Origin: an uncultured SAR86 cluster bacterium
Lineage (GTDB): Bacteria > Pseudomonadota > Gammaproteobacteria > Magnimaribacterales > AG-339-G14
Direction: 5' to 3'
Length of the DNA stretch: 64,000 nucleotides
Assembly (NCBI GenBank): GCA_902525735.1
Contig: CABZIF010000002.1
Span: forward strand, 5,072 to 69,071
The notes beneath the pieces were generated by a model. The model was not told the DNA's origin. It saw only the letters and a program-made list of their open reading frames with translations, and ran no database searches. Positions 1 to 64,000 of this stretch are shown here, one piece after another. Made by a program: the position numbers and the translations under genes. How positions within the stretch are numbered: position 1 is the stretch's first letter; each line of letters opens with the position of its first letter.

Positions 1-297
1 TTAAAAGCTACTTTTCCTGCAGGAACTCTTTCCGGAGCTCCAAAAGTGAGAGCTATGGAGATAATTGACGAATTAGAGCCTGACCGAAGAGGAGTTTACG
101 GAGGCGCAATTGGTTATTTATCTTGGACAGGAAATATGGATTTAGCTATTGCTATAAGAACAGCAGTTATTCAAGCCCAAGAACTAAGTGTAAGAGCAGG
201 GGGCGGAGTAGTTTATGATTCAGATCCTGAAGCAGAATATCAAGAATCCTTGAATAAAGCTCAATCAATTATTAAAGCAATAGAGGAAATGAATTAA
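1..297 (+). CDS. trpE: anthranilate synthase component I, C-terminal fragment (5' end outside window)
   Basis: Frame 1 is open from base 1. The translation ...[24 protein letters not shown]...GGAIGYLSW...DLAIAIRT matches the conserved C-terminus of chorismate-binding TrpE enzymes. It is followed by trpG-trpD-trpC. Confidence 0.9.
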
Positions 298-863
298 TGC
301 TGTTGATGATAGATAATTACGATTCGTTTACTTATAACCTAGTTCAATACTTTGGCGAACTGGGACAGGAGGTTAAGGTTTTTAGAAATGATAAGATTAC
401 TGTTCAAGAAGCAGAGGCTTTAGAACCAGAATACCTGGTAATTTCTCCAGGACCTTGTTCTCCAAAAGAAGCTGGAGTTTCTATAGATTTAATAAATTTT
501 TTTAAAGATAAAATTCCGATTTTAGGAGTATGTCTTGGGCACCAAGCTATTGGAGAAGCCTTTGGAGGAAAGATTATAAAGGCTAATAAACCAATGCACG
601 GAAAAATTTCAATTATCGATCATGATTCAAATTTTTTATTTAAAAATGTTGATAATAATTTAGCTGTTACGAGATATCATTCTTTAATAATTGAATCAGA
701 ATCTTTGCCTGAAGATCTAATAGTCAATGCAAGGACCTCAAATGGAACGATTATGGGAATTCAACATGCTAATTTAAAAATTTCAGGAGTTCAGTTCCAT
801 CCAGAGTCAATAATGACTAATAAAGGAAAAAAAATTCTTTCAAATTTTCTTGATAGTAAATGA
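297..863 (+). CDS. trpG: anthranilate synthase component II (glutamine amidotransferase)
   Basis: 188 aa class-I GATase with the catalytic-Cys motif GVCLGHQ and QFHPES. The start overlaps the trpE stop (TAATG). Confidence 0.9.
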
Positions 864-1891
864 ATAGTTTAGAAATCGTAAACAAATCTTCTAAAAAAAA
901 TTTAACACAACAGGAGTCTGCAACTATTTTTCAAGAAATATTCTTGGGAAAAGTTTCCGAAAAAGAAATCGAAAATTTTTTATTGAACCTTTCCAAAAAA
1001 GGGGAGACATCGGACGAACTCACAGGAGCAGTTCAAGCAATGAGAAATTCATCATTAAAAGTAAAAGTTAATTTACGAGATCAATTAGTAGATTGCTGCG
1101 GAACAGGAGGTTTAGGAAAGAGTATGATGAATGTTTCCACAACTGCAGCTTTAATAGCAGCCGCTGCAAAAGTGAGAGTTGCCAAACATGGCAATAGGAC
1201 TGCAACCGGAAAAAGCGGAAGTGCAGATGTCTTGGAGGCTGCAAATGTAAATTTAAATCTAAACCCAAACCAAGTCGCAAGATGTATTGAAGAAATAGGA
1301 ATAGGATTTATGTTTGCTCAAAATTTTCATCCAGGAATGAAATTTGTCATGCCAGTTAGAAAACGAATTGCCGATAAGACTATATTTAATTTGCTAGGCC
1401 CTCTGACGAATCCTGCAGATGCAAAAAGACAATGTATTGGAGTTTATCATCCTCAGTGGATATTGCCTGTAGTAGAAACTTTAAAAAATCTTGGAACCAT
1501 AAAAGCGATGGTTTTTCATTCAAAAGATGGTCTTGATGAAATAAGTTCAATCGATAAAACATTGGTAGCAAAATTGGAAAATAATAAAATTTCAGAATAT
1601 GAAATTGATCCAAAATCTTTTGATATCCATCAGAGAGATTTAACTGATTTACAAATAAGTTCCCCACAAGAGAGTCTGCAACTCATAAAAGCAACCTTAC
1701 AAAATGAAGGCTTTAAATCTGGCGAAGATATAACAAGTTTAAATTCTGCTGCCGTAATTTATGTAGCTGACTCAGTTAGTAGCTTTGAAAAAGCATTTGA
1801 GATGGCAACTGATGTAATAAGGTCAGGATCGGCTTTAGATAAACTCAATGAATTGGCTATTTTTTCTAATAATTTAAATGAATCAGCTTAA
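860..1891 (+). CDS. trpD: anthranilate phosphoribosyltransferase
   Basis: 343 aa with [19 protein letters not shown] and KHGNR motifs typical of TrpD. It has a 4-nt overlap with trpG. Confidence 0.92.
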
Positions 1892-2663
1892 TAAAATAAT
1901 AGAAACTACTAAAGAAACCCTTAAAAAGTCTAGTTCTTATAGGCCTATTACATCATTAGAACAAGATTTTGAAAAATATCAGAAAAGAGGCTTTATTGAG
2001 GCAATTTTAAAAAAAATTTCTACAGAGGAAACAGCTATTATTGCTGAAATCAAGAAGGCATCGCCTAGTAAAGGCCTTATAAGAGAAGATTTTAAACCAA
2101 AAAAAATTGCAGAGGATTATGAAGCAAACGGCGCTTCCTGTTTAAGTGTTCTAACGGATGAACCATTCTTCCAAGGAAAATTGGAATACCTTGATATGGT
2201 AAGAAATACCTGTTCATTACCAATTTTAAGAAAAGATTTTATGATTGATCCATATCAAATATATGAAACAAAAGCTTCGGGCGGAGATTGTATACTTTTG
2301 ATAGTTGCTGCTCTTGATTCAGCGCAATTAAAAGACTTTTCTCAGTTAGCAAAAGAGCTCGACCTTGATGTTTTAATCGAAGTTCATTCTGATGAAGAAT
2401 TAAATAAAGCTTTAACTATCGACCCAAAATTAGTCGGCATAAATAATAGAGATTTAACGACGTTTGAAGTCGATAAAAATTTAGCTATAAAATTAGCTAA
2501 GGAAATCTCCAAAGATATAATTGTAGTTTCTGAAAGCGGTATAAGCTCTAAAGAAGATATTTTATCTTCAAAAGAGCATGGTATTCACACCTTTCTCATT
2601 GGTGAAAGCTTCATGAGAGAACCAAGTCCTGGAAAAGCACTTAAAGATATTCTTGCAAAATAA
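1878..2663 (+). CDS. trpC: indole-3-glycerol phosphate synthase
   Basis: 261 aa with IAEIKKASPSKG, LRKDF and INNRDL motifs. It overlaps the trpD 3' end. There is no fused TrpF domain. Confidence 0.92.
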   Translation: MNQLNKIIETTKETLKKSSSYRPITSLEQDFEKYQKRGFIEAILKKISTEETAIIAEIKKASPSKGLIREDFKPKKIAEDYEANGASCLSVLTDEPFFQGKLEYLDMVRNTCSLPILRKDFMIDPYQIYETKASGGDCILLIVAALDSAQLKDFSQLAKELDLDVLIEVHSDEELNKALTIDPKLVGINNRDLTTFEVDKNLAIKLAKEISKDIIVVSESGISSKEDILSSKEHGIHTFLIGESFMREPSPGKALKDILAK

Positions 2664-2697
2664 GTTAATAATTTTATTTAATAAAGATAAAAGAAAA

Positions 2698-3963
2698 CTA
2701 CTGATTCCTCTTCCCTATATCTCTTCTATAGAAAGCTCCATCCCAATTTATTTTAGAAGCAGTTTCATAGGCATTTTTAAAAGCATTATCTAAATTACTA
2801 CCTAATCCAGTAACGCAAAGAACTCGACCACCATTTGAAAGAGTCTTTTCTCCTTCTTTCTTAGTTCCGCAATGAAATACCTTAGTAGTTTCATTCTCTT
2901 CATTTAGCCCTGAAATTGAAAAACCAGTTTCATATTTTTCAGGATAGCCTTTAGAAGCCATAACAACACCCAAAGCAAATCTATCATCCCAAACAATCTC
3001 CACTCCCTTTAATTCTTGTTTTGCAGCTTTCAAGCACAAACTAAGAAAATCACTTTTCATTCTCATCAATATCGGCTGAGTTTCCGGATCTCCAAACCTG
3101 CAGTTATATTCCAAGACTTTTATTTTCTGCTCATTAATCATTAAGCCGGCATATAAAAAGCCTTTGTAGTCAATATCTCTTCGTTTCAATTCTGCCAAAG
3201 TTGGATGAATTATGTCTTTCATAATTTCTTCATTTAGTTCTTCAGTGATTAATGGAGCAGGGGAGTATGCTCCCATTCCACCTGTATTGGGGCCTTTGTC
3301 ACCATCATCTCTTTGTTTATGATCTTGAGAGCTTGCTAAAGAAATTACATTTTTACCATCACACAAAACTATAAAACTAGCTTCTTCGCCTCTTAAAAAC
3401 TCTTCAATAACAAGATTGTCTCCTGCAGTTCCAAGTTTTTGCTCTATCATTAAAGATTTCAGAGCTTCTAATGCTTCATCTCTAGAAAAAGCAACAATTA
3501 CACCTTTTCCGGCTGCTAGTCCATCTGCTTTGAGAACAATTGGGATGTCGCACGTTTCTAAAAATTCTCTAGCAGAATCAGGATCCGTAAATACTTCATA
3601 ATTTGCAGTAGGAATATTTCCTTTCTTTAAAACATCTTTCATGAAGATCTTGGAGCCTTCCATTTGAGCGGCAAGTTTATTAGGGCCCAAACAAAGTAAA
3701 TTATTTTTTTCAAACAGATCAATCAGGCCCAAAACCAAGGGAGCCTCAGGACCTACAATAGTAAGATCAACTTCTTTATTTTTTGCAAAATCCAATAGAC
3801 TCTCTAAATCTTCAGCATTTAAGCCAATGTTTTCCGTTTTCGGCTCATCAGCAGTTCCAGCATTTCCAGGAGCAACAAAAACCTTTTCGCATAAATCACT
3901 TTGAGCAAGTTTCCAAACAATTGCGTGCTCTCTTCCTCCAGAACCTATTACCAAAATTTTCAT
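2698..3963 (-). CDS. purD: phosphoribosylamine--glycine ligase
   Basis: 421 aa ATP-grasp enzyme: MKILVIGSGGREHA..., PGNAGTA, NCRFGDPE. It lies in the purH-purD order. Confidence 0.95.
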   Translation of the reverse strand: MKILVIGSGGREHAIVWKLAQSDLCEKVFVAPGNAGTADEPKTENIGLNAEDLESLLDFAKNKEVDLTIVGPEAPLVLGLIDLFEKNNLLCLGPNKLAAQMEGSKIFMKDVLKKGNIPTANYEVFTDPDSAREFLETCDIPIVLKADGLAAGKGVIVAFSRDEALEALKSLMIEQKLGTAGDNLVIEEFLRGEEASFIVLCDGKNVISLASSQDHKQRDDGDKGPNTGGMGAYSPAPLITEELNEEIMKDIIHPTLAELKRRDIDYKGFLYAGLMINEQKIKVLEYNCRFGDPETQPILMRMKSDFLSLCLKAAKQELKGVEIVWDDRFALGVVMASKGYPEKYETGFSISGLNEENETTKVFHCGTKKEGEKTLSNGGRVLCVTGLGSNLDNAFKNAYETASKINWDGAFYRRDIGKRNQ

Positions 3964-3964
3964 T

Positions 3965-5527
3965 CTAATGTCTGAAGTGACGCATGTTGGTGAAAAACAT
4001 GATCATATTTGCTTCATTAGCTGCTGTAATAACTTCCTTATCTCTTACTGACCCACCAGGTTGAATGACACATTGAATTCCATTTTTTGCGGCTTCATCA
4101 ATACTATCTCTAAATGGAAAGAATGCATCCGATGCCATTGTGGCTCCTTTAAGATTTAAACCTGCTTTTTTGGCTTTATTTACGGCAATTTCAGCGCTAT
4201 CGATTCTACTCATTTGACCCGCTCCGATGCCTAGAGTCATATTATTTTTCGCATAAACAATTGCATTAGATTTGACATACTTACCCACACGCCAAGCAAA
4301 TAAGGCATCATTAATTTGTTTGATTGTTGGTTTTTTCTTAGTTACTACTTTTAAATCTTTTTTTGAAACCACTCCATCGTCAACATTTTGAACCAGAATA
4401 CCCTGATTCATTGTTAAGGTTTTAAATCCAACTGGTTTTTTAAATAAATCTTTAATTAATAAAAGACGAACATTCTTTTTTGTAGAAATTATTTTTTTTG
4501 AAGAAGGATTAATGGCTGGCGCAGCTATGACTTCTACAAATTGATTGTCAATAATTTTTTTTGCAGTAAATTTATCCAAGGCTTTATTAAAAGCGATTAT
4601 GCCTCCAAATGCAGAAGTTTCATCGCAAGAAAAAGCTTTCTCATAGGCTTCCAGCAAAGTTTTTCCAGAAGCAACACCACAAGGATTTGCATGTTTAACA
4701 ATCACACATGATGGTTTCTCAAAATTAGAAACGCATTCAATTGCTGCATCGGTATCAGCAATATTATTGTATGAAAGCTCTTTTCCCTGAATCTGACGCG
4801 CAGATGTGATGCCTGCTCCCTCGGATCCAGAATTTATATAAAAATTTGCTTCTTGATGAGGGTTTTCTCCGTAGCGCAATACTTGTTTCAATTTATGGCT
4901 GCTAAAAATGCTTTCTGGTATCTCCTCATCAAAGGTTGATAAAAAGTTTACAATGGCAATATCATAATTGGCTACATGCTCAAAAGCTTTTAAAGATAAT
5001 TTCTTTCGAGTTTTATATGAACACTTACCATTTTCATTTTGCAAGTTAGTGATAAATGATTGATAAAGTTTTGGAGACGAAACTACCGCAACATGAAAAA
5101 AGTTTTTAGCAGCTGACCTCAACATTGTAGGCCCTCCGATATCAATGTTTTCTATTGCATCATTTAATTCAATATCAGGTTTTTTAATCGTTTCTTCGAA
5201 TGGGTATAGATTCACCACAACGAGATCAATTTCTTTGATATCGTATTTTTTTATCTCTTCTTTATCTTTTCTTCGTCGAGAAAGAATTCCACCATGAATT
5301 TGTGGAACCAAAGTTTTTACTCGACCACCCATCATTTCTGGTGAACCCGAAAATTTCTCTGCAGAAACTACAGGTATTTTATTTTTTCTTAATAATTTTT
5401 CAGTTCCTCCAGTCGATATAATTTCAATATTCAATTTATAAAGTTTTCTGGCAAAATCAACAATACCCTCTTTATCAGACACACTTATTAAAGCTCTTTT
5501 AATTTTAATAGATTTATTTTTGGACAT
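3965..5527 (-). CDS. purH: bifunctional AICAR transformylase / IMP cyclohydrolase
   Basis: 520 aa. N-terminal MGS-like domain (RALISVSDKEGI), C-terminal AICARFT domain, canonical C-terminus ...FTNMRHFRH. Confidence 0.95.
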   Translation of the reverse strand: MSKNKSIKIKRALISVSDKEGIVDFARKLYKLNIEIISTGGTEKLLRKNKIPVVSAEKFSGSPEMMGGRVKTLVPQIHGGILSRRRKDKEEIKKYDIKEIDLVVVNLYPFEETIKKPDIELNDAIENIDIGGPTMLRSAAKNFFHVAVVSSPKLYQSFITNLQNENGKCSYKTRKKLSLKAFEHVANYDIAIVNFLSTFDEEIPESIFSSHKLKQVLRYGENPHQEANFYINSGSEGAGITSARQIQGKELSYNNIADTDAAIECVSNFEKPSCVIVKHANPCGVASGKTLLEAYEKAFSCDETSAFGGIIAFNKALDKFTAKKIIDNQFVEVIAAPAINPSSKKIISTKKNVRLLLIKDLFKKPVGFKTLTMNQGILVQNVDDGVVSKKDLKVVTKKKPTIKQINDALFAWRVGKYVKSNAIVYAKNNMTLGIGAGQMSRIDSAEIAVNKAKKAGLNLKGATMASDAFFPFRDSIDEAAKNGIQCVIQPGGSVRDKEVITAANEANMIMFFTNMRHFRH

Positions 5528-5530
5528 TAA

Positions 5531-5776
5531 TTATTTGATTTTATGCTGTTTAAGTTTTTTTCTTAAAGTGCCTCTATTAATTCCAAGAACTTTACAAGCT
5601 TTAGATTTATTTCCATTGCAAAAATTCATAACTTCTTCAAGCATCGGTCCTTCAACTTCATTCATAACCATTTGGTAAACTTCAGATGCTTTACTTCCAT
5701 CAAGTTCTTTGAAATATCTTCTAAGGGATATTCCGACTTGATATCTCAACGTTCTTCTTTCCTGATTGCTAACCAT
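5531..5776 (-). CDS. fis: DNA-binding protein Fis
   Basis: 81 aa. The C-terminal HTH GNKSKACKVLGINRGTLRKKLKQHKI closely resembles the Fis HTH. It lies immediately upstream of purH, as in other Gammaproteobacteria. Confidence 0.85.
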   Translation of the reverse strand: MVSNQERRTLRYQVGISLRRYFKELDGSKASEVYQMVMNEVEGPMLEEVMNFCNGNKSKACKVLGINRGTLRKKLKQHKIK

Positions 5777-5780
5777 TTAT

Positions 5781-6338
5781 TCAATTTAACTCAGTTTGAA
5801 GTTCAGAACCTAAATTTATTAATTCTATTTCCCCTTTACTATTTTTCGATAGATTTGTTGCTGAACAATTGTCGGGGTAAAAACTAACTATCAAATCACT
5901 TTCTTTTAAGTAACTAACTATAATATTAATTACCATAAAATGTGAAAAAATGATTGTGGGTTTATCTAGATTTTTAAGCTCAGTTATTATCGAATCCTTC
6001 CATTTTTTTTGAGGCGTCTCTAAGTCTGAAATTTTCATTTTAAATATTTTTTGTAACCATTCTTTCCTTTCAGATAAATTGATTCCAGGTGATGGTATTT
6101 CAGCAAAAAGGGGATTTATAGAAACAGGAACATTTATTTTTTTTGAGAGTGGCTCAGAGGTTTCCTTAGCTCTAGTTAATGGACTTGAAATTAGACTGAA
6201 AGAGTTTATATTTTTTAATTTTAATAATTGATTTGAGCACTCCTCAGCTTGAGCTTTTCCTAAATCGCTTAACCCTGGATCCGCAGATTTTTCCCAAGAC
6301 GAAGCAGCCTCGCCATGTCTTATCAGAATAATTTTCAT
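5781..6338 (-). CDS. histidine phosphatase family protein (SixA/phosphoglycerate-mutase-like)
   Basis: 185 aa with the N-terminal LIRHGEA catalytic motif of the histidine phosphatase superfamily. It ends 4 nt before the fis start. Confidence 0.7.
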   Translation of the reverse strand: MKIILIRHGEAASSWEKSADPGLSDLGKAQAEECSNQLLKLKNINSFSLISSPLTRAKETSEPLSKKINVPVSINPLFAEIPSPGINLSERKEWLQKIFKMKISDLETPQKKWKDSIITELKNLDKPTIIFSHFMVINIIVSYLKESDLIVSFYPDNCSATNLSKNSKGEIELINLGSELQTELN

Positions 6339-6381
6339 TTAGAATATAAATTTTTTTTTTAAATAATGTACGATTTATGTA

Positions 6382-7092
6382 ATGAGAATACCACGAATTT
6401 TTTATCCTTTTAAAGCAGAAGAAAAAGACTCAATTATTTTAAATATTATTGCCTCTCATCATTTAAAAGTAATAAATATAAAAGAAGGGCAAGATGTTGA
6501 ATTGTTTAATGGTAATGGATATTTTTTTAATGCAAAAGTCATAGAACAAAATAAGAAAAACATTACTTTAAAGAGAACTTCAGATATAAATTTTCAAAAA
6601 AAACAAATTCCATCAATTAATATTGCGGTTGCAGAGATTAGATCATTTGACAAAGTTATAAGAGAAGTTTGCCAATCAGGAATTGATTCAATAAGCAGCG
6701 TGAAAACAAAAAAAACTAAATTTTCAAAGTTATCTAGTGAAAAAAAAATTATGAGATGGCAGTCGATAGCTTTTAATTCCTGTGAACAATCTGGCCTGAA
6801 TTGGGTTCCAAAAATTTATTCTAGTTCCTTGCAGGAATGGATATCTTCATCGAAATCAAAATCTAAAATTTTTTTAGATCCTAAAGCTAGAAATAATATT
6901 CAAGAATTAGAGCTATTATCATCTGTAGATATTGTAGTTGGCCCTGAAGGAGGCTTTTTAGAAGAAGAAAAAAATTTTTTTAAAAAAAATAATTTCATAG
7001 GTATTTCATGTGGTAATTTAACTTTCAGAACTGAAACTATGCCTATTGTAGCTTTGTCTATGATTAAGGCGCTTTATGGAGTTAAGAAATGA
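6382..7092 (+). CDS. rsmE: 16S rRNA (uracil1498-N3)-methyltransferase
   Basis: 236 aa. MRIPRIF... N-terminus with PUA-like domain, C-terminal SPOUT region (VGPEGGF..EE). The rsmE-gshB order is conserved. Confidence 0.8.
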   Translation: MRIPRIFYPFKAEEKDSIILNIIASHHLKVINIKEGQDVELFNGNGYFFNAKVIEQNKKNITLKRTSDINFQKKQIPSINIAVAEIRSFDKVIREVCQSGIDSISSVKTKKTKFSKLSSEKKIMRWQSIAFNSCEQSGLNWVPKIYSSSLQEWISSSKSKSKIFLDPKARNNIQELELLSSVDIVVGPEGGFLEEEKNFFKKNNFIGISCGNLTFRTETMPIVALSMIKALYGVKK

Positions 7093-8021
7093 AAATAGCT
7101 GTTGTAATGGACCCTATTTCAAAAATTGATTTCAAAAAAGATTCAACTCTTCTTTTAATTTACGAGGCTCAAAAAAGAAATCATGATGTTTTCTACATAG
7201 AATCAAATAACTTGTTTTTTGATGGGAATGATGCCTGTGCCCTAAGTTCTAAGATTAAAGTGAAAATGGATCGAGAAAACTGGTTTTCTCTGGATGATAA
7301 AAATAAAATATTTTTGAAAGATTTAGATGTTGTTTTTATGCGACAAGATCCTCCTTTTAATATGGGCTATATTAATAATACATATGTTTTAGATTCGGCA
7401 GAAAAAGATGGAGTAAGGATTTATAACAAGCCATCTGCATTAAGAAATTTCAATGAAAAAATTTCTATTTTAGAATATTCAAAATTTTGTACAGAAACTA
7501 TTATTGCTTCTAATAAAAAATTGATTTTGAATTTCATTGAGCAACATAAAGATGTTGTTTCTAAGCCATTAAATTTAATGGGCGGTCAAGGAATAGAAAA
7601 ACTTAATTTAAATCAAAAAAACTTAATTGATAAATTAAAAAAAAGCACGAAAAACTTTAAAGAAAAGATAATGGTTCAAAAATTTATTGAAAGAGTATAC
7701 GAAGGTGACAAAAGAATTCTGATTATCAATGGAAAGCCCTCTGAATATGCGGTGGTGAGAACACCGGCAAGGGGTGAATTTAAAGGTAATCTTGCAGCTG
7801 GAGGAATAGCATCAATTGAAAAATTAAACAAAATTGAACAAAATATTGCATCTGAGATAGCCCCTAGACTGAAAGAAAGAGGAATTCTTATAGCTGGCTT
7901 GGATGTAGTTGGAGATTTTTTAACAGAAATAAATATAACTTGTCCAACTTGCTTTAGAGAGCTTTTAGATCAAAAAGGCATTAATTTAATGAAAGAAGTC
8001 TTTGATTTTGTTGAATCCTAA
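7089..8021 (+). CDS. gshB: glutathione synthetase
   Basis: 310 aa ATP-grasp enzyme: MRQDPPF, GDKRILIINGKP, NLAAGG, LTEINITCPT. It has a 4-nt overlap with rsmE. Confidence 0.9.
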   Translation: MKIAVVMDPISKIDFKKDSTLLLIYEAQKRNHDVFYIESNNLFFDGNDACALSSKIKVKMDRENWFSLDDKNKIFLKDLDVVFMRQDPPFNMGYINNTYVLDSAEKDGVRIYNKPSALRNFNEKISILEYSKFCTETIIASNKKLILNFIEQHKDVVSKPLNLMGGQGIEKLNLNQKNLIDKLKKSTKNFKEKIMVQKFIERVYEGDKRILIINGKPSEYAVVRTPARGEFKGNLAAGGIASIEKLNKIEQNIASEIAPRLKERGILIAGLDVVGDFLTEINITCPTCFRELLDQKGINLMKEVFDFVES

Positions 8022-8027
8022 AATCTG

Positions 8028-8588
8028 ATGTTCATTAGATTTAATTTTTTTCTTACGGTTTCTTTTGGCCTACATATTTTATTGATTTTTTTTCTTTCAT
8101 TCACAGAAACTGAAAATACTTTTTCTAAAAATTTTGTTACTAGCGTTAATTTAGAATTTTCTAATTATCAAAGATTTGATAGGCCTTCTAATTTTGATCA
8201 ATATAAAAAAACGGATGAGAATCTTGGTTCAAAAAAAGAGATTTTTTCAAAAAAACTAAATACAAAAGAAAAGAAAAATCTCGCTGCAAATAGATATGTA
8301 AGTGCTTGGCAGAGAAAAATAGAAACTATCGGAAACTTAAACTACCCAGATTTTGTAGACTCATCTATTCCTCTAAAATTAACTCTTTCAGTTACTCTAG
8401 GCAAAGATGGAGACCTTTTAGATTATGCTCTTATAAAAGCGTCAGGAAATCAAAAATTGGATCAGGCGGCAATGGAAATAATTGAAATGGCTTCGCCTTT
8501 TAACGAATTTCCAGAAGAAATGGCTGATTTTGCTGAAATTACGATAATCAGAGATTGGAAGTTTGGAAATCAAGAAATTATAAAATGA
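8028..8588 (+). CDS. TonB-family C-terminal domain protein (short energy transducer)
   Basis: 186 aa with one N-terminal TM helix and a C-terminal TonB_C-like region (...LKLTLSVTLGKDGDLLDYALIKASGNQKLDQAAMEIIEMASPF...). Its position between gshB and ruvX matches Pseudomonas tonB3. Confidence 0.65.
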   Translation: MFIRFNFFLTVSFGLHILLIFFLSFTETENTFSKNFVTSVNLEFSNYQRFDRPSNFDQYKKTDENLGSKKEIFSKKLNTKEKKNLAANRYVSAWQRKIETIGNLNYPDFVDSSIPLKLTLSVTLGKDGDLLDYALIKASGNQKLDQAAMEIIEMASPFNEFPEEMADFAEITIIRDWKFGNQEIIK

Positions 8589-8995
8589 ATATTTTAGGAA
8601 TTGATTATGGGTTAAAAAATGTTGGATTCGCAATAGGAGAACAAATAACAAATTCTTGTTCTACTTATTTTTCTATGAAATTTAGAAATAGAAAAGAATT
8701 AATTGAAAAGATAAAAAATTTGATTACCGAATGGGACATTAATACCATTGTTATAGGATTGCCTTTGAACATGGATAATAGTGAAAGTGAAATGTCTTTG
8801 GAAATAAGAAATTTTTCTAGAAAGCTCGAAAAAGATATAAATATCAAGATAAATTTTGTGGATGAAAAACTTACTACTTTTGAAGCTAAGCAAATCATGA
8901 AAGATTTAAATAAAAATAAAAAAGAAATAAAAAGAAATAATCATGGGCTGGCTGCTAAACTGATTGTAGATTCTTTTCTAAGGGAAAAAAAATAA
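8585..8995 (+). CDS. ruvX: Holliday junction resolvase-like pre-16S rRNA nuclease RuvX/YqgF
   Basis: MNILGIDYGLKNVGFAIG... is the YqgF N-terminus. I chose the ATG at 8585 (ATGA overlap with the upstream stop) rather than the ORF-track start at 8555. Confidence 0.85.
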   Translation: MNILGIDYGLKNVGFAIGEQITNSCSTYFSMKFRNRKELIEKIKNLITEWDINTIVIGLPLNMDNSESEMSLEIRNFSRKLEKDINIKINFVDEKLTTFEAKQIMKDLNKNKKEIKRNNHGLAAKLIVDSFLREKK

Positions 8996-8997
8996 TT

Positions 8998-10767
8998 ATG
9001 GCGGCTTTTATACCCGACGAATTTATTCAAAGATTGCTTGATGAAACTGACATTGTTTCGTTAGTTGATTCTCATATTCCTTTAAATAAAAAAGGGAAGG
9101 ATCACTGGGCTTTGTGTCCTTTTTGTGACGACGGAAGCAAACCCTCTTTTAGTGTGAGTCAACAAAAACAATTTTATTACTGTTTTAGGTGCAGAGCTTC
9201 GGGAAATGCAATTGGATTTTTAATAAACTATCAATCACATGACTTTCAAGGAGCTATAGAAATCTTAGCTAATAATGCGGGTCTAGAAATTCCTAAAACT
9301 GGAAACAACAAAAACTATGAAAAAAACAAAAAAATCATAGAATTGAACAATTTAGCTGCCGATTTTTATGCAAAGAATTTACTTAAAGATGGCAATGAAT
9401 CCGAGGTTAAGAACTATCTTTTAAATAGAGGAATAAATGAAGAAACAATTAAAACTTTTCAAATAGGTTTTGCCCCAGAAGGTTGGGATAACTTATTAAC
9501 TTTTTTTAAAAAAAACCTTGATTCAGAAGCACAAGAAATTGATGCAGGCCTTTTCAAAACCAGCGAAAAAAACAATAGGGTTTATGATGTTTTTAGAAAT
9601 CGAATTATTTTTCCTATCAAATCTCATAGAGATCAAATAATCGGATTTGGTGGAAGAGTAATTGATTCGTCTGATAATCCTAAATATTTGAATTCTTCTG
9701 ATTCTGAAGTTTTCAAAAAAGGTAGAGAACTTTATGGTTTGAGTGAAATTCTCAAAAATAAAAAAAGAGCAGATCGGATAATTGTTGTTGAAGGATATAC
9801 AGATGTGTTATCTCTTTTTTCAAACGATATTAGTTACGCTGTAGCCACCCTAGGCATAGCAACCAGCAAGGTCCATATTGATAAATTATTTACTCACGTA
9901 GATGAAATAATTTTTTGTTTTGATGGAGATGAAGCTGGGGTAAAAGCTGCTGAGTCTGCATTAAATACAGGCCTTTCAGGATTGAGAGATGGTAAAAAAA
10001 TAAGGTTTATGTTTCTACCTCAAGGTGAAGATCCGTCGAGCTTACTTGAAAAAGAGGGCAAAGAGCAGTTTGAAAAAAGAATAGAAAATTCAAAAGTGCT
10101 ATCTGAATATTTGTTTGAAAACATTTTAAAAAAATATGATGATTCCATCGAATCAAAAGCCTCGGCCATGAAGGAATTTTTAGACATAATGAAGTTAATG
10201 CCTTCTAGTAATTTTAAAAAAATACTGTTTCAAGAATTTTCTAAAAATTTAGGTGTTGAATTAGAAGAAATTAGACAACCTGAAAGACAAAGAGAACCTG
10301 ATGTTAGGACGAAAAAAAATCTATTGAAGGAAGAAAAAATAGAATTAGATAAAATTTCAAAAAGTATAATTAAAGTTTTAATGGATAGTCCAAATCTATC
10401 AAGCTTACCTGCATTAGACATTTTCTTAGAACAAGATTCTTTTATGGCCCAGTTTTTAAATTTCCTAAGAAGTAAAGAAAACCTAACTTTTCCAATGATT
10501 CTTCAGGCTTTTGAAGGAAAAAAACAATTTTTAATTGATCTGGCTGAAGACGAAAACTTGATAGCGCCAAATGAATCGAAAGATTATTTAATTCAAGCAG
10601 TTAATTATCTTATGAAAAACGACAAAGAAAATTTGCTTAGTCAACTCAAAGAAAGATATGAAAATGACTCTTTATCTGATCAAGATAAGATAGAACTAAA
10701 AAAACTTCTTATGAATAAATTTGATGATTTAGATGAGCGAGAACTTATGCTTCTCAAAAATGTCTAA
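8998..10767 (+). CDS. dnaG: DNA primase
   Basis: 589 aa. Zinc finger CPFCDDGSKPSFSV...YYCFRC, Toprim (VVEGYTDV, FDGDEAG), followed by rpoD. Confidence 0.95.
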   Translation: MAAFIPDEFIQRLLDETDIVSLVDSHIPLNKKGKDHWALCPFCDDGSKPSFSVSQQKQFYYCFRCRASGNAIGFLINYQSHDFQGAIEILANNAGLEIPKTGNNKNYEKNKKIIELNNLAADFYAKNLLKDGNESEVKNYLLNRGINEETIKTFQIGFAPEGWDNLLTFFKKNLDSEAQEIDAGLFKTSEKNNRVYDVFRNRIIFPIKSHRDQIIGFGGRVIDSSDNPKYLNSSDSEVFKKGRELYGLSEILKNKKRADRIIVVEGYTDVLSLFSNDISYAVATLGIATSKVHIDKLFTHVDEIIFCFDGDEAGVKAAESALNTGLSGLRDGKKIRFMFLPQGEDPSSLLEKEGKEQFEKRIENSKVLSEYLFENILKKYDDSIESKASAMKEFLDIMKLMPSSNFKKILFQEFSKNLGVELEEIRQPERQREPDVRTKKNLLKEEKIELDKISKSIIKVLMDSPNLSSLPALDIFLEQDSFMAQFLNFLRSKENLTFPMILQAFEGKKQFLIDLAEDENLIAPNESKDYLIQAVNYLMKNDKENLLSQLKERYENDSLSDQDKIELKKLLMNKFDDLDERELMLLKNV

Positions 10768-10861
10768 CCTATTGAAAAATGATTTTTAGACCGCAATTAA
10801 AAGTTATGATTAAAGGTCACAAAGTTATATAATTTCCAACCTTTTTTTAAGAACTAAAAAT

Positions 10862-12646
10862 ATGTACGACGAAGATATTGAAAATAATGGCCTGAGAGAA
10901 CTTATTGAAAAGGGCCGTGAACAAGGCTTTATCACGTATGCTGATATAAATGATTTTTTGCCTGATGATGTTTCTGACCCTGATCAGCTTGATGAGGTGA
11001 TCCAGATGGTAAACGATCTAGGTCTTCAGGTTTTAGAAAATGCTCCAGAAGATGGTTCAGATTTTTTAACTAATGCAGCTCAAAATGCTCAACCCGCTAT
11101 AACTGAAAATGAAATGGGAACCATTGAATCTGAAGTCGGCAGAACAACAGATCCGGTTAGGTTGTACATGAGAGAAATGGGATCGGTAGATTTACTTACC
11201 AGAGAAGGTGAGATCACAATAGCAAAAAGCATTGAAGAGGGCGCGAGGGATTTATTGCATGCTTGCGCACACTATCCTGGAATCATAGAAGAAATATTAT
11301 TGGAATACGCGTTAATTAAAAAAGAAGACAAAAGAATTTCAGATTTAGTAGTTGGATTTATGGACGAAGAAGATGAAGTTCTCCCTGGCCCGCAAGCAGG
11401 AGAACAAGCTGACGGAGAAGATGAAGAAAACACAGGAATAGATTTAGATGAGCTTAATAAAAGATTCTCTGCAGTCAAACGTTTATATAACAAATCCGAG
11501 AAAGTGATTGCTTCAAAGGGAAGAACAAGTCCAGAGGCTCTTAAAGAATTAGACAAACTAGGTGAAACCTTTAAATTTTTGAAATTATCTCCTAAAAAGT
11601 TCGAAGTTATCTCCTTGAGACCAAGAATTATGGCTAGGCAAGTCAGAGAAGCTGAAAGACAAATTTATAATTTGTGCGTTCAAAAAAGCAAGATGCCGAG
11701 AAAGGAATTTCTTGATTTATTTAAAGATAATTCTACAAATTTAAAATTTTTAGATCCAATTCTTAAAAGTAAAAAAAATTACGTTGGCGAATTAGTAGAT
11801 TACAAAGAAGAGATAAAGTCTATTCAGCAAAAAATTAAGGGAATAGAGAAAGAAATAGGCATGTCAGTAGGTGAACTTAAAGGATTAGCCGCAAAAATGA
11901 CAAAGGGAGAAACAAAAATTAGAAGAGCTAAAAAGGATATGATTGAAGCCAACTTAAGATTGGTAATTTCAATTGCAAAAAAATATACCAATAGAGGATT
12001 ACAATTCCTTGACCTTATCCAGGAAGGCAATATAGGTTTAATGAAAGCCGTAGACAAATTTGAGTATAGAAGAGGTTACAAATTTTCTACTTATGCTACT
12101 TGGTGGATCAGACAAGCGATCACAAGGTCAATTGCTGATCAAGCCAGAACTATAAGAATCCCTGTTCATATGATTGAAACAATAAATAAGTTAAATAGGA
12201 TTTCTAGACAGATGCTTCAAGAAAATGGTAGAGAGCCCACACCAGAAGAATTAAGCGTCAGAATGGAAATGCCAGAAGACAAAGTAAGAAAAGTTTTAAA
12301 AATTGCTAAAGAACCAATTTCAACAGAAACTCCTATCGGAGATGAAGACGATACAACCTTAGGAGATTTTATTGAGGACCCATTATTAGACTCTCCTATA
12401 GACTCTGCTACTGAATCAAATCTTATTGAAGCAACAGGTGGAGTTTTGGGAAGTTTAACAGCTAGAGAAGCCAAGGTTTTGAGGATGAGATTTGGAATCG
12501 GCATGAACACCGACCACACGCTCGAAGAAGTTGGCAAGCAATTCGATGTTACACGAGAAAGAATAAGGCAAATTGAAGCTAAAGCTTTGAGGAAACTTAG
12601 ACATCCCTCTAGATCTGGGCATTTAAAAGGTTTCTTAGACGAATGA
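10862..12646 (+). CDS. rpoD: RNA polymerase sigma-70 factor RpoD
   Basis: 594 aa. Acidic region 1, region 2 ([37 protein letters not shown]), region 4 ([30 protein letters not shown]). Confidence 0.97.
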
Positions 12647-12650
12647 AAAA

Positions 12651-12727
<77 letters not shown>

Positions 12728-12745
12728 AAATCACAAAATACAATT

Positions 12746-13432
12746 ATGAACAATTCTTTAATTTTTGGATCAACTGGATTTATAGGAACTAAAGTTGTAT
12801 CTCATCTAAAAAACTTTGAGGGTTCAACTATTACGATTAGCAGAAAAAAGAATCCAGATTTTGGAAGTAACGTAGACCAAATAATTGTTGAAGATTTTAA
12901 TTTGACAAATATTGATCTTCCTAAAATAGATAACGTTTTTATCTGTTTGGGGACAAAACTCAGGGCCTGGGAGCTGATTTTCATGAGCAAAGAAAAAAAA
13001 GATATTTTTATTAAAACTGATCTTGATCTTATTATTTACGCTGCAAAGAAAGCTAAAGCTTCTGGCGCGAAGACTATTTCCTTGGTTTCGGCAGTTGGAG
13101 TCAAAGAGGGATCTTTAAACACTTACATGGATATCAAAGGAAAAGTAGAAAATGAAATAATAAAATTAGAGTTTGAATCAACTAATTTTTTTAGACCAGG
13201 ACATCTTCAAGGAAAAGCTTCTTTTGAAAAATGGGATACAGCCGTAGCAGATTTTTTTTCTAAAATTATGGATGTGTTTTTGGTGGGCCCTTTTACAAAA
13301 TTTAAAAGCATAAAAGGGGACGCAGTGGCTATGGCTATGGTTAACGAAACGCTTAATAGCAAACCAGGAATTAATACTTTTTATTTCAAAGAAATGATCC
13401 AATCATTTATTAGAGCGACTCCTTCTGAATGA
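12746..13432 (+). CDS. NAD(P)H-binding Rossmann-fold oxidoreductase (atypical SDR/HTATIP2-like)
   Basis: 228 aa. N-terminal LIFGSTGFIGTKVV glycine-rich dinucleotide motif. No more specific family is recognisable by eye. Confidence 0.6.
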   Translation: MNNSLIFGSTGFIGTKVVSHLKNFEGSTITISRKKNPDFGSNVDQIIVEDFNLTNIDLPKIDNVFICLGTKLRAWELIFMSKEKKDIFIKTDLDLIIYAAKKAKASGAKTISLVSAVGVKEGSLNTYMDIKGKVENEIIKLEFESTNFFRPGHLQGKASFEKWDTAVADFFSKIMDVFLVGPFTKFKSIKGDAVAMAMVNETLNSKPGINTFYFKEMIQSFIRATPSE

Positions 13433-14406
13433 GACAATTTCCTTCCTGATTCGGGCATCATTACTCCAGGATCCAAAGAATCCATTCTATGCAATAAAAT
13501 CGACTCGTTCGGCTTACCTGGAACAATAGAAAACTTCATACCCTCGCTAGCTCTTCCTGCTGCAACTGGTTTTTTATAAATTCCTATTTTTCTGTCTTCG
13601 GATTCAGTTAAATTTAAATTCAATCCAGTCGTATCAGCTGAGCCACCAGGCATATGACAATGACCACAATTGATATCTAAATATGCTCTAGCTTTTGCAG
13701 TAAGCGGGGCAGCGTCATCTGACCAATTAACTATTAAATCGAGTGGAACATGGTCCTCGACAATTTCTTTTTCCATCCAAAAAGAAATCTGATTGGCTAA
13801 TTTTTCTTCATATTGGATAGAGAAATTTAGATTTCGAGACTTAGGACCAATTGGCATAATGGCGTTACTTTTTAAATGACATTCTTTGCATTGATTTTGA
13901 TTTGGAACCCTGTAGTTAACGTATTTTTTTTCTCCATCCAAAAAATACATCATGGATGCATGAGTATGACCAGTTACTTTTAAATATGCTTCTGTTTGTT
14001 CCTTATTCCAAACATAGGTGTGTGCTGCCCATCCTGATTCCTGATTAAGTAGCAATCTAGTCTCTAATAACATTCGGCTGCCGTTAAGTGCTTGCGGATA
14101 AGAAAAGGTTTTTATTAGAGCCGAACCTACAGGAAAATCATATACTTCATTGGGAATAAATTTAGCCTTTTTTCCTTTGGGTACGTAAACAAATCTGTGT
14201 TTATCCGCATAATCTGAAAACAAAGCAGAATGAAGAACATATGGTAAAACATTTTCCATAGGTATTTGTGCAACTGCGTCATTAAAAAACTCATAATCGG
14301 AGAGTTTTTTTTCAGGTTTTTTAGAAAGAATAGCCTCTTGATTTACCGAATTCACACAAAGAGAAAATAGAAAAAGAAAAACCAGAAAAGATTTTTTTAA
14401 TTCCAT
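13381..14406 (-). CDS. secreted diheme c-type cytochrome, function unknown
   Basis: 341 aa with an N-terminal signal peptide (MELKKSFLVFLFLFSLCVNS) and exactly two heme-attachment motifs, CKECH and CGHCH. The start overlaps the upstream beta-helix gene by 10 nt. Confidence 0.75.
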   Translation of the reverse strand: MELKKSFLVFLFLFSLCVNSVNQEAILSKKPEKKLSDYEFFNDAVAQIPMENVLPYVLHSALFSDYADKHRFVYVPKGKKAKFIPNEVYDFPVGSALIKTFSYPQALNGSRMLLETRLLLNQESGWAAHTYVWNKEQTEAYLKVTGHTHASMMYFLDGEKKYVNYRVPNQNQCKECHLKSNAIMPIGPKSRNLNFSIQYEEKLANQISFWMEKEIVEDHVPLDLIVNWSDDAAPLTAKARAYLDINCGHCHMPGGSADTTGLNLNLTESEDRKIGIYKKPVAAGRASEGMKFSIVPGKPNESILLHRMDSLDPGVMMPESGRKLSHSEGVALINDWIISLK

Positions 14407-15614
14407 TTTGAGATCGGAGGTAGGTTTGTAATTGATCCTTTAAATTCGCTCTTATCTCTTGATGGAGAATGAAAAAAAGGAAAAGCTACGTACCAAAAGA
14501 CATCCAAATCTAAGAAATTCGTATCACTAGATTCTTCAATGATTATTTTTTCTTTTTCTGGTTGACCAAAAAATAATTCGCTCATAGGCAACAATCCATC
14601 CCAAATAATGTCAGGCATATCACCTTTTGCAATATCCATTAAAATTGGTGAAAGATCTCCTCTAGAAACATCCGGTTTCATGCCAACGTTTGAGTATTGA
14701 TTGTTGTGAATTTGAATTCCTTTTGGAAAAGGATCGTAATTATCATCTCCCGATTCTAAATCTCCGGCTACTACAGCGATATGTACGGTCTGATTATTAT
14801 CAAAACTATTATCAAAAACTTCTACGTTTCTATTTGCCATAATAATAAGGCCAGTTCCACTGGGAACTAATCCAACTATGTTACCTTCTGGAGCGAAATT
14901 ATCGGTATTATTATTAAAAGATTTGTTCTGAAAGACTCTTACGAACTTACCTCCTTGCTTCGGAAGGTTAGGAAGATCAAAAATTAAAATGCCACCAGTA
15001 TTGTTAGTAGCAATATTATTATAAACATCTGCGTAATAAGAATTTTCGATTTCTATTCCAGCTACATTAAATTCGGCCCTACTATTTCTTACTACTATCT
15101 GCTCTGACTGTCCTACATATACTCCTGCATCAGAGGCACCAATAGCAACGCAACCATCAATGAGAACTCCAATAGATTCGACAGGATAAAGCCCATAGGC
15201 ACCATTTTTAGAATCTGGACCATTTGTCCATTCAGTTCTAACCTTGATAAAACTAATATTTTTTACTCCCTTAGATTTAATTGCATCTCCTTTTGCGTTC
15301 TCGATCGCAAAGTCTTGCATAAGAACATTATCTGAGGTCACTAATAAACCCTGAGCCCCTGTTTCTTGATTACTAAAATCTAAAATGGTCTCATACATGC
15401 CTTCTCCGACAATAGAAACATCGCTAACATCAAGAGATAGGCCATGATTAAGCTCATAAGTTCCTTTAGATAAAGAAATTACGTCTCCAGGCTCTGCAAG
15501 AATGAGAGCCTCTTGAATTTCATTTTGCGCATTTGGACTAGGTTGAATTATCCATTCCTCAGAAAAAATATTAGAAATAAAAAAGAAGAAAAGAAAAAGC
15601 CTAATAAATTTCAT
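14397..15614 (-). CDS. secreted parallel beta-helix repeat protein (NosD/pectate-lyase-fold), function unknown
   Basis: 405 aa with a signal peptide (MKFIRLFLFFFFISNIFS). It has successive PbH1-type turns (GAYGLYPVES.., GASDAGVYVGQSEQIVVRNS, NVAGIEIENSYYADVYNN, NNTGGILIFDL). Confidence 0.75.
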   Translation of the reverse strand: MKFIRLFLFFFFISNIFSEEWIIQPSPNAQNEIQEALILAEPGDVISLSKGTYELNHGLSLDVSDVSIVGEGMYETILDFSNQETGAQGLLVTSDNVLMQDFAIENAKGDAIKSKGVKNISFIKVRTEWTNGPDSKNGAYGLYPVESIGVLIDGCVAIGASDAGVYVGQSEQIVVRNSRAEFNVAGIEIENSYYADVYNNIATNNTGGILIFDLPNLPKQGGKFVRVFQNKSFNNNTDNFAPEGNIVGLVPSGTGLIIMANRNVEVFDNSFDNNQTVHIAVVAGDLESGDDNYDPFPKGIQIHNNQYSNVGMKPDVSRGDLSPILMDIAKGDMPDIIWDGLLPMSELFFGQPEKEKIIIEESSDTNFLDLDVFWYVAFPFFHSPSRDKSEFKGSITNLPPISKWN

Positions 15615-15651
15615 CGTAAAGTTTTAAAAGCCTAATTGTAATAAAACTTTG

Positions 15652-15680
15652 TTGAAAGATACAATGAGAATGATTATCAT
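15652..15680 (+). promoter_or_regulatory. sigma70-type promoter for fbpABC (TTGAAA-17 nt-TATCAT)
   Basis: -35 TTGAAA at 15652-15657, 17-nt spacer, -10 TATCAT at 15675-15680, about 30 nt upstream of the fbpA ATG. The Fur box overlaps the spacer and -10. Confidence 0.5.
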
Positions 15681-15684
15681 TCTT
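15666..15684. promoter_or_regulatory. Fur box in the divergent beta-helix/cytochrome and fbpABC intergenic region
   Basis: GAGAATGATTATCATTCTT matches the 19-bp consensus GATAATGATAATCATTATC at 15 of 19 positions (hand count). Confidence 0.65.
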
Positions 15685-15710
15685 TCTTTTTATAACTCTT
15701 ACTTTTTTCA

Positions 15711-16730
15711 ATGAAGATCAAATTAACTATTTTTTTATTTTTTATAGTAACCGAAGTTAGTTTTGCCTCGGAAGTTAATGTTTATACTTCGAGACATTAT
15801 GATACTGATGAAAACTTATATGATATTTTTACCGAAGAAACAGGTATTAAAGTGAATATAATTACCGCAAAAGGTAACGCCTTGATAGAAAAAATAAAAG
15901 CAGAAGATTCCAATACACTAGCCGATGTTTTTATTACCGTAGATGCAGGAAATTTATGGAAACTTCAAAAGGAAGGTTTTTTCCAAAGCATCGAATCAAC
16001 TAAAATTAAAGATACAGTTCCAAAAAGACTCAGAGGTCCAAATGATGAGTGGGTAGGGTTGGCAAAGAGGTCTAGGGTTATTTTTTATAATCCTGATAAA
16101 GTTTCAAGCGTCGAATTAGACAATCTTTCTTACGAGAATCTCTCAGATTCTAAATGGAAAGGTAGAGTAGCTATAAGAAGCTCAAACAATTTATATAATC
16201 AATCTCTAGTTGCATCTTTAATAGCCCATCACGGAATAGAAAAAACAGAAAAATGGGCTAAAGGCTTTGTTAATAATTTTGCAAGAAAACCTCAAGGCAA
16301 TGATAGGGCTCAAATAATAGCGGTAGCAAATGGGGAAGCAGATATTGCCATAGCAAATAGTTACTACATTGGATTAATGTTGTCTGGTGAAAAAGGAGAA
16401 GCTCAAAAAAAAGCGGCGATGAAAGTTGGTCTACATTTTCCCAATCAAAGTGGACGAGGTACACACATTAATATTAGTGGAGCTGGAATAATTAAGTATT
16501 CAAAAAATAAAGAAAACGCAGAAAAATTTATTGAATTTCTTCTTTCAAAAAAAGCACAAACACACATAATTAACAATACTTATGAATATCCGATTTTAGA
16601 AAACGTTAAGCCTAATAAAAATATTTTAATTTTTGGCGAAGACTTTAGAGAGGATAGTCTTTCTGTAACAAATTATGGAAAATTTAATCCAGAGGCTGTC
16701 AAGCTTATGGATAGAGTAGGGTGGCAATAA
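15711..16730 (+). CDS. fbpA: Fe(3+) ABC transporter periplasmic substrate-binding protein
   Basis: 339 aa with a signal peptide. The N-terminus ...VNVYTSRHYDTDENLYDIFTEETGIKVN... is typical of the FbpA/AfuA/FutA family. It is followed by the permease and ATPase. Confidence 0.85.
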   Translation: MKIKLTIFLFFIVTEVSFASEVNVYTSRHYDTDENLYDIFTEETGIKVNIITAKGNALIEKIKAEDSNTLADVFITVDAGNLWKLQKEGFFQSIESTKIKDTVPKRLRGPNDEWVGLAKRSRVIFYNPDKVSSVELDNLSYENLSDSKWKGRVAIRSSNNLYNQSLVASLIAHHGIEKTEKWAKGFVNNFARKPQGNDRAQIIAVANGEADIAIANSYYIGLMLSGEKGEAQKKAAMKVGLHFPNQSGRGTHINISGAGIIKYSKNKENAEKFIEFLLSKKAQTHIINNTYEYPILENVKPNKNILIFGEDFREDSLSVTNYGKFNPEAVKLMDRVGWQ

Positions 16731-16778
16731 ATTCATTAATTAGTTTTTTCTTATTGATTTAAAGATTAATATTTATTT

Positions 16779-18401
16779 GTGTTTTACAAAGCTAAATTAT
16801 TAAGTCCTTGGACTTTATTGCCATTATTGATCTTTTGTTTATTTGCAAGCCCAGTTCTCATTGTTTTAGCTAGTCTATTCGGAGAATATTCCGATAATTG
16901 GATTCACCTTTACAATTATGTTCTTGGTGATTATGTATACAATTCTTTTTTATTGATTATTGGCGTCTCATCTATTTCTCTTTTTTTAGGCATTGGAACG
17001 GCTTGGTTGACGTCAAATTTCAGTTTTTTTGGAAAAAATTTTTTTGATTGGGCATTAATCTTACCTTTAGCAGTTCCTCCTTATATTCTTGCTTACACAT
17101 TTACAGGTTTGTTTGATTCTTATGGAACTGCAAACAATTTAATTAGAGAGATTTTTTTACTCAACTCTGAATATATTTTTTTTCCTAATGTAAGAAACAT
17201 TTATGGGGCAATAATTGTTTTTTCTTTTACTTTATATCCTTACATTTATTTAGCGACAAGAATTGCTTTTATAAATCAATCAAGATCATTGAGAGAAGTG
17301 GGGGAGACCCTTGGCTTTAGCAAATTTGGAGTCTTCTTTAAGCTCGTTTTACCGATGATTAGACCAGCGATTATAGGGGGATTAATGCTAGTCATCATGG
17401 AAACTTTATCTGATTTTGGAGCAGTAGAACATTTTGCTATTCAGACTTTTACAACTGGTATTTTTAGAACTTGGTACGGGATGTATGATTTACAAACTGC
17501 AATGCAACTATCTTCATTGCTATTGATTTTTATTACTTTTTTCTTGGTCCTAGAGAGATATTCTAGAAACAATATTTCTTATACCTCCGGATCGCCTACT
17601 TATGGAAAAATTGAGAATAAACCATTAACTGGAGGAAAAAATATCTTGGCTTTTTTATTTTGTCTTACACCGCTATCAATAGGGTTTATATTACCAATAT
17701 CCGAACTAACAAATTGGGCTTTAAACTACAAGTTAGATTTTTTCGAGGCAAACTTTATCAAAAATTCTTTTAATACTATTTATTTAGCTTTATTAGCAGC
17801 AGTATTTTGTTCTTTTGTTGCTCTGATTATTAATTTTTCTGGACGGATCCAAAGAAGTAAATTCTTTGGTTTCTTAAGCTCTACTCTTGCATTGGGCTAT
17901 GCATTGCCGGGCATCATATTAGCTATTGGTATTATGCAACTATTTATTTTTCTAGATAATAATTTAAGTTTTTTAAATTTTGTTTTTACTGGCTCTGTCT
18001 TGGGCCTATTGGTTGCTTATGTAATCAAAGCTTATGCTATGTCAAATACATCTATTGAGTCAGGTTATATTAGGATAAGTCCTTATATGGAAGATGTCGC
18101 TAAAACCTTAAGAGCGTCTAATTTTAAAATACTTACACGAATACATTTGCCACTTTTAAAAACAAGTTTCTTAACCAGCATAGTTTTGGTAATTTCAGAA
18201 GTCATCAAAGAGCTTCCTGCAACTTTAATTCTTAGACCATTTAATTTTGATACTCTTGCAGTATCAACTTATATTTATGCTTCTGAAGAAAGAATGTATG
18301 AAGCTGCAGCGCCAGCAGTTGCAATTGTTCTCGTAGGATTAATACCAATTTATTTTTTAACTAAAACTATAAGATCTTCAAGACCAGGAAAAGAAAATTA
18401 A
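16779..18401 (+). CDS. fbpB: Fe(3+) ABC transporter permease (duplicated 6-TM type)
   Basis: 540 aa polytopic protein with two BPD-transporter halves. GTG start. Confidence 0.85.
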   Translation: MFYKAKLLSPWTLLPLLIFCLFASPVLIVLASLFGEYSDNWIHLYNYVLGDYVYNSFLLIIGVSSISLFLGIGTAWLTSNFSFFGKNFFDWALILPLAVPPYILAYTFTGLFDSYGTANNLIREIFLLNSEYIFFPNVRNIYGAIIVFSFTLYPYIYLATRIAFINQSRSLREVGETLGFSKFGVFFKLVLPMIRPAIIGGLMLVIMETLSDFGAVEHFAIQTFTTGIFRTWYGMYDLQTAMQLSSLLLIFITFFLVLERYSRNNISYTSGSPTYGKIENKPLTGGKNILAFLFCLTPLSIGFILPISELTNWALNYKLDFFEANFIKNSFNTIYLALLAAVFCSFVALIINFSGRIQRSKFFGFLSSTLALGYALPGIILAIGIMQLFIFLDNNLSFLNFVFTGSVLGLLVAYVIKAYAMSNTSIESGYIRISPYMEDVAKTLRASNFKILTRIHLPLLKTSFLTSIVLVISEVIKELPATLILRPFNFDTLAVSTYIYASEERMYEAAAPAVAIVLVGLIPIYFLTKTIRSSRPGKEN

Positions 18402-18403
18402 CT

Positions 18404-19060
18404 ATGTTGAAAGTAGAAAACGTATTTCATTCTTATAATCAAAAAGAAGATATTTTAAAAGGTATAAATCTTGATGTTTCAAAAGGAGAAATAATATCTA
18501 TTTTGGGAGGTTCAGGATCGGGCAAAACCTCTTTTTTAAGAATCCTCTCTGGTTTGGAAAGACCGCATAAAGGAAAAATAGAGATTGATGATGTTTTGAT
18601 TGTTTCTGAAAATTATTTTTTGCCGACTTATAAAAGAAACATCGGCCTTGTTATTCAAGAAAAGGGGCTATTTCCTCACTTAAATATTTTAAAAAATGTT
18701 TGTTTCGGCTTATTAGGCTCAAAAGAAGAAAAAAATAAAGTTGCTATTGATTTATTAACTACCTTTAAGGTTAATCAATATCAAGATCAATATCCAAATA
18801 GCCTATCAGGCGGCGAACAGCAAAGAGTTGCCATAGCGAGAGCATTAGCACCGAAGCCTAAGGTATTGTTAATGGACGAGCCATTTGGATCTTTAGATAG
18901 GGCTTTAAGAGAAAGCCTAAGAGAAGAAACCAAGCTTTTCTTAAAAAGTAACCGAATTACTTGCTTAATGGTTACTCATGATGAAGAAGATGCTCTATCT
19001 ATGAGTGATCAAATATTTCTCTTAAAGGACGGAAAACTAAATATTCATCAGCAATTGTAA
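18404..19060 (+). CDS. fbpC: ABC transporter ATP-binding protein (FbpC-like, NBD only)
   Basis: 218 aa. Walker A GGSGSGKTS, signature LSGGEQQRVAIARAL, Walker B LLMDEPF, H-loop VTHD. It has no C-terminal regulatory/TOBE-type domain. Confidence 0.85.
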   Translation: MLKVENVFHSYNQKEDILKGINLDVSKGEIISILGGSGSGKTSFLRILSGLERPHKGKIEIDDVLIVSENYFLPTYKRNIGLVIQEKGLFPHLNILKNVCFGLLGSKEEKNKVAIDLLTTFKVNQYQDQYPNSLSGGEQQRVAIARALAPKPKVLLMDEPFGSLDRALRESLREETKLFLKSNRITCLMVTHDEEDALSMSDQIFLLKDGKLNIHQQL

Positions 19061-19082
19061 AAGTTATAAGTTTATTATTAAT

Positions 19083-19101
19083 GTGAATGAGAATCATTCT
19101 T
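19083..19101. promoter_or_regulatory. Fur box (distal, weaker) upstream of the TonB-dependent receptor
   Basis: GTGAATGAGAATCATTCTT matches the Fur consensus at 14 of 19 positions (hand count). It abuts the -35 element. Confidence 0.5.
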
Positions 19102-19102
19102 C

Positions 19103-19131
19103 TTTACAAAGTTAATGATAATCATTATCAT
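19103..19131 (+). promoter_or_regulatory. sigma70-type promoter for the TonB-dependent receptor (TTTACA-17 nt-TATCAT)
   Basis: -35 TTTACA at 19103-19108, 17-nt spacer, -10 TATCAT at 19126-19131. A GAGG Shine-Dalgarno precedes the ATG at 19163. The architecture matches the fbpA promoter. Confidence 0.55.
19111..19129. promoter_or_regulatory. Fur box (proximal, near-perfect)
   Basis: GTTAATGATAATCATTATC matches the consensus GATAATGATAATCATTATC at 18 of 19 positions. It overlaps the spacer and -10. Confidence 0.8.
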
Positions 19132-19162
19132 CTGTTCGTAAATAAGCATTGAGGTAATAATT

Positions 19163-21298
19163 ATGCAAAAACTTTTATATGGAATTTTGATTTCTGCTGG
19201 ATTGATTTCTAGCAGTTTATTATTCGCACAAGATACTGAAGAATTGGAAGTAAAAGGTAAGGTTTTACAATCTGATCAAGTTACTGCTTTTAAAACTCCA
19301 GTTCCTGTTCTTAACGTTCCTCAATCCGTCTCAATAATTACTGATGACGAGATCATGATGAAAGGTTATAGAGAGCTTGGCGATATAGTTCGTTACACGC
19401 CAGGAGTAAACACAACTCAAGGAGAAGGCCATAGGGATGCCATTGTTTTCAGAGGAGTCAGATCAACTGCGAACTTTTATTTAGATGGAACTAGAGATGA
19501 CGTTCAATACTACAGATCTTTATACAATATTGAACAAGTTGAGGTAATCAAAGGAGCAAACGCTCTTTTATTTGGTCGAGATGCCAGAGGTGGCTTGATT
19601 AATCGTGTGACAAAAAAACCAGTGGTTGGTGAGTCATTTAGATCTATTAATGCTGGTATGGACAGTTTCGGTGCGTACGATATTGCATTCGATTCTAATA
19701 TGGATATTTCCGATGATAGTGCAATCAGATTAATGCTTCATAGCGATACTCTGGAAAACCACAGGGATCATTTTGATGGAGATAGAGTTGGTGCAAACAT
19801 AGTTTATAGGACTGAAATGGACGCTGATTCAACCTTAGATTTATCTTATGAGTTGGTCGATCATGAAAGATTTATTGATCGAGGTATACCTACCAGTTTG
19901 ACTTCTTACTATCCTGACTCAAGATTTGATGACGTAGTATTTGGTTCGCCCGGAATAAATCTGCAAACAACTGAAGCAGATATTTTTAAGGCAAAATTTA
20001 CTCGAGAATTATCAGACACTAGTCGTATTATTTTTTCTTTAACTGCAAATGATTTTGAAAAGATGTATAAAAATTTATACGTATCTAGCATTAATGCAGC
20101 GGGAACTACTATTGATGCAGATGGTTATCAGGACGATACGGAAAGGGAAAGCACAATCTTTAATATTGATTGGGTAAACGAAATAGAGATGGGTGATACA
20201 ACTCATACTATTCTTGCTGGTTTAGAGATTCTTGATACCGAAAACAAAAACCAACGTTATTACAAGTGTTTTTCATCACATGATGGAACAGCTGCTTTAG
20301 ACAATAACGCTGATTGTGTAGCTGGGGCAACCAACAGAAAAGGTCAAAAAGAAACTTTTACAGTTTCTAGACCTATGGACTTCACTAAAAATAGTGATGG
20401 AGTTGCGAACACTACTCATTACGATCAAGCTGGAACGTTTTATGCTAGAACTGAAACGGATGTAGAGATCACTTCCATTTCACTGCAAGACCAAATCAAC
20501 TTGAACGAAAGTATTTTACTTACCGTAGGTGGAAGATTTGATCAAATGGAGTTGACAGTACGAGATACTAGAACAACTTCTGGAGGAACAACTATAAACG
20601 ATAGAGACATCTTCTCACCAAGAGCAGGAATAACATATAAACCGCAAGAGAACGTTTCTTTATATGCAGCTTATAGCGAAAGTTATTATCCAAAAGCTGG
20701 AGAACAGTATAAGAAACAGTCAGATGCTCAAGCTATAACCGATCCAGATACTTTTGAAAATACTGAGATTGGTTTGAAAATGGAAATCAATCCTAATCTA
20801 GTTTTTACAGCAAACTATTTTGATAGCGAAAATGTAGTTTCTTTACCTGATGGACAAGGTGAAGCAGAAACGGTTAATTTGTCTGTGGATGGATTTGAAT
20901 TAGAGCTAAAAGGTCAGATAAATGAAAAACTTTATGCTGCTTTCGGTTACTCTGATTATGATGGTGAGACATCTCCTGGGACACCTGCGAAAGAGATACC
21001 AGAATCAACTACAACTGGCTGGATCAACTACGATGTATCTGACAGTTTTGGTTATGGTTTAGGTTTTACGAGACAAGGCGAATCTCAAATTAAAGATGGC
21101 GCAGCTTCTGGAGGATTGCTTCCAAGTTACACTAGATGGGACGCAGCAATGTATTGGACTCTTTCAAACGATACATCAGTGCAGTTGAACATTGAAAACT
21201 TAACCAATACTGATTATTACCCTCACGCACATTCAACTCATCAAGCATCAGTTGGAGAGGACATAAATGCGAGGTTGTCTATTAATTACAGTTTCTAA
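19163..21298 (+). CDS. TonB-dependent outer-membrane receptor (siderophore/iron-complex type)
   Basis: 711 aa. Signal peptide, plug domain (VPQSVSIITDDEI..., GEGHRDAIVFRG..., YLDGTRDDVQYYRS, VEVIKGANALLFG), beta-barrel, C-terminal aromatic residue (...LSINYSF). Confidence 0.9.
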   Translation: MQKLLYGILISAGLISSSLLFAQDTEELEVKGKVLQSDQVTAFKTPVPVLNVPQSVSIITDDEIMMKGYRELGDIVRYTPGVNTTQGEGHRDAIVFRGVRSTANFYLDGTRDDVQYYRSLYNIEQVEVIKGANALLFGRDARGGLINRVTKKPVVGESFRSINAGMDSFGAYDIAFDSNMDISDDSAIRLMLHSDTLENHRDHFDGDRVGANIVYRTEMDADSTLDLSYELVDHERFIDRGIPTSLTSYYPDSRFDDVVFGSPGINLQTTEADIFKAKFTRELSDTSRIIFSLTANDFEKMYKNLYVSSINAAGTTIDADGYQDDTERESTIFNIDWVNEIEMGDTTHTILAGLEILDTENKNQRYYKCFSSHDGTAALDNNADCVAGATNRKGQKETFTVSRPMDFTKNSDGVANTTHYDQAGTFYARTETDVEITSISLQDQINLNESILLTVGGRFDQMELTVRDTRTTSGGTTINDRDIFSPRAGITYKPQENVSLYAAYSESYYPKAGEQYKKQSDAQAITDPDTFENTEIGLKMEINPNLVFTANYFDSENVVSLPDGQGEAETVNLSVDGFELELKGQINEKLYAAFGYSDYDGETSPGTPAKEIPESTTTGWINYDVSDSFGYGLGFTRQGESQIKDGAASGGLLPSYTRWDAAMYWTLSNDTSVQLNIENLTNTDYYPHAHSTHQASVGEDINARLSINYSF

Positions 21299-21309
21299 TC
21301 TAGATTTTT

Positions 21310-21352
21310 CTTGAGGAAGTTTTCACTTCCATTTATTAAGAACTTCCTCAAG
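21310..21352 (+). other. perfect 12-bp inverted repeat / RNA hairpin just after the receptor stop codon, with an alternative inner hairpin
   Basis: CTTGAGGAAGTT (21310-21321) pairs with AACTTCCTCAAG (21341-21352). Inside the loop, ACTTCC (21325-21330) can instead pair with GGAAGT (21315-21320). No U-tract follows. Confidence 0.35.
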
Positions 21353-21460
21353 ATTCACCCCTGAGTCTAGGTTATAAATCTAAGCTTAATGAAGTAGAGG
21401 CATTGAGATTAGACAGGGTTCATAGTTGGAGAGCTTTGGACCCTGACTGTAAAAAATTCA

Positions 21461-21494
21461 AAAAAAGTATCTCGCCCATGCGAGATATTTTTTT
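21461..21494. terminator. bidirectional rho-independent terminator shared by the convergent receptor and ALAS genes
   Basis: AAAAAAGT-ATCTCGC-CCAT-GCGAGAT-ATTTTTTT: a 7-bp GC-containing stem with a 4-nt loop, flanked by an A-tract and a T-tract. Confidence 0.75.
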
Positions 21495-21578
21495 AATATA
21501 AATTCTTAAAGATTATTAAAATAGATTAGAAATTTCTATAGTGTAGAGGCATTAAAAGAAATTCGTATGAATATTACC

Positions 21579-22829
21579 TTAAAATAAATTAGAAATGTTA
21601 TTAAATTTAGATTTCTCCTTTTTAGATCGTTTGAGATCTAATTTTGACCATACTTGATCTAGTGCACCTACGAAGGTCTGAATATCCTCAGCAGAGTGTT
21701 TTGGTGTAATAGTTACCCTAAATCTTTCATCTCCCTTAGGAACAGTAGGGTAAAAAATTGGTTGGATATAAACACCATGTTCTTCAATAAGTACATTGGC
21801 AGCTTCTTTGCATAATTCAGGATCATAAAGATGAATGGGAACAATGTGACTATCATTTTCAAGAAAAGGAATGCTAGATTCTTTTAAGCCTTGTCTAATT
21901 AAATCAGAATTATTTTTAATATTTTTCCTAAGCAAGTCAGCGCCTTTAGCAAGTTCTATAGCGACCAGACTAGCTGCAGCTATACTAGGATTTGCAGATG
22001 AAGTAAAAATAAAACCTGGAGCAAAACTTCTTATAAAGTCAATGATATCTCTACTGGCAGATACATATCCACCCATTTGCCCAAAAGCTTTCGATAAAGT
22101 GCCGTTAATAATATCGATTTCATCAGAAACGTTTAATTCTGCAGCTATACCTCTTCCTTCGGGCCCATAAAGTCCTACAGAGTGAACTTCATCTAAGTAA
22201 GTAAGAGCATTATATTTCTTAGCGAGAGAGACAATTTGTTTTATAGGTGATCTCAAGCCCTCCATAGAATAAAGAGATTCGAATACAATTATTTTTGGAG
22301 TATTGGCATTAGAAGTCTTTAGAAGTTCCTCAAGGTGATTTGTGTCATTGTGTCTAAACACATGTGTTGGCACATTAGCATTTTTGACTCCCTGTATCAT
22401 TGAAGCGTGATTCAACTCATCCGAATAAACTTCACATCCACTTAATTTTTTACACAGAGTCCAAAGAGTTGATTGGTTTGCTGTATAGGCTGATGGGAAC
22501 AACAAACTTGCTTCTTTTTTGTGAAGCTCTGCAAGGCTTTTCTCCAGATCTGCATGATAAGTTGAAGTGCCCGATATATTTCTAGTTCCTCCAGAACCAG
22601 TACCCAATTCTTTTGTAACCTTTGTAGACTCCATTATTACAACTGGATGTTGACTTAAATTCAAGTAGTCATTACTGCACCAAACTTCGACGGCTCTTTC
22701 GTTACCTTCAAATCTTTCAGTGGCTTTAGGGAAATTCTTTTTGTTTCTATTTATCTCTCTAAACTTTCGATAAAGACCCTGAGATTTTAACGATGTGAGC
22801 TCGTCAGCAAAGAATTTTTTATAGTTCAT
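21579..22829 (-). CDS. hemA: 5-aminolevulinate synthase (C4/Shemin pathway)
   Basis: 416 aa PLP alpha-oxoamine synthase carrying ALAS-specific motifs: [71 protein letters not shown], the catalytic-Lys region [17 protein letters not shown], and DSHIVPI. Confidence 0.9.
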
Positions 22830-22930
22830 TTTGTTCTTAGTAGAGTATATTTTTATCGTATTTAAAACATTATTAGTCTTTTTGTACAGAGAATTTATAA
22901 TTAACTTATTATTTATAATAAAGAGTTATA

Positions 22931-24433
22931 TTGAAGACATTAACGATAATTTCCAGAAGAAGTATATTAGCTCAAATTCAAGCTGAGATTGTGGGCAGAA
23001 GGATTTTAGAATATTTCCCGAAAACAAAAATAAAATATATACAAAAAGATACTATAGGTGATCTAGATTTAGATACACCACTTTATAAAATGCCAGAAAT
23101 AGGTGTTTTCACCGATGATATTAGAAATGAGCTGATCCAAAAAAAAGCCGACTTAGCTGTCCATTCCTGGAAAGATTTGCCAGTCGAGTTGGAAGAAGGA
23201 ACCAAGATTTCTGCAACTATTGAAAGAGCAGATTTGAGAGATATATTAATTTTCAAAAAAAACTCGATTTCAAAGGATGATGTTTCTATATACACTTCCT
23301 CTCCTAGACGCAAAGAGAATCTTTCAAATTTCCTTCCCAAAGCTTTACCATCACAACCCAAAAAAATTAGATTTTTAGATATTCGTGGAAATATCCCAAC
23401 ACGAATAAAAAAATTAATAGGATCTGATGTCGATGGCCTTGTAATGGCAAAAGCAGCGCTAGATAGAATAATAAATGACAACACGACAAAATTTTTGAAA
23501 GAAAAAAAAGAAGTTTTAAATTTTTTTAAAGAATTAAATTGGATGGTCTTACCTTTGTCTGAGAATCCATCAGCTCCAGCTCAAGGTGCCTTAGCAATTG
23601 AATCACGATCAAAAGATGAGGAAACTTTGAAAATATTAAATAAAATTAACAATGAAGAAGTTTTTAAATCAGTAGAAAAAGAAAGAAAAATTCTAAAAAA
23701 ATATGGCGGAGGTTGTCATCAAAAAATTGGAGTGAGTCATCAAATTTTAAAAATGGGAGAGGTATTAAATTTAAAAGGAGAAACAGAGGAAGGAATTAGG
23801 CTTAATGAAAATAGTTTTTTTCCTAAAGCAAAATTTATAGATGAATCTCTTTCAAAAATTATAAGTTTTTATCCTCAAAAGCCAGAAAATTCCTCTTTTT
23901 TTGACCGGGAAATTATTCAAAATTCTTCAAAAGCATTGAAAAATATAACTAATTCAGGAATTTATGTAAGCCGAAGCAATGCGCTTGATAATTTTAGTAA
24001 TATAAAAGATTCTAATACTATCTGGACCAGTGGAATTAAGACGTGGCTATCTTTATCTCGTAAAGGTCTGTGGATAAATGGTTCTTCTGATAGCTTGGGA
24101 GAGATAGAGTCTCCTCCTGAGAACGTTTTAAAAAAAATAAAATGGTACAAAATCTCTCACAATGCTGCACCCAAAGGCGATAAAGAAATTATTCCAACTT
24201 ATAGACTTATAAAAAAAGAACTTCCCAAAGAAATTAAGGATGTGACCCATTTTTATTGGATGAGTTCTAGTTCATTCAAATATGCTGTGAAGAAATATCC
24301 TGAGATTAAAAATAGAAGTCATTCTTGTGGCCTCGGAAAAACATTTGATGAAATTAGCGCAATCATACCTGGAAAAGTTTATCCTTATCTCAAATATCAA
24401 GACTGGCTAGAAAAAATCAAGAAAGCAAAGTAA
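22931..24433 (+). CDS. hemC: hydroxymethylbilane synthase with C-terminal uroporphyrinogen-III synthase-like extension (putative HemC-HemD fusion)
   Basis: 500 aa with a TTG start. Residues 1 to about 290 are HMBS (DLAVHSWKDLP, GNIPTRIKKL, APAQGALAIESR, GGGCHQKIGVS). The roughly 200-aa tail has HemD-like features (WTSGIKTWLSL..G, FYWMSSSSFKYAV, SCGLGKTFDEI). No separate hemD is in the cluster. Confidence 0.75.
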   Translation: MKTLTIISRRSILAQIQAEIVGRRILEYFPKTKIKYIQKDTIGDLDLDTPLYKMPEIGVFTDDIRNELIQKKADLAVHSWKDLPVELEEGTKISATIERADLRDILIFKKNSISKDDVSIYTSSPRRKENLSNFLPKALPSQPKKIRFLDIRGNIPTRIKKLIGSDVDGLVMAKAALDRIINDNTTKFLKEKKEVLNFFKELNWMVLPLSENPSAPAQGALAIESRSKDEETLKILNKINNEEVFKSVEKERKILKKYGGGCHQKIGVSHQILKMGEVLNLKGETEEGIRLNENSFFPKAKFIDESLSKIISFYPQKPENSSFFDREIIQNSSKALKNITNSGIYVSRSNALDNFSNIKDSNTIWTSGIKTWLSLSRKGLWINGSSDSLGEIESPPENVLKKIKWYKISHNAAPKGDKEIIPTYRLIKKELPKEIKDVTHFYWMSSSSFKYAVKKYPEIKNRSHSCGLGKTFDEISAIIPGKVYPYLKYQDWLEKIKKAK

Positions 24434-24457
24434 CATCACATTCCAAATTTAAGAATA

Positions 24458-25450
24458 ATGAATTTTAATAGGAAATTTCCTCTTACGAGACTGAGAAGAA
24501 CTAGATCTAAACCAGGATTAAGATCCATGGTAGCCGAAGTAAACCTATCAGTAGACGACTTAATCCAACCAATTTTTATAAAAGAAAATTTAACAGGTAC
24601 AGAAAATATTGATTCGATGCCTGAAATTAAAAGATTTGGATTAGATGTTTTAAATAAAGAAATAGACGAATTAGTCTCTTTAGGTATTAAATCAGTAGCT
24701 GTTTTTCCTGTAATAGAGGAATCAAAAAAAGATGCTGCTGGTTTAGAAGCTTTAAATGAAAACAACTTTCTTACGAAAGCAATCAAACAAATCAAAGAGG
24801 CATTTCCCGAACTTATTGTTATCGTTGATGTAGCTTTAGATCCATATACTACACATGGACATGACGGCGTATTGGACAGTAACGACGATGTAGATAATGA
24901 TGCTTCTTTACTCACTCTAAAAGAACAAGCTTTGGTACTAGCCAAAGCAGGAGCAGACGTTATTGCGCCTTCGGATATGATGGATGGGAGAATCAAGTTA
25001 ATCAGGGAGGCCTTGGAAGACAATAACTATAAAAATATCGTTATATTGTCTTATGCCGCAAAATATAGTTCAAAATTTTATGGTCCATTTAAGGATGCAG
25101 TAGAATCTGCAAAATTCTTTGGAAATAAGACGAAAGATACCTATCAAATGGCTGTCAGCAACATAAATGAAGCTTTGCAGGAAGTAGCAATGGATATTGA
25201 AGAGGGTGCAGATATAGTCATGGTAAAACCAGGTTTGCCTTTTTTGGATGTGCTAAAGGCTGTCAAAGATGAATTCAAAATGCCAACCTTCGTTTACCAA
25301 GTAAGCGGTGAATATTCAATGTTGAAAGCCGCCATTGAAAGGGGCTGGCTTTCAAAAGAAGTGATGAAAGAATCTTTAATTTCCTTTAAAAGAGCTGGCG
25401 CTGACTGCATCTTAACTTATTCAGCAAAGGAAATAGCAAGAGAACTATAA
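24458..25450 (+). CDS. hemB: porphobilinogen synthase (ALA dehydratase), Asp-rich (zinc-independent) type
   Basis: 330 aa. RLRRTR..., active-site lysine regions (MVKPG). The metal site reads DVALDPYTTHGHDG instead of the Cys-rich Zn site. Confidence 0.95.
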   Translation: MNFNRKFPLTRLRRTRSKPGLRSMVAEVNLSVDDLIQPIFIKENLTGTENIDSMPEIKRFGLDVLNKEIDELVSLGIKSVAVFPVIEESKKDAAGLEALNENNFLTKAIKQIKEAFPELIVIVDVALDPYTTHGHDGVLDSNDDVDNDASLLTLKEQALVLAKAGADVIAPSDMMDGRIKLIREALEDNNYKNIVILSYAAKYSSKFYGPFKDAVESAKFFGNKTKDTYQMAVSNINEALQEVAMDIEEGADIVMVKPGLPFLDVLKAVKDEFKMPTFVYQVSGEYSMLKAAIERGWLSKEVMKESLISFKRAGADCILTYSAKEIAREL

Positions 25451-25456
25451 TAAATA

Positions 25457-26479
25457 ATGCCAAACGATAGGTTTTTAAATGCATTGCAAGGTAAGCCACA
25501 AAAAATTCCTCCAATTTGGCTTATGAGACAAGCAGGGAGATATCATTCTCACTATCAAAATTTAAAAAAATCTTTTACATTTGAAGAGCTCTGCAAATCA
25601 CCAAAACTTGCGGCAGAGACTGCCATGGGACCAATTGAAGATTTTGATTTTGATGTTGCCATATTGTTTAGCGACATTCTATTTCCATTAGAATCATTAG
25701 GGATGAATCTAAAATATGATCCAGGACCTAAATTTTCTGAGTTATTAACCTCAAAAAATTATAAAAAATTATTTAATCAGCGTCTTCCCGCTCAATCACT
25801 AAGCTTTCAGGCCGAAGCTATAGAAAGAACAATTGAAAAACTCCCAAAAGATAAGTCCATGATTGGTTTCATAGGCGGACCATGGACATTAATTTCTTAT
25901 GCGATGGGAAAAAATAAAGAAAATTCAATTGATAAACTTTCAGAATTCGACTGGAATATTATTAATGATCAAATAATTCCTTTATTAAGAGAAAATATTT
26001 CAATCCAAATAAAAGCAGGAGCTGAAATGGTCATGATTTTTGATTCGGCAGCTAATCAATTGAATAGATCAGACTTTGCCAAATATATAAAAGTAGTCTT
26101 TGAAGAAATTGTAATAAATTTTAAAAAAAAGGTTGGTTATTATGCTAAAGACGGAGTTGATTACTCCTTGATAGAAAAAATAAAAAAAGAGTCCTTTATC
26201 CCCTTAGCAGGATTAGGAATAGACTCCAATTACTCATTAGGAAATTTTTTCTCTAAATCTAGAGAAGGTTTTATTCAAGGAAATTTTGACGAAAAGGTTA
26301 TGACCCAACCACAGAATATTATGGAAAAAAACTTAGATAAGTTTATAGAAGAAACTTCCTCTTTTTCAATGGAGCAAAGAGCTGGTTGGGTTTGCGGTTT
26401 AGGACATGGAGTTCTCAAGACCACACCTGAAGATAATGTAAGAATTTTCGTAAAAAAAATTAGAGAAGCATTCGCATGA
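25457..26479 (+). CDS. hemE: uroporphyrinogen decarboxylase
   Basis: 340 aa with the PIWLMRQAGRY signature. It lies 6 nt after hemB. Confidence 0.93.
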   Translation: MPNDRFLNALQGKPQKIPPIWLMRQAGRYHSHYQNLKKSFTFEELCKSPKLAAETAMGPIEDFDFDVAILFSDILFPLESLGMNLKYDPGPKFSELLTSKNYKKLFNQRLPAQSLSFQAEAIERTIEKLPKDKSMIGFIGGPWTLISYAMGKNKENSIDKLSEFDWNIINDQIIPLLRENISIQIKAGAEMVMIFDSAANQLNRSDFAKYIKVVFEEIVINFKKKVGYYAKDGVDYSLIEKIKKESFIPLAGLGIDSNYSLGNFFSKSREGFIQGNFDEKVMTQPQNIMEKNLDKFIEETSSFSMEQRAGWVCGLGHGVLKTTPEDNVRIFVKKIREAFA

Positions 26480-27483
26480 GTTTTCTTGGTGAACAGAATT
26501 TTGAACACGATTCCTCTGAGAAAATTGGAGTATTATTATGCAATTTAGGAACTCCAGATAGTTTTAAAACAGGCGATGTTAGAAAATTCTTGAAAGAATT
26601 TTTATCTGATGGAAGAGTAGTAGAAATTCCGAAATTTATTTGGTGGTTTATTTTAAACGGAATAATTCTTATTTTTAGGCCCAAAAAATCTGCATTACTT
26701 TATGAATCTGTTTGGACAAAGGAGGGCTCTCCTTTATTAGTTTATTCCGAAAAATTAGTAAGTAAACTTTTAAAAGAGTTGCCAAACAATTATGAAATTG
26801 AATTAGCAATGAGGTATGGAAATCCCAGCATAGAGGAAGGTCTTATAGCTTTAAAAAAGAAAAATTGTAGAAACTTAATTGTGTTACCTTTATTTCCCCA
26901 ATATTCTGGAACTACTACTGGAAGTGTGTTTGACGAAGTTTCAAGAGTTCTTTCAAAGTGGCGATGGGTTCCAAATCTAAATTTTATAAATAGTTATCAT
27001 GATGACGAAGGTTATATCATTGCTTTATCAGATTCTATTAAAGAAAAATTGGAAAACGAATCCCCTCAAAAAATTGTTTTTTCTTACCACGGAATACCGA
27101 AAAGAAATTTTATCAAGGGTGATCCATACCATTGCCTATGTAAAAAAACCACACGCCTGGTGGCTGAAAGATTAGGATTAAATGAAGATAAATACATTAC
27201 AACCTTTCAATCTAGATTCGGCAGAGCAGAGTGGTTGAAGCCTTACACTAGCGAAACTATGGAAAATTTACCGTCAGAAAATATAAAGAATATTTTGGTT
27301 GTGGCTCCAGGGTTCAGTGTCGATTGTTTAGAGACCATTGAGGAGATAGACGATGAAAACAAAGAAATTTTTATTGATGCCGGCGGAGAAAAGTTTGGTT
27401 ACATTCCATGCTTAAATGATTCGCAACAACATATTAAATTCATTAAAGACTTTCTTCAAAAACAAACTTATATCTGGAAGTAA
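26476..27483 (+). CDS. hemH: ferrochelatase
   Basis: 335 aa. GVLLCNLGTPDS, LPLFPQYSGTTTGS, FSYHGIP, QSRFG...WLKPYT. ATGA overlap with hemE. Confidence 0.93.
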   Translation: MSFLGEQNFEHDSSEKIGVLLCNLGTPDSFKTGDVRKFLKEFLSDGRVVEIPKFIWWFILNGIILIFRPKKSALLYESVWTKEGSPLLVYSEKLVSKLLKELPNNYEIELAMRYGNPSIEEGLIALKKKNCRNLIVLPLFPQYSGTTTGSVFDEVSRVLSKWRWVPNLNFINSYHDDEGYIIALSDSIKEKLENESPQKIVFSYHGIPKRNFIKGDPYHCLCKKTTRLVAERLGLNEDKYITTFQSRFGRAEWLKPYTSETMENLPSENIKNILVVAPGFSVDCLETIEEIDDENKEIFIDAGGEKFGYIPCLNDSQQHIKFIKDFLQKQTYIWK

Positions 27484-28298
27484 TGGAAATAGACAAAAAA
27501 AAAGAAGAAGCTTCAGCCTGGTTTAGTTCACTTCGAGATAAATTTTGTTTAGCTTTCGAAGAAATAGATCCTGGTAGAAAATTTGAAAGAAAACTTTGGT
27601 CTCATAAAGGCTCAGGCGGAGGCGAAATAAGCATAATGCAAGGCAATATTTTTGAAAAAGTTGGAGTTAACATTTCAACTGTATCAGGAAAATTTTCAGA
27701 AGATTATAGATCACAAATTAAAGGTACAGAAAAATCTGCTAATTATTGGGCATCTGGCATTAGTTTGGTTGCTCACATGGCATCCCCAAAAATACCAGCA
27801 TTTCATTTTAATACTCGATTCTTGGTAACTGAAGACTCTTGGTTTGGTGGAGGAGCTGATATGACGCCGACTTTTGAAAATAAAAATGATACAGAAACTT
27901 TCCATAGAAAAATGAAAGAATCTTGCGATCCCACTGATAAAAATTACTACGAAGAATTTAAAAAAAATTGTGATGAATATTTCTATCTGCCTCATAGAGA
28001 TGAAGCAAGAGGAGTGGGAGGTATTTTCTTTGATCATTTAAATACGAATGACTGGGAAAAAGATTTTAATTTTATTAAAGAAGTTGGCAAAAAAACATTT
28101 GAGGCTATTTCTGAAATAGTAAATCTTCACAAAAATAAAGAATGGAATAATGAAGAGAAAGAAAAACAGCTTATAAAAAGAGGAAGATACGTAGAATTTA
28201 ATTTGATTTGGGATAGAGGAACGCTTTTTGGGTTAAAAACTGGAGGTTCCACTGAAGCAATACTTATGTCGATGCCACCTTCAGCAAAATGGAAATGA
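27483..28298 (+). CDS. hemF: oxygen-dependent coproporphyrinogen-III oxidase
   Basis: 271 aa. GGGEISIMQG.IFEK.GVN.S, HMASPKIPAFHFNTRF, WFGGGADMTP, RGVGGIFFD, GRYVEFNL..DRGT.FGL. TAATG overlap with hemH. Confidence 0.9.
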   Translation: MEIDKKKEEASAWFSSLRDKFCLAFEEIDPGRKFERKLWSHKGSGGGEISIMQGNIFEKVGVNISTVSGKFSEDYRSQIKGTEKSANYWASGISLVAHMASPKIPAFHFNTRFLVTEDSWFGGGADMTPTFENKNDTETFHRKMKESCDPTDKNYYEEFKKNCDEYFYLPHRDEARGVGGIFFDHLNTNDWEKDFNFIKEVGKKTFEAISEIVNLHKNKEWNNEEKEKQLIKRGRYVEFNLIWDRGTLFGLKTGGSTEAILMSMPPSAKWK

Positions 28299-28299
28299 A

Positions 28300-28824
28300 G
28301 TGAAAAAAAGTCTAATTATTTATTCATCTGTAGATGGGCATACTGAAAAAATTTCCAAAAAAATTTCTGAAAACCTTGTCCACTCACATGAAGTAGACTT
28401 AATTTCATTAGACGAAGTTAAAAGTAAAAATTTAAATGATTTTGATCAGATTGTTATCGGAGCTTCCATAAGGTATGGAAATTACCGTAAAGAATTATTT
28501 AAGTTCGTTGATGAAAATGTTGGGGTCTTGTCCCTAAAAGAAAATGCTTTTTTTAGTGTAAATGTCGTAGCCAGAAAAGAAGAGAAAAATAACAAAGACA
28601 CGAATCCTTACATTTCAAAGTTTTTGAAAAATACAAAGTGGAGTCCAAAAATAATTGATGTTTTTGCTGGAGTAGTCGATTATCCATCTTATAAATATTT
28701 TGATAAGTTCATGATTCGCTTAATAATGTTTATTACCAAAGGACCTACTAATACTAAAAATAGATACGAGTTTACCGACTGGAACAGAGTAAAGAAATTT
28801 TCGAGTTTGTTAGATAATCAATAA
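28300..28824 (+). CDS. hemG: menaquinone-dependent protoporphyrinogen IX dehydrogenase (flavodoxin-like)
   Basis: 174 aa with a GTG start. It is collinear with E. coli HemG, including VIGASIRYG.Y, F.SVN.VARK and the long-loop region YPSYKYFDKFMIRLIM. Confidence 0.88.
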   Translation: MKKSLIIYSSVDGHTEKISKKISENLVHSHEVDLISLDEVKSKNLNDFDQIVIGASIRYGNYRKELFKFVDENVGVLSLKENAFFSVNVVARKEEKNNKDTNPYISKFLKNTKWSPKIIDVFAGVVDYPSYKYFDKFMIRLIMFITKGPTNTKNRYEFTDWNRVKKFSSLLDNQ

Positions 28825-28825
28825 A

Positions 28826-29236
28826 ATGTTAGTTTTAAAAATAATTTGGTGGTCTTTATTCATTGGAAGCGCCATCGCTTCTATAGGTTCTTTTACTAAC
28901 GAAAAAGCTAATTCCATGGGGCGATTAAAAAATTATGCTGGGATATTTTTCTTAACGATATTCGTAATTACTTATTTTCTAGGAACTTTTTTTAATTTTA
29001 TTCCTGAAATTTTGACTATTTTATATGATTTATTTTATTGGATTTTTACATTTTCTGCCTTTTTACAAATCTTATGGTGGTATATTTTTGTTGGGAGTTT
29101 TTTTGTCAGTATGAGTTTATTTCTTTCATTGATTTCAAGAGAAGAAGGTCCAAAAGAAAGATTTGGTCTAAGTTTTGTATCTGGTTTTATTTGCATTCTG
29201 ACTTTTTTGTTAGGAATGTATTTAGGATACGTTTAG
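28826..29236 (+). CDS. hypothetical 4-TM membrane protein with internal 2x(2-TM) duplication
   Basis: 136 aa starting 1 nt after the hemG stop. The two halves share LKIIWWSLFIGS...F and LQILWWYIFVGS...F. No family is recognised. Confidence 0.55.
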   Translation: MLVLKIIWWSLFIGSAIASIGSFTNEKANSMGRLKNYAGIFFLTIFVITYFLGTFFNFIPEILTILYDLFYWIFTFSAFLQILWWYIFVGSFFVSMSLFLSLISREEGPKERFGLSFVSGFICILTFLLGMYLGYV

Positions 29237-29245
29237 ATTTTTAAA

Positions 29246-30376
29246 TTAAAGCTCGGTAGCTAATTCCATAAATTTTTTCTTTAGCGGCGACACTTTATTG
29301 GCAATGTTAAAAGCAGTATTTCTAAATAATTTAACCCAAATATTTTTTTGGCTAAAACCCCTTTTAAAAGCTTCCATGCTAGCTGCAAGTCCTAAGTTGA
29401 TCGGTATCCTTTTTCGATTATAGGATGAAGTTATTTCTTTTATTTTTTCTAGTCCATTTAATTTTATCAATTCTGATAAACATTCAACATCTCCGATACC
29501 AGCATTAAGTCCAAGGCCAGCCAAGGGATGGATATGGTGCGCGGAATCTCCAACTAGAAAAACGCCATTTTTTGCAAAAGTTTTAGCCGAAAGATGATTT
29601 AAGGGAAAATGTTGTCTTTTTGAAAGCATTTCTAATTTGCCAATCTGTTCACTAAATTTATTTTTAACTTCTGCAGTAAATTCATTCTCAGACATAGAAA
29701 TAAATTTATAAGAAACATCATCATCTATTGACCAAATCATAGTAGATTCATCTTTCTTAATTGGAAGAAGGGCAAGAGGCCCAATAGAAGTGAAGGTTTG
29801 CTTAATACAACTATCATTAATTTCAGTTTTAAAATTTGTAACTATTGCAGTTTGATTGTAACTCCAAGATCTAAAATCAATTCCTGACAATTCTCTTACT
29901 TTCGAATTCATGCCATCACATCCAATTATCATTTTAGTTTTAAGAGTTTGTTTACTGGTTTTGCAAACAATTTCATCTAATGAGTAATCAATTTTGAGAA
30001 GAGCTTCTCCCCAAAAATTTTCAACATTATTTTTTTGAAATTGTTCTATTAAATTTTTTTGAATTTCTCCTTCTCTTACAATAAAGCCGAGATTAGGCAA
30101 ATTTGCTTCTTTGGCATTAAAGTCAATAAAACCAGTACCCTCTTGATCCCAAACTTTTATTTGTTCATAAGGAAAAGCAGAATTCTCAATTTTTTTCCAA
30201 ACATCTATTCCATCTAAAAAAGCTTTACTTTTTTGGTTAACTGAAAGATGTCTGTAGCTATTTGGAAAAGTTTCTCTCGAATCGATTATTGCTACTTTAT
30301 AGCCTAGTTGTGAAGTTTTAATCGCTAAAGCTGAACCAACAACTCCTGAACCAATTATTAATAAATCAAAGCTCAT
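29246..30376 (-). CDS. ubiH: FAD-dependent ubiquinone-biosynthesis hydroxylase (UbiH/UbiF/UbiI family)
   Basis: 376 aa. N-terminal FAD motif DLLIIGSGVVGSALA, VGCDG-like GCDGMNS, GDSAHHIHPLAGLGLNAG. It lies downstream of pepP, as in E. coli. Confidence 0.8.
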   Translation of the reverse strand: MSFDLLIIGSGVVGSALAIKTSQLGYKVAIIDSRETFPNSYRHLSVNQKSKAFLDGIDVWKKIENSAFPYEQIKVWDQEGTGFIDFNAKEANLPNLGFIVREGEIQKNLIEQFQKNNVENFWGEALLKIDYSLDEIVCKTSKQTLKTKMIIGCDGMNSKVRELSGIDFRSWSYNQTAIVTNFKTEINDSCIKQTFTSIGPLALLPIKKDESTMIWSIDDDVSYKFISMSENEFTAEVKNKFSEQIGKLEMLSKRQHFPLNHLSAKTFAKNGVFLVGDSAHHIHPLAGLGLNAGIGDVECLSELIKLNGLEKIKEITSSYNRKRIPINLGLAASMEAFKRGFSQKNIWVKLFRNTAFNIANKVSPLKKKFMELATEL

Positions 30377-31675
30377 CTATGAAGCCATAACTTTTTCAAT
30401 TTCTATTATTGTTTTTGGAACTGAAGAAGTTAAAACCTCTGGATCACCTTCAGTTACTAAAACATCATCTTCAATTCTTATCCCAATATTTAAATATTCC
30501 TTTGGAACATTTTTGAGATTTTCTTTGAAGTAGATTCCTGGTTCGATTGTAGTAATCATGCCAGGTGCATATTTTCTCCATTTTCCATTTAGACCATAAC
30601 TACCTACATCATGAACATCCATTCCCATCCAGTGACCAACTCTGTGCATATAAAAATCTCGATAAGCTCCCTTTTCAATTAATTCATTTAATTCTCCATT
30701 TAAGATACTTAAATCAACTAAACCTTGAGTAATTATTTCTATTGCTTTTTTTTCTGTTTCGTTAGGAGTAAGGTCCTTTTTCACTGTCTTAATACACTCT
30801 TTATTTGCTGCTAAAACAATTTCATAAACTGCTTCTTGAGCCTTTGAAAACTTGCCATTAATTGGGAAGGTTCTCGTAATATCGCTGGCATATCCATTCA
30901 ACTCACATCCCGCATCAACAAGAACTAAATCTCCATCCATAAGTAGATCTTTATTTTCATTGTAATGAAGAATACAAGCATTTTTTCCTCCACCAACTAT
31001 AGATGGATAAGCGCAATTTCTAGCACCCTTTTTCATGAACTCGTGAATATATTCAGCTTCTAATTGATACTCATACATTTGAGGACAAACATTCCGCATG
31101 GCCCTTATATGTGCAGCAGATGATATTTCACATGCTTCTCTAATTGTTTTTATTTCTTCTTTAGTTTTGAATAATCTAATTTCATGTAAAAGCGAGTCAA
31201 TAGAGTGAACTTCCTCTGGAACAAAATTATTTGTTCTTGAATTAGTTTTCTTTAACAAAGTTAAATTTTTATTAACTTCATCTTCTAAAATAATATTCAA
31301 ATTTTTCTGAAAATAAATTCTTTCTTTATTTATTAAAAATTTAGGTATTTCTTTGTTGAATAATTCAATTGAAAAACCTGACTTTGCTCCAATTTTTTTA
31401 CAATTTCTTGGCCCCATCCTATTTCCTTCCCATTGTTCCTTTGAAGGGTCTTTGTCTTGGCAGAAGATGGTAAATTCTCCTGAATCATCAGATTCTATTA
31501 TTGCAACAGCATTGGGTTCATCAAAACCAATGAGATAAAGAAAATCACTGTTTTGACGGAAAGGAAATTCTACATCCCCATTCCTTATTTGAGTATTTGA
31601 GCCAAAAATAATTGCCAAAGAATTCTTAGGCATTTTTGAAACTAATTTTTTTCTTCTTTCCAAATATTCATTCAT
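30377..31675 (-). CDS. pepP: Xaa-Pro aminopeptidase
   Basis: 432 aa M24B peptidase. VDAGCELNGYASDITRTFP, HRVGHWMGMDVHD, EPGIY, IRIEDDV metal ligands. Confidence 0.9.
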   Translation of the reverse strand: MNEYLERRKKLVSKMPKNSLAIIFGSNTQIRNGDVEFPFRQNSDFLYLIGFDEPNAVAIIESDDSGEFTIFCQDKDPSKEQWEGNRMGPRNCKKIGAKSGFSIELFNKEIPKFLINKERIYFQKNLNIILEDEVNKNLTLLKKTNSRTNNFVPEEVHSIDSLLHEIRLFKTKEEIKTIREACEISSAAHIRAMRNVCPQMYEYQLEAEYIHEFMKKGARNCAYPSIVGGGKNACILHYNENKDLLMDGDLVLVDAGCELNGYASDITRTFPINGKFSKAQEAVYEIVLAANKECIKTVKKDLTPNETEKKAIEIITQGLVDLSILNGELNELIEKGAYRDFYMHRVGHWMGMDVHDVGSYGLNGKWRKYAPGMITTIEPGIYFKENLKNVPKEYLNIGIRIEDDVLVTEGDPEVLTSSVPKTIIEIEKVMAS

Positions 31676-31730
31676 GGCAAGTATTTTATATTATTGTGGC
31701 TTCTCTTCTAGCAGAAGACTAAAATTAAGT

Positions 31731-31919
31731 ATGCCTAAAGATAATTTAGAAAAAAATCTTAGTGAACTTTTAGATTTATCAAAAAAATTACGTGAAGCAA
31801 ATAAAGATTTAAGAAATAAAAATTCAAAACTGAATTTAGAAAATAAAAACTTAAAAGAAAAGCTTGAATTAACCAAAAATAAAATTGAAAATCTAATAAA
31901 TAAATTGGAGTCTATATGA
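31731..31919 (+). CDS. small coiled-coil protein (ZapB-like/TIGR02449-like) upstream of zapA
   Basis: 62 aa from the internal ATG at 31731, with heptad-rich sequence (LRNKNSKLNLENKNLKEKLELTKNKIENLINKLE). The ORF-track start at 31674 would overlap the divergent pepP start. Confidence 0.5.
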   Translation: MPKDNLEKNLSELLDLSKKLREANKDLRNKNSKLNLENKNLKEKLELTKNKIENLINKLESI

Positions 31920-32281
31920 GCGATGAAGAATCAAAAGATATCATATCTTTAAAAATAGCGGGAATTGATTATCAACTATATTGTCCAGAAGAAGAACAAG
32001 TAGCATTACTGGAAGCAGCTGATTACCTAAATAAAAAAATTAAAAAACTGAAAAGACAAACAAAATTTCTTTCAGTTGAAAAAGTAGCTCTCTTAGCAGG
32101 TTTAGAAATTACAAATGAAATGATGAACGAGTCTAATAAAGAAACTGAATCTAAATCTAAAGCAACCAATAATGAGACTAAGAAAAATACCGACGTTTCT
32201 GAAGATCCAAAAAAAGAAATAGTTGACGATAGCTTGAGTTTAAAGTTAGTAGATGAAATATCTGAGCTATCCAAGCTTTAA
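31916..32281 (+). CDS. zapA: cell division protein ZapA
   Basis: 121 aa. ...LKIAGIDYQLYCPEEEQVALLEAADYLNKKIKKLK...VALLAGLEITNEMM is the ZapA fold signature. It sits immediately upstream of ssrS. Confidence 0.85.
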   Translation: MSDEESKDIISLKIAGIDYQLYCPEEEQVALLEAADYLNKKIKKLKRQTKFLSVEKVALLAGLEITNEMMNESNKETESKSKATNNETKKNTDVSEDPKKEIVDDSLSLKLVDEISELSKL

Positions 32282-32295
32282 ATTTTGTTATAATT

Positions 32296-32474
32296 TTTTT
32301 GCTTCCTGGGTTATTTGCCAATTGAATAACACTTTGAGCCGATACAAAATAAATAGGGAATTTGATACTAACTCCTGTTGAGCGCCCACTAGGGCAGCCT
32401 GATGGAAAGAGATTCTTCCCGACCTGAACTTTCGGTTCAGGGAAATTCAATAGCGGTAACTTGGGAAAGCCTTG
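32296..32474 (+). ncRNA. ssrS: 6S RNA (ends approximate)
   Basis: It lies between zapA and ygfA, as in E. coli. It contains the conserved UGAGCCGAUA segment and the GACCUGAAC-UUUC-GGUUCAGGG hairpin equivalent to E. coli CCUUGAACCAAGGGUUCAAGG. The closing stem GCUUCCUGGGUUAUUUGCCAAUUGAA pairs with UUCAAUAGCGGUAACUUGGGAAAGC. Confidence 0.8.
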
Positions 32475-32478
32475 AGCA

Positions 32479-33051
32479 ATGACTAAAAAAGAAGCTAGAA
32501 ATCTTGTAAATAAGTGTTTCGCCAACCTATCAGCAAAAGAAAAAAAAAATTTCGACGATAGAATTTTAAGTAACTTTATAAAATTCGTAGATACCAATAA
32601 GTATAAAAAAATAGGGTCTTATTTTTCACTCCACAATGAAGTGAATACTGTATATCTGAATGATTATTTAACAAAGGCAGGAATTCAAATATTCTTACCA
32701 AAACTACCAAAAGATAGAAATAATAAAAAATTAAATTTTTTTAAATATTTAAAAACCGATAAATTTACTAAAAATAGATTTGGTATCCTCGAACCTTCAA
32801 AAAATATGAATCCCTTAGATATAAATGAGCTAGATTTAATATTAGTACCTCTTAGAGCTATAAATAAAAATCTTTACAGATTAGGATTTGGTGGGGGATT
32901 TTATGATAATTCCTTAGCAGAAATTAACTCAAATAAATGCTTGGGTTTAGGATACGAATTTCAAATTTTAGACGAATTCGATATCGAACCACATGATTTA
33001 AAATTAGGAAGGTTGCTAACTCCTGAAGGTTACTTTAAAAACGCTTTATAA
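32479..33051 (+). CDS. ygfA: 5-formyltetrahydrofolate cyclo-ligase
   Basis: 190 aa. GSYFSL..E, ILVPLRAINKNLYRLGFGGGFYD motif. It lies directly downstream of ssrS. Confidence 0.8.
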   Translation: MTKKEARNLVNKCFANLSAKEKKNFDDRILSNFIKFVDTNKYKKIGSYFSLHNEVNTVYLNDYLTKAGIQIFLPKLPKDRNNKKLNFFKYLKTDKFTKNRFGILEPSKNMNPLDINELDLILVPLRAINKNLYRLGFGGGFYDNSLAEINSNKCLGLGYEFQILDEFDIEPHDLKLGRLLTPEGYFKNAL

Positions 33052-34562
33052 CCAGCGTTTTCTGAAACTCTCGTAAAAGGATATTCTGTATTTAATAAGT
33101 CTTTATTGAGTTTATTCAATTGTGAGCTTTTAATAGAAAACCCAACTAAAGCGCCACCATAGATTGATCCTTGATTTTTATAATGAAAAAGCGAGATATT
33201 CCACTTGTCCTTCAATAAATCTAAAAATTGCATTAGGGCACCGGGCCTTTCAGGAAAGTCAACTTTAAAAACTTCTTCCGTTTCTCCATTTGATAGTTCA
33301 GGAGCTCTTCCACCTGACATGTATCTTAAATGTACTTTAGATATCTCGTCATCACTTAAATCTGTGATTTTATATTTTTTGAGTTTCATAGATTTAATAA
33401 AGGATTTTTTTTCTTTTTCTCCTTTATTAAATTCTAATCCAAGAAGAATTTTTGCTTCCTGTGTTTTGTCAAGTCTATAGCTAAATTCAGTAATATTTTT
33501 TTGACCTATAGATTTGCATAATTTTCTGAATGTTCCTTTTTTTTCAGGAATATTTATTCCAAAAATCATCTCTTTCTTCTCACCCATTTTTGATCTTTCA
33601 ACAATATGAGCAAGAGATTCAAAATTTAAATTAGATCCGCAGTAAGTCGCAATCAAATTTTTATTTTTTATCTTTTTGTTTATTACATATTTTTTTAATC
33701 CTGCTAGAGCTAAAGCCCCTGTTGGTTCAGGAATAGTGCGAGTATCAATGAAAGTATCCTTTACAGCCGCGCAAATTTCGTCGGTACTGACAGTTATAGA
33801 ATCATCAATCCATTCTGTAATTAATTTGTAATTATGCTTACCGATTTGTTTAGCAGCTGCTCCATCAGCAAATAAACCCACTTCTTTGAGTTTTATTCTT
33901 CTATTTGCTTTTAAAGAGCTATTAAGACCCGCGGCGTCTGCAGCTTCAACAGCAACTATTTTTATTTTTGGATCAACAGTTTTAATATATGCGCCCATGC
34001 CAGAAATTAAACCGCCACCTCCAACTGCAATAAAAATAATATCAATTTTTTTATTGAATTGATCTAAAAGTTCTTTTCCAATTGTTCCTTGTCCTGCAAT
34101 TACAAATGGATCATCAAATGGATGAATAAAGGGTAAGTTTTTGATTTTACAAAAAGTTAAGGATTCCTCTAAAGCTTCATCAAAATTATCTCCTACTAGA
34201 ACAATTTTTGCGCCATAACCTTTAACAGATTCAACCTTTATTGAGGGAGTCGTTTTCGGCATAAAAATGGTCGACTTAATTTTCAAGCTTTTAGCAGAAT
34301 AGGCAACACCTTGAGCATGGTTTCCAGCTGAGGCAGTAACTACATGTTTTGTGTTTTCTCGTTCAACTAAATTAGAAATTTTGTTATATGCACCCCTAAT
34401 CTTAAAAGAGTGTGTAGGCTGAAGATCTTCTCTTTTCAAATATATTTTGTTAGAAAATTGTGAAGAAACACTTTCTGCTTTTGTAATAGGAGTTTTTATT
34501 GCGACATCATAAACTTTAGATGAAGATATTTTGTCTAGGTACTTTTTGCTATATTTATTCAT
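33030..34562 (-). CDS. ilvA: threonine ammonia-lyase, biosynthetic (two ACT-like regulatory domains)
   Basis: 510 aa. The PLP-lysine motif is LKREDLQPTHSFKIRGA, with SAGNHAQG and GGGGLISG. The long C-terminal regulatory region is typical of IlvA. Confidence 0.93.
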   Translation of the reverse strand: MNKYSKKYLDKISSSKVYDVAIKTPITKAESVSSQFSNKIYLKREDLQPTHSFKIRGAYNKISNLVERENTKHVVTASAGNHAQGVAYSAKSLKIKSTIFMPKTTPSIKVESVKGYGAKIVLVGDNFDEALEESLTFCKIKNLPFIHPFDDPFVIAGQGTIGKELLDQFNKKIDIIFIAVGGGGLISGMGAYIKTVDPKIKIVAVEAADAAGLNSSLKANRRIKLKEVGLFADGAAAKQIGKHNYKLITEWIDDSITVSTDEICAAVKDTFIDTRTIPEPTGALALAGLKKYVINKKIKNKNLIATYCGSNLNFESLAHIVERSKMGEKKEMIFGINIPEKKGTFRKLCKSIGQKNITEFSYRLDKTQEAKILLGLEFNKGEKEKKSFIKSMKLKKYKITDLSDDEISKVHLRYMSGGRAPELSNGETEEVFKVDFPERPGALMQFLDLLKDKWNISLFHYKNQGSIYGGALVGFSIKSSQLNKLNKDLLNTEYPFTRVSENAGYKAFLK

Positions 34563-34630
34563 AGTGATAACAGGAGCAAAGCATTATACTTTTAGATATA
34601 TTAAGTTCCAGTAAATTAAACTAAGCATAA

Positions 34631-35287
34631 ATGACATCAAAAGAATTAGTAGCTTCTTATACCTATGAGCTTGTCAAAAATAAGTTTCACAAAGACTTTA
34701 TTTTGGGTATTGGCACAGGCTCTACGGCAAACTGTTTTATTGAAATTATTAAAAAAGAAAAGCCAGAAATAAAAGCTTTGGTTTCCAGTTCTGAAGCAAG
34801 TAGTAACATTTTAAGATCTGAGGGGTTTGAAATTTCAGAATTAAATGATGTTGGAGGACCAGATCTATATGTTGATGGCGCAGACGAAGTTAATGATAAA
34901 TTTGAATTGATAAAAGGCGGGGGAGGTGCGCATACAAGAGAAAAAATCGTTGCTGCAGCTTCAAGAGAATTTATTTGCATTATTGATGACAGTAAAATTG
35001 TAAAAAAATTAGGAGCTTTTCCTTTAGCAATTGAAGTTATACCTTCGGCTAGAAGCTATGTTGCTAGACAAATTGTCGCAATGGGAGGAAAGCCAACATA
35101 TCGAGTAGGATTTGTTACGGATAATGGTAACCAAATAATAGACGTAATTAATTTGAATTTTGATGTTCCTTACGAAACCGAGATTAGATTAAACAGAATT
35201 CCTGGAGTTGTAGATAACGGTATCTTTGCTACAAGAAAAGCAGATAAAGTTATTAGCGCTGATTCATCTGAGGCAAGGTGCTTATAA
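34631..35287 (+). CDS. rpiA: ribose-5-phosphate isomerase A
   Basis: 218 aa. LGIGTGSTANCF, VDGADEV, KGGGGAHTREKIV. Confidence 0.92.
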   Translation: MTSKELVASYTYELVKNKFHKDFILGIGTGSTANCFIEIIKKEKPEIKALVSSSEASSNILRSEGFEISELNDVGGPDLYVDGADEVNDKFELIKGGGGAHTREKIVAAASREFICIIDDSKIVKKLGAFPLAIEVIPSARSYVARQIVAMGGKPTYRVGFVTDNGNQIIDVINLNFDVPYETEIRLNRIPGVVDNGIFATRKADKVISADSSEARCL

Positions 35288-35842
35288 AAGCAATTCTAAA
35301 TTTTTTATAACTTCTGGGCTATTTGGCTCTACTTTGCTAGAGAAAGTGTTAACTACATTTCCTTCTTTGGAAATTAAATATTTAGTGAAGTTCCATGATG
35401 GTTCTGAACCAGATATTTCGAAGATTTGCTTATAAAATGAATTGGCTTTGTTGCCTGTAACACTAGACGTAGCGAAAAGAGGGAAAGAAACTCCATAATT
35501 TGTACTACAGAACTCTTTAACATCTCCTTCATCGCTAAATTCTTGAAACATAAAATCTCTTGATGGAAATCCTAAAATTACAAAATCTTTTTCTGCATAT
35601 TCTTTATATAAAGCTTGTAAACTTTCGTACTGATAAGTAAAGCCGCATCTACTTGCGACGTTAACTGCTAAAATTACTTTGTCTTTGTATTTGCATAGAT
35701 TTTCGGTTTTATTTGAGTCCAAAACTCTAAGTTCGTGATCAAGCAATTCGGGACATTCACTAGTACTTTCGCTGGATTCAGAAAAAACTAAACCAGTAAA
35801 AAAAAGAATTAAATTTAGAGAAATAATTTTTATTAGTTTCAT
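35282..35842 (-). CDS. glutathione peroxidase (Cys-type, secreted)
   Basis: 186 aa with a signal peptide. VNVASRCGFTYQYESLQALY, LGFPSRDFMFQE, WNFTKYLI motifs. Confidence 0.88.
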   Translation of the reverse strand: MKLIKIISLNLILFFTGLVFSESSESTSECPELLDHELRVLDSNKTENLCKYKDKVILAVNVASRCGFTYQYESLQALYKEYAEKDFVILGFPSRDFMFQEFSDEGDVKEFCSTNYGVSFPLFATSSVTGNKANSFYKQIFEISGSEPSWNFTKYLISKEGNVVNTFSSKVEPNSPEVIKNLELLL

Positions 35843-36456
35843 AATATTTTATATGGTTCCTTATTAGAAAAAATCAATACTTGTGTTCCAACCCTTACCT
35901 TGTTAAAAATTTCTATAACATCATCATTGAGCATTCTTATGCAACCCAAAGATGCCGGCTGTCCAATCAAGCCCTCTTCAGCAGTGCCGTGAATGTAAAT
36001 GTATCTTGATTTAGAGTCAACAATACCACCTCTATTTCTCCCTATCTCTAGACCATCGAGCCATAAAATTCTTGAGGTTATGACATCTTCTGGTATGTCT
36101 ATGGGGTCCTCTATGATTTTGGCTATTTCATTATTCCAGACTCTGCCCTTGAAAACCGCGCCTTTTGGCATTTTTTTTCCAATTTTTTCAGAAATTACAT
36201 GAGCACCTAGAGGAGTTTTAAAACTATTTTCTATATTTCCAATACCAAATGCAGAAGAAGAGATGGGGTATTCTTTTTCTTTATTCCTAGTTTTTAAAAA
36301 AAGAGTCTGACTATCAAGATTTATCAAAATATGTGTTTTGTTTTTATTTAACTTACTAAAATTATTTAGATCTATCATTGAGTATTTTTCAAAATTTGGA
36401 GTGGTTGTGCAGCTTACTAATAAGCAAGAGACAATATAAAACCTAATCTTTTTCAT
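35839..36456 (-). CDS. L,D-transpeptidase family lipoprotein
   Basis: 205 aa. Lipobox LVSC. YkuD catalytic motif YIHGT....G.PASLGCIRMLNDDV. Confidence 0.8.
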   Translation of the reverse strand: MKKIRFYIVSCLLVSCTTTPNFEKYSMIDLNNFSKLNKNKTHILINLDSQTLFLKTRNKEKEYPISSSAFGIGNIENSFKTPLGAHVISEKIGKKMPKGAVFKGRVWNNEIAKIIEDPIDIPEDVITSRILWLDGLEIGRNRGGIVDSKSRYIYIHGTAEEGLIGQPASLGCIRMLNDDVIEIFNKVRVGTQVLIFSNKEPYKIL

Positions 36457-37981
36457 TTCTTAACATTTTATTAAAAAAAGACCCAAATATAAGGATTAAA
36501 ATAAAAAAAATTGAAGGCCACTTACCAAAAGATATAAACGGAGTGTGTCCGCTTCTAGTAAAAATTATAGATTCTATTTGTTGAGAGTTACTGACTTTTT
36601 GTTCTAAGTTATCTATATCAATACTTTTAACAACACTGCCAAATTTGTTTATTAGAGCACTTACACCAGTGCTTGTACTTCTAATTAAAGGCTTTCTATT
36701 TTCTGCTGCTCTATATCTTGCAATCTGCAAGTGTTGATAAGGCCCAATAGTGTCTCCGAACCAATTGTCATTACTAGCATTAAATAATAAATTACTTTGT
36801 TTACCATGTTTAAGAAAAATATCTTGATAGGCTATTTCATAACAAATAGCAGAGGAAATGTTTAGATCATTTGAATTTATTAAGACATTGTTATCTGAAG
36901 AAACTACATTTGGTCGATTGAAGTTAAAAAAGCTAAAAAATGAATCAAAAATGGTAAAAGGGACATATTCTCCAAATGGTACTAACTTTTGTTTATCAAA
37001 CTTGCCATTTAATTTTCCCAAGGACATTAAAGAATTACTCACACCTTCTTCGTTATTACTTTTTGATAAAATTCCAAAAATAGAAGCAAAATTAGACTCA
37101 GAAATATAAATTTCTAGTTCGTCAATGACTTTCGTATACTTGGAACTTAGCCCGGGCAAAAAAACTTCAGGCCAAAAAATTATTGATAAAATATCTTTAT
37201 CTTTTGACTTAGATGAATGTTCTTTAATTTTTGATTTAAACAGATTTATTGATTCATATTCTCCTTGAAAACTCCATTTTTCTTCAATGCTTATATTGGG
37301 TTGAATAATCACAATATTTACCTCATCTTTCTTAGTCGTCCACTCAACCTTATAGGATGAAAAAGACGCAATTAAAAACAAAGAAAAAATAGTTAAATAG
37401 ATAAGAGATATATTTTTTTGACGGCCTGATATGAGACTTTCACCTAAAACAAAAATTAGAGCTGGAATAAATATTAAAATAAAACTCATTCCAAAAACTC
37501 CAAATATCGGAATAAAACCAGAAAAAAAGAAATTATCTAAACTTGTATAGCCTAGATAAAACCAAGGGAATCCAGATAATAAAAATTCTCTAATCCATTC
37601 TGAGCCTACCCATATCGAAGGAAATAAAAATAAAATATCAAAATTAGTTTTTGTTTTGCAATAAGCAAATATCCCAAAAAAAATACCATTTAGTAAAGCT
37701 AAAAAGGCAGAAAGGCAAATAACTAAAAAGTAAGATACAGACTTAGTCGCCCCTCCATAAAAATAAATACTATTTTCTATCCAAAAAATTCCTATCAACC
37801 ATAATCCAAATCCAAAAAACCAACCATGGTAAAAAGAACTTTTAATATCATGATCTTTTATTAAGAAATAAAGGGAAAGAGGAATAAAAAAAGTTAAAAA
37901 CCAGAAATTAAAAGGTTCAAATACTAAAATTAGTGATGCGCCTATAATTAGAGAACTGATGTAACTAATTAATTTCATCAA
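36443..37981 (-). CDS. lnt: apolipoprotein N-acyltransferase
   Basis: 512 aa with a polytopic N-terminus and a C-terminal CN-hydrolase domain (IIQPNI, WPE, ICYE catalytic Cys context). Confidence 0.88.
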   Translation of the reverse strand: MMKLISYISSLIIGASLILVFEPFNFWFLTFFIPLSLYFLIKDHDIKSSFYHGWFFGFGLWLIGIFWIENSIYFYGGATKSVSYFLVICLSAFLALLNGIFFGIFAYCKTKTNFDILFLFPSIWVGSEWIREFLLSGFPWFYLGYTSLDNFFFSGFIPIFGVFGMSFILIFIPALIFVLGESLISGRQKNISLIYLTIFSLFLIASFSSYKVEWTTKKDEVNIVIIQPNISIEEKWSFQGEYESINLFKSKIKEHSSKSKDKDILSIIFWPEVFLPGLSSKYTKVIDELEIYISESNFASIFGILSKSNNEEGVSNSLMSLGKLNGKFDKQKLVPFGEYVPFTIFDSFFSFFNFNRPNVVSSDNNVLINSNDLNISSAICYEIAYQDIFLKHGKQSNLLFNASNDNWFGDTIGPYQHLQIARYRAAENRKPLIRSTSTGVSALINKFGSVVKSIDIDNLEQKVSNSQQIESIIFTRSGHTPFISFGKWPSIFFILILIFGSFFNKMLRNEKD

Positions 37982-38014
37982 TTGATTTTATAGTAATCAA
38001 GAAAATTCTTTTAT

Positions 38015-38632
38015 TTATTTAGAAAGCCAATAATTAATTTTTAAGTCATCTAAAATTTTACAAGTTTCAAAAATAGGCAAGCCCACAACATTAGAATGAC
38101 TGCCTACGATTTTTTCAATAAAAGTTGCTCCAATTCCTTGAATGCCATAGCTCCCGGCTTTATCTAAAGGTTCTCTTGTATCCCAATATTTTGAACACTC
38201 ATATGCTGTGAGTGTCTTCATAAATACTTTGGTCTCTACAATATTCATGTTGAAATTCACAGTATCAGATTCGGAGTCATCTAAAATGCCTAAGGAAACA
38301 CAAGAAATAACTTCATGAGACTGTCCGGAAAGCTCCAAAAGCATTGAGATAGCGTGATCTTTATTTTCTGGCTTTCCTAAAATTTTGTCACCAATACTTA
38401 CAATTGTATCTGCGGTCAAAACTGGAAGAATTTTTTTTTGATTTTCTTGAAGGTGAGCAAATGCAGATAATGACTTTTCTTTAGTATTTCTCTCTACAAA
38501 TTCATGAGCTGATTCATTTTCAAATGGGGCAGATTCTTCGTGATAATAATTCAGAACCTCAAATTTTACCTTTAAAGATTTTAAAATCTCATTGCGTCGC
38601 GGAGATTTAGAGGCAAGATAAATGCCAGACAC
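38015..38632 (-). CDS. maf: Maf-like nucleoside triphosphate pyrophosphatase
   Basis: 205 aa with a GTG start. LASKSPRR.E.L, DT.V, KAGSYGIQG motifs. Confidence 0.85.
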   Translation of the reverse strand: MSGIYLASKSPRRNEILKSLKVKFEVLNYYHEESAPFENESAHEFVERNTKEKSLSAFAHLQENQKKILPVLTADTIVSIGDKILGKPENKDHAISMLLELSGQSHEVISCVSLGILDDSESDTVNFNMNIVETKVFMKTLTAYECSKYWDTREPLDKAGSYGIQGIGATFIEKIVGSHSNVVGLPIFETCKILDDLKINYWLSK

Positions 38633-38633
38633 T

Positions 38634-38789
38634 TTATTTAATTTTTTCTTCTTTATAAAGGACGTGTTTTTTTATTTTTGGGTCAAATTTTTTGATTTCG
38701 ATTTTATCAGGTGTACTGCTTTTGTTTTTATCGGTAGTATAAAAATGACCAGTTCCTGCTGAAGACACTAATTTTATTTTTTCTCTCAT
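38634..38789 (-). CDS. rpmG: 50S ribosomal protein L33
   Basis: This gene is not in the ORF track (51 aa). My own translation of the minus strand gives [51 protein letters not shown]. It has an ATGA overlap with the rpmB stop, in the canonical rpmB-rpmG order. Confidence 0.9.
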
Positions 38790-39022
38790 ACTTTTTCTCC
38801 TCTATTTCTAATATCTTCCAATACTTTGTCTATTCCTTTTTTATCTATAATTCTAAGACCTTTTGTTGAAATATTGAGCGTTACATAACGATTTTCAGAC
38901 TCAACCCAAAATCTATGTTTGTGAAGATTAGGCATAAATCTCCTGCGGGTTTTATTCACAGCTTTGGAAACGTTATTTCCAGACATTGGAATTTTACCTG
39001 TTACTTGACATTGTTTACTCAT
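38786..39022 (-). CDS. rpmB: 50S ribosomal protein L28
   Basis: 78 aa. [10 protein letters not shown]....GNNVS.A.NKTRRRF.PNL is the L28 signature. Confidence 0.95.
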
Positions 39023-39100
39023 AAAAACCTCTAAAAGGTTTTGTTTTATACCAGAATCTAAACTTCATTGAAACCTATCTAGAGTATAATTCGGAGCTAA

Positions 39101-40297
39101 ATGAAACAATTAGCTAACAAACACATACTTTTATGTGTAACTGGTGGAATAGCTGCCTATAAGGCAGCAGAGATCATTAGACTATTCAAAACAGCTGGGT
39201 CAAATGTAAGGGTTTTAATGACAAAAGCTGCACAAGAATTCATTACGCCCCTTACTATGCAAGCTTTATCAGGAAATCAAGTTCATGCTGATCTTTTAGA
39301 CACTGAGGCCGAAGCTGCGATGGGTCATATAGAATTAGCAAAATGGAGTGACGTTATTATCATTGCTCCGTGTTCTGCTAATTCAATTTCACGATTAGCT
39401 GCCGGCAAAGGAGACGATTTAATGACTGCAGTTTGCTTAGCAGCAGAATCTAAAATATTTTTTGCACCCGCCATGAATCAAGCTATGTGGGCTGATTCAA
39501 GAACACAAAAAAATTATCAAATTTTAATGAAAAATAATTTTATTCCGATTGGACCTAATTCTGGCGAACAGGCCTGTGGCGACGAAGGGTACGGCAGAAT
39601 GTCTGAACCTCAAGAAATTGTCAGTGAAGTAGCAACAAACTTTTCAGAAGGCCTATTGGCAGGAAAAAAAATATTAATAACTGCAGGTCCAACACGCGAA
39701 AAAATAGACCCTGTTAGATATATTTCCAACAGAAGCTCCGGAAAAATGGGCTTTTCAATTGCAGAGGCTGCAAGAGACGAGGGTGGCCTTGTAAGTTTGA
39801 TTAGCGGTCCAGTCAGTTTAAAAACACCTGATGAAATAGAAAGAATAGATGTTGAATCTGCAGATGAAATGTTTAAAGAAGTAAACAAAGTTATAAATAA
39901 TTTTGATTTTTTTATTTCGACAGCTGCAGTTGCTGATTTTAAACCTGAAAAATTCGAAAATCAGAAAATAAAAAAAGATAAGAATGCAGTTAATTTAAGT
40001 ATGGAATTTATTGAAAATAAAGATATTCTAAAATCTATTTCTAAGAATAAAGGAGACTTAAAAATAATTGGTTTTGCTGCTGAAACTCAAGACATCAAAG
40101 AAAATGCTAAAAAAAAGCTAAATGAAAAAAATTTGGATTTAATTATTGCAAATGATGTTTCTGACTCTTCGATTGGTTTTGACTCAGATGAAAACGAAGT
40201 TTATTTAATTACTAAAAAAATTGAAAAAAAGATTGAGAAAATTTCAAAAAAGAAATTATCGAGAAGTATCATTGAATTTATTGCAAAATATCTCTAA
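39101..40297 (+). CDS. coaBC: bifunctional phosphopantothenoylcysteine decarboxylase / synthetase
   Basis: 398 aa. N-terminal flavoprotein domain ([20 protein letters not shown]) and C-terminal DFP domain ([31 protein letters not shown]). It is divergent from rpmBG, as in E. coli. Confidence 0.93.
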
Positions 40298-40849
40298 ATG
40301 GTCAGGTGGATATTGAGAAGGGTTATCGGTTTTATTTTGCCGAACCTTATTTCAAATTTTCTAAAATCAGAAAATACTTCAGAAAAGATCAATAAGATTA
40401 AAATCCAAATCAAGATTGTCGATAAAAATTTGGGTGACGATATACCTTTGCCTAAATTTAACACTGATGGATCCGCTGCTTTAGATTTAAGAACAAATAT
40501 AGTTAAGTCAATAACTTTAGAACCAAATAAAACTTATTTATTTTCTACTGGCTTCTCTATTTATATTGGTAATCCTGATTATGCTGCTTTTATATTGCCC
40601 AGATCAGGGCTAGGTCATAAAAATGGTATTGTTTTAGGTAATTTAATCGGTTTGATAGATTCAGATTATCAAGGAGAAATTATGATCTCACTTTGGAATA
40701 GATCGAACAATTCTTTTACAATAAATAGAGGAGATAGAATAGCACAGATGATGTTTCTAGAAGTGGCTTCACCGATTTTCCAAATTGTGGATAAATTTGA
40801 AGAAACAGAGAGAGGAACTAAAGGCTTTGGTTCATCAGGTAAAGATTAA
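40298..40849 (+). CDS. dut: dUTP diphosphatase (with ~30-aa N-terminal extension if the ATG at 40298 is used)
   Basis: The Dut core runs from ...IKIQIKIVDKNLGDDIPLPKFNTDGSAALDLR through GLIDSDYQGEI to the C-terminal RGTKGFGSSG. The ATG follows the coaBC stop directly. Confidence 0.9.
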   Translation: MVRWILRRVIGFILPNLISNFLKSENTSEKINKIKIQIKIVDKNLGDDIPLPKFNTDGSAALDLRTNIVKSITLEPNKTYLFSTGFSIYIGNPDYAAFILPRSGLGHKNGIVLGNLIGLIDSDYQGEIMISLWNRSNNSFTINRGDRIAQMMFLEVASPIFQIVDKFEETERGTKGFGSSGKD

Positions 40850-40864
40850 ATAAGGGAGAGAATA

Positions 40865-42427
40865 ATGGATATAAAATTACAAGACTCTTTAGCAGAAAGT
40901 TTGAGATGGCGATGCAAAGAATCTGCAAATGATATAGCAATAAAATTTTTAGATAGACAGCAAACATATGCTCAACTTGATTCAAATGCGAATCGTGTAG
41001 CTCAAGGTTTATTAAGCTTTCAAATAAAACCAGATTCTAGAGTCGCATACTTAGCTAAAAACACAGATTATTTTTTTGAAATTTTTTATGGTGCTCTCAA
41101 ATCAAAAGCCGTAGTAGTTGGAGTTAATTGGAGGCTCGCTGCAGAAGAAGTCGCTTATGTATTAGAAGATTCAAAAAGTGAAATTCTTTTCGTTAGTCCG
41201 GATTTCTTTGAAATAATTGAAGAAATTGAAAACAAATTACCTTTTATAAAAGAGATTATTTGTCTTGAAGGAAATAATAAGAATTGGATGACTTATTCCC
41301 AATGGAAAGATGACAATGATGATATTGACCCCCAACTTGCATCCGATGAACATGATGACGTAATTCAACTTTACACTTCAGGTACAACAGGGCATCCCAA
41401 AGGAGTGCAATTAACAAATAAAAATTTTTACGCTGCTACTGACAATACTATTGGAGTTATCCCTTTCCCTTCAGGTTCAAAAGCTATGGTATGTATGCCT
41501 GTTTATCATGTTGCTGGAACAAATTTTGGGATATGGGGACTTTTGCAAGGTTGCAATAATTTAATAATTCCAGAAGTAGATCCAGGTTTGATTCTTGATT
41601 TAGTTGAAAAAGAAAAAATAGAACTTACTTTATGGGTGCCGGCAGTTATACTTTTTTTGCTTCAACATCCAAACGCAGAAAAAACTGATTTTAGCTCCTT
41701 GAAAGTTGTTGTTTATGGAGCTTCTCCTATTGCAGAAGACACAGTAGTAAATGCAATTAAATTAATGAATTGTGGGTTTTATCAAGTTTATGGATTAACA
41801 GAAACTTCTGGAGCAATTACTTGTTTGGTATCTGAGGATCATGATCCTAAAAAGAATAAATTAAGATCTTGTGGCAAGGCTCTCCCTGGAGTTGAGATAA
41901 AGGTAATTGATGATGCCGGAAAGGAAGTTGATCAAGGCGAGGTGGGAGAAATTATTACAAAGTCAGATTTAAATATGAAAGGTTATTGGAACAATTCAGA
42001 AGCAACCGAAAAGTCTATCCAAGATGGATGGTTTTATTCGGGTGATGCAGGTTTTTTGGATGAAGAAGGTTTTTTATATATTCACGATAGGGTCAAAGAT
42101 ATGATCGTCTCGGGCGGAGAAAATATTTATCCTGCTGAAGTTGAAAATGCCCTTATGAGTAATGAAGAAATTTTAGACGCTGCAGTAGTTGGAGTACCTG
42201 ACGATAAATGGGGAGAATCTACAAAAGCTTTTGTCGTTCTATCTGAGGGAAGTTCTCTAAATGCAAAGGACATAATTTCTTATACCAAATCAAAAATAGC
42301 CTCTTATAAAAGTCCAAAGTCAGTTGAATTCATCGAAATGCTTCCAAGAAATCCCTCTGGAAAAGTATTAAGAAGAGAATTAAGAGCTCCATATTGGGAG
42401 GGAAGAGATAGAGGAGTGTCGGGATAG
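40865..42427 (+). CDS. AMP-dependent synthetase/ligase (acyl/fatty-acid--CoA ligase family)
   Basis: 520 aa. AMP-binding motif LYTSGTTGHPKGV, YGLTET, GDAGFLDEEGFLYIHDRVKDMI, PRNPSGKVLRREL. Confidence 0.8.
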   Translation: MDIKLQDSLAESLRWRCKESANDIAIKFLDRQQTYAQLDSNANRVAQGLLSFQIKPDSRVAYLAKNTDYFFEIFYGALKSKAVVVGVNWRLAAEEVAYVLEDSKSEILFVSPDFFEIIEEIENKLPFIKEIICLEGNNKNWMTYSQWKDDNDDIDPQLASDEHDDVIQLYTSGTTGHPKGVQLTNKNFYAATDNTIGVIPFPSGSKAMVCMPVYHVAGTNFGIWGLLQGCNNLIIPEVDPGLILDLVEKEKIELTLWVPAVILFLLQHPNAEKTDFSSLKVVVYGASPIAEDTVVNAIKLMNCGFYQVYGLTETSGAITCLVSEDHDPKKNKLRSCGKALPGVEIKVIDDAGKEVDQGEVGEIITKSDLNMKGYWNNSEATEKSIQDGWFYSGDAGFLDEEGFLYIHDRVKDMIVSGGENIYPAEVENALMSNEEILDAAVVGVPDDKWGESTKAFVVLSEGSSLNAKDIISYTKSKIASYKSPKSVEFIEMLPRNPSGKVLRRELRAPYWEGRDRGVSG

Positions 42428-42428
42428 C

Positions 42429-43022
42429 CTAATTTCTAGATTTTAAAGGGTCTTTATAAACAGTGTATACAGAAGCAACAATAATTATTGCTATTAAAAC
42501 GTATGTAAAGTACTCAACGAAAACGACTCCTAAAAAATAACCTGTTAAAACATAAAGACTTGCCCAAGCTGGAGAGGCTAAAACTTCGATTGGGAAAAAA
42601 TATTTTGATTTCATTCCTAATGATCCGGCAATAAATGGAACGGTACATCTCAAAGGACCGGCAAATCTTCCCAGAGCTACACTCAACATCCCTCTTTTTT
42701 TCATAAATTTTCTGGCTTGGAAAATATAATGATGATATTTCTCAGGAATCCAATCTTCTACTTTATTACCAACGAGTTTCCCAATAAAAAAACTTACGGT
42801 GTCACCCATAATCATTCCTAAAGAAGCCCAAAAGACTATTACAACCGGACTTATGTTTATTGATGCTGCAAGTGCGCCTATGCCAGGAATGATAAGAGTC
42901 GCCGGTGTAAAAAGACCTAAAATGATTAAAGATTCTACAAAAACCAAAAGAAACATCATTAAATTGATCCAGTTTGGATTTTCTTCTAAAAATTCTAATA
43001 TAGAACTGAACTCGAACATCAA
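42429..43022 (-). CDS. DedA/VTT-domain inner-membrane protein
   Basis: 197 aa multi-TM protein. FVESLIILGLFTPAT..PG, G..MGD..SF.IG, R and G-rich loop RFAGPLR. Confidence 0.8.
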   Translation of the reverse strand: MMFEFSSILEFLEENPNWINLMMFLLVFVESLIILGLFTPATLIIPGIGALAASINISPVVIVFWASLGMIMGDTVSFFIGKLVGNKVEDWIPEKYHHYIFQARKFMKKRGMLSVALGRFAGPLRCTVPFIAGSLGMKSKYFFPIEVLASPAWASLYVLTGYFLGVVFVEYFTYVLIAIIIVASVYTVYKDPLKSRN

Positions 43023-43064
43023 ATTTTGTTTCTAAGACTTATAATAGTTGCAATAATACCTCAC

Positions 43065-44327
43065 ATGAAAGATAAAAATAATATTTCTGATTTGAATGCT
43101 ATCTTAGATAGTGCGAAAGCTTCTAAAGAAGAACTTAGAAGCGCTTCTAAAGATCAAAAAGATGAATCTTTAAAAAAAGCTGCAGAAAGCATCAATTCCA
43201 GTAGGGAAACTTTAAAAGCTGCTAATGAAAAAGATATGGAGGCAGCGAGCACTTTAAACTTGCAAGATAGCTTTATTGATAGATTAAAGCTAGACGATAA
43301 ACGAATCGATTCAATGATTTCTGGATTAAAAAAAGTCATTGATTTGAATGATCCTGTTGGAGAAATGACAAATAAATCTAAATCTCCTTCAGGATTTTTA
43401 GTTAGTAAAATGAGAGTTCCTCTAGGAGTGATTGGAATAATTTATGAATCTAGACCAAATGTAACCGCTGATGCATCTGCGCTTTGTTTGAAATCAGGAA
43501 ATGCTTGTATTTTGAGAGGAGGAACAGAAGCATCTGAGACTAATCAAGCAATTGAAAAATGTATGATTGATGGACTCGTTGCAGTTGATTTGCCAACTAA
43601 AGCGATACAATTGTTAAAAAATCAAGATAGGGAATTAGTAACTCAATTGATCAAATCTGAGAATCAAGTAGATTTGATCATTCCAAGAGGCGGGAAAAGT
43701 TTGATTAAAGTGATAGCAGAGGATTCCATGGTCCCGGTTTTAAAGCATTATGAAGGTTTATGTCACGTATTCGTTGATAAAAATGCTGACCTAAATAAAG
43801 CTATTGATATTTCTTTGAATGCCAAAGTTTATAGATACGGAATTTGTGGCGCAATGGAAACTCTTTTAGTTGCTAAATCTATTGCAAATGAATTTTTGCC
43901 TCTGATCTTCGATGAGTTTAAAAAATACGAAGTTGAACTGAGGGGATGTGAAAAGACTAATGAAATTATAAATATAAACCTTGCAACGGAAGAAGATTGG
44001 AAAACTGAATATCTTGAACCAATTCTTTCTATAAAAGTTGTTGAAGATATTAGTGAAGCCATCAGCCATATAAATCTTTTTGGTTCTGGGCATACAGATT
44101 GCATCGTTACCGAAGATGATTCTGCAAAAAAAACATTTTTGACTAATGTTGATTCTAGTTCTGTGATGCATAATTTACCTACTTGCTATGCCGATGGGTT
44201 TGAGTACGGTTTAGGGGCTGAGGTGGGTATATCTACAGATAAACTTCATGCCAGGGGGCCAGTTGGTCTTGAGGGCCTTACAAGTCAAAAATTCATTGTT
44301 GAAGGATCCGGTCAATTAAGAAAATAA
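43065..44327 (+). CDS. proA: glutamate-5-semialdehyde dehydrogenase (gamma-glutamyl phosphate reductase)
   Basis: 420 aa from the ATG at 43065 (the ORF-track TTG at 43026 adds an unlikely 13 aa). GVIGIIYESRPNVT, LRGG.E, CGAMETLLV, GHTDCIVTED, FADGFEYGLGAE. Confidence 0.92.
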   Translation: MKDKNNISDLNAILDSAKASKEELRSASKDQKDESLKKAAESINSSRETLKAANEKDMEAASTLNLQDSFIDRLKLDDKRIDSMISGLKKVIDLNDPVGEMTNKSKSPSGFLVSKMRVPLGVIGIIYESRPNVTADASALCLKSGNACILRGGTEASETNQAIEKCMIDGLVAVDLPTKAIQLLKNQDRELVTQLIKSENQVDLIIPRGGKSLIKVIAEDSMVPVLKHYEGLCHVFVDKNADLNKAIDISLNAKVYRYGICGAMETLLVAKSIANEFLPLIFDEFKKYEVELRGCEKTNEIININLATEEDWKTEYLEPILSIKVVEDISEAISHINLFGSGHTDCIVTEDDSAKKTFLTNVDSSSVMHNLPTCYADGFEYGLGAEVGISTDKLHARGPVGLEGLTSQKFIVEGSGQLRK

Positions 44328-44334
44328 TATATAA

Positions 44335-44967
44335 ATGTCTAAAACCATAGGAATTTTTGGGGGAGCCTTTGATCCCGTTCATATCGGACACTCTAAATTG
44401 GTTTTAGATATTCAAAATATATTTGATTTTGAAAAAATATTTGTAGTGCCATCGGGAAATCCGGTCTTCAAAAATTCTCATTTTATTGATTCAAAAAAAA
44501 GAATTGAAATGCTTAATATAGCTTTCAAAGATATCAAAAATGTTTACATAGATAATAGAGAAACTTTGAAAAAAGGAGTTTCTTTTACCATTGAAACTTT
44601 AAAGGAATATCGAAGCGAACATAAAAAAGAACAACATTTTAGTTTAATTTTAGGACATGATGCTTTTGCCACTTTCAAAAGCTGGAAGAATTGGAGTGAA
44701 ATTCTTAGTCTTTCTTCTCTAATTGTAGTTAGTAGACCGAATTGTGACTTTCTAGAAGGTTATTTGGAAGAATTCAAAAAAAATATTGCTTTATCAAAAT
44801 CTGATTTTTTAAGCGGACATGGAAAAATTAATTTTGTGGAAACTTCTTTGCTTGATATCTCCTCCAGTGATATTAGAAAAACAATTAATAATCCAGACTT
44901 TAAACAAGGCATTTTAGATGAAGATGTTTATGAGTACATAAAAAAAAATTCTCTTTATAAAAACTAA
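44335..44967 (+). CDS. nadD: nicotinate-nucleotide adenylyltransferase
   Basis: 210 aa. IGIFGGAFDPVHIGH and ISSSDIR motifs. It lies in the proA-nadD-rsfS order. Confidence 0.88.
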   Translation: MSKTIGIFGGAFDPVHIGHSKLVLDIQNIFDFEKIFVVPSGNPVFKNSHFIDSKKRIEMLNIAFKDIKNVYIDNRETLKKGVSFTIETLKEYRSEHKKEQHFSLILGHDAFATFKSWKNWSEILSLSSLIVVSRPNCDFLEGYLEEFKKNIALSKSDFLSGHGKINFVETSLLDISSSDIRKTINNPDFKQGILDEDVYEYIKKNSLYKN

Positions 44968-45291
44968 ATGGATAAAAAATTAAATAATCTTATAAAAAAA
45001 AATTTAGAGGAATTAAAAGCTATTGATACCAGAATTTTAGATCTTTCTAAAATTGATGCTTTCACAGACCATTTAATCATAACCACTGGTACTTCTAAGC
45101 CTCACATATCTGCAATTTCTAAAAAAATTACCGAAGTTTTAAAAACAAATAAAGTTAAAGTTTATGGATACGAGGGCAGAGGTTCGAAAGATTGGGTATT
45201 GATAGATTTAGGTGAAGTTGTGCTGAATATTATGTCATCCTCTGCAAGAGAATTATACGATCTAGAAAGTTTGTGGGACCCTAATCTGTAA
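44968..45291 (+). CDS. rsfS: ribosome silencing factor
   Basis: 107 aa. ...DHLIITTGTSKPHISAIS...EG....WVLIDLGEVVLNIM is RsfS/YbeB-like. Confidence 0.85.
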   Translation: MDKKLNNLIKKNLEELKAIDTRILDLSKIDAFTDHLIITTGTSKPHISAISKKITEVLKTNKVKVYGYEGRGSKDWVLIDLGEVVLNIMSSSARELYDLESLWDPNL

Positions 45292-47099
45292 TGTCTATTT
45301 TTGATAATAAAAAAGATTCAAATGAAACATATAGAATTGTTATTTTTTTAAGCCCTTTTTTAATTTTACTGTTTTTAGCTTTTTTACAGATATTAAACCT
45401 TTCTTATTTTAACGCTGACACATTTAAAACTCAGTCAGAATCAAATAGATTGTACCAATCAAAAATTATCCCTCAAAGAGGATTTATTTTTGATTCAAAA
45501 AATACTCTGCTAGTTGAAAATAATATTCAACAAGATTTAGAAATTAATCCTAGCTTTATAGAAAATCCTAGAATTTTTTTAAAGCAAATTGCCGATTTGC
45601 TTGAATTGAATTTAAATAAAATCGAAAGTGATTTTTATATCAGAGCAACAGGTAAAAGCCCTAATGAACCCTATATTTTGATAAAGAATTTAAATGAAAA
45701 ACAAATTGCAAAACTTAGTGTTAATTTAAAAAAAATTAAAGGAGCCGAAATTATCTCTTCATTTTCTAGAAATGTGATTCATAAGGAAGTAATGGCTCCA
45801 GTCATAGGATATGTTGGAAATATTTCAAGAGAGGATATTTTTAATAATCCGGAATTGTCACAATTCAAAAGTTTAAAAATTGGAAAGACCGGCGTTGAGA
45901 AAGATTTTGATTCTATTCTTCGTGGAAATATGGGTTATAGAATTCAGGAAAGAGACTCAAATGGTAAATTAATAAGAAATATTTCATTAGAACCTCCCGT
46001 AAAAGGAAAAGATTTACAACTATCGATTGATTTAGATCTTCAAAAAGAGCTTTTTTCTGATTTTAAAGGCAGAAAAGGAGCTTTGGTAGCCATTGAGCCT
46101 AAAACTGGATTAATTAGAGCCCTAATTAGCTCTCCAACCTATAACCCAAACTTGCTAAATACAATCAATGATTATGATGAAGTAAAAAGCTTATTTGCTG
46201 ACAAAGATAGTCCTCTTTTTAATAGAGCTTTATCAGGACAATATCCTCCAGCATCAACATTAAAACCTTTTGTAGGAATGGCTGCCCTGGAAGCTGAAAC
46301 AATTTCTTGGGAAAAACAAATCATTGATTCTGGTGTGTATTATGTCGAAGGAGACGAGAGGCCCTATAAAGGTTGGAAAGAAGGTGGACATGGAAATGTC
46401 GATATGAAAAAAGCAATCGTAGAATCATCAGATGTTTATTTTTACTCCTTAGCGTATGACCTTACGATAAGTAATCTTTCTCCTTTTCTCGAGAAATTTG
46501 GTTATGGAAAGCAAAGTGGATTGTCTAAAAATGAAGCCAAAGGAATTTTGCCGTCAAGAAAATGGAAGCTGGGGTACATCGGCGAAGCATGGTTTAAAGG
46601 AGATACTATTAATATGGGAATTGGGCAAGGTTATATTACAGCAACTCCGATACAAATTGCGTTAGCTTATGCAGCCTTGGCAAATAAAGGAGAAATAGTG
46701 AAGCCAAGAATTATCGAAAAGGTTGGAAGCGATTCTACGGAAAAAGTTTCAAAATTAAATATATCTCTTAGTGATAATAAAAATTGGAAAAGAATAGAAG
46801 AAGCCCTCTTAGGAGTTGTGGAGGCCTCAAACGGAACGGCTAATAATATCTACGATAGAAATATTAGAATTGCAGGAAAAACTGGAACAGCTCAAGTAAA
46901 GAGTATTGGTGAGACTGAATATAAATTTCTTAGAGAAGACGAGTCACTGAGAGATCATGCGTTATTTGTTGGATATGGACCAGTCGAAAATCCAAAATTA
47001 GTTGTAGTAGCAATAATTGAAAATGGCGAATCAGGCAGTGCTGTGGCTGCACCTTTTGTCAGAAAAGCGATTAATTTTTATTCAAAAAATGAAAAATAG
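45291..47099 (+). CDS. mrdA: penicillin-binding protein 2 (elongasome transpeptidase)
   Basis: 602 aa. N-terminal TM helix, PASTLKPF (SxxK), SSD (SxN), KTGTAQ (KTG). TAATG overlap with rsfS. Confidence 0.9.
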   Translation: MSIFDNKKDSNETYRIVIFLSPFLILLFLAFLQILNLSYFNADTFKTQSESNRLYQSKIIPQRGFIFDSKNTLLVENNIQQDLEINPSFIENPRIFLKQIADLLELNLNKIESDFYIRATGKSPNEPYILIKNLNEKQIAKLSVNLKKIKGAEIISSFSRNVIHKEVMAPVIGYVGNISREDIFNNPELSQFKSLKIGKTGVEKDFDSILRGNMGYRIQERDSNGKLIRNISLEPPVKGKDLQLSIDLDLQKELFSDFKGRKGALVAIEPKTGLIRALISSPTYNPNLLNTINDYDEVKSLFADKDSPLFNRALSGQYPPASTLKPFVGMAALEAETISWEKQIIDSGVYYVEGDERPYKGWKEGGHGNVDMKKAIVESSDVYFYSLAYDLTISNLSPFLEKFGYGKQSGLSKNEAKGILPSRKWKLGYIGEAWFKGDTINMGIGQGYITATPIQIALAYAALANKGEIVKPRIIEKVGSDSTEKVSKLNISLSDNKNWKRIEEALLGVVEASNGTANNIYDRNIRIAGKTGTAQVKSIGETEYKFLREDESLRDHALFVGYGPVENPKLVVVAIIENGESGSAVAAPFVRKAINFYSKNEK

Positions 47100-48195
47100 G
47101 CCATTAAGTTTTTCTGTAAATTTAAAAATAGATAAAAGTCAAAATAATTCTTCTCAATTTGATTATTGGATTTTATTTAGCGTAATTTTTCTTTGTTCTT
47201 TTGGATTAGCGATGATTTATAGTTCTAGTAACTCTCTAGAGATGACCATTAGGCAGGGCGCTTACTTTTTTTTAGGGCTTGTAGGAATGCTACTGTTAGC
47301 ATTTTCAAATTTCAGAAAAATGGAAGTTTTTTATTTACATAGTTTTTGGCCAGCCTTATTTCTTCTTATTATTGTTTTATTTTTTCCATCAGAAAATTCT
47401 AAAACTAGTAGATGGATAGATTTAGGCTTATTTACATTTCAGCCCTCAGAGCTAATGAGATTTATTTTGCCAATTTCTGCTGCGTCCTTTCTAACTAAAA
47501 ATTTAAAGACAAAAATGAAAGATATGTGGCTTGTAATTTTTGTTACTTTAGTTTGTTTCTATTTAGTTGCTGTTCAGCCTGATTTAGGGACTTCAATAAT
47601 TGTTTTATTAGCTGGCTTATTGCCAGTCATCATTTCAGGTTTTCCTTGGATTTATATCTTTTTTGGAGGATTTTTAGCTACGCTTTCATTACCTTTAATT
47701 TGGATGAGTTTATATGATTATCAAAAACAAAGAATATTAACTCTTTTTAATCCCGAAGCTGATATTTACGGAGCAGGCTGGAATATAGTTCAATCAAAAA
47801 TAGCCGTAGGTTCAGGCGGATTATATGGTAAGGGTTTTTTAAATGGCTCTCAAAGTCAATTAAACTTCATACCAGAAAGTCATTCAGATTTTATTTTTTC
47901 TGTAATCGCAGAAGAGTTTGGTCTATTAGGCATCAGCATTCTTTTTTTTATTTATGGAATTTTAATTTACAGATTATTGATAGTTTCATTTTACAGCTCT
48001 AATAAATTTGCAAAAATGGTTTCAGGGACTTTATCAATAATCCTTTTAGCGTATATTTCTATTAATATCTCTATGGTAATAGGGTTACTTCCAGTTGTAG
48101 GAATGCCTCTACCATTTTTAAGTCAGGGAGGAACTGCATTGGTAGTAAATTTGTTAACGATTGGTATTATCTTGTCGCTCAGAAAAGAGGTTTAA
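47089..48195 (+). CDS. mrdB: peptidoglycan glycosyltransferase RodA (SEDS family)
   Basis: 368 aa from the ATG at 47089 (the ORF-track start at 47017 lies inside mrdA). QPSELMRF, QPDLGT, SDFIFSVIAEEFG, PVVGMPLPFLSQGGT. Confidence 0.9.
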   Translation: MKNRPLSFSVNLKIDKSQNNSSQFDYWILFSVIFLCSFGLAMIYSSSNSLEMTIRQGAYFFLGLVGMLLLAFSNFRKMEVFYLHSFWPALFLLIIVLFFPSENSKTSRWIDLGLFTFQPSELMRFILPISAASFLTKNLKTKMKDMWLVIFVTLVCFYLVAVQPDLGTSIIVLLAGLLPVIISGFPWIYIFFGGFLATLSLPLIWMSLYDYQKQRILTLFNPEADIYGAGWNIVQSKIAVGSGGLYGKGFLNGSQSQLNFIPESHSDFIFSVIAEEFGLLGISILFFIYGILIYRLLIVSFYSSNKFAKMVSGTLSIILLAYISINISMVIGLLPVVGMPLPFLSQGGTALVVNLLTIGIILSLRKEV

Positions 48196-49167
48196 GTGAA
48201 AACATATTTTTATTTGTTTGCGTTACTATTTCTTAATCATTTATCGTTTGCGAATTACCTTGATAGAGACGACGTTCAAGATTTTATAGATTTCATGCAT
48301 ATTGAACATGGCTTTTCTAAAGAGTATGTTTCTAAAACCTTATCTCAAGCAAGTAAGCAGCAAAATATAATAGATTTAATGAATAACCCATCTGAAAAAG
48401 TAACTTCTTGGGACGATTATAAAAAAAGGGTTTCAATTACTAGAATTCAAAATGGCATAAGATTTATAAAGGCTTATAAAAAGTGGTTTATAAAAGCCGA
48501 AGAGGAGTTCGGAATCCCTAGAGAAGTAATAGCAGCAATAATTGGGCTGGAAACTAATTATGGCGGCTACAAGGGAAATACGAGAGTAATTGATGCGCTA
48601 GCTACAGCTGCATTTGACTATCCAAGGAGAAGAAATTTTTTTAAAACTCAATTAGAAGAGTTTTTTTTATTAACTAGAGAAGAAAATCTTGACCCTCTTG
48701 TCATAAAGGGCTCTTACGCTGGAGCCATGGGTTTTGCACAATTTATGCCTGATAATTATCGAAGACTTGCAGTAGACTTCGACGGAGATGGGAAAAAAGA
48801 TATTTTGAGTAATCCAGCAGATGCAATTGGAAGTGTTGCTAACTTCCTGAGTTCTACCAAGGGAAATAAGAAAGGTTGGGAAAGAAATGGATTTATTGCG
48901 ATCGAGGCAGATCCAAAAAAAAGAAGCAAACCTATAAAATCGTCTTTTAAGTTAAGGTCTTACGAAGATTTAGATATTAAAGCAAAAGAAAATTTTGATT
49001 TTTATGATGAATATATTCAGATTTCATTATTCCCAAATGACGATTCAAAAGATGAATTTTGGCTAGGAGATAAAAACCTTTACGCTATAACAAGATATAA
49101 TCCTAGCAGTAAATATGCAATGACCGTCTTTCTTTTAAGTGAACAAATAGCAAAAATAGGAAATTAA
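48196..49167 (+). CDS. mltB: lytic murein transglycosylase B
   Basis: 323 aa with a GTG start and signal peptide. IIGLETNYG (catalytic Glu), GAMGFAQFMP, DFDGDGKKD. Confidence 0.85.
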   Translation: MKTYFYLFALLFLNHLSFANYLDRDDVQDFIDFMHIEHGFSKEYVSKTLSQASKQQNIIDLMNNPSEKVTSWDDYKKRVSITRIQNGIRFIKAYKKWFIKAEEEFGIPREVIAAIIGLETNYGGYKGNTRVIDALATAAFDYPRRRNFFKTQLEEFFLLTREENLDPLVIKGSYAGAMGFAQFMPDNYRRLAVDFDGDGKKDILSNPADAIGSVANFLSSTKGNKKGWERNGFIAIEADPKKRSKPIKSSFKLRSYEDLDIKAKENFDFYDEYIQISLFPNDDSKDEFWLGDKNLYAITRYNPSSKYAMTVFLLSEQIAKIGN

Positions 49168-49169
49168 TT

Positions 49170-50321
49170 ATGAAAAAAATAGCTCTGGTTTTTATTTTAA
49201 TTACACAAAATATTTTTTCTCAGGCTTTAATACCAAATCCTCCAGAGGTTTCTGCAACTAGCTTTCTTCTTATTGATGCAAAAACTAAAATAGTCATAAC
49301 ATCGAACGAACCAAATCAATCAACTGGACTTGCCAGCATAACTAAAATAATGACCTCGTATGTGGTGGCTGATCAAATTTCTAAGGGATTTATTACAGAA
49401 GATACCATGGTAGACATAAGTGAAGAATGCTGGCGCATGGAAGGATCACGAATGTTTATAAAAGAAGGAACCGAAGTATCCATTTCAGAATTACTTAAAG
49501 GAGTTATTATCCAATCTGGAAATGATGCCAGTTGTGCATTGGCAGAAAAAATAGCAGGCTCTCAATCTGCATTTGCAGATCTAATGAATAATTATGCTGA
49601 ACAATTAGGTTTAAATAATACAAATTTTGTAAATCCAACAGGGCTTCCAGATATTAACCACTATTCTACGGCCAATGATATTGCAAAACTCAGCATAAGA
49701 TTGATAGAAGATTTTCCTGACAATTATGCCTTATTCAAGGAGAAGGAATATACATTCAATAATATAAGGCAATTAAATAGAAATAGTCTTTTATGGCAAG
49801 ACGACTCGATAGATGGAATAAAAACTGGACATACAAATGATTCAGGTTATTGTTTAGTTGCTTCGGCAAAAAGAGATGAGATGAGGCTGATTGCAGTAAC
49901 TTTAAATAGTGCTTCTGAGAAAACAAGGTTACAGGACAGCAGACGACTACTAGATTATGGTTTTAGGTTTTTTAAAACCAAAAAAGTCTTGTCAAAGTCT
50001 CAGGAAGTCTCAACTGTCGATGTCTGGGCTGGATCAAAAGATAAATTATCTATAGGCCCTAAAGAGGATATTTATCTGACACTGACAAAACCTCAATTTA
50101 AAAACATAGAGATGATAGTTTCTAAAAATCTTGGAATAACTGCCCCAATTGAAGAAGGAGATATAATAGATAGGTTGGATATTTCAATAAATAATGAAGT
50201 TAACTCTTCTTTTGATTTAGTTGCTCTTGAAAACATTAATACAGAAGGATTCATATGGCCGTATCTAGAATCATTAGCTTTTTATGTATATTCTTTTTTC
50301 ATGCAAGATGAAGTTAAATAA
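49170..50321 (+). CDS. dacA: D-alanyl-D-alanine carboxypeptidase (PBP5/6 family)
   Basis: 383 aa with a signal peptide. LASITKIMT (SxxK), QSGNDA (SxN), KTGHT (KTG), plus the C-terminal beta-sandwich domain. Confidence 0.88.
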   Translation: MKKIALVFILITQNIFSQALIPNPPEVSATSFLLIDAKTKIVITSNEPNQSTGLASITKIMTSYVVADQISKGFITEDTMVDISEECWRMEGSRMFIKEGTEVSISELLKGVIIQSGNDASCALAEKIAGSQSAFADLMNNYAEQLGLNNTNFVNPTGLPDINHYSTANDIAKLSIRLIEDFPDNYALFKEKEYTFNNIRQLNRNSLLWQDDSIDGIKTGHTNDSGYCLVASAKRDEMRLIAVTLNSASEKTRLQDSRRLLDYGFRFFKTKKVLSKSQEVSTVDVWAGSKDKLSIGPKEDIYLTLTKPQFKNIEMIVSKNLGITAPIEEGDIIDRLDISINNEVNSSFDLVALENINTEGFIWPYLESLAFYVYSFFMQDEVK

Positions 50322-51155
50322 ATGTCAGTCTGTTATTTAAATGGAGAATTTCTAGATTTAAAAGATGCAAAAATTTCTCCTCTAGATCGAGGATTTCTGT
50401 TTGGCGATTCTATATACGAAGTCTTTGCCGCTTACGACAAAAAAGCTTTTAAAATTGAAGAGCACCTTGATAGATTTTTTATAAATTTAAAAGAAATTAA
50501 GTTGACGTCTAATATCTCTCGCCAGGAACTAAAAAACATCATTGAATTGGTAATCCATAAGAATGATCTGAGTAATCAAATCATTTATTTACAAATCTCG
50601 AGAGGTTACGAAGCAATTAGAAACCATATACCAAACATCAAATCCGAATCGACCGTTTTCATTTGTTCTTTTCCTTTAAACGATTTACCAAACCAAAACT
50701 CAAATAAAGTAAAAATAAGTTTAAGAGAGGACTTTCGTTGGGGAAAAAGCAATGTTAAATCTACTTCTCTGTTGGCCAATGTACTGTATAAAATTCAGGC
50801 GAATGAAGAAAGTTTTGATGAAATTATTCTTCACGATAATGGCTTTATTACCGAGGGTGCTGTTAGCAATGTGTTTTGTGTAAAAGATAAGAAAGTAATT
50901 ACTCCTTCTTTACAAAATAATATCCTTCCAGGAGTTACACGATCAGTAATAATTGATATCGTCAAAAAATTAAAAATTCCTATCTTGGAATCAAGAATGA
51001 GTGTTGAAGATTTAGAGATCGCTGATGAAATCTGGATTACAAACACAACTAAAGGAATACTTTTGGTCTCTGAAATTGATCAAAACAAAGTCACCAGTGC
51101 AGGCAAGATTTTTAAAAAAGTACAAGAAAAATTTATCCAAGAAACTCTGGTTTGA
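50322..51155 (+). CDS. class IV aminotransferase (D-amino-acid transaminase-like; PabC not excluded)
   Basis: 277 aa. DRGFLFGDSIYE, HLDRF, catalytic-Lys context NVKSTSLLANV, ITEGAVSNVF, ILPGVTR. Confidence 0.75.
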   Translation: MSVCYLNGEFLDLKDAKISPLDRGFLFGDSIYEVFAAYDKKAFKIEEHLDRFFINLKEIKLTSNISRQELKNIIELVIHKNDLSNQIIYLQISRGYEAIRNHIPNIKSESTVFICSFPLNDLPNQNSNKVKISLREDFRWGKSNVKSTSLLANVLYKIQANEESFDEIILHDNGFITEGAVSNVFCVKDKKVITPSLQNNILPGVTRSVIIDIVKKLKIPILESRMSVEDLEIADEIWITNTTKGILLVSEIDQNKVTSAGKIFKKVQEKFIQETLV

Positions 51156-52053
51156 TAAATTCAATGATTATTCTTTCAGCGCTTTTCCAAAAATTGTCAT
51201 TGCCTTTTTTAAAATTGACATCTAAAGAAGCTATCTTTTTTTTAAAATAAATAATTTGATTTACGTTTAATTTATTAGTTTTTATTTTTAGATTATCTAG
51301 GTAATCAAATGGTCCACTAAACTTAGAAGTTGAATCTTCTTTCAAAAAAGAAATTCTCTCTATCTCTCGAAAAAGGCCCCAAATAATTAGTGCTTCAGAT
51401 CCTCTTTGAAGTTTAAGGTGCTCAAGTATTTTTAGAGACTCCTCAAGATCTCCTTTTAAGATGGAATTAGATAAATTAAAAATATCGAAATTTGAGTTTT
51501 CCAAGATGAAATTACTCTCAGAATTATTGTTTAAGGTTTTAATCATTTTCAATTCTTGATAGGAAGAAACTAAATTTCCTTGAGTTTTTTCAATAATTAG
51601 GTCAATTTGTTCTTCAGAAATCGAGATATTAAATCTTTTCGAAAGATTCTTTAGCCAAGTTTTTTTTTGGTTGGGCCATATCTTTTGAACTTCAACCTCT
51701 TCACTATAATTTAAAAGTTTTTTAAACCAGACTCTGGTTTTGATTCTCTCTATTCCTATTACAGAAATAACTAAGCTAATTGTTTCTGACAAGTTTTTAC
51801 AAAATTCTTCTAATAACTCTCCTTCGCTTTTAGATGGAGAGTTTTCTAACCTGAGATCGATTATTTTTTTTGAAGAAAATAAGTCACTGAGTTGTTCTGT
51901 CATTAGCTCTTCATAAGAAAAAGAACTTTTGGAAAAGAAAATTTTTCTTTCTTCAAAGCCATTTTTTTTCAATTCAAAGACTAATCTGTTCCTTTCAAGC
52001 TCTATAAGAAAATCTTCCGGACCATGAATAAGAAATATATTTTTTTTAATCAT
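51133..52053 (-). CDS. holA: DNA polymerase III delta subunit
   Basis: About 306 aa from the ATG at 52053 (MIKKNIFLIHGPEDFLIE...). It lies downstream of lptE in the conserved leuS-lptE-holA order. The sequence is divergent and the call rests largely on synteny and length. Confidence 0.7.
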   Translation of the reverse strand: MIKKNIFLIHGPEDFLIELERNRLVFELKKNGFEERKIFFSKSSFSYEELMTEQLSDLFSSKKIIDLRLENSPSKSEGELLEEFCKNLSETISLVISVIGIERIKTRVWFKKLLNYSEEVEVQKIWPNQKKTWLKNLSKRFNISISEEQIDLIIEKTQGNLVSSYQELKMIKTLNNNSESNFILENSNFDIFNLSNSILKGDLEESLKILEHLKLQRGSEALIIWGLFREIERISFLKEDSTSKFSGPFDYLDNLKIKTNKLNVNQIIYFKKKIASLDVNFKKGNDNFWKSAERIIIEFIKPEFLG

Positions 52054-52519
52054 TGAAGTATAAATAAAGAAAATTTTTGAGTTGATTTTGAGCTTCAAAA
52101 AAGAACATTAATTGGAGTTCTTCCATTTTTTTTTCATTTGATAATATCTTATTTGTATCATATGGGAAAATTTCCGAAGAACTAAAATTAAATTCTTTGT
52201 TTTTACCAGATTTACTGATTTGCATAGAAATTTCATAATCCATCGTTCCGGTTGCAGCAAAGAAATTTCTATCTGTAGCTCCAGTATATTTAGATATTTT
52301 ATGTTCAAGAATTGTTATATTTAAATCAGCGTCCTCAGAATCTGAAAATTGAAAGTTTAAGAAACCTCTCTTCTTTCGCATTTCATTTATAAATTGATTA
52401 TTTAATAAAGTTTCATCGTAAAAAATAAAAACTTCAAAAGGTTCTTTCTTAGAAGAATCTATTGGTGAAAATCCACAAGAAACTAGGATAAAGGAGATCA
52501 AAACAATTAAAAGCTTCAT
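52046..52519 (-). CDS. lptE: LPS-assembly lipoprotein LptE
   Basis: 157 aa. Lipobox LVSC with signal peptide. It lies immediately downstream of leuS, as in other Gammaproteobacteria. Confidence 0.7.
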   Translation of the reverse strand: MKLLIVLISFILVSCGFSPIDSSKKEPFEVFIFYDETLLNNQFINEMRKKRGFLNFQFSDSEDADLNITILEHKISKYTGATDRNFFAATGTMDYEISMQISKSGKNKEFNFSSSEIFPYDTNKILSNEKKMEELQLMFFFEAQNQLKNFLYLYFND

Positions 52520-54913
52520 TTAATAAACAACAAAATTGATAAGTTTTTTTTCTATAAAAATAGTTTTTTTTATTTTCTTATCAATGATAAACCTTTTAAC
52601 ATTTTCTAATTCCTTTGAAAGCATAATGACTTCCTCTTCAGATTTTTTTTCATCTAATTCTAAAGACCCTCTCAATTTCCCATTTACTTGAATAATTAAT
52701 TTATAAGTCTTTTCCTCTAACAAATTAGAATCAAAAATAGGCCATGCTTCACTATAAATTTCCTTTCCATTTTGTAAAACATTCCAAAGTTCATGAGTTA
52801 TGTGAGGAGTTATTGGGCTCAGCATAAGAAGAGATGAATCTATTATTTTTTTAAATAATTTTCTTTCTTCCTCAGGAATTTCACTTTTTTGAAATTCTTT
52901 TGGTATTGCATTCAATAGTTCCATTATTGCTGCTATAGCTGTATTGAATGAATTTCTTCGTTCGAAATCATCTGAGACCTTTTTTATAGTTTGATTTAAT
53001 TTTATTTCTAATGGTTTTAAATCTAATGAAGAATTTAAGGCAAGATTTTTTTGGTTTTTTAGAATAGATGTAAGTTTCCATAGCTTGTTTAAAAATTTAA
53101 ATGAACCTTTTACTCCATCATTAGACCACTCTAAAGATTGTTCAGGCGGAGAAGCGAACATTGAGAAAAGTCTTACTGTGTCGGCACCGTAACTATCAAT
53201 AAGCTCTTGAGGATTCACAGTATTACCTTTAGATTTTGACATTTTATTTCCATCCTTGAGGACCATGCCTTGACACAATAGCTTATGGAAAGGCTCTCTA
53301 AATTTTACTAAACCCAAATCATTCAAAGCCTTGGAAAAAAATCTTGAATATAATAAATGCAGAATAGCATGTTCTATACCTCCAATGTATTGATCTACCG
53401 GTAACCAATAATCAACTTCTTCATCAAAAATTTTTTCTGACGATTTGTGAGAAGCAAATTTTGCAAAATACCACGAAGATTCAAGGAAAGTATCGAATGT
53501 ATCAGTTTCTTTAACATATTCATTTCCATTTTTTACTAAAACCTCAGAGTTAATTTCTTCTTGATTAAGATCTGAAAATGGGATGACATCAGCGGAGTTT
53601 TTCTTATTTATCATCATTGGAATAGGTGCGCCCCATTTTCTTTGTCTCGAAATTCCCCAATTTTTAAGTCGGTAATTTACCTTTTTAGATCCAAAATTAT
53701 TATCTTTGGCCAGTTTTAAAATCTTTTCAAAAGCTTTTTCAAAATCAAGGCCATCAAGTTCATTTCCTGAGTTAATGAGCAAACCTTTTTCTATAAGAGC
53801 TTTATCAAGTTCAAGTGCTCCTTCACCTGTGTCAATGACCTGCTTTATTTCAATATTATATTTTTTGGCAAATTCAAAATCTCTCTGGTCATGACCCGGA
53901 ACAGCCATTAATGCACCAGATCCATAATCCATCAAAACAAAGTTAGCAACCCAGACTTCTATTTCTTCTTTTGAAATGGGGTGCTTAGCTTTGATGTTTA
54001 ATTTGTATCCTTTTTTTTCTTCAGATATCCTCTCTGCTTCAGATGTAACTCCCTTGGAATTATTCTTTAACCATTCTTCAAGACTTTTATCCTCTTTAGC
54101 TAAACTGATGACAATAGGATGCGTAAGAGAAAACGCAAGAAAAGAAACTCCCATGATGGTATCTGGTCGAGTCGTAAAAACTTCAATATGTTCTTTATTT
54201 GACAGACTAAATTTGAACTCCATCCCAATCGATTTACCAATCCAATTTTTTTGCATTGTTTTTACTTGCTCAGGCCAATCTTTTAAGGAGTCAAGTTCAG
54301 AGAGAAGTTCTTCTGCATAGTCGCTTATTTTAAAAGCCCACTGATCTATAGTCTTTTTTTCAACATCTGCTCCTGATCTCCAGCCTTTGCCATCAATTAC
54401 TTGTTCATTTGCCAAAACCGTTTGGTCTACTGGGTCCCAATTTACTTCTGCTTTTTCTTTAACAACTAATCCTTTTTTATACATTTCACAGAAAAGCCAC
54501 TGCTCCCATTTGTAGTATTCCTCGTCACATGTTTTTAGTTCTCTTCGCCAATCATAAGCAAACCCTAAAGAAGAGAGTTGTTTTTTCATAAATTGGATAT
54601 TTTCCTCAGTCCATTTTTTTGGTGAAACATTATTTTGAATAGCGGCATTTTCTGCTGGAAGACCAAATGCGTCCCACCCCATAGGCTGCATAACATTCTT
54701 ACCTTTCATTCTCTGATATCTAGAAATCACGTCTCCGATTGTGTAATTTCTTACATGCCCCATGTGTAATTCTCCTGAGGGGTAAGGAAACATACTTAAA
54801 CAGTAATATTTTTCTCTTTTATTATCAGGATTAGCTTCAAAAGATTTGTTTTTTTCCCAGTAAGCTTGAGCTTTTTTTTCTAAATCAGCAGGATTATAGG
54901 CATCTTCTTTCAT
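52520..54913 (-). CDS. leuS: leucine--tRNA ligase
   Basis: 797 aa. HMGH (HIGH) motif in PYPSGELHMGHVRNY, KMSKS motif, CP1 editing domain. Confidence 0.97.
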   Translation of the reverse strand: MKEDAYNPADLEKKAQAYWEKNKSFEANPDNKREKYYCLSMFPYPSGELHMGHVRNYTIGDVISRYQRMKGKNVMQPMGWDAFGLPAENAAIQNNVSPKKWTEENIQFMKKQLSSLGFAYDWRRELKTCDEEYYKWEQWLFCEMYKKGLVVKEKAEVNWDPVDQTVLANEQVIDGKGWRSGADVEKKTIDQWAFKISDYAEELLSELDSLKDWPEQVKTMQKNWIGKSIGMEFKFSLSNKEHIEVFTTRPDTIMGVSFLAFSLTHPIVISLAKEDKSLEEWLKNNSKGVTSEAERISEEKKGYKLNIKAKHPISKEEIEVWVANFVLMDYGSGALMAVPGHDQRDFEFAKKYNIEIKQVIDTGEGALELDKALIEKGLLINSGNELDGLDFEKAFEKILKLAKDNNFGSKKVNYRLKNWGISRQRKWGAPIPMMINKKNSADVIPFSDLNQEEINSEVLVKNGNEYVKETDTFDTFLESSWYFAKFASHKSSEKIFDEEVDYWLPVDQYIGGIEHAILHLLYSRFFSKALNDLGLVKFREPFHKLLCQGMVLKDGNKMSKSKGNTVNPQELIDSYGADTVRLFSMFASPPEQSLEWSNDGVKGSFKFLNKLWKLTSILKNQKNLALNSSLDLKPLEIKLNQTIKKVSDDFERRNSFNTAIAAIMELLNAIPKEFQKSEIPEEERKLFKKIIDSSLLMLSPITPHITHELWNVLQNGKEIYSEAWPIFDSNLLEEKTYKLIIQVNGKLRGSLELDEKKSEEEVIMLSKELENVKRFIIDKKIKKTIFIEKKLINFVVY

Positions 54914-56253
54914 TAATTTATATCTAAAACTTTTTCTAGGTAGTTTATAGATATATTTGCTTTTCTAAAGTTCTCTTCGCCTAAAATAATTTCTTGTAGT
55001 TCTTTGTTCGTATCTATTCCTTCAACAAAAAATTCTTCTAAAGCAAAGGACATTCGACACAAAGCCTCTTCTCTGTCTTTACCTTGTGTACAAATTTTTG
55101 CTATCAAAGCATCGTAATAAGGAGAAATAACGCATCCGTCATAAACGTGAGAATCGACTCTCACCCCAATACCCCCTGGCTTACCCCATTCTGTAATCTT
55201 TCCTGGAGACGGAATAAATGTTTTTGGATGTTCGGCATTTATTCGACACTGAATTGCATGACCGCGAACACTAATTTCTTCTTGTTTTATTTCAAGTTCT
55301 TCACCTGCTGCTATTTCAATTTGAAGCTTAACTAGATCATAATTGGTTATCATTTCCGAAACAGTATGTTCAACCTGTAATCTAGTATTCATTTCTATGA
55401 AATAAAATTCCTCATCTTTGTACAAAAACTCAAAAGTTCCAGCACCTTTATATTTCATTTTTTTACAGCACTCAGTACACAATCTAAATAATTCTTGTTT
55501 TTTTTCTTCAGGTATATTCAAAGCTGGAGCTTCTTCAACAATTTTTTGATTTTTCCTTTGAATCGAACAATCCCTTTCATAAAAATGAAGAGCATTTCCA
55601 AAATTATCTGCTAAAACTTGGACCTCAATATGTCGAGGACTATCAAGAAATTTCTCTAAATATATTTCATCGCTGCCAAAACTGTTTAATGCCTCTTGTT
55701 GAGTCAATTTCATTTTTGGAATTAAATCATCTTCTTCATAGACTATCGAGATTCCTCTTCCTCCACCTCCAGCCGCTGCTTTTATCATTATCGGATAACC
55801 AATTTCTTTAGCTTTTGACAAAGTTTCCCTATTAGTAGCAGAAACCCTTCCGCTTCCTGGTACGCACTTTAAACCAGCATCAACAGCCATTTCTTTTGCT
55901 GAAATTTTATTACCCATAATTCTTATAGATTCTGGATCTGGACCGATGAAAGTGTAGCCACTTGCTACTACTTGTTCAGCAAAATGATCGTTTTCCGCTA
56001 AAAAGCCTACCCCTGGATGAATGGCCTCAGCGTTAGTCAATTCACATGCACTTATAATTGCAGGAATATTCAAATAACTTTTTGATGACTCAGGAGGACC
56101 AATGCATACAGCCTCATCAGCCATTTTTACATGTTTTAAGTCTTTATCAGCCTCAGAATATATTGCAACCGTGCCGATACCCATTTCTTTGCATGCTTTA
56201 AGAACTCTAAGGGCAATCTCGCCTCTATTAGCGATTAATATTTTTGAGAACAT
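54913..56253 (-). CDS. accC: acetyl-CoA carboxylase biotin carboxylase subunit
   Basis: 446 aa. MFSKILIANRGEIALRV, GYPIMIKAAAGGGGRG, EMNTRLQVEH. Confidence 0.97.
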   Translation of the reverse strand: MFSKILIANRGEIALRVLKACKEMGIGTVAIYSEADKDLKHVKMADEAVCIGPPESSKSYLNIPAIISACELTNAEAIHPGVGFLAENDHFAEQVVASGYTFIGPDPESIRIMGNKISAKEMAVDAGLKCVPGSGRVSATNRETLSKAKEIGYPIMIKAAAGGGGRGISIVYEEDDLIPKMKLTQQEALNSFGSDEIYLEKFLDSPRHIEVQVLADNFGNALHFYERDCSIQRKNQKIVEEAPALNIPEEKKQELFRLCTECCKKMKYKGAGTFEFLYKDEEFYFIEMNTRLQVEHTVSEMITNYDLVKLQIEIAAGEELEIKQEEISVRGHAIQCRINAEHPKTFIPSPGKITEWGKPGGIGVRVDSHVYDGCVISPYYDALIAKICTQGKDREEALCRMSFALEEFFVEGIDTNKELQEIILGEENFRKANISINYLEKVLDIN

Positions 56254-56715
56254 TTATTCCTCGATTACAAAAAGAGCTTCCCCATATTCAACTGGCTCAG
56301 CATCAGCAATTAAGATCTCTTTAATTATTCCGTTGTAATCTGATTTGACCTCATTCATCATTTTCATAGCTTCGATGATGCATAACACATCGCCCTCAGA
56401 TACTTTATCTCCGACTTTAACAAACGGATCAGCCCCAGGATTGGGAGAACTATAAAAAGTTCCAACCATAGGAGAATTTATACTTTTTCCTTCTATGACT
56501 TTGGCTTCAGCCGTTTCAGAAGTCTCTTTTTTAGTTTCTGTCTCCGAAGAAGGAGATTCCATTACTTGAGGTAAAGGATTAATCATTTGAGGGGTTTGAA
56601 AAGTTCCTGCAGATTTAACCAATTTAACCGATTCTTCACCTTCTTTAATTACAATTTCATTCAAAGAAGAATTTTCTAGCATCTCAATTAATTTTTTTAC
56701 TTTTCTAATATCCAT
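56254..56715 (-). CDS. accB: acetyl-CoA carboxylase biotin carboxyl carrier protein
   Basis: 153 aa. The C-terminal biotinyl domain carries the IEAMKMMNE motif. Confidence 0.93.
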   Translation of the reverse strand: MDIRKVKKLIEMLENSSLNEIVIKEGEESVKLVKSAGTFQTPQMINPLPQVMESPSSETETKKETSETAEAKVIEGKSINSPMVGTFYSSPNPGADPFVKVGDKVSEGDVLCIIEAMKMMNEVKSDYNGIIKEILIADAEPVEYGEALFVIEE

Positions 56716-56723
56716 AATAACTC

Positions 56724-57158
56724 CTAGGTTTTTTCCATTGCCAAATTTAAGGCTGCCTCGTACCCTTTATCTCCAAATCCAGAAATAATTCCTAATGCAA
56801 TATCAGAAAAGTAAGATTTTTCTCTGAAACTTTCCCTACCATAAATATTACTTATGTGAATTTCAATCATGGGAATGTCCACCCCTAAAATTGCATCTCT
56901 CAATGCAACACTTGTGTGCGTAAAGGCTCCAGGATTAAATAATATACAAGAGACTTTATTTTTTTTTGCTTCTTGAATTGCGTTTACCAATTCGTGTTCA
57001 GCATTGCTTTGAAAACATGAAAGATTGATAGAATTATTGCTAGCTATTTCTAAAAGATTTGACTCAATTTCCTCTAAAGTAAGCGAACCATAAATTTCTT
57101 TTTCTCTAGTGCCTAAGAGATTTAAGTTAGGTCCATTTAATAAAAGAATGCTTTTCAT
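56724..57158 (-). CDS. aroQ: type II 3-dehydroquinate dehydratase
   Basis: 144 aa. [34 protein letters not shown]. Confidence 0.93.
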
Positions 57159-57194
57159 AGAAATTTTAAGGATTTGACGAATTTTAACGATTTT

Positions 57195-57641
57195 TCAAAG
57201 AAATTCAAAGAAAATGTTTGATTTGTTGTCCTTTTTGATTTTAATGTTTTTCGAAATTTTTGGGTAACAAATAATATTTTCCAAACATCCTTGGTAGGTA
57301 AGTGTTAAGGATTTGTTGGTATATTTATCTAAGTCTCTCACCAATAAGTCCAAATTATTCCTATATATTAAGCTTTCTCCAAGAAATTCATCTTTAATTT
57401 TTAATAATTCTCCAATACTCTCATAAGAAATATCATTTGGACCATCTTTTAAAGACAATTGTTCTGAGTATATATAAGATTTCTTATTTATTAATATGGA
57501 AATAATTAGATCGTCGTCACATTCTCTTGATGAAAGTTTGAATGAATCTTCAGAGGACAATATTTCAGAAGAAAAAAAATTTTCATCTGAAGAGTATGTA
57601 TTCAGTGTTAAGAATAATAAAAGAATGAGTATTTTTTTCAC
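57195..57641 (-). CDS. stand-alone DsbD N-terminal (alpha) domain protein, periplasmic
   Basis: 148 aa with a signal peptide. It is collinear with E. coli nDsbD: KDEFLGESLIYRNNL aligns with EDEFYGKSEIYRDRL, and LTLTYQGCLENIICYP aligns with LTVTYQGCADAGFCYP, the catalytic Cys pair. The ORF stops where the DsbD membrane domain would begin. Confidence 0.7.
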   Translation of the reverse strand: MKKILILLLFLTLNTYSSDENFFSSEILSSEDSFKLSSRECDDDLIISILINKKSYIYSEQLSLKDGPNDISYESIGELLKIKDEFLGESLIYRNNLDLLVRDLDKYTNKSLTLTYQGCLENIICYPKISKNIKIKKDNKSNIFFEFL

Positions 57642-57737
57642 CGGATTATAACTTTTCTTTAAATTGATTGTCTTATAGTCTACTCAACTAAATATTCTGA
57701 TGATAAAGTCACAAAATAACAATCTATTCTTTTAAAA

Positions 57738-59402
57738 ATGTCAAAAAAACGGAAATACTCTTCTTCTTTAGTTGATGGCCCACTTCAAGCAACTGCTAGG
57801 TCAATGTTGAGGGCTGCAGGATTTAGTGATGATGATTTTTCTAAACCACAAGTTGGGGTAGCTTCAACTTGGTCAATGGTTACGCCTTGCAACATGCACA
57901 TTAATGATTTGGCCTCTCTAATATGCAGCTCTATTAATGATGAAAATTTGAAATCTGTGCTTTTTAATACAATCACGATCTCTGATGGAATATCAATGGG
58001 AACATTAGGAATGAGATATTCTTTAGTTTCAAGAGAAGTAATAGCTGATTCAATCGAAACAGTTGTTGAATGCCAGTCATTTGATGGAGTAGTTGCAATA
58101 GGTGGATGCGATAAAAATATGCCAGGTTGTTTGATAGGACTTGCAAGATTAAACAGACCTTCAATTTTTGTTTACGGTGGCTCAATCAGACCGGGTAAAA
58201 ATCACACTGACTTAGTAACGGTCATGGAAGGTATTGGAAGCTATAGTAGCAACAAGATTTCGGAGAAAGAATTAATTGCAATTGAAAAAACTGCTCTACC
58301 TGGCCCTGGTTCTTGTGGGGGTATGTATACAGCTAATACTATGGCATCTGCAATAGAGGCTCTAGGAATGAGCTTACCAGGAAGTAGCTCTCAAGATGCC
58401 ATTTCAAAAGAAAAAAAAATAGATTGTAAAAGTATTGGAAAAGCTATCGACAATCTCTTAGAAAAAGATATAAAACCATCAGACATAATGACGCGCAAAG
58501 CATTCGAAAATGCTATCAGAGTAATTATTGCGCTTGGCGGATCTACTAATGCGGTTTTGCATTTAATTGCAATGGCTAAAAGTATCAATGTTGAGTTAAA
58601 TATTGATGATTTTGAAAAAATAGGGAAAAAAAGTCCGCTACTGGCAGATCTTAGACCATCAGGACATTATTTAATGTCTGAATTAAATGAAATAGGAGGC
58701 ATTCAGCCATTAATGAAAACTCTTTTGGATGCTGATTTATTACATGGAGATTGTCTTACAGTTACAGGTAAAACTATTTCAGAGAATCTTAAAGATGTTG
58801 AACCATATCCTGAAAATCAAAAAATTATCTCGTCTTTGGATAAACCTATAAAAAAAGACAGCCATTTGAAAATTTTAAAAGGAAATTTAGCAGAAGAAGG
58901 CGCAGTAGCAAAAATAACAGGTAAAGAAGGATTGAGATTTGTTGGAAAAGCAAAAGTTTTTAATTCAGAAGAAGAAACTTTAGATGCAATTTATGGGTCT
59001 GAAATTAAGTCGGGAGATGTAATTGTTGTTAGATACGAAGGCCCAGTAGGAGGACCCGGAATGCGAGAAATGTTAAAGCCTACCTCAGCTATTATGGGAC
59101 AGGGATTAGGCGATAAGGTTGCTTTTTTAACTGATGGTAGATTTTCTGGTGGTTCTCATGGGTTCGTTGTTGGACACATCACTCCTGAAGCTGCAACTGG
59201 AGGTTTAATAGGTTTGTTAGAAAACGGTGATGAGGTGACAATTGATGCAGAAAAAGGAACTATTGATGCAAATTTAACTGAAGATGAAATTACTTTGAGG
59301 AAGAAAAATTGGACCAATCCAAAACCAATTCCGAGCAAAGGAGTTCTTTCAAAGTATGCAAGAAGCGTTAAATCAGCATCTGAAGGAGCAGTAACTGATT
59401 AA
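57738..59402 (+). CDS. ilvD: dihydroxy-acid dehydratase
   Basis: 554 aa. Fe-S ligand contexts ([27 protein letters not shown]), [11 protein letters not shown]. Confidence 0.96.
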
Positions 59403-59446
59403 TCAATTAAACTTGTAAAAAAAAATTACTGCCTCATAATATTTCT

Positions 59447-59770
59447 ATGTCTAAAACAATTGAGCTTACAGATGATAATTTCGAACAAGAAATCTCTAAT
59501 AGAGAGGTTCCCATTTTAGTTGATTATTGGGCCGAATGGTGCGGACCTTGCAAAATGGTAGCACCAATACTGGAAGAGGTAGCTCAAGATTTAGAAGGGA
59601 AACTAATCATAGGAAAAGTTGACGTAGATCAAAATAAAGATTCTGCTTTAAAACAAAAAGTTATGAGTATTCCTACATTAGTTTTATTTAAAAACGGGGA
59701 GCCTGTTGATCAAAGGATAGGTGCATTAACGAAAACACAATTAGAGGATTTTTTAAGCCAACATATTTAA
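59447..59770 (+). CDS. trxA: thioredoxin 1
   Basis: 107 aa with the WAEWCGPCK active site. It lies upstream of rho, as in E. coli. Confidence 0.95.
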   Translation: MSKTIELTDDNFEQEISNREVPILVDYWAEWCGPCKMVAPILEEVAQDLEGKLIIGKVDVDQNKDSALKQKVMSIPTLVLFKNGEPVDQRIGALTKTQLEDFLSQHI

Positions 59771-59793
59771 CTAGTTAAGCTAGACTAGTTTTT
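59769..59793 (+). terminator. weak AT-rich hairpin plus T-run after trxA (possible terminator/attenuator ahead of rho)
   Basis: AACTAGT-TAAGCTAG-ACTAGTT followed by TTT: a 7-bp stem overlapping the trxA stop codon. The stem is low in GC, so this is tentative. Confidence 0.35.
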
Positions 59794-59867
59794 CAATAGA
59801 TGTTTAAATACATTTCTTAGCTTACCGCTAACAATTTCCAGACTTCAATTTTATTAACATAAAAAGT

Positions 59868-61130
59868 ATGCATTTAGGCGAACTTAAAGCAAAACCCATA
59901 GACGAACTTCTCTCTATTGCAGGAGAGATGGGTATCGAAAATATTGCGAGATCAAAAAAACAAGACGTAATTTTTAGTATCCTAAAAAAACATTCAAAGT
60001 CTGGTGAGGATATAGAAGGAGAAGGAGTGTTAGAGATTCTGAATGATGGGTTTGGATTTTTAAGGTCCCCAACTGGATCTTATGTTGCTGGACCAGACGA
60101 TATTTATGTTTCTCCTAGTCAAATTAGACGTTTCGGTCTAAAAACTGGAGATTCTATTTCTGGAAAGATCAGACCTCCAAAAGATGGTGAAAGATACTTT
60201 GCTCTCTTAAAAATTGATCTCATTAATTTTGAAGCAACAGACAAAACAAAAACAAAAATTGCTTTTGAAAATTTAACCCCATTATTTCCTGAAGAAAGAA
60301 TTATTATGGAATCCGGCAATGGAACTACAGAAGACCTATCTGCAAGAATTATTGACTTAATTTCACCAACCGGAAAAGGACAAAGAGGACTTATTGTATC
60401 TCCACCCAAGGCTGGAAAAACTTTATTGCTTCAGAGTATCGCTCATTCAATTGAAAAAAATAGCCCTGAAAGTACTTTAATGGTTTTACTTATCGATGAG
60501 AGACCTGAAGAAGTTACTGACATGATTAGAACGGTCAAAGGCGAAGTAATAGCCAGTACTTTTGATGAGCCTCCTTCGAGACATGTCCAAGTAGCGGAAA
60601 TGGCAATTGCTAAAGCAAAAAGATTAGTCGAGACAGGAAATGACGTAATAATTTTATTAGATTCGATTACTCGTTTAGGAAGAGCATATAATTCCACGCA
60701 GGCTTCTTCTGGAAAAATATTAACTGGTGGAGTGGATGCAAATGCCCTTGAAAAGCCAAAAAGATTTTTTGGTGCTGCTAGAAACATTGAAGGCGGTGGC
60801 AGTTTAACGATCATAGCTACAGCACTTATAGATACTGGTTCTAGAATGGATGAAGTTATTTATGAAGAATTTAAGGGAACCGGAAATCAAGAAATCCACT
60901 TAGATAGAGCTATTGCAGAAAAAAGAATTTTTCCCTCTATCAATATAAGAAGATCTGGAACTAGACGAGAAGAATTAATTACAGAAGAGGTCGACTTAGC
61001 TAGGATAAATATTTTGAGAAAACTTTTGCATGATATGGAAGATATTAATGCTACCGAATGGCTAATAGATAAGTTAAGAAAGCATAAAACTAATAATGAG
61101 TTTTTTGATTCTATGAAAAAATCAAAATAA
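59868..61130 (+). CDS. rho: transcription termination factor Rho
   Basis: 420 aa. [18 protein letters not shown]-binding domain (GFGFLR), P-loop [21 protein letters not shown]-like [11 protein letters not shown]. Confidence 0.97.
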
Positions 61131-61688
61131 ATTATTAATTAATCTGTAAGATTTTCCGCCAAAACTCTTTTCTCTAATAATTTCTTGACCTTCAAAAAGA
61201 AAATCAATTTTTAAATTTTTTTCAGTTTCTAAATAGATAATTGTCTTTTTATCTAAATAGTTATTTTTTTTTAAAAGTTTAAAAATTTTTTCTGCAAGAC
61301 CATTTTTAAATGGAGGATCAACAAAGATAACGTCTATTTTTTCTCCGGAGTAGGGTTTTTTTAACCATTCTAAACAATCAACATTATGTAGTTCTATTCT
61401 TTGATCTATGTCAAATGATGTTAAATTTTCATTTAAATTTTTAAAAGTTTTAATATCTTTTTCAATAAAAAAAACTTTTTTGGAACCTCTAGATAAAGAT
61501 TCTAAGCCCATGGCTCCAGTTCCTGAAAATAAATCTAAACAAGTAAAGTCAAAAAGATCTTGACCAAGCCAGTTGAAGATCATTTCTTTGGCTCTGTCGG
61601 GAGTGGGCCTCAAAGTAGAATCTAAATTAAAAAGTATTTTTTTTCCTTTCCATTTTCCTCCAATAATTCTTACTTTTCCTGTTTTCAT
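61122..61688 (-). CDS. rsmD: 16S rRNA (guanine966-N2)-methyltransferase
   Basis: 188 aa. [39 protein letters not shown]. Confidence 0.85.
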
Positions 61689-61734
61689 TTAATTAATTTA
61701 AGTAATTTATTCGTGACATAATAACTGATCTAAT

Positions 61735-62202
61735 TTGTATGATTCCATGGAAAAAGAATTTTTAGAAATATTGAGAACATTATCTCAAACCGTTTTTGTT
61801 TTATCTGCTGATAATGAAAAAGAAAGACATGCAATGACGGTTTCTTCTGTAGCATCTTTAAGTTTAAATCCACCATCAATGATGGTTGGGGTAAATAAAG
61901 ATGCGTCAATAAATAATGTTTTACGAAAGGGCTCAAATTTTTGTTTAAATCTTTTAAAAAACTCTCAAAGTAAAATTGCGGATACCTGCAGTGGAGTAGA
62001 AGAGGGTGAAGAGCGATTTAAAAATGATCCTTGGATTTCAAGTAATCCAGTTTTTTTAGACGAAGCGCAATCCAATATTTTTTGCAAAGTTGTAGAGATA
62101 ATTCCTTTTTCAACTCACTCAATAGTTGTTGGAGAGGTTCTAAAATTAAATCATTCCGGAAAAATGGAACCATTGATTTATCAGAACGGCGATTATATTT
62201 GA
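61735..62202 (+). CDS. flavin reductase-like domain protein
   Basis: 155 aa. ...HAMTVSSVASLSLNPPSMMVGVNK... is typical of the Flavin_Reduct domain. Confidence 0.75.
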   Translation: MYDSMEKEFLEILRTLSQTVFVLSADNEKERHAMTVSSVASLSLNPPSMMVGVNKDASINNVLRKGSNFCLNLLKNSQSKIADTCSGVEEGEERFKNDPWISSNPVFLDEAQSNIFCKVVEIIPFSTHSIVVGEVLKLNHSGKMEPLIYQNGDYI

Positions 62203-62396
62203 CTGCATTCTTTCTTCATACAAGTCCATTTTCCTTCTATTTTTTTTGCCTTTGAAATCTCAATATAAGTTGAACAAATTGAACACTTAACTAAAGCATT
62301 GCTGGATTGATTGATATCAAGATCCTCATTTTTAAAGAGGTACGATATTGAAAGAATAATTAAAACAAATAGTGAAATTAGAATAAGGTTTAACAC
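62193..62396 (-). CDS. small membrane-anchored Cys-rich (zinc-ribbon-like) protein
   Basis: 67 aa. N-terminal TM helix, C-terminal CSIC....(17)....CMKKEC. It resembles the small 'PP0621-type' proteins, from memory only. Confidence 0.5.
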   Translation of the reverse strand: MLNLILISLFVLIILSISYLFKNEDLDINQSSNALVKCSICSTYIEISKAKKIEGKWTCMKKECSQI

Positions 62397-62409
62397 TTTT
62401 TAAGTTTGT

Positions 62410-63180
62410 TTAACTTGGATTCAGATTTTTTTTAAACTTACTTAGGGCCTCCTCAACGTCTTTTTTCAAAACATCTTGTCCTAATTCTTCATAGGCAATG
62501 ATCATTATTTCAAGCGCTCTCTTAACCTGAGGAGTTTTTGGCATATGTTTTAAAACATAATCGGCTCTTGTGAGAGCAGCAACGAAAGCTTTTCTTTCCA
62601 GATAAAACTCTGCAACGTAAATCTCTTGTTTAGCAATTAAATTTCTCAAATAGATCATCCTCTGTTTGGCATTTCCTGCATATTCACTTTCTGGAAATCT
62701 AGTAATGAAGTCACTTAAATCTTCAAATGATTCTTTGGCTTCTGAGAGCTCTCTTTTATGCGTCATTTCGCCTAAGAATGGGGCACTAGCAAATAAATCT
62801 TTATCATTATTGAACTTAGCAAGTCCTTTTATATAGTAAGCATAATCAACATTGGGGTGTCTTGGGTGCAAGCTAATAAACCTTTCAGCTGCTAATATGG
62901 CTTGGTCATAATTTACGCTCTTGTAATAAGCATAAACAAGTTCGATTTGTGCTTGTTCCGCATATTTACCAAAAGGGAATCTCTTTTCAAGAGTTTCTAG
63001 AGTCAAAATTGCTGAAATAAAATTGTTAGTTTTTAATCTCCTCTGAGCTTGGTCATAAAGCTTTTTTTCAGCAATATCCTTTGTAATAACTTCCTGATCG
63101 GAAGCACAGCTTATAAAAAAAACTGGAATTAGCAGTACAAGAGCAAGAACTAAAATATTTAGTTTTTTAAAAAGTTTCAT
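62410..63180 (-). CDS. bamD: outer membrane protein assembly factor BamD
   Basis: 256 aa. Lipobox FISC and TPR-like repeats (YAEQAQIELVYAYYK, YAYYIKGL). It is divergent from rluD, as in E. coli. Confidence 0.88.
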   Translation of the reverse strand: MKLFKKLNILVLALVLLIPVFFISCASDQEVITKDIAEKKLYDQAQRRLKTNNFISAILTLETLEKRFPFGKYAEQAQIELVYAYYKSVNYDQAILAAERFISLHPRHPNVDYAYYIKGLAKFNNDKDLFASAPFLGEMTHKRELSEAKESFEDLSDFITRFPESEYAGNAKQRMIYLRNLIAKQEIYVAEFYLERKAFVAALTRADYVLKHMPKTPQVKRALEIMIIAYEELGQDVLKKDVEEALSKFKKNLNPS

Positions 63181-63220
63181 AAATTTAGATTATCCTATAT
63201 AGGAGATTATATATTTGAAA

Positions 63221-64000
63221 ATGGAAAATTACGTAATAAAAATAGTTCCTTCAGATCATTCAGGTCAAAGACTAGACTCAGTAATTGCAAAGTTATTTCC
63301 AGATTTTTCGAGATCTAAATTAAAAAAATGGCTAGATTCAGGTTCTGTCTTTGTAAATGATAACCCTTTAATAAAACCTAGCAAAAAAGTAACTGGTGGC
63401 GAGGAAATCAAAATTTTTATTGAAGAAGAAAAAATGGTTTCTGCAAAACCGCAAGATATTACATTTGAAGTAATGTACGAATCGATAGATTTTTTAATAG
63501 TTAATAAAGACGCTGGAATGGTCGTTCATCCTGGAGCAGGAAACCATAAAAATACTTTATTAAATGCTCTTTTATTCAAATTTCCAGAGCTAGAAAACCT
63601 TCCAAGAGCTGGAATTGTTCATCGGTTAGATAAAGAAACCTCGGGTTTAATGATTGTTGCTCGAAGTCAAAATGCTTACAAAAACTTATCTGAACAAATT
63701 TCACAAAGGTCGGTCAAAAGAACCTATCAGGCTTTTGTGGTTGGAAACGTATCTAGATCAGGAAGAGTTGAAGAACCTGTAGGCAGACATCCGCGCAATC
63801 GTCAAAAGCAAGCTGTTACAGACAAAGGAAAACATGCATTAACTAAATATTCCATTGTAAAAAAATATGGAAATTACACTCATTTAGAAGTGAATTTGGA
63901 AACTGGACGGACGCATCAAATTCGTGTCCATATGAGTCACATCGGGTTTCCATTAATTGGCGATGTTCTTTATGGCAGAAAAAAAAGATTTGCAAAATCA
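63221..64000 (+). CDS. rluD: 23S rRNA pseudouridine synthase RluD, N-terminal 260 aa (3' end outside window)
   Basis: This gene is not in the ORF track because it has no stop in the window. My own translation from the ATG at 63221 shows an S4 domain (GQRLDSVIAKLFPDFSRSKLKKW), HRLDKETSGLMIVA, and GRTHQIRVHMSHIGFPLIGD. Confidence 0.9.
   Translation, partial: MENYVIKIVPSDHSGQRLDSVIAKLFPDFSRSKLKKWLDSGSVFVNDNPLIKPSKKVTGGEEIKIFIEEEKMVSAKPQDITFEVMYESIDFLIVNKDAGMVVHPGAGNHKNTLLNALLFKFPELENLPRAGIVHRLDKETSGLMIVARSQNAYKNLSEQISQRSVKRTYQAFVVGNVSRSGRVEEPVGRHPRNRQKQAVTDKGKHALTKYSIVKKYGNYTHLEVNLETGRTHQIRVHMSHIGFPLIGDVLYGRKKRFAKS

Follow-up and report, generated by a model that had tools for sequence, protein, structure and literature searches.

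Within the window, the 64,000-nucleotide stretch of SAR86 cluster DNA analysed here, two minus-strand genes for exported proteins stand head-to-head with a set of iron transport genes. The gene for a right-handed parallel beta-helix protein (14397–15614, 405 aa, NCBIfam TIGR03805) is followed by the gene for a dihaem c-type cytochrome of the SO2930 family (13381–14406, 341 aa, TIGR03806). As the first-pass annotation had described, the two reading frames overlap by 10 nt (ATGGAATTAA, 14397–14406, minus strand), from the start codon of the second gene to the stop codon of the first, which implies translational coupling and supports the reading of the two genes as a coupled operon. Both predicted proteins begin with a basic n-region and a 12–15-residue hydrophobic stretch, the signal-peptide-like N-terminus that had been proposed for each; it is kept in the homologues of both and appears in both AF2 models as a low-confidence helix. 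Outside the pair, fbpABC (15711–19060, plus strand) encodes an Fe(III)-binding protein, permease and ATPase. By its matches to PDB 6g7n and 2pt1 (E about 1e-108), the fbpA product is a true FutA/IdiA-type Fe(III)-binding protein. A TonB-dependent receptor gene (19163–21298) was identified by NCBIfam and Pfam profiles, and TonB and a five-gene haem-biosynthesis cluster are also found near the pair.

The beta-helix gene and fbpA are separated by a divergent spacer of 96 bp (15615–15710), which must hold both promoters. The nearest minus-strand gene upstream of the pair is at 21579, so the promoter of the operon necessarily lies within this spacer. A putative Fur site is present as two overlapping 19-mers (15660–15684), the first, at 15660, matching the Fur box at 15/19 positions and the second, at 15666, at 15/19 on the plus strand and 16/19 on the minus strand. 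A consensus scan identified an fbpA promoter-like site, TTGAAA-17-TATCAT (15652–15680, plus strand, 10/12 matches), and its -10 element lies within the box at 15666–15684, as had been claimed. The candidate promoter of the beta-helix operon, TTGTAT-18-TACAAT (15635–15664, minus strand), has a -35 element that the Fur site abuts and overlaps; it was not listed by the scan because this -35 matches the consensus at only 3/6 positions.

Three positions in the 64 kb match the Fur box at 15/19 or better: the two in the spacer and an 18/19 box upstream of the receptor gene (19111–19129). The chance expectation under a first-order Markov model is 0.88 matches of at least 15 and 0.11 of at least 16 per 64 kb, or 0.0013 per 96-bp spacer. 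Judged from sequence, the Fur box of the spacer is genuine and non-random. It is conserved in the orthologous spacers of the close relatives L086 and L088–L090, and in comparison with L088 the central ~50 nt of the spacer contain one difference and the flanks diverge. The layout resembles that of E. coli Fur-controlled divergent promoters of the fepA-fes/entC type, with a single putative Fur site in a short spacer beside an Fe(III) ABC importer. Fur bound in so short a divergent spacer would very probably affect the beta-helix promoter as well, and with a genuine site common to both operons the transcription of the pair in this SAR86 clade is probably iron- and Fur-responsive. The earlier description of a Fur-box-controlled operon holds for the box, which is real and conserved in close relatives; for the control of the beta-helix operon it stands as a probable consequence of the spacer geometry.

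Is this iron context a property of the family or of the clade? In the clade of the window, defined by cytochromes at least 72% identical, every locus has an iron transporter head-to-head with the pair. The transporter varies: fbpABC with the receptor in the window and L086, fbpABC without the receptor in L088–L090, and in L085 an FTR1 permease with a 96%-identical receptor instead of fbpABC. Beyond the clade, FbpA, FbpB or FTR1 homologues were found within 10 kb of the pair in none of 80 species loci surveyed, and none of 76 other loci, 16 of them of SAR86/SAR92 type, had a Fur box of at least 15/19 ahead of the beta-helix gene. TonB-dependent receptors made up 3 of 150 immediate neighbours of the pair, and the commonest neighbour family, TetR, made up 6 of the 150. 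The neighbours fall into 254 Pfam families, none of which recurred positionally across the surveyed loci. The iron-transporter neighbours and the Fur site are peculiar to this SAR86 clade and are not a trait of the family, and as they are confined to one clade they count as a single evolutionary event. The constancy of an iron-transporter neighbour in the clade could, against the interpretation given below, reflect function and not history.

The two genes are regular members of the catalogued TIGR03805/TIGR03806 pair, which is widespread and of uncharacterised function; the first-pass annotation had likewise called the pair catalogued but uncharacterised. Both proteins match their models over the full model length and score above the curated cut-offs (401.8 bits against 141.5 for the beta-helix protein, 366.4 against 313.3 for the cytochrome). 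TIGR03806 was formerly named chp_HNE_0200. The literature searched contained no biochemical, genetic or expression data on any member of either family, and the PDB holds no solved structure related in sequence to either protein. The beta-helix gene is directly 5' of the cytochrome gene in 69/83 loci and fused to it in one more, the remainder being mostly ORF-caller failures. Fusions in the same order occur in at least 16 of 150 family representatives, and these frequent fusions, together with the conserved adjacency, indicate that both proteins function as a single unit. In gene order, in export signals and in the pair of CXXCH motifs the window genes follow the family, some of whose members are fused; nothing structural sets them apart from it, only the divergent fbpA and the common Fur site.

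The NosD/pectate-lyase-type fold that had been assigned to the first protein was borne out by matches to Pfam Beta_helix (51 bits) and NosD (27.8 bits, threshold 23.6), by an AF2 model with a pLDDT of 87, and by Foldseek. The best structural matches of this model are polysaccharide lyases and C5-epimerases of the pectin-lyase fold, among them AlgE4/AlgE6, RbmB, Pel9A, chondroitinase B and PL6 alginate lyases, with E values down to 5e-7 and TM scores up to 0.55. Identity to these enzymes is only 12–15%, and to our knowledge none of those compared works with a cytochrome partner. The resemblance to NosD of the NosDFY system for nitrous-oxide reductase maturation (TIGR04247, PF05048) is a right-handed beta-helix and a Pfam score just above threshold. 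In contrast, the score against TIGR04247 is 29.5 bits, where the cut-off is 300, and covers residues 33–158 only. There was no NosD structure among the 50 Foldseek matches listed, and none of the annotated genes within about 13 kb was recognised as nos-type, either as N2O reductase or as an ABC partner like NosFY. A weak profile match to the phi29 gp12 beta-helix was also seen. The protein contains no CXXCH motif, no conserved Cys or His and no recognisable redox cofactor site. It has an acidic and aromatic surface that is invariant across phyla (D110, K113, W129, Y140, Y143, D162, Y166, Q169, E188, E190 and N191), and with no conserved Cys or His the subunit probably contributes a groove rather than a redox metal site.

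The cytochrome has an N-terminal beta-rich domain of 140 residues followed by two class-I-like haem domains; the haem motifs, 74 residues apart, are both in the C-terminal half. The two motifs first noted in the sequence are its only ones: CKECH (residues 173–177, 13876–13890, minus strand) and CGHCH (residues 247–251, 13654–13668, minus strand). Among 151 sequences C173, C176 and H177 are 99–100% conserved, C247, C250 and H251 are 98% conserved, and the internal His249 is family-typical at 90%; exactly two CXXCH motifs are present in 143/150 diverse representatives. Met317 is 98% conserved and is probably the distal ligand of one haem; the other haem is without an obvious conserved Met ligand. 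The N-domain is strongly conserved, with E115, T116, R117, W126, Y131 and W133 among its conserved residues. Cys17 aligns with a Cys found in 72% of relatives, elsewhere at lipobox-like signal-peptide ends, and the cytochrome may therefore be a lipoprotein. There was no Pfam match at E<=0.01. The AF2 model is poor in the haem half (pLDDT <50, residues 252–322), and Foldseek returned no structural relative for it. Profile comparison gave a weak match to the fructose dehydrogenase cytochrome subunit.

With somewhat better than even confidence, we consider the pair to be a periplasmic two-subunit haem redox enzyme whose family role is not iron uptake and which is locally probably Fur-responsive. 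The subunits would form a single periplasmic, possibly membrane-anchored, haem protein, in which the beta-helix probably supplies a substrate-binding or catalytic groove. The haem pair would shuttle electrons between chemistry at the interface of the beta-helix and the N-domain and the general periplasmic c-type cytochrome pool, and such transfer would make the complex a stand-alone oxidoreductase, its substrate organic and perhaps carbohydrate-like. An electron relay is suggested by the extra C-terminal class-I cytochrome c domain of three-haem variants and by a 2157-aa Pseudoalteromonas protein in which three starch-binding CBM26 domains and a PQQ-type sugar dehydrogenase (GSDH) are directly followed by an entire SO2930-like module that carries both haem motifs, a single distant case at 28% identity. 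The gene after a distant SO2930-like gene of Sandaracinus encodes a dihaem cytochrome c553. Quinohaemoprotein-type sugar and alcohol dehydrogenases likewise combine a catalytic subunit with a cytochrome c relay; unlike these, the partner in the window is a beta-helix and the pair has no PQQ or flavin domain. The pairs of Bacteroidota do not lie within polysaccharide-utilisation loci, which weakens the case for a glycan-catabolic role.

The Fur site might serve fbpA only, and the pair might be transcribed constitutively from its own promoter, independently of iron. The Fur box stays ~27–36 nt from the start of fbpA, whereas anything from 52 to 116 nt separates it from the start of the beta-helix gene. 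Elements of fbpA, namely its -10, its -35 and an AT-rich stretch upstream, can fully account for the conserved 50-nt core. Elsewhere the family is not linked to iron, and in the compact genomes of SAR86 unrelated genes often abut. However, the ~25-bp Fur site lies in mid-spacer, 46–70 nt from the beta-helix ATG, so that RNA polymerase at almost any promoter of the beta-helix gene would overlap bound Fur, and the conservation between the window and L088 extends exactly to the candidate -10 element TACAAT of the beta-helix operon and then ends. We regard such incidental adjacency as possible but doubtful.

The first-pass annotation had proposed an iron-starvation-induced module that releases Fe and hands it to FbpA, and had named a lack of enrichment near iron genes in other genomes as grounds against it; the surveys of FbpA, FbpB and FTR1 homologues, receptors and Fur boxes found no such enrichment. 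A Fur-derepressed periplasmic redox module could serve iron uptake in this lineage alone, either by reducing or degrading Fe(III)-ligand complexes delivered by the TonB-dependent receptor and passing the iron to FutA/FbpA, or by partnering an FTR1 permease in periplasmic redox chemistry, as its ferroxidase or electron sink. The genuine Fur site in the common spacer, the clade's constant iron transporter of varying type and the nearby TonB and haem-biosynthesis genes are consistent with this. The FTR1 of L085 has both REXXE motifs, and no P19, EfeO/EfeB or cupredoxin-type partner gene was recognised among those annotated beside it. In the FtrABCD and EfeUOB systems FTR1 has such redox partners; the window proteins are not homologous to P19, EfeO, EfeB or cupredoxin, and their Pfam matches are to beta-helix models only. 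Induction of a two-haem protein under iron starvation would contradict the usual iron-sparing logic and would make sense only if the protein aided iron acquisition. On the other side are the single clade, the absence of transporter homologues and Fur boxes in the surveyed loci, and a receptor frequency beside the pair that is roughly what we would expect from the commonness of receptors in these taxa. In L086 the Fur box adjoins fbpA, 98–116 nt from the beta-helix start, with a better promoter-like site ~48 nt farther on; even inside the clade, conservation of Fur control over the pair is therefore not obvious. For a published Fe-addition metatranscriptome, the portion of the supplementary tables covered here contains SAR86 receptor ORFs and no beta-helix or cytochrome c ORF, which is weak negative evidence. 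We therefore consider a role in iron uptake unlikely.

Slightly less likely still is an iron-sparing switch, in which iron-loaded Fur at 15660–15684 would occlude the fbpA -10 and activate the divergent haem-protein operon from just upstream of its -35, the enzyme being made only when iron is replete. Haem proteins are generally down-regulated under iron limitation, and Fur boxes upstream of the -35 are activator sites in some bacteria, as for the Fur of Neisseria and Helicobacter; here a Fur 19-mer ends 1 nt upstream of the candidate -35 TTGTAT (15664–15659). The promoter assignment is weak, however, with that 3/6 -35 and an inferred 5' UTR of ~13 nt, and the overlapping second 19-mer (15660–15678) covers the -35, which favours repression.

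Least probable of all, and in our view very unlikely, is that the cytochrome is a maturase that, like the dihaem enzymes MauG and MbnH, oxidises conserved Tyr, Trp or Lys of the beta-helix to build a protein-derived cofactor or metal site. In favour of this are the obligate pairing or fusion with one particular partner, the invariant W129, Y140, Y143, Y166 and K113 of that partner, which has no other cofactor site, and a dihaem architecture with one haem lacking an obvious conserved Met ligand. Like bacterial CCP, MauG and MbnH-MbnP, the cytochrome is exported, has ~340 residues and two c-type haems, and is encoded beside a specific exported partner. However, it has no detectable homology to them by Pfam or in the PDB, its haem-motif layout differs from the CCP/MauG architecture, a maturase is not usually fused stoichiometrically to its substrate, and the GSDH fusion and the added class-I cytochrome c domains favour an electron relay.

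The two minus-strand genes that diverge from fbpABC belong to a catalogued pair of protein families. The beta-helix gene (14397–15614, minus strand; an ORF of 405 aa) and the cytochrome gene (13381–14406, minus strand; 341 aa) overlap by 10 nt, ATGGAATTAA. The beta-helix protein matches TIGR03805 with 401.8 bits against a cut-off of 141.5, its residues 33–341 covering positions 1–314 of the 314 in the model. The cytochrome matches TIGR03806, titled "SO2930 family diheme c-type cytochrome", with 366.4 bits against a cut-off of 313.3 (residues 33–340, model positions 3–314 of 314). The first-pass annotation had named a catalogued but uncharacterised gene pair; this is TIGR03805/TIGR03806, both proteins being above the curated cut-offs. 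Its sequence observations (the overlap, the two CXXCH motifs, a 96-bp spacer and a Fur box) were also confirmed in full. No family with a known unrelated role was assigned to either protein by profile HMM; Pfam gave only generic Beta_helix and NosD domain matches for the beta-helix protein, and no Pfam-A family at E ≤ 0.01 for the cytochrome. The window pair is an ordinary representative of TIGR03805/TIGR03806, found in a regulatory setting that is unusual and specific to its clade. The literature searched yielded no experiments on the family; its one mention of SO2931 is in Shewanella strains from which this gene was deleted together with other putative outer-membrane cytochromes. The family is a large "known unknown", and any clue to its role would fill an annotation gap for abundant ocean bacteria.

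TIGR03806-type cytochromes form 6463 clusters of 50% identity at E ≤ 0.001, and 4149 at E ≤ 1e-10 (HMMER), in Proteobacteria, Bacteroidota, Planctomycetota, Acidobacteriota, Marinimicrobia and other phyla, and the pair is retained even in the streamlined SAR86 genomes. The host of the window is itself a SAR86 gammaproteobacterium of ~32% GC, whose best genome matches are SAR86 single-cell genomes. CXXCH occurs exactly twice in the window cytochrome, as CKECH (residue 173) and CGHCH (residue 247), and this number is conserved among homologues, with exactly two in 143 of the 150 best representatives. Three representatives have three motifs, through an additional C-terminal class-I cytochrome c domain. 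The remaining four have one, and at 229–326 aa, below the family norm, they are probably partial sequences. At least 16 of the 150 are fusions of an N-terminal beta-helix with a C-terminal cytochrome. Across 80 species-representative genomes the beta-helix gene lies directly before the cytochrome gene in nearly all loci that could be resolved. The count is 69 of 83 loci, with one further fusion; these numbers come from adjusted ORF calling, which left 10 loci unresolved. From this conserved adjacency and the fusions, the two proteins evidently act as a single functional unit.

The N-termini of both proteins, like those of their homologues, resemble Sec signal peptides as judged from sequence, and both proteins look like periplasmic exports on this account. 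Cys17 of the cytochrome (window 14356–14358), at the end of the signal peptide, is Cys in 72% of relatives, and the equivalent residues of other members are within lipobox-like signal-peptide ends. Because of this alignment the cytochrome may be lipid-anchored, and the shared Cys suggests that many family members are lipoproteins. At its other end the cytochrome gene overlaps tail-to-tail, by 52 nt (13381–13432), with a convergent 228-aa ORF (12746–13432) that has a weak match to NAD-dependent epimerase/Rossmann proteins. The same tail-to-tail overlap recurs in three loci of close SAR86 relatives (L085, L086 and L088). A search of 13000–19300 against Rfam gave no match at E ≤ 1.

The right-handed parallel beta-helix claimed for the first protein is supported by both its AF2 model (pLDDT 87, pTM 0.88) and Foldseek. 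The alignment behind the model is shallow, at 55–92% identity, the profile search having given mainly SAR86-type homologues. Foldseek returned 75 PDB matches at E ≤ 0.001, and the best 50 of the 75 are all beta-helix proteins, nearly all of them pectin-lyase-fold carbohydrate-active enzymes. The model resembles the RbmB lyase, the AlgE4/AlgE6 C5-epimerases, Pel9A, chondroitinase B and PL6 lyases, at 12–15% identity, which is a likeness at the level of the fold. Sequence and profile searches of the PDB gave marginal matches only (a pectinesterase cap and phi29 gp12, E ~1e-3 to 1e-4). The loop AYGLYPVE (residues 139–146) bears some resemblance to the YG(F/I)DPH(D/E) loop of AlgE4, minus its Asp and His. 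Conservation across phyla is unusually high, with a mean column identity of 45%, and D110, K113, W129, Y140, Y143, D162, Y166, Q169, E188, E190 and N191 are invariant. Neither His nor Cys is invariant across phyla, the sequence scan found no CXXCH motif, and no recognisable cofactor site was found in the protein. The polar and aromatic invariants, with no His or Cys among them, suggest a groove that binds substrate or performs acid-base chemistry, and argue against a redox metal centre. Three proteins of 647–683 aa (P0391–P0393) score far above single-domain members with the beta-helix profile, and with two or three matched Beta_helix/NosD stretches each they appear to carry tandem duplicated beta-helix domains.

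The cytochrome has an N-terminal domain (residues ~30–165) that is beta-rich and well predicted by AF2, followed by two small class-I-like haem domains that are poorly modelled without haem. Foldseek gave no match to this model at E ≤ 0.001. Since the haem half is of low confidence, this result is uninformative and is not proof of a new fold. PDB sequence and profile searches returned only marginal class-I cytochromes c (E > 0.2), and the PDB contains no solved structure related by sequence to the SO2930 cytochromes. In 151 diverse sequences the conserved residues of the N-domain are E115, T116, R117, W126, Y131 and W133; both haem motifs are conserved, with the internal His249 in 90%, and there is a single near-invariant Met, Met317, presumably the distal ligand of one haem. 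Residue 277 (window 13576–13578) is Cys in 66% of the 151 members and Tyr in the window cytochrome.

Among known systems, NosD is ruled out for the beta-helix protein by its TIGR04247 score, a partial match of 29.5 bits where the cut-off is 300; none of the annotated genes within about 13 kb was recognised as nos-type, and no NosD structure is among the best 50 of the 75 Foldseek matches. The known periplasmic partners of FTR1 or Fbp systems are not homologous to the window pair. A partner of the FtrABCD or EfeUOB type was rejected, there being no Pfam match to P19, EfeO, EfeB or a cupredoxin and no recurrent linkage to FTR1 or Fbp genes.

The pair best fits a stand-alone periplasmic two-subunit oxidoreductase, as far as its sequences and predicted structures allow. 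Electrons would pass through the dihaem module, linking reactions at the interface of the beta-helix and the N-domain with the general c-type cytochrome pool. The substrate may be organic and perhaps carbohydrate-like. The evidence points loosely in this direction through the carbohydrate-enzyme fold of the partner, the TetR regulators that lie divergent beside the pair in several Alphaproteobacteria, and several hints of an electron relay. Among these hints are the additional class-I cytochrome c domains of some members and, in Sandaracinus, a dihaem c553 gene that comes after a distantly related SO2930-like gene. The most informative fusion found for the cytochrome module is encoded in L092 (6640–13113), on plasmid pPBSW1 of Pseudoalteromonas sp. 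Bsw20308. It is a 2157-aa protein with the architecture PKD, three CBM26 (starch-binding), GSDH (PQQ sugar dehydrogenase), SO2930-like dihaem module (residues 788–1096), Big_2, cytochrome c and DUF1587/1595/1592/1588/1585, and a DUF1552 gene is next after it. The SO2930-like module is complete, has both haem motifs and comes directly after the GSDH domain. In the Bacteroidota loci surveyed the pair is not embedded in polysaccharide-utilisation loci.

Is the association with iron uptake a property of the family, or of the clade to which the window belongs? The first-pass annotation had proposed an undescribed iron-acquisition system, an iron-starvation-induced redox module, and had expected the pair to be enriched near iron genes. 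We surveyed 80 loci from distinct species, with 10-kb flanks, in SAR86, SAR92, Alphaproteobacteria, Bacteroidota, Planctomycetota, Acidobacteriota, Hydrogenedentes, Marinimicrobia and Binatia. There was no such enrichment, and in these flanks no homologue of FbpA, FbpB or FTR1 is near the pair outside the window's clade. Clustering of all neighbouring ORFs found no positionally recurrent neighbour family across the sample; the largest positional groups comprise 4–6 loci from closely related genomes. The 150 immediate neighbours include 254 Pfam families, the commonest being TetR (6/150), with TonB-dependent receptors at 3/150, and no solute-binding or FTR1 family is among the 25 most frequent. 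The comparative data do not support an undescribed iron-acquisition system, and because the iron context is not a family property the annotation of these genes as iron-acquisition genes is premature. In one locus, L091 (3774–12543, on a plasmid of Novosphingobium sp. EMRT-2), the pair lies after a TonB-dependent receptor gene on its own strand, into which an IS5 element has inserted, and the pair faces a second receptor gene; aldehyde, alcohol and PQQ dehydrogenase genes are also in the region.

Within the window's clade, defined by cytochrome identity of at least 72%, the pair always adjoins an iron-uptake cassette, the content of which changes. In the window this is fbpABC with a receptor, and in L086 (968–6638) it is fbpABC with a different receptor. 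L088–L090 (6161–9897 in L088) have fbpABC only, with orphan Fur boxes at the expected place of the receptor promoter. L085 (5791–6696) has an FTR1 permease with two REXXE motifs and a receptor 96% identical to that of the window. FTR1 is beside the pair in L085 alone, and FbpA in the window's clade alone. The strong Fur boxes of L088–L090 (18/19, about 6450–6500) fall within ~380 nt of non-coding sequence at the expected site of the receptor gene, which looks like a relic promoter. The idea that the cassette is an insertion between flanks conserved in SAR86 was rejected, because neither of these flanks, the 228-aa ORF and a 416-aa aminotransferase gene, recurs next to the pair in the 68%-identity clade.

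The clue offered by the window is that, in one SAR86 clade, the operon and an Fe(III) importer have in common a compact, conserved spacer containing a Fur site. The fbpA product belongs to the FutA/IdiA type of Fe(III)-binding proteins and matches PDB entries 6g7n and 2pt1 at E about 1e-108; 96 bp (15615–15710) separate its gene from the beta-helix gene. The Fur box at 15666–15684 matches the 19-bp consensus at 15/19 on the plus strand and 16/19 on the minus strand, and a second, overlapping match (15/19) starts at 15660, so that the site as a whole is 15660–15684. The best match in the window (18/19, 19111–19129) is directly upstream of a TonB-dependent siderophore-type receptor gene (19163–21298); lesser matches of 14/19 at 19083 and 19117 flank it in a cluster spanning 19083–19135. 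There are three matches of at least 15/19 in the 64 kb, two in the spacer and one at 19111, all upstream of iron-uptake genes. A first-order Markov model gives chance expectations of 0.88 at ≥15 and 0.11 at ≥16 per window and 0.0013 per 96-bp spacer, and the spacer match exceeds chance on this comparison.

The Fur box overlaps the -10 of the best promoter-like site for fbpA, TTGAAA-17-TATCAT. Between the window and L088 a spacer core of ~50 nt has one difference and the flanks have diverged. This core runs between the Fur site and a TACAAT nearer the beta-helix gene, and holds the fbpA -10 and -35. On its other strand, TTGTAT-18-TACAAT is a weak candidate for the promoter of the beta-helix operon, with a -35 that abuts and overlaps the Fur site. 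The operon promoter must be in the 96-bp spacer, because the nearest upstream minus-strand gene ends at 21579, and Fur, if bound there, would almost certainly interfere with it. From this layout we consider it fairly probable that the operon is Fur- or iron-responsive in the window's genome. It could be co-repressed together with fbpA, or iron-loaded Fur could activate it from just upstream of the -35. The response should be readable from existing marine metatranscriptomes, since the spacer is shared with the Fe(III) importer. In the accessible part of a published Fe-addition metatranscriptome, SAR86 receptor ORFs are in the supplements and no beta-helix or cytochrome ORF is, a weak negative.

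The adjacency to fbpA may instead be incidental, with no effect of Fur on the operon, which we regard as unlikely on balance given the position of the Fur site in the spacer. The Fur box is kept in L086 and L088–L090, each time beside fbpA. At the 76 other loci no Fur box of at least 15/19 is within 300 nt upstream of the beta-helix gene, and in 16 SAR86/SAR92-type loci the upstream scores are only 11–14. In L086 the box adjoins fbpA and is ~100 nt away from the start of the beta-helix gene; a better promoter-like site lies between the two, and by this geometry even close relatives in the clade do not clearly share Fur control of the pair.

Alternatively, iron uptake in the SAR86 clade may have co-opted the pair as its periplasmic redox partner, under the regulation of Fur. 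The TonB-dependent receptor would deliver Fe(III)-ligand complexes, which the pair would reduce or degrade, passing the iron to FutA; where the locus has FTR1 instead, the pair would provide the ferroxidase or electron sink that the permease lacks in the periplasm. If true, a family of thousands of members with no assigned function would gain its first functional handle. The confinement of the iron-gene linkage to the window's clade speaks against iron release or ferroxidase activity, and we consider the recruitment improbable. An iron-sparing Fur switch is a decidedly doubtful proposition as well, although activation by Fur from upstream of the -35 would fit the sparing of iron in a two-haem protein. 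That the cytochrome is a MauG/MbnH-like maturase modifying the beta-helix protein is very improbable, and a CCP/MauG/MbnH type was rejected for it (no CCP_MauG homology, no Pfam family at E ≤ 0.01, marginal class-I matches only in the PDB). The stand-alone oxidoreductase remains our preferred reading of the pair.

Elsewhere in the window, a TonB gene (8028–8588) lies upstream of dnaG-rpoD. Just past the iron cassette is a five-gene haem-biosynthesis cluster (22931–28298) encoding porphobilinogen deaminase, ALAD, URO-D, ferrochelatase and coproporphyrinogen oxidase. In the deaminase ORF, of 500 residues, the match to the Pfam model is confined to the first ~233, and the C-terminal half may therefore be an unrecognised fused domain, perhaps uroporphyrinogen-III synthase.

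Follow-up and report, generated by a model that had tools for sequence, protein, structure and literature searches.

The 64,000-nucleotide stretch of DNA analysed here, referred to as the window, carries a gene for 5-aminolevulinate synthase (ALAS) and, running divergently from it, a six-gene operon of the order hemC(D)-hemB-hemE-hemH-hemF-hemG (Table 1). The first gene had already been described in an earlier note on this DNA as coding for a 416-aa ALAS with diagnostic motifs. The complete heme cluster next to it, as well as the putative HemC-HemD fusion hidden in the operon, were overlooked there.

Table 1. Features of the ALAS and heme locus; positions refer to the window, residues to the encoded protein.
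Feature	Position	Strand	Basis or remark
Fur box (19111-19129) and TonB-dependent receptor, convergent with ALAS	19111-21298	+	
Bidirectional terminator-like hairpin between TonB receptor gene and ALAS	21468-21487		8-pair stem, T-runs on both sides
5-aminolevulinate synthase (ALAS; Shemin/C4 route), 416 aa	21579-22829	-	TIGR01821, PDB ranking, residues
Divergent intergenic (promoter) region between ALAS and hemCD, 101 bp	22830-22930		AT-rich
Predicted HemC-HemD fusion, 500 aa	22931-24433	+	TIGR00212 and predicted structure
Hydroxymethylbilane synthase part of HemC-HemD	residues ~1-290		cofactor Cys262
Putative cryptic uroporphyrinogen-III synthase domain	residues ~299-500; ~23825-24430	+	structure prediction
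hemB, porphobilinogen synthase	24458-25450	+	NF006762, 459 bits (cutoff 297)
hemE, uroporphyrinogen decarboxylase, divergent	25457-26479	+	Pfam URO-D, 248.7 bits, full length
hemH, ferrochelatase	26476-27483	+	TIGR00109, 323.6 bits (cutoff 124.6)
hemF, oxygen-dependent coproporphyrinogen oxidase	27483-28298	+	NF003727, 374.2 bits (cutoff 297)
hemG, menaquinone-dependent protoporphyrinogen dehydrogenase (PgdH1)	28300-28824	+	NF008316, 201.9 bits (cutoff 142)

The open reading frame of the ALAS gene is opened by an ATG and was found as previously described, including all quoted motifs, i.e., WCSNDYL (residues 50-56), GGTRNISGT (residues 80-88) and further stretches at residues 136-147 and 243-255, the last of which contains the Schiff-base lysine (residue 247). 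The protein matches the TIGR01821 equivalog for ALAS with 548.4 bits (cutoff 338.55) and covers model positions 1-401 of 402, while the models for BioF (324 bits, cutoff 426), KBL (320 bits, cutoff 460) and SPT (253 bits, cutoff 640) all remain below their cutoffs. Likewise, the five top PDB sequence matches are ALAS structures with E-values of 1e-118 to 1e-109, a set which features 7X98, the Rhodobacter capsulatus enzyme 2BWN, human ALAS2 and yeast Hem1; KBL and BioF form the next tier from E 1e-66. Thus, judged by its sequence, the protein is an ALAS and not a KBL or BioF, and the clustering with one of the latter two, considered as a counter-outcome in the earlier note, was not seen. Mapping of the residues via the numbering of the R. 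capsulatus enzyme revealed an intact active site. Throughout the 23-24 clade sequences, no variation was seen at the Schiff-base lysine K247, at the PLP ligands H141, D213, H216, T244 and S188 or in the glycine/succinyl-CoA pocket consisting of R21, N53, T82, N84, I85, T362 and R371 (Arg21, Asn54, Thr83, Asn85, Ile86, Thr365 and Arg374 in Rhodobacter numbering). The sole differing site is Rhodobacter Lys156, a peripheral CoA contact, which is replaced by Thr, Cys or Tyr in the SAR86 clade. The SAR86 enzyme would be expected to convert glycine and succinyl-CoA to 5-aminolevulinate (ALA).

The first gene of the operon encodes a protein of which TIGR00212 covers residues 4-282 only (198.6 bits, cutoff 164). 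No match to Pfam, NCBIfam or PDB profiles was obtained for the C-terminal ~215 aa, the PDB search returning noise only, and HEM4 was present in none of the 120 HemC homologs listed, in which the HemC domain was the only domain. Confident AlphaFold2 models were obtained, with a pLDDT of 90.9 for the whole protein and of 86.2 when the C-terminal domain was modelled by itself. When the full-length model was searched with Foldseek, HemC dominated the matches and hid the C-terminal domain. With the isolated domain, uroporphyrinogen-III synthases took the first 12 places among the PDB matches (E 4e-6 to 2e-3, probability 1.0, TM 0.47-0.61), originating from Pseudomonas, Thermus, human and Helicobacter with Pseudomonas HemD ranking best, and were followed by a sharp gap to the next match with an E-value of at least 0.08. 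The position of this domain after HemC agrees with the usual hemC-hemD order, and a second hemD candidate was not found elsewhere in the heme cluster. It was concluded from the predicted structure that the 500-aa protein is probably a HemC-HemD fusion, the HemD half of which would have diverged past recognition by sequence.

Since the C-terminal half of HemC is taken as HemD, the 7.2 kb between positions 21579 and 28824 encode the entire eight-step route that leads from glycine and succinyl-CoA to protoheme. HemE reaches 235 bits against TIGR01464 and thereby stays under the cutoff of 303. The locus might function as a self-contained heme factory, in which the operon would supply every later protoporphyrin-dependent step. 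The resulting pathway would be a mosaic, combining an alphaproteobacterial-type first step with the gamma-typical HemG, or with HemJ in sister lineages. In several ALAS-type lineages, including the strain HIMB1674, hemJ occupies the slot of hemG (TIGR00701 145-146 bits, cutoff 138), and hemH lies outside the cluster in the HIMB1674 group.

A TTATAA-N12-TTATAA arrangement in the intergenic region between ALAS and hemCD is kept in some families and not in all, promoter-like matches in the region did not exceed those in shuffled controls, a Fur box was not matched there, and an Rfam scan did not find a known RNA element near ALAS. The best Fur box of the window (18/19 to the consensus) is located upstream of the TonB receptor gene, and a further one (16/19) lies upstream of the binding-protein gene of an fbp-like ABC importer. 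The receptor features Plug and barrel domains, matches a siderophore-receptor subfamily with 212.9 bits and adjoins ALAS in most loci, including those of the deep-branching relatives L018 and L019. Through this position of the heme locus beside Fur-controlled iron-uptake genes, heme synthesis and iron acquisition become linked in a bacterium that is abundant in the ocean.

The backbone of the window was verified as gammaproteobacterial, namely that of SAR86 (order Magnimaribacterales). It features dnaG-rpoD followed by a tRNA with the anticodon CAU, and pepP-ubiH, zapA, 6S RNA and ygfA lie together, the 6S RNA with 42.4 bits (E 6e-6) being slightly below the Rfam gathering score of 46.4. Further backbone genes are trpGDC, purD-purH, rsmE-gshB-ruvX, coaBC-dut, nadD-rsfS-mrdA-rodA, ilvA, rpiA and lnt. 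The gammaproteobacterial gene order on which the earlier note relied is thereby confirmed for dnaG-rpoD-tRNA(CAU) and zapA-6S RNA-ygfA, and the comparison of GC content and codon usage with neighbouring genes that it had proposed classifies ALAS as native. The gene has a GC of 0.354 and a GC3 of 0.248 (z = 0.75), and it ranks 31 among 53 genes in codon-usage distance.

A scan for orthologs with one genome per GTDB species retrieved ALAS with 75-95% identity from ~22 SAR86 records, comprising single-cell genomes, long-read MAGs and the cultured isolate HIMB1674 with its closed chromosome (CP151794.1). The next relatives were two MAGs (L018 and L019) at 62% and subsequently three alphaproteobacterial MAGs at 51-53% identity. 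More than 20 SAR86 species, HIMB1674 among them, keep the divergent ALAS/hem layout, and the 62% relative L019 has a reduced version of it; at the three alphaproteobacterial ALAS loci, none of these heme neighbours was found. Among the proteins of the cluster, ALAS varies least, with a mean pairwise identity of 83.6% and 68% invariant columns, compared to 64-78% and 36-54%, respectively, for the other heme enzymes, and this lead over the rest of the cluster indicates strong purifying selection on ALAS. No full-length match above ~49% identity came up among 1.84 billion representative proteins, which were searched exhaustively, and across these representatives and the GTDB genomes the closest ALAS outside the clade did not exceed 53%. 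ALAS of bacterial and of eukaryotic length are about equally far from the SAR86 enzyme. In a neighbour-joining tree (129 taxa, 200 bootstraps), SAR86 ALAS together with L018 and L019 form one clade with 100% bootstrap support. The deeper nodes have a bootstrap of ~0, so that the tree leaves the position of the clade among the ALAS lineages, and hence the donor, unplaced. Within the clade, the split between the ALAS of the window (RedeBAC7D11-type) and that of HIMB1674 (Magnimaribacteraceae-type) is supported by 95-100% and mirrors the species tree; the RedeBAC7D11-type placement of the window is a presumptive one, made solely by similarity of its ALAS.

The distribution of the two routes to ALA among SAR86 families can be taken from Supplementary Table 1 of Kim et al. 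(2021; bioRxiv 10.1101/2021.01.11.426183), which gives KofamScan scores for the modules 'C5 (upper)' and 'C4 (upper)' per GTDB species representative and contains 32 genomes of o__SAR86 with a completeness of 50-79%. The GTDB families AG-339-G14, f__SAR86, D2472 and TMED112 correspond to RedeBAC7D11, Magnimaribacteraceae, Suzuki and CHAB-I-7, respectively (PMC11582366). ALAS was detected in three of the four genomes of RedeBAC7D11 and in one of the four of Magnimaribacteraceae, the family of HIMB1674, and neither family included a genome with a complete C5 route. In contrast, ALAS was absent from all 14 Suzuki and all 10 CHAB-I-7 genomes, of which 11 and 8, respectively, had a complete C5 route. 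Taken together, the first two families differ from their sister families in ALAS (4/8 versus 0/24, Fisher p = 0.002) as well as in complete C5 (0/8 versus 19/24 at similar completeness, Fisher p = 0.0001). ALAS and a complete C5 route, i.e., an intact GluTR/HemL pathway, whose coexistence with ALAS the earlier note had envisaged, occurred together in none of these 32 genomes. Two of the four ALAS genomes, MED701 and AG-422-E19, correspond to loci L007 and L008 of the ortholog scan. Besides, approximate E. coli queries for GluTR and HemL gave no match in the 0.55 Mb of DNA around the loci, a weak test given that all of these span one and the same region. According to Ramfelt et al. (2024, PMC11582366), the four families fall into two groups of common descent, one made up of Magnimaribacteraceae and RedeBAC7D11 and the other of Suzuki and CHAB-I-7. 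The ALAS trait marks one of these two deep SAR86 branches and is not order-wide; a presence throughout SAR86 is ruled out by the same table with its 0/24 in Suzuki and CHAB-I-7.

Two module scores of this table deserve a closer look. The C5 module reaches 0 or 0.5 in the ALAS-type families and mostly 0.5 in the ALAS-type genomes, and the values 0, 0.5 and 1 suggest that it consists of two steps. A score of 0.5 is read as the continued detection of one of two C5 orthologs or of a paralog. As Rubrimonas, an alphaproteobacterial row, likewise scores 0.5, a paralog match is suggested. The common module of the pathway reaches 0.67 in each of the four ALAS genomes and 1.0 in the sister families. The lower value is read as an undetected hemD, which independently agrees with the predicted cryptic HemD domain. 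Since HemD is invisible to sequence searches, the completeness of the heme pathway would be under-called in ALAS-type lineages.

A gene of this kind in a gammaproteobacterium might be suspected to have a different identity or a trivial origin. Beyond Alphaproteobacteria, the only well-described ALAS-like enzymes are the cyclizing ALAS, which forms C5N units, and AlmA of secondary metabolism (PMC4525017, PMC9356726), and the protein could be such a relative or else a paralog of the KBL, BioF or SPT type. Against this, only the ALAS equivalog exceeds its cutoff, and ALAS is adjoined by heme enzymes rather than by amide synthetases or ligases. Moreover, Thr83/Ser87 in ALAS versus Ser/Gly in AlmA were shown experimentally to tell these two enzymes apart (PMC9356726), and the SAR86 protein features the ALAS-type Thr/Ser in 24 of 24 sequences. 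An assignment to secondary metabolism or to a paralogous family is hence effectively refuted and retains a very slight probability. An artefact by mis-binning of an alphaproteobacterial contig, or a recent acquisition by a phage or another mobile element, finds some backing in the fact that phages of aquatic viromes encode ALAS (PMC11480375). Nevertheless, ALAS shares its contig with the housekeeping backbone of a gammaproteobacterium, occurs in single-cell genomes, long-read MAGs and a closed isolate chromosome, and is native in its composition; a scan of IMG/VR was without a close viral relative, and genes of mobile elements are absent nearby. This explanation is refuted, with practically no probability left to it.

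The simplest reading of the distribution is a single swap from C5 to ALAS on the stem of RedeBAC7D11 and Magnimaribacteraceae. An ancestor shared by the two families would have gained ALAS in one ancient event, and the enzyme would have displaced the glutamyl-tRNA (C5) route, which is still used by Suzuki and CHAB-I-7. Given the native composition of the gene, the agreement of the ALAS tree with that of the families and the lack of close viral relatives in IMG/VR, the transfer is considered old and followed by vertical inheritance. Of the two alternatives offered by the earlier note, lateral gain with replacement of C5 and a lineage-specific trait of a streamlined clade, both would hold together in view of the table of Kim et al. 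and the sister families. It is highly probable that ALAS is functional, heads a complete cluster and, by this one old gain, replaced C5 in the ancestor named above. ALAS might alternatively be an auxiliary second source of ALA beside a complete and working C5 pathway in the same cell, as most ALAS-type genomes score 0.5 on C5 and their incompleteness could hide the second gene. Such a role appears quite improbable given the lack of a complete C5 route in all eight genomes of the ALAS-type families at a completeness similar to that of the sister families, the hint at a paralog match by Rubrimonas, the small size of these streamlined genomes (1.3-1.7 Mb), and the conservation of ALAS, which exceeds that of every other cluster protein, together with its presence at every ALAS-type locus. 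It is also conceivable that the whole heme cluster arrived from a foreign donor in one piece and replaced scattered native heme genes. The contiguity of the eight steps would fit to this, as would the atypical nature of several cluster enzymes, with HemE under its NCBIfam cutoff, and the KO scan of ALAS-type genomes, which misses hemD and one lower-pathway step where sister families reach 1.0. HemG, however, is described as limited to enteric and gamma lineages (PMC13564367), the best structural matches of the HemD domain are Pseudomonas HemD, and the three alphaproteobacterial ALAS loci are devoid of these neighbours. Furthermore, the in situ variation of hemG/hemJ and hemH points to an ongoing local remodelling and not to a fixed island, so that a block import is regarded as unlikely.

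With the replacement of C5 by an old gain of ALAS as the preferred explanation, the enzyme can be set beside known systems. Alphaproteobacterial ALAS (HemA/HemT), such as that of R. capsulatus (2BWN), resembles that of SAR86 in length, fold-type I PLP architecture and predicted reaction at 46% identity. Both share the Schiff-base lysine, His142, Asp214, His217 and Arg21 as well as Thr83, Asn85, Ile86, Thr365 and Arg374, whereas Lys156 is replaced in SAR86. They differ in their surroundings, as the alphaproteobacterial enzyme lacked heme neighbours at the three loci examined and the SAR86 enzyme resides in a full heme cluster. Mitochondrial ALAS1 and ALAS2 and yeast Hem1 are equally similar in their core (E ~1e-116 to 1e-109; representatives 44-49% identical). 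Unlike these, SAR86 ALAS features neither an N-terminal targeting and heme-regulatory region with CP motifs, none of which were found in it, nor the eukaryote-type C-terminal extension. The cyclizing ALAS and AlmA of Streptomyces likewise represent the ALAS fold outside Alphaproteobacteria. Streptomyces, however, keep C5 for heme and use these enzymes for antibiotic synthesis, while SAR86 combines an ALAS-type pocket with the context of primary heme formation. From an E. coli-type heme pathway, SAR86 retains the same enzyme families for steps 2-8, HemG and the adjacency of hemC and hemD; in place of GluTR/HemL and hemCDXY, it features ALAS as first step, hemC and a putative hemD in fused form, and a single locus. 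In E. coli, hemB, hemE, hemF, hemG and hemH are scattered. Finally, the phage enzyme vAlaS is another case of an ALAS moved beyond its usual hosts, with the proposed benefits that one enzyme replaces two and that Glu-tRNA is freed for translation (PMC11480375). In contrast to vAlaS, the gene of SAR86 lies on the chromosome, is of ancient acquisition and has been passed on vertically, with no close viral relative in IMG/VR.

According to current reviews (Chem Rev 2026, PMC13564367; Nat Commun 2024, PMC11480375), ALAS is confined, among bacteria, to Alphaproteobacteria, a textbook rule which is contradicted by the ALAS of SAR86. The manner in which the Shemin route came to displace C5, and the reason for it, have been described as unknown (PMC9356726). 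In the literature searched, part of which was judged by title, no paper was found that links SAR86 to ALA or heme biosynthesis, nor was another Shemin-only lineage outside Alphaproteobacteria found reported. Dupont (2012), Ramfelt (2024) and a Magnimaribacterales preprint of 2025 are silent on heme, and Kim et al. (2021) tabulated the data with SAR86 absent from the text. NCBI and JGI already label SAR86 proteins as 5-aminolevulinate synthase. The gene call is not new, and its significance is so far unremarked. Overall, an ALAS that is ordinary in itself is found where it would not be expected, and it marks a switch of the first tetrapyrrole step within one order. In marine metagenomes, ALAS reads are accordingly not safely assignable to Alphaproteobacteria.

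Of all SAR86 worldwide, RedeBAC7D11 makes up roughly a quarter and Magnimaribacteraceae roughly a tenth (PMC11582366). It is probable that these two families, i.e., about a third of SAR86 cells, constitute a non-alphaproteobacterial branch with a Shemin-only primary tetrapyrrole synthesis. SAR86 would then represent a second, independent replacement of C5 by ALAS, and the drivers of this change would be directly comparable owing to the C5-using sister families and a cultured strain. Candidate drivers are the use of one gene for two, the release of Glu-tRNA, or a coupling of heme to the supply of glycine and the TCA cycle in a streamlined oligotroph. If true, this would be a single and datable switch from C5 to C4, with its 'before' state surviving in the sister families and HIMB1674 available in culture. 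It would offer an independent natural replicate of a switch thought to be unique, which took place at the origin of Alphaproteobacteria and mitochondria.

The biosynthetic genes of the heme cluster encode a domain which is easily overlooked. In the HemC protein (500 aa), the C-terminal half is a uroporphyrinogen-III synthase (HemD) domain, recognised by its predicted structure alone; none of the Pfam, NCBIfam and PDB sequence profiles detects it there. As this domain evades sequence profiles and public annotations label the protein as hydroxymethylbilane synthase alone, hemD is scored as missing by KO-based pathway scans of these genomes. Likewise, HemE, a full-length match to Pfam URO-D, reaches only 235 bits with the NCBIfam hemE model and thus stays well under the cutoff of 303, which may account for the lower-pathway score of only 0.75 given to genomes of SAR86 lineages with the ALAS locus (KO scans; Kim et al., 2021). 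Outside the heme genes, default Rfam annotation would overlook the full-length 6S RNA, since its score (42.4 bits, E 6e-6) is just below the gathering score of 46.4.

Features of the window and of two ALAS loci from other genomes (L002, L021)
Feature	Sequence	Position	Strand	Remarks
Diheme cytochrome c and beta-helix gene pair	window	13381-15614	-	SO2930 family (TIGR03806); parallel beta-helix (TIGR03805)
Fur box	window	15666-15684		16/19; directly upstream of ABC importer
fbp-like ABC importer	window	15711-19060		
Fur box	window	19111-19129		18/19; directly upstream of TonB-dependent receptor
Uroporphyrinogen-III synthase domain	window	23825-24430		C-terminal half of HemC protein; predicted structure
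HemE	window	25457-26479		Pfam URO-D, full length
hemG	window	28300-28824		slot after hemF
136-aa ORF	window	28826-29236	+	directly 3' of hemG
6S RNA	window	32300-32471	+	between zapA and ygfA; full length
hemJ	L002	4130-4549	-	slot after hemF
hemJ	L021	5087-5512	-	slot after hemF

The TonB-dependent receptor and the fbp-like ABC importer, featuring the top two Fur-box matches of the window, form an iron-uptake block directly adjoining the heme cluster. Divergent from the Fur-box-controlled importer lies the diheme cytochrome c/beta-helix gene pair. ALAS and the TonB receptor gene are separated by 280 bp (around window 21340-21460), which is long for so compact a genome; besides the bidirectional terminator-like hairpin, this spacer contains a second hairpin at 21315-21330 and shows no match in Rfam.

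Comparison of the ALAS loci revealed further variation of the cluster. In the deeper-branching lineage of the MAGs L018 and L019 (ALAS 62% identical), the order of ALAS, TonB receptor and hemCD-hemE-hemF is the same as elsewhere, and hemB was not found in the heme cluster. The hemE-hemF interval of the group of the cultured isolate HIMB1674 (L015, L016, L021) is devoid of hemH, which in this group is not part of the cluster and must be located elsewhere in the genome. Four loci (L005, L010, L011, L014) carry an extra ~2.2 kb between ubiH and hemG. Apart from the window, only L001, its closest relative, was found to carry the 136-aa ORF following hemG; this ORF has no family match and features only faint hints of a membrane protein. 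The slot 3' of hemF is occupied by hemG in some SAR86 lineages with ALAS and by hemJ in others, including HIMB1674; these non-homologous protoporphyrinogen oxidases are thus exchanged in place within one cluster.
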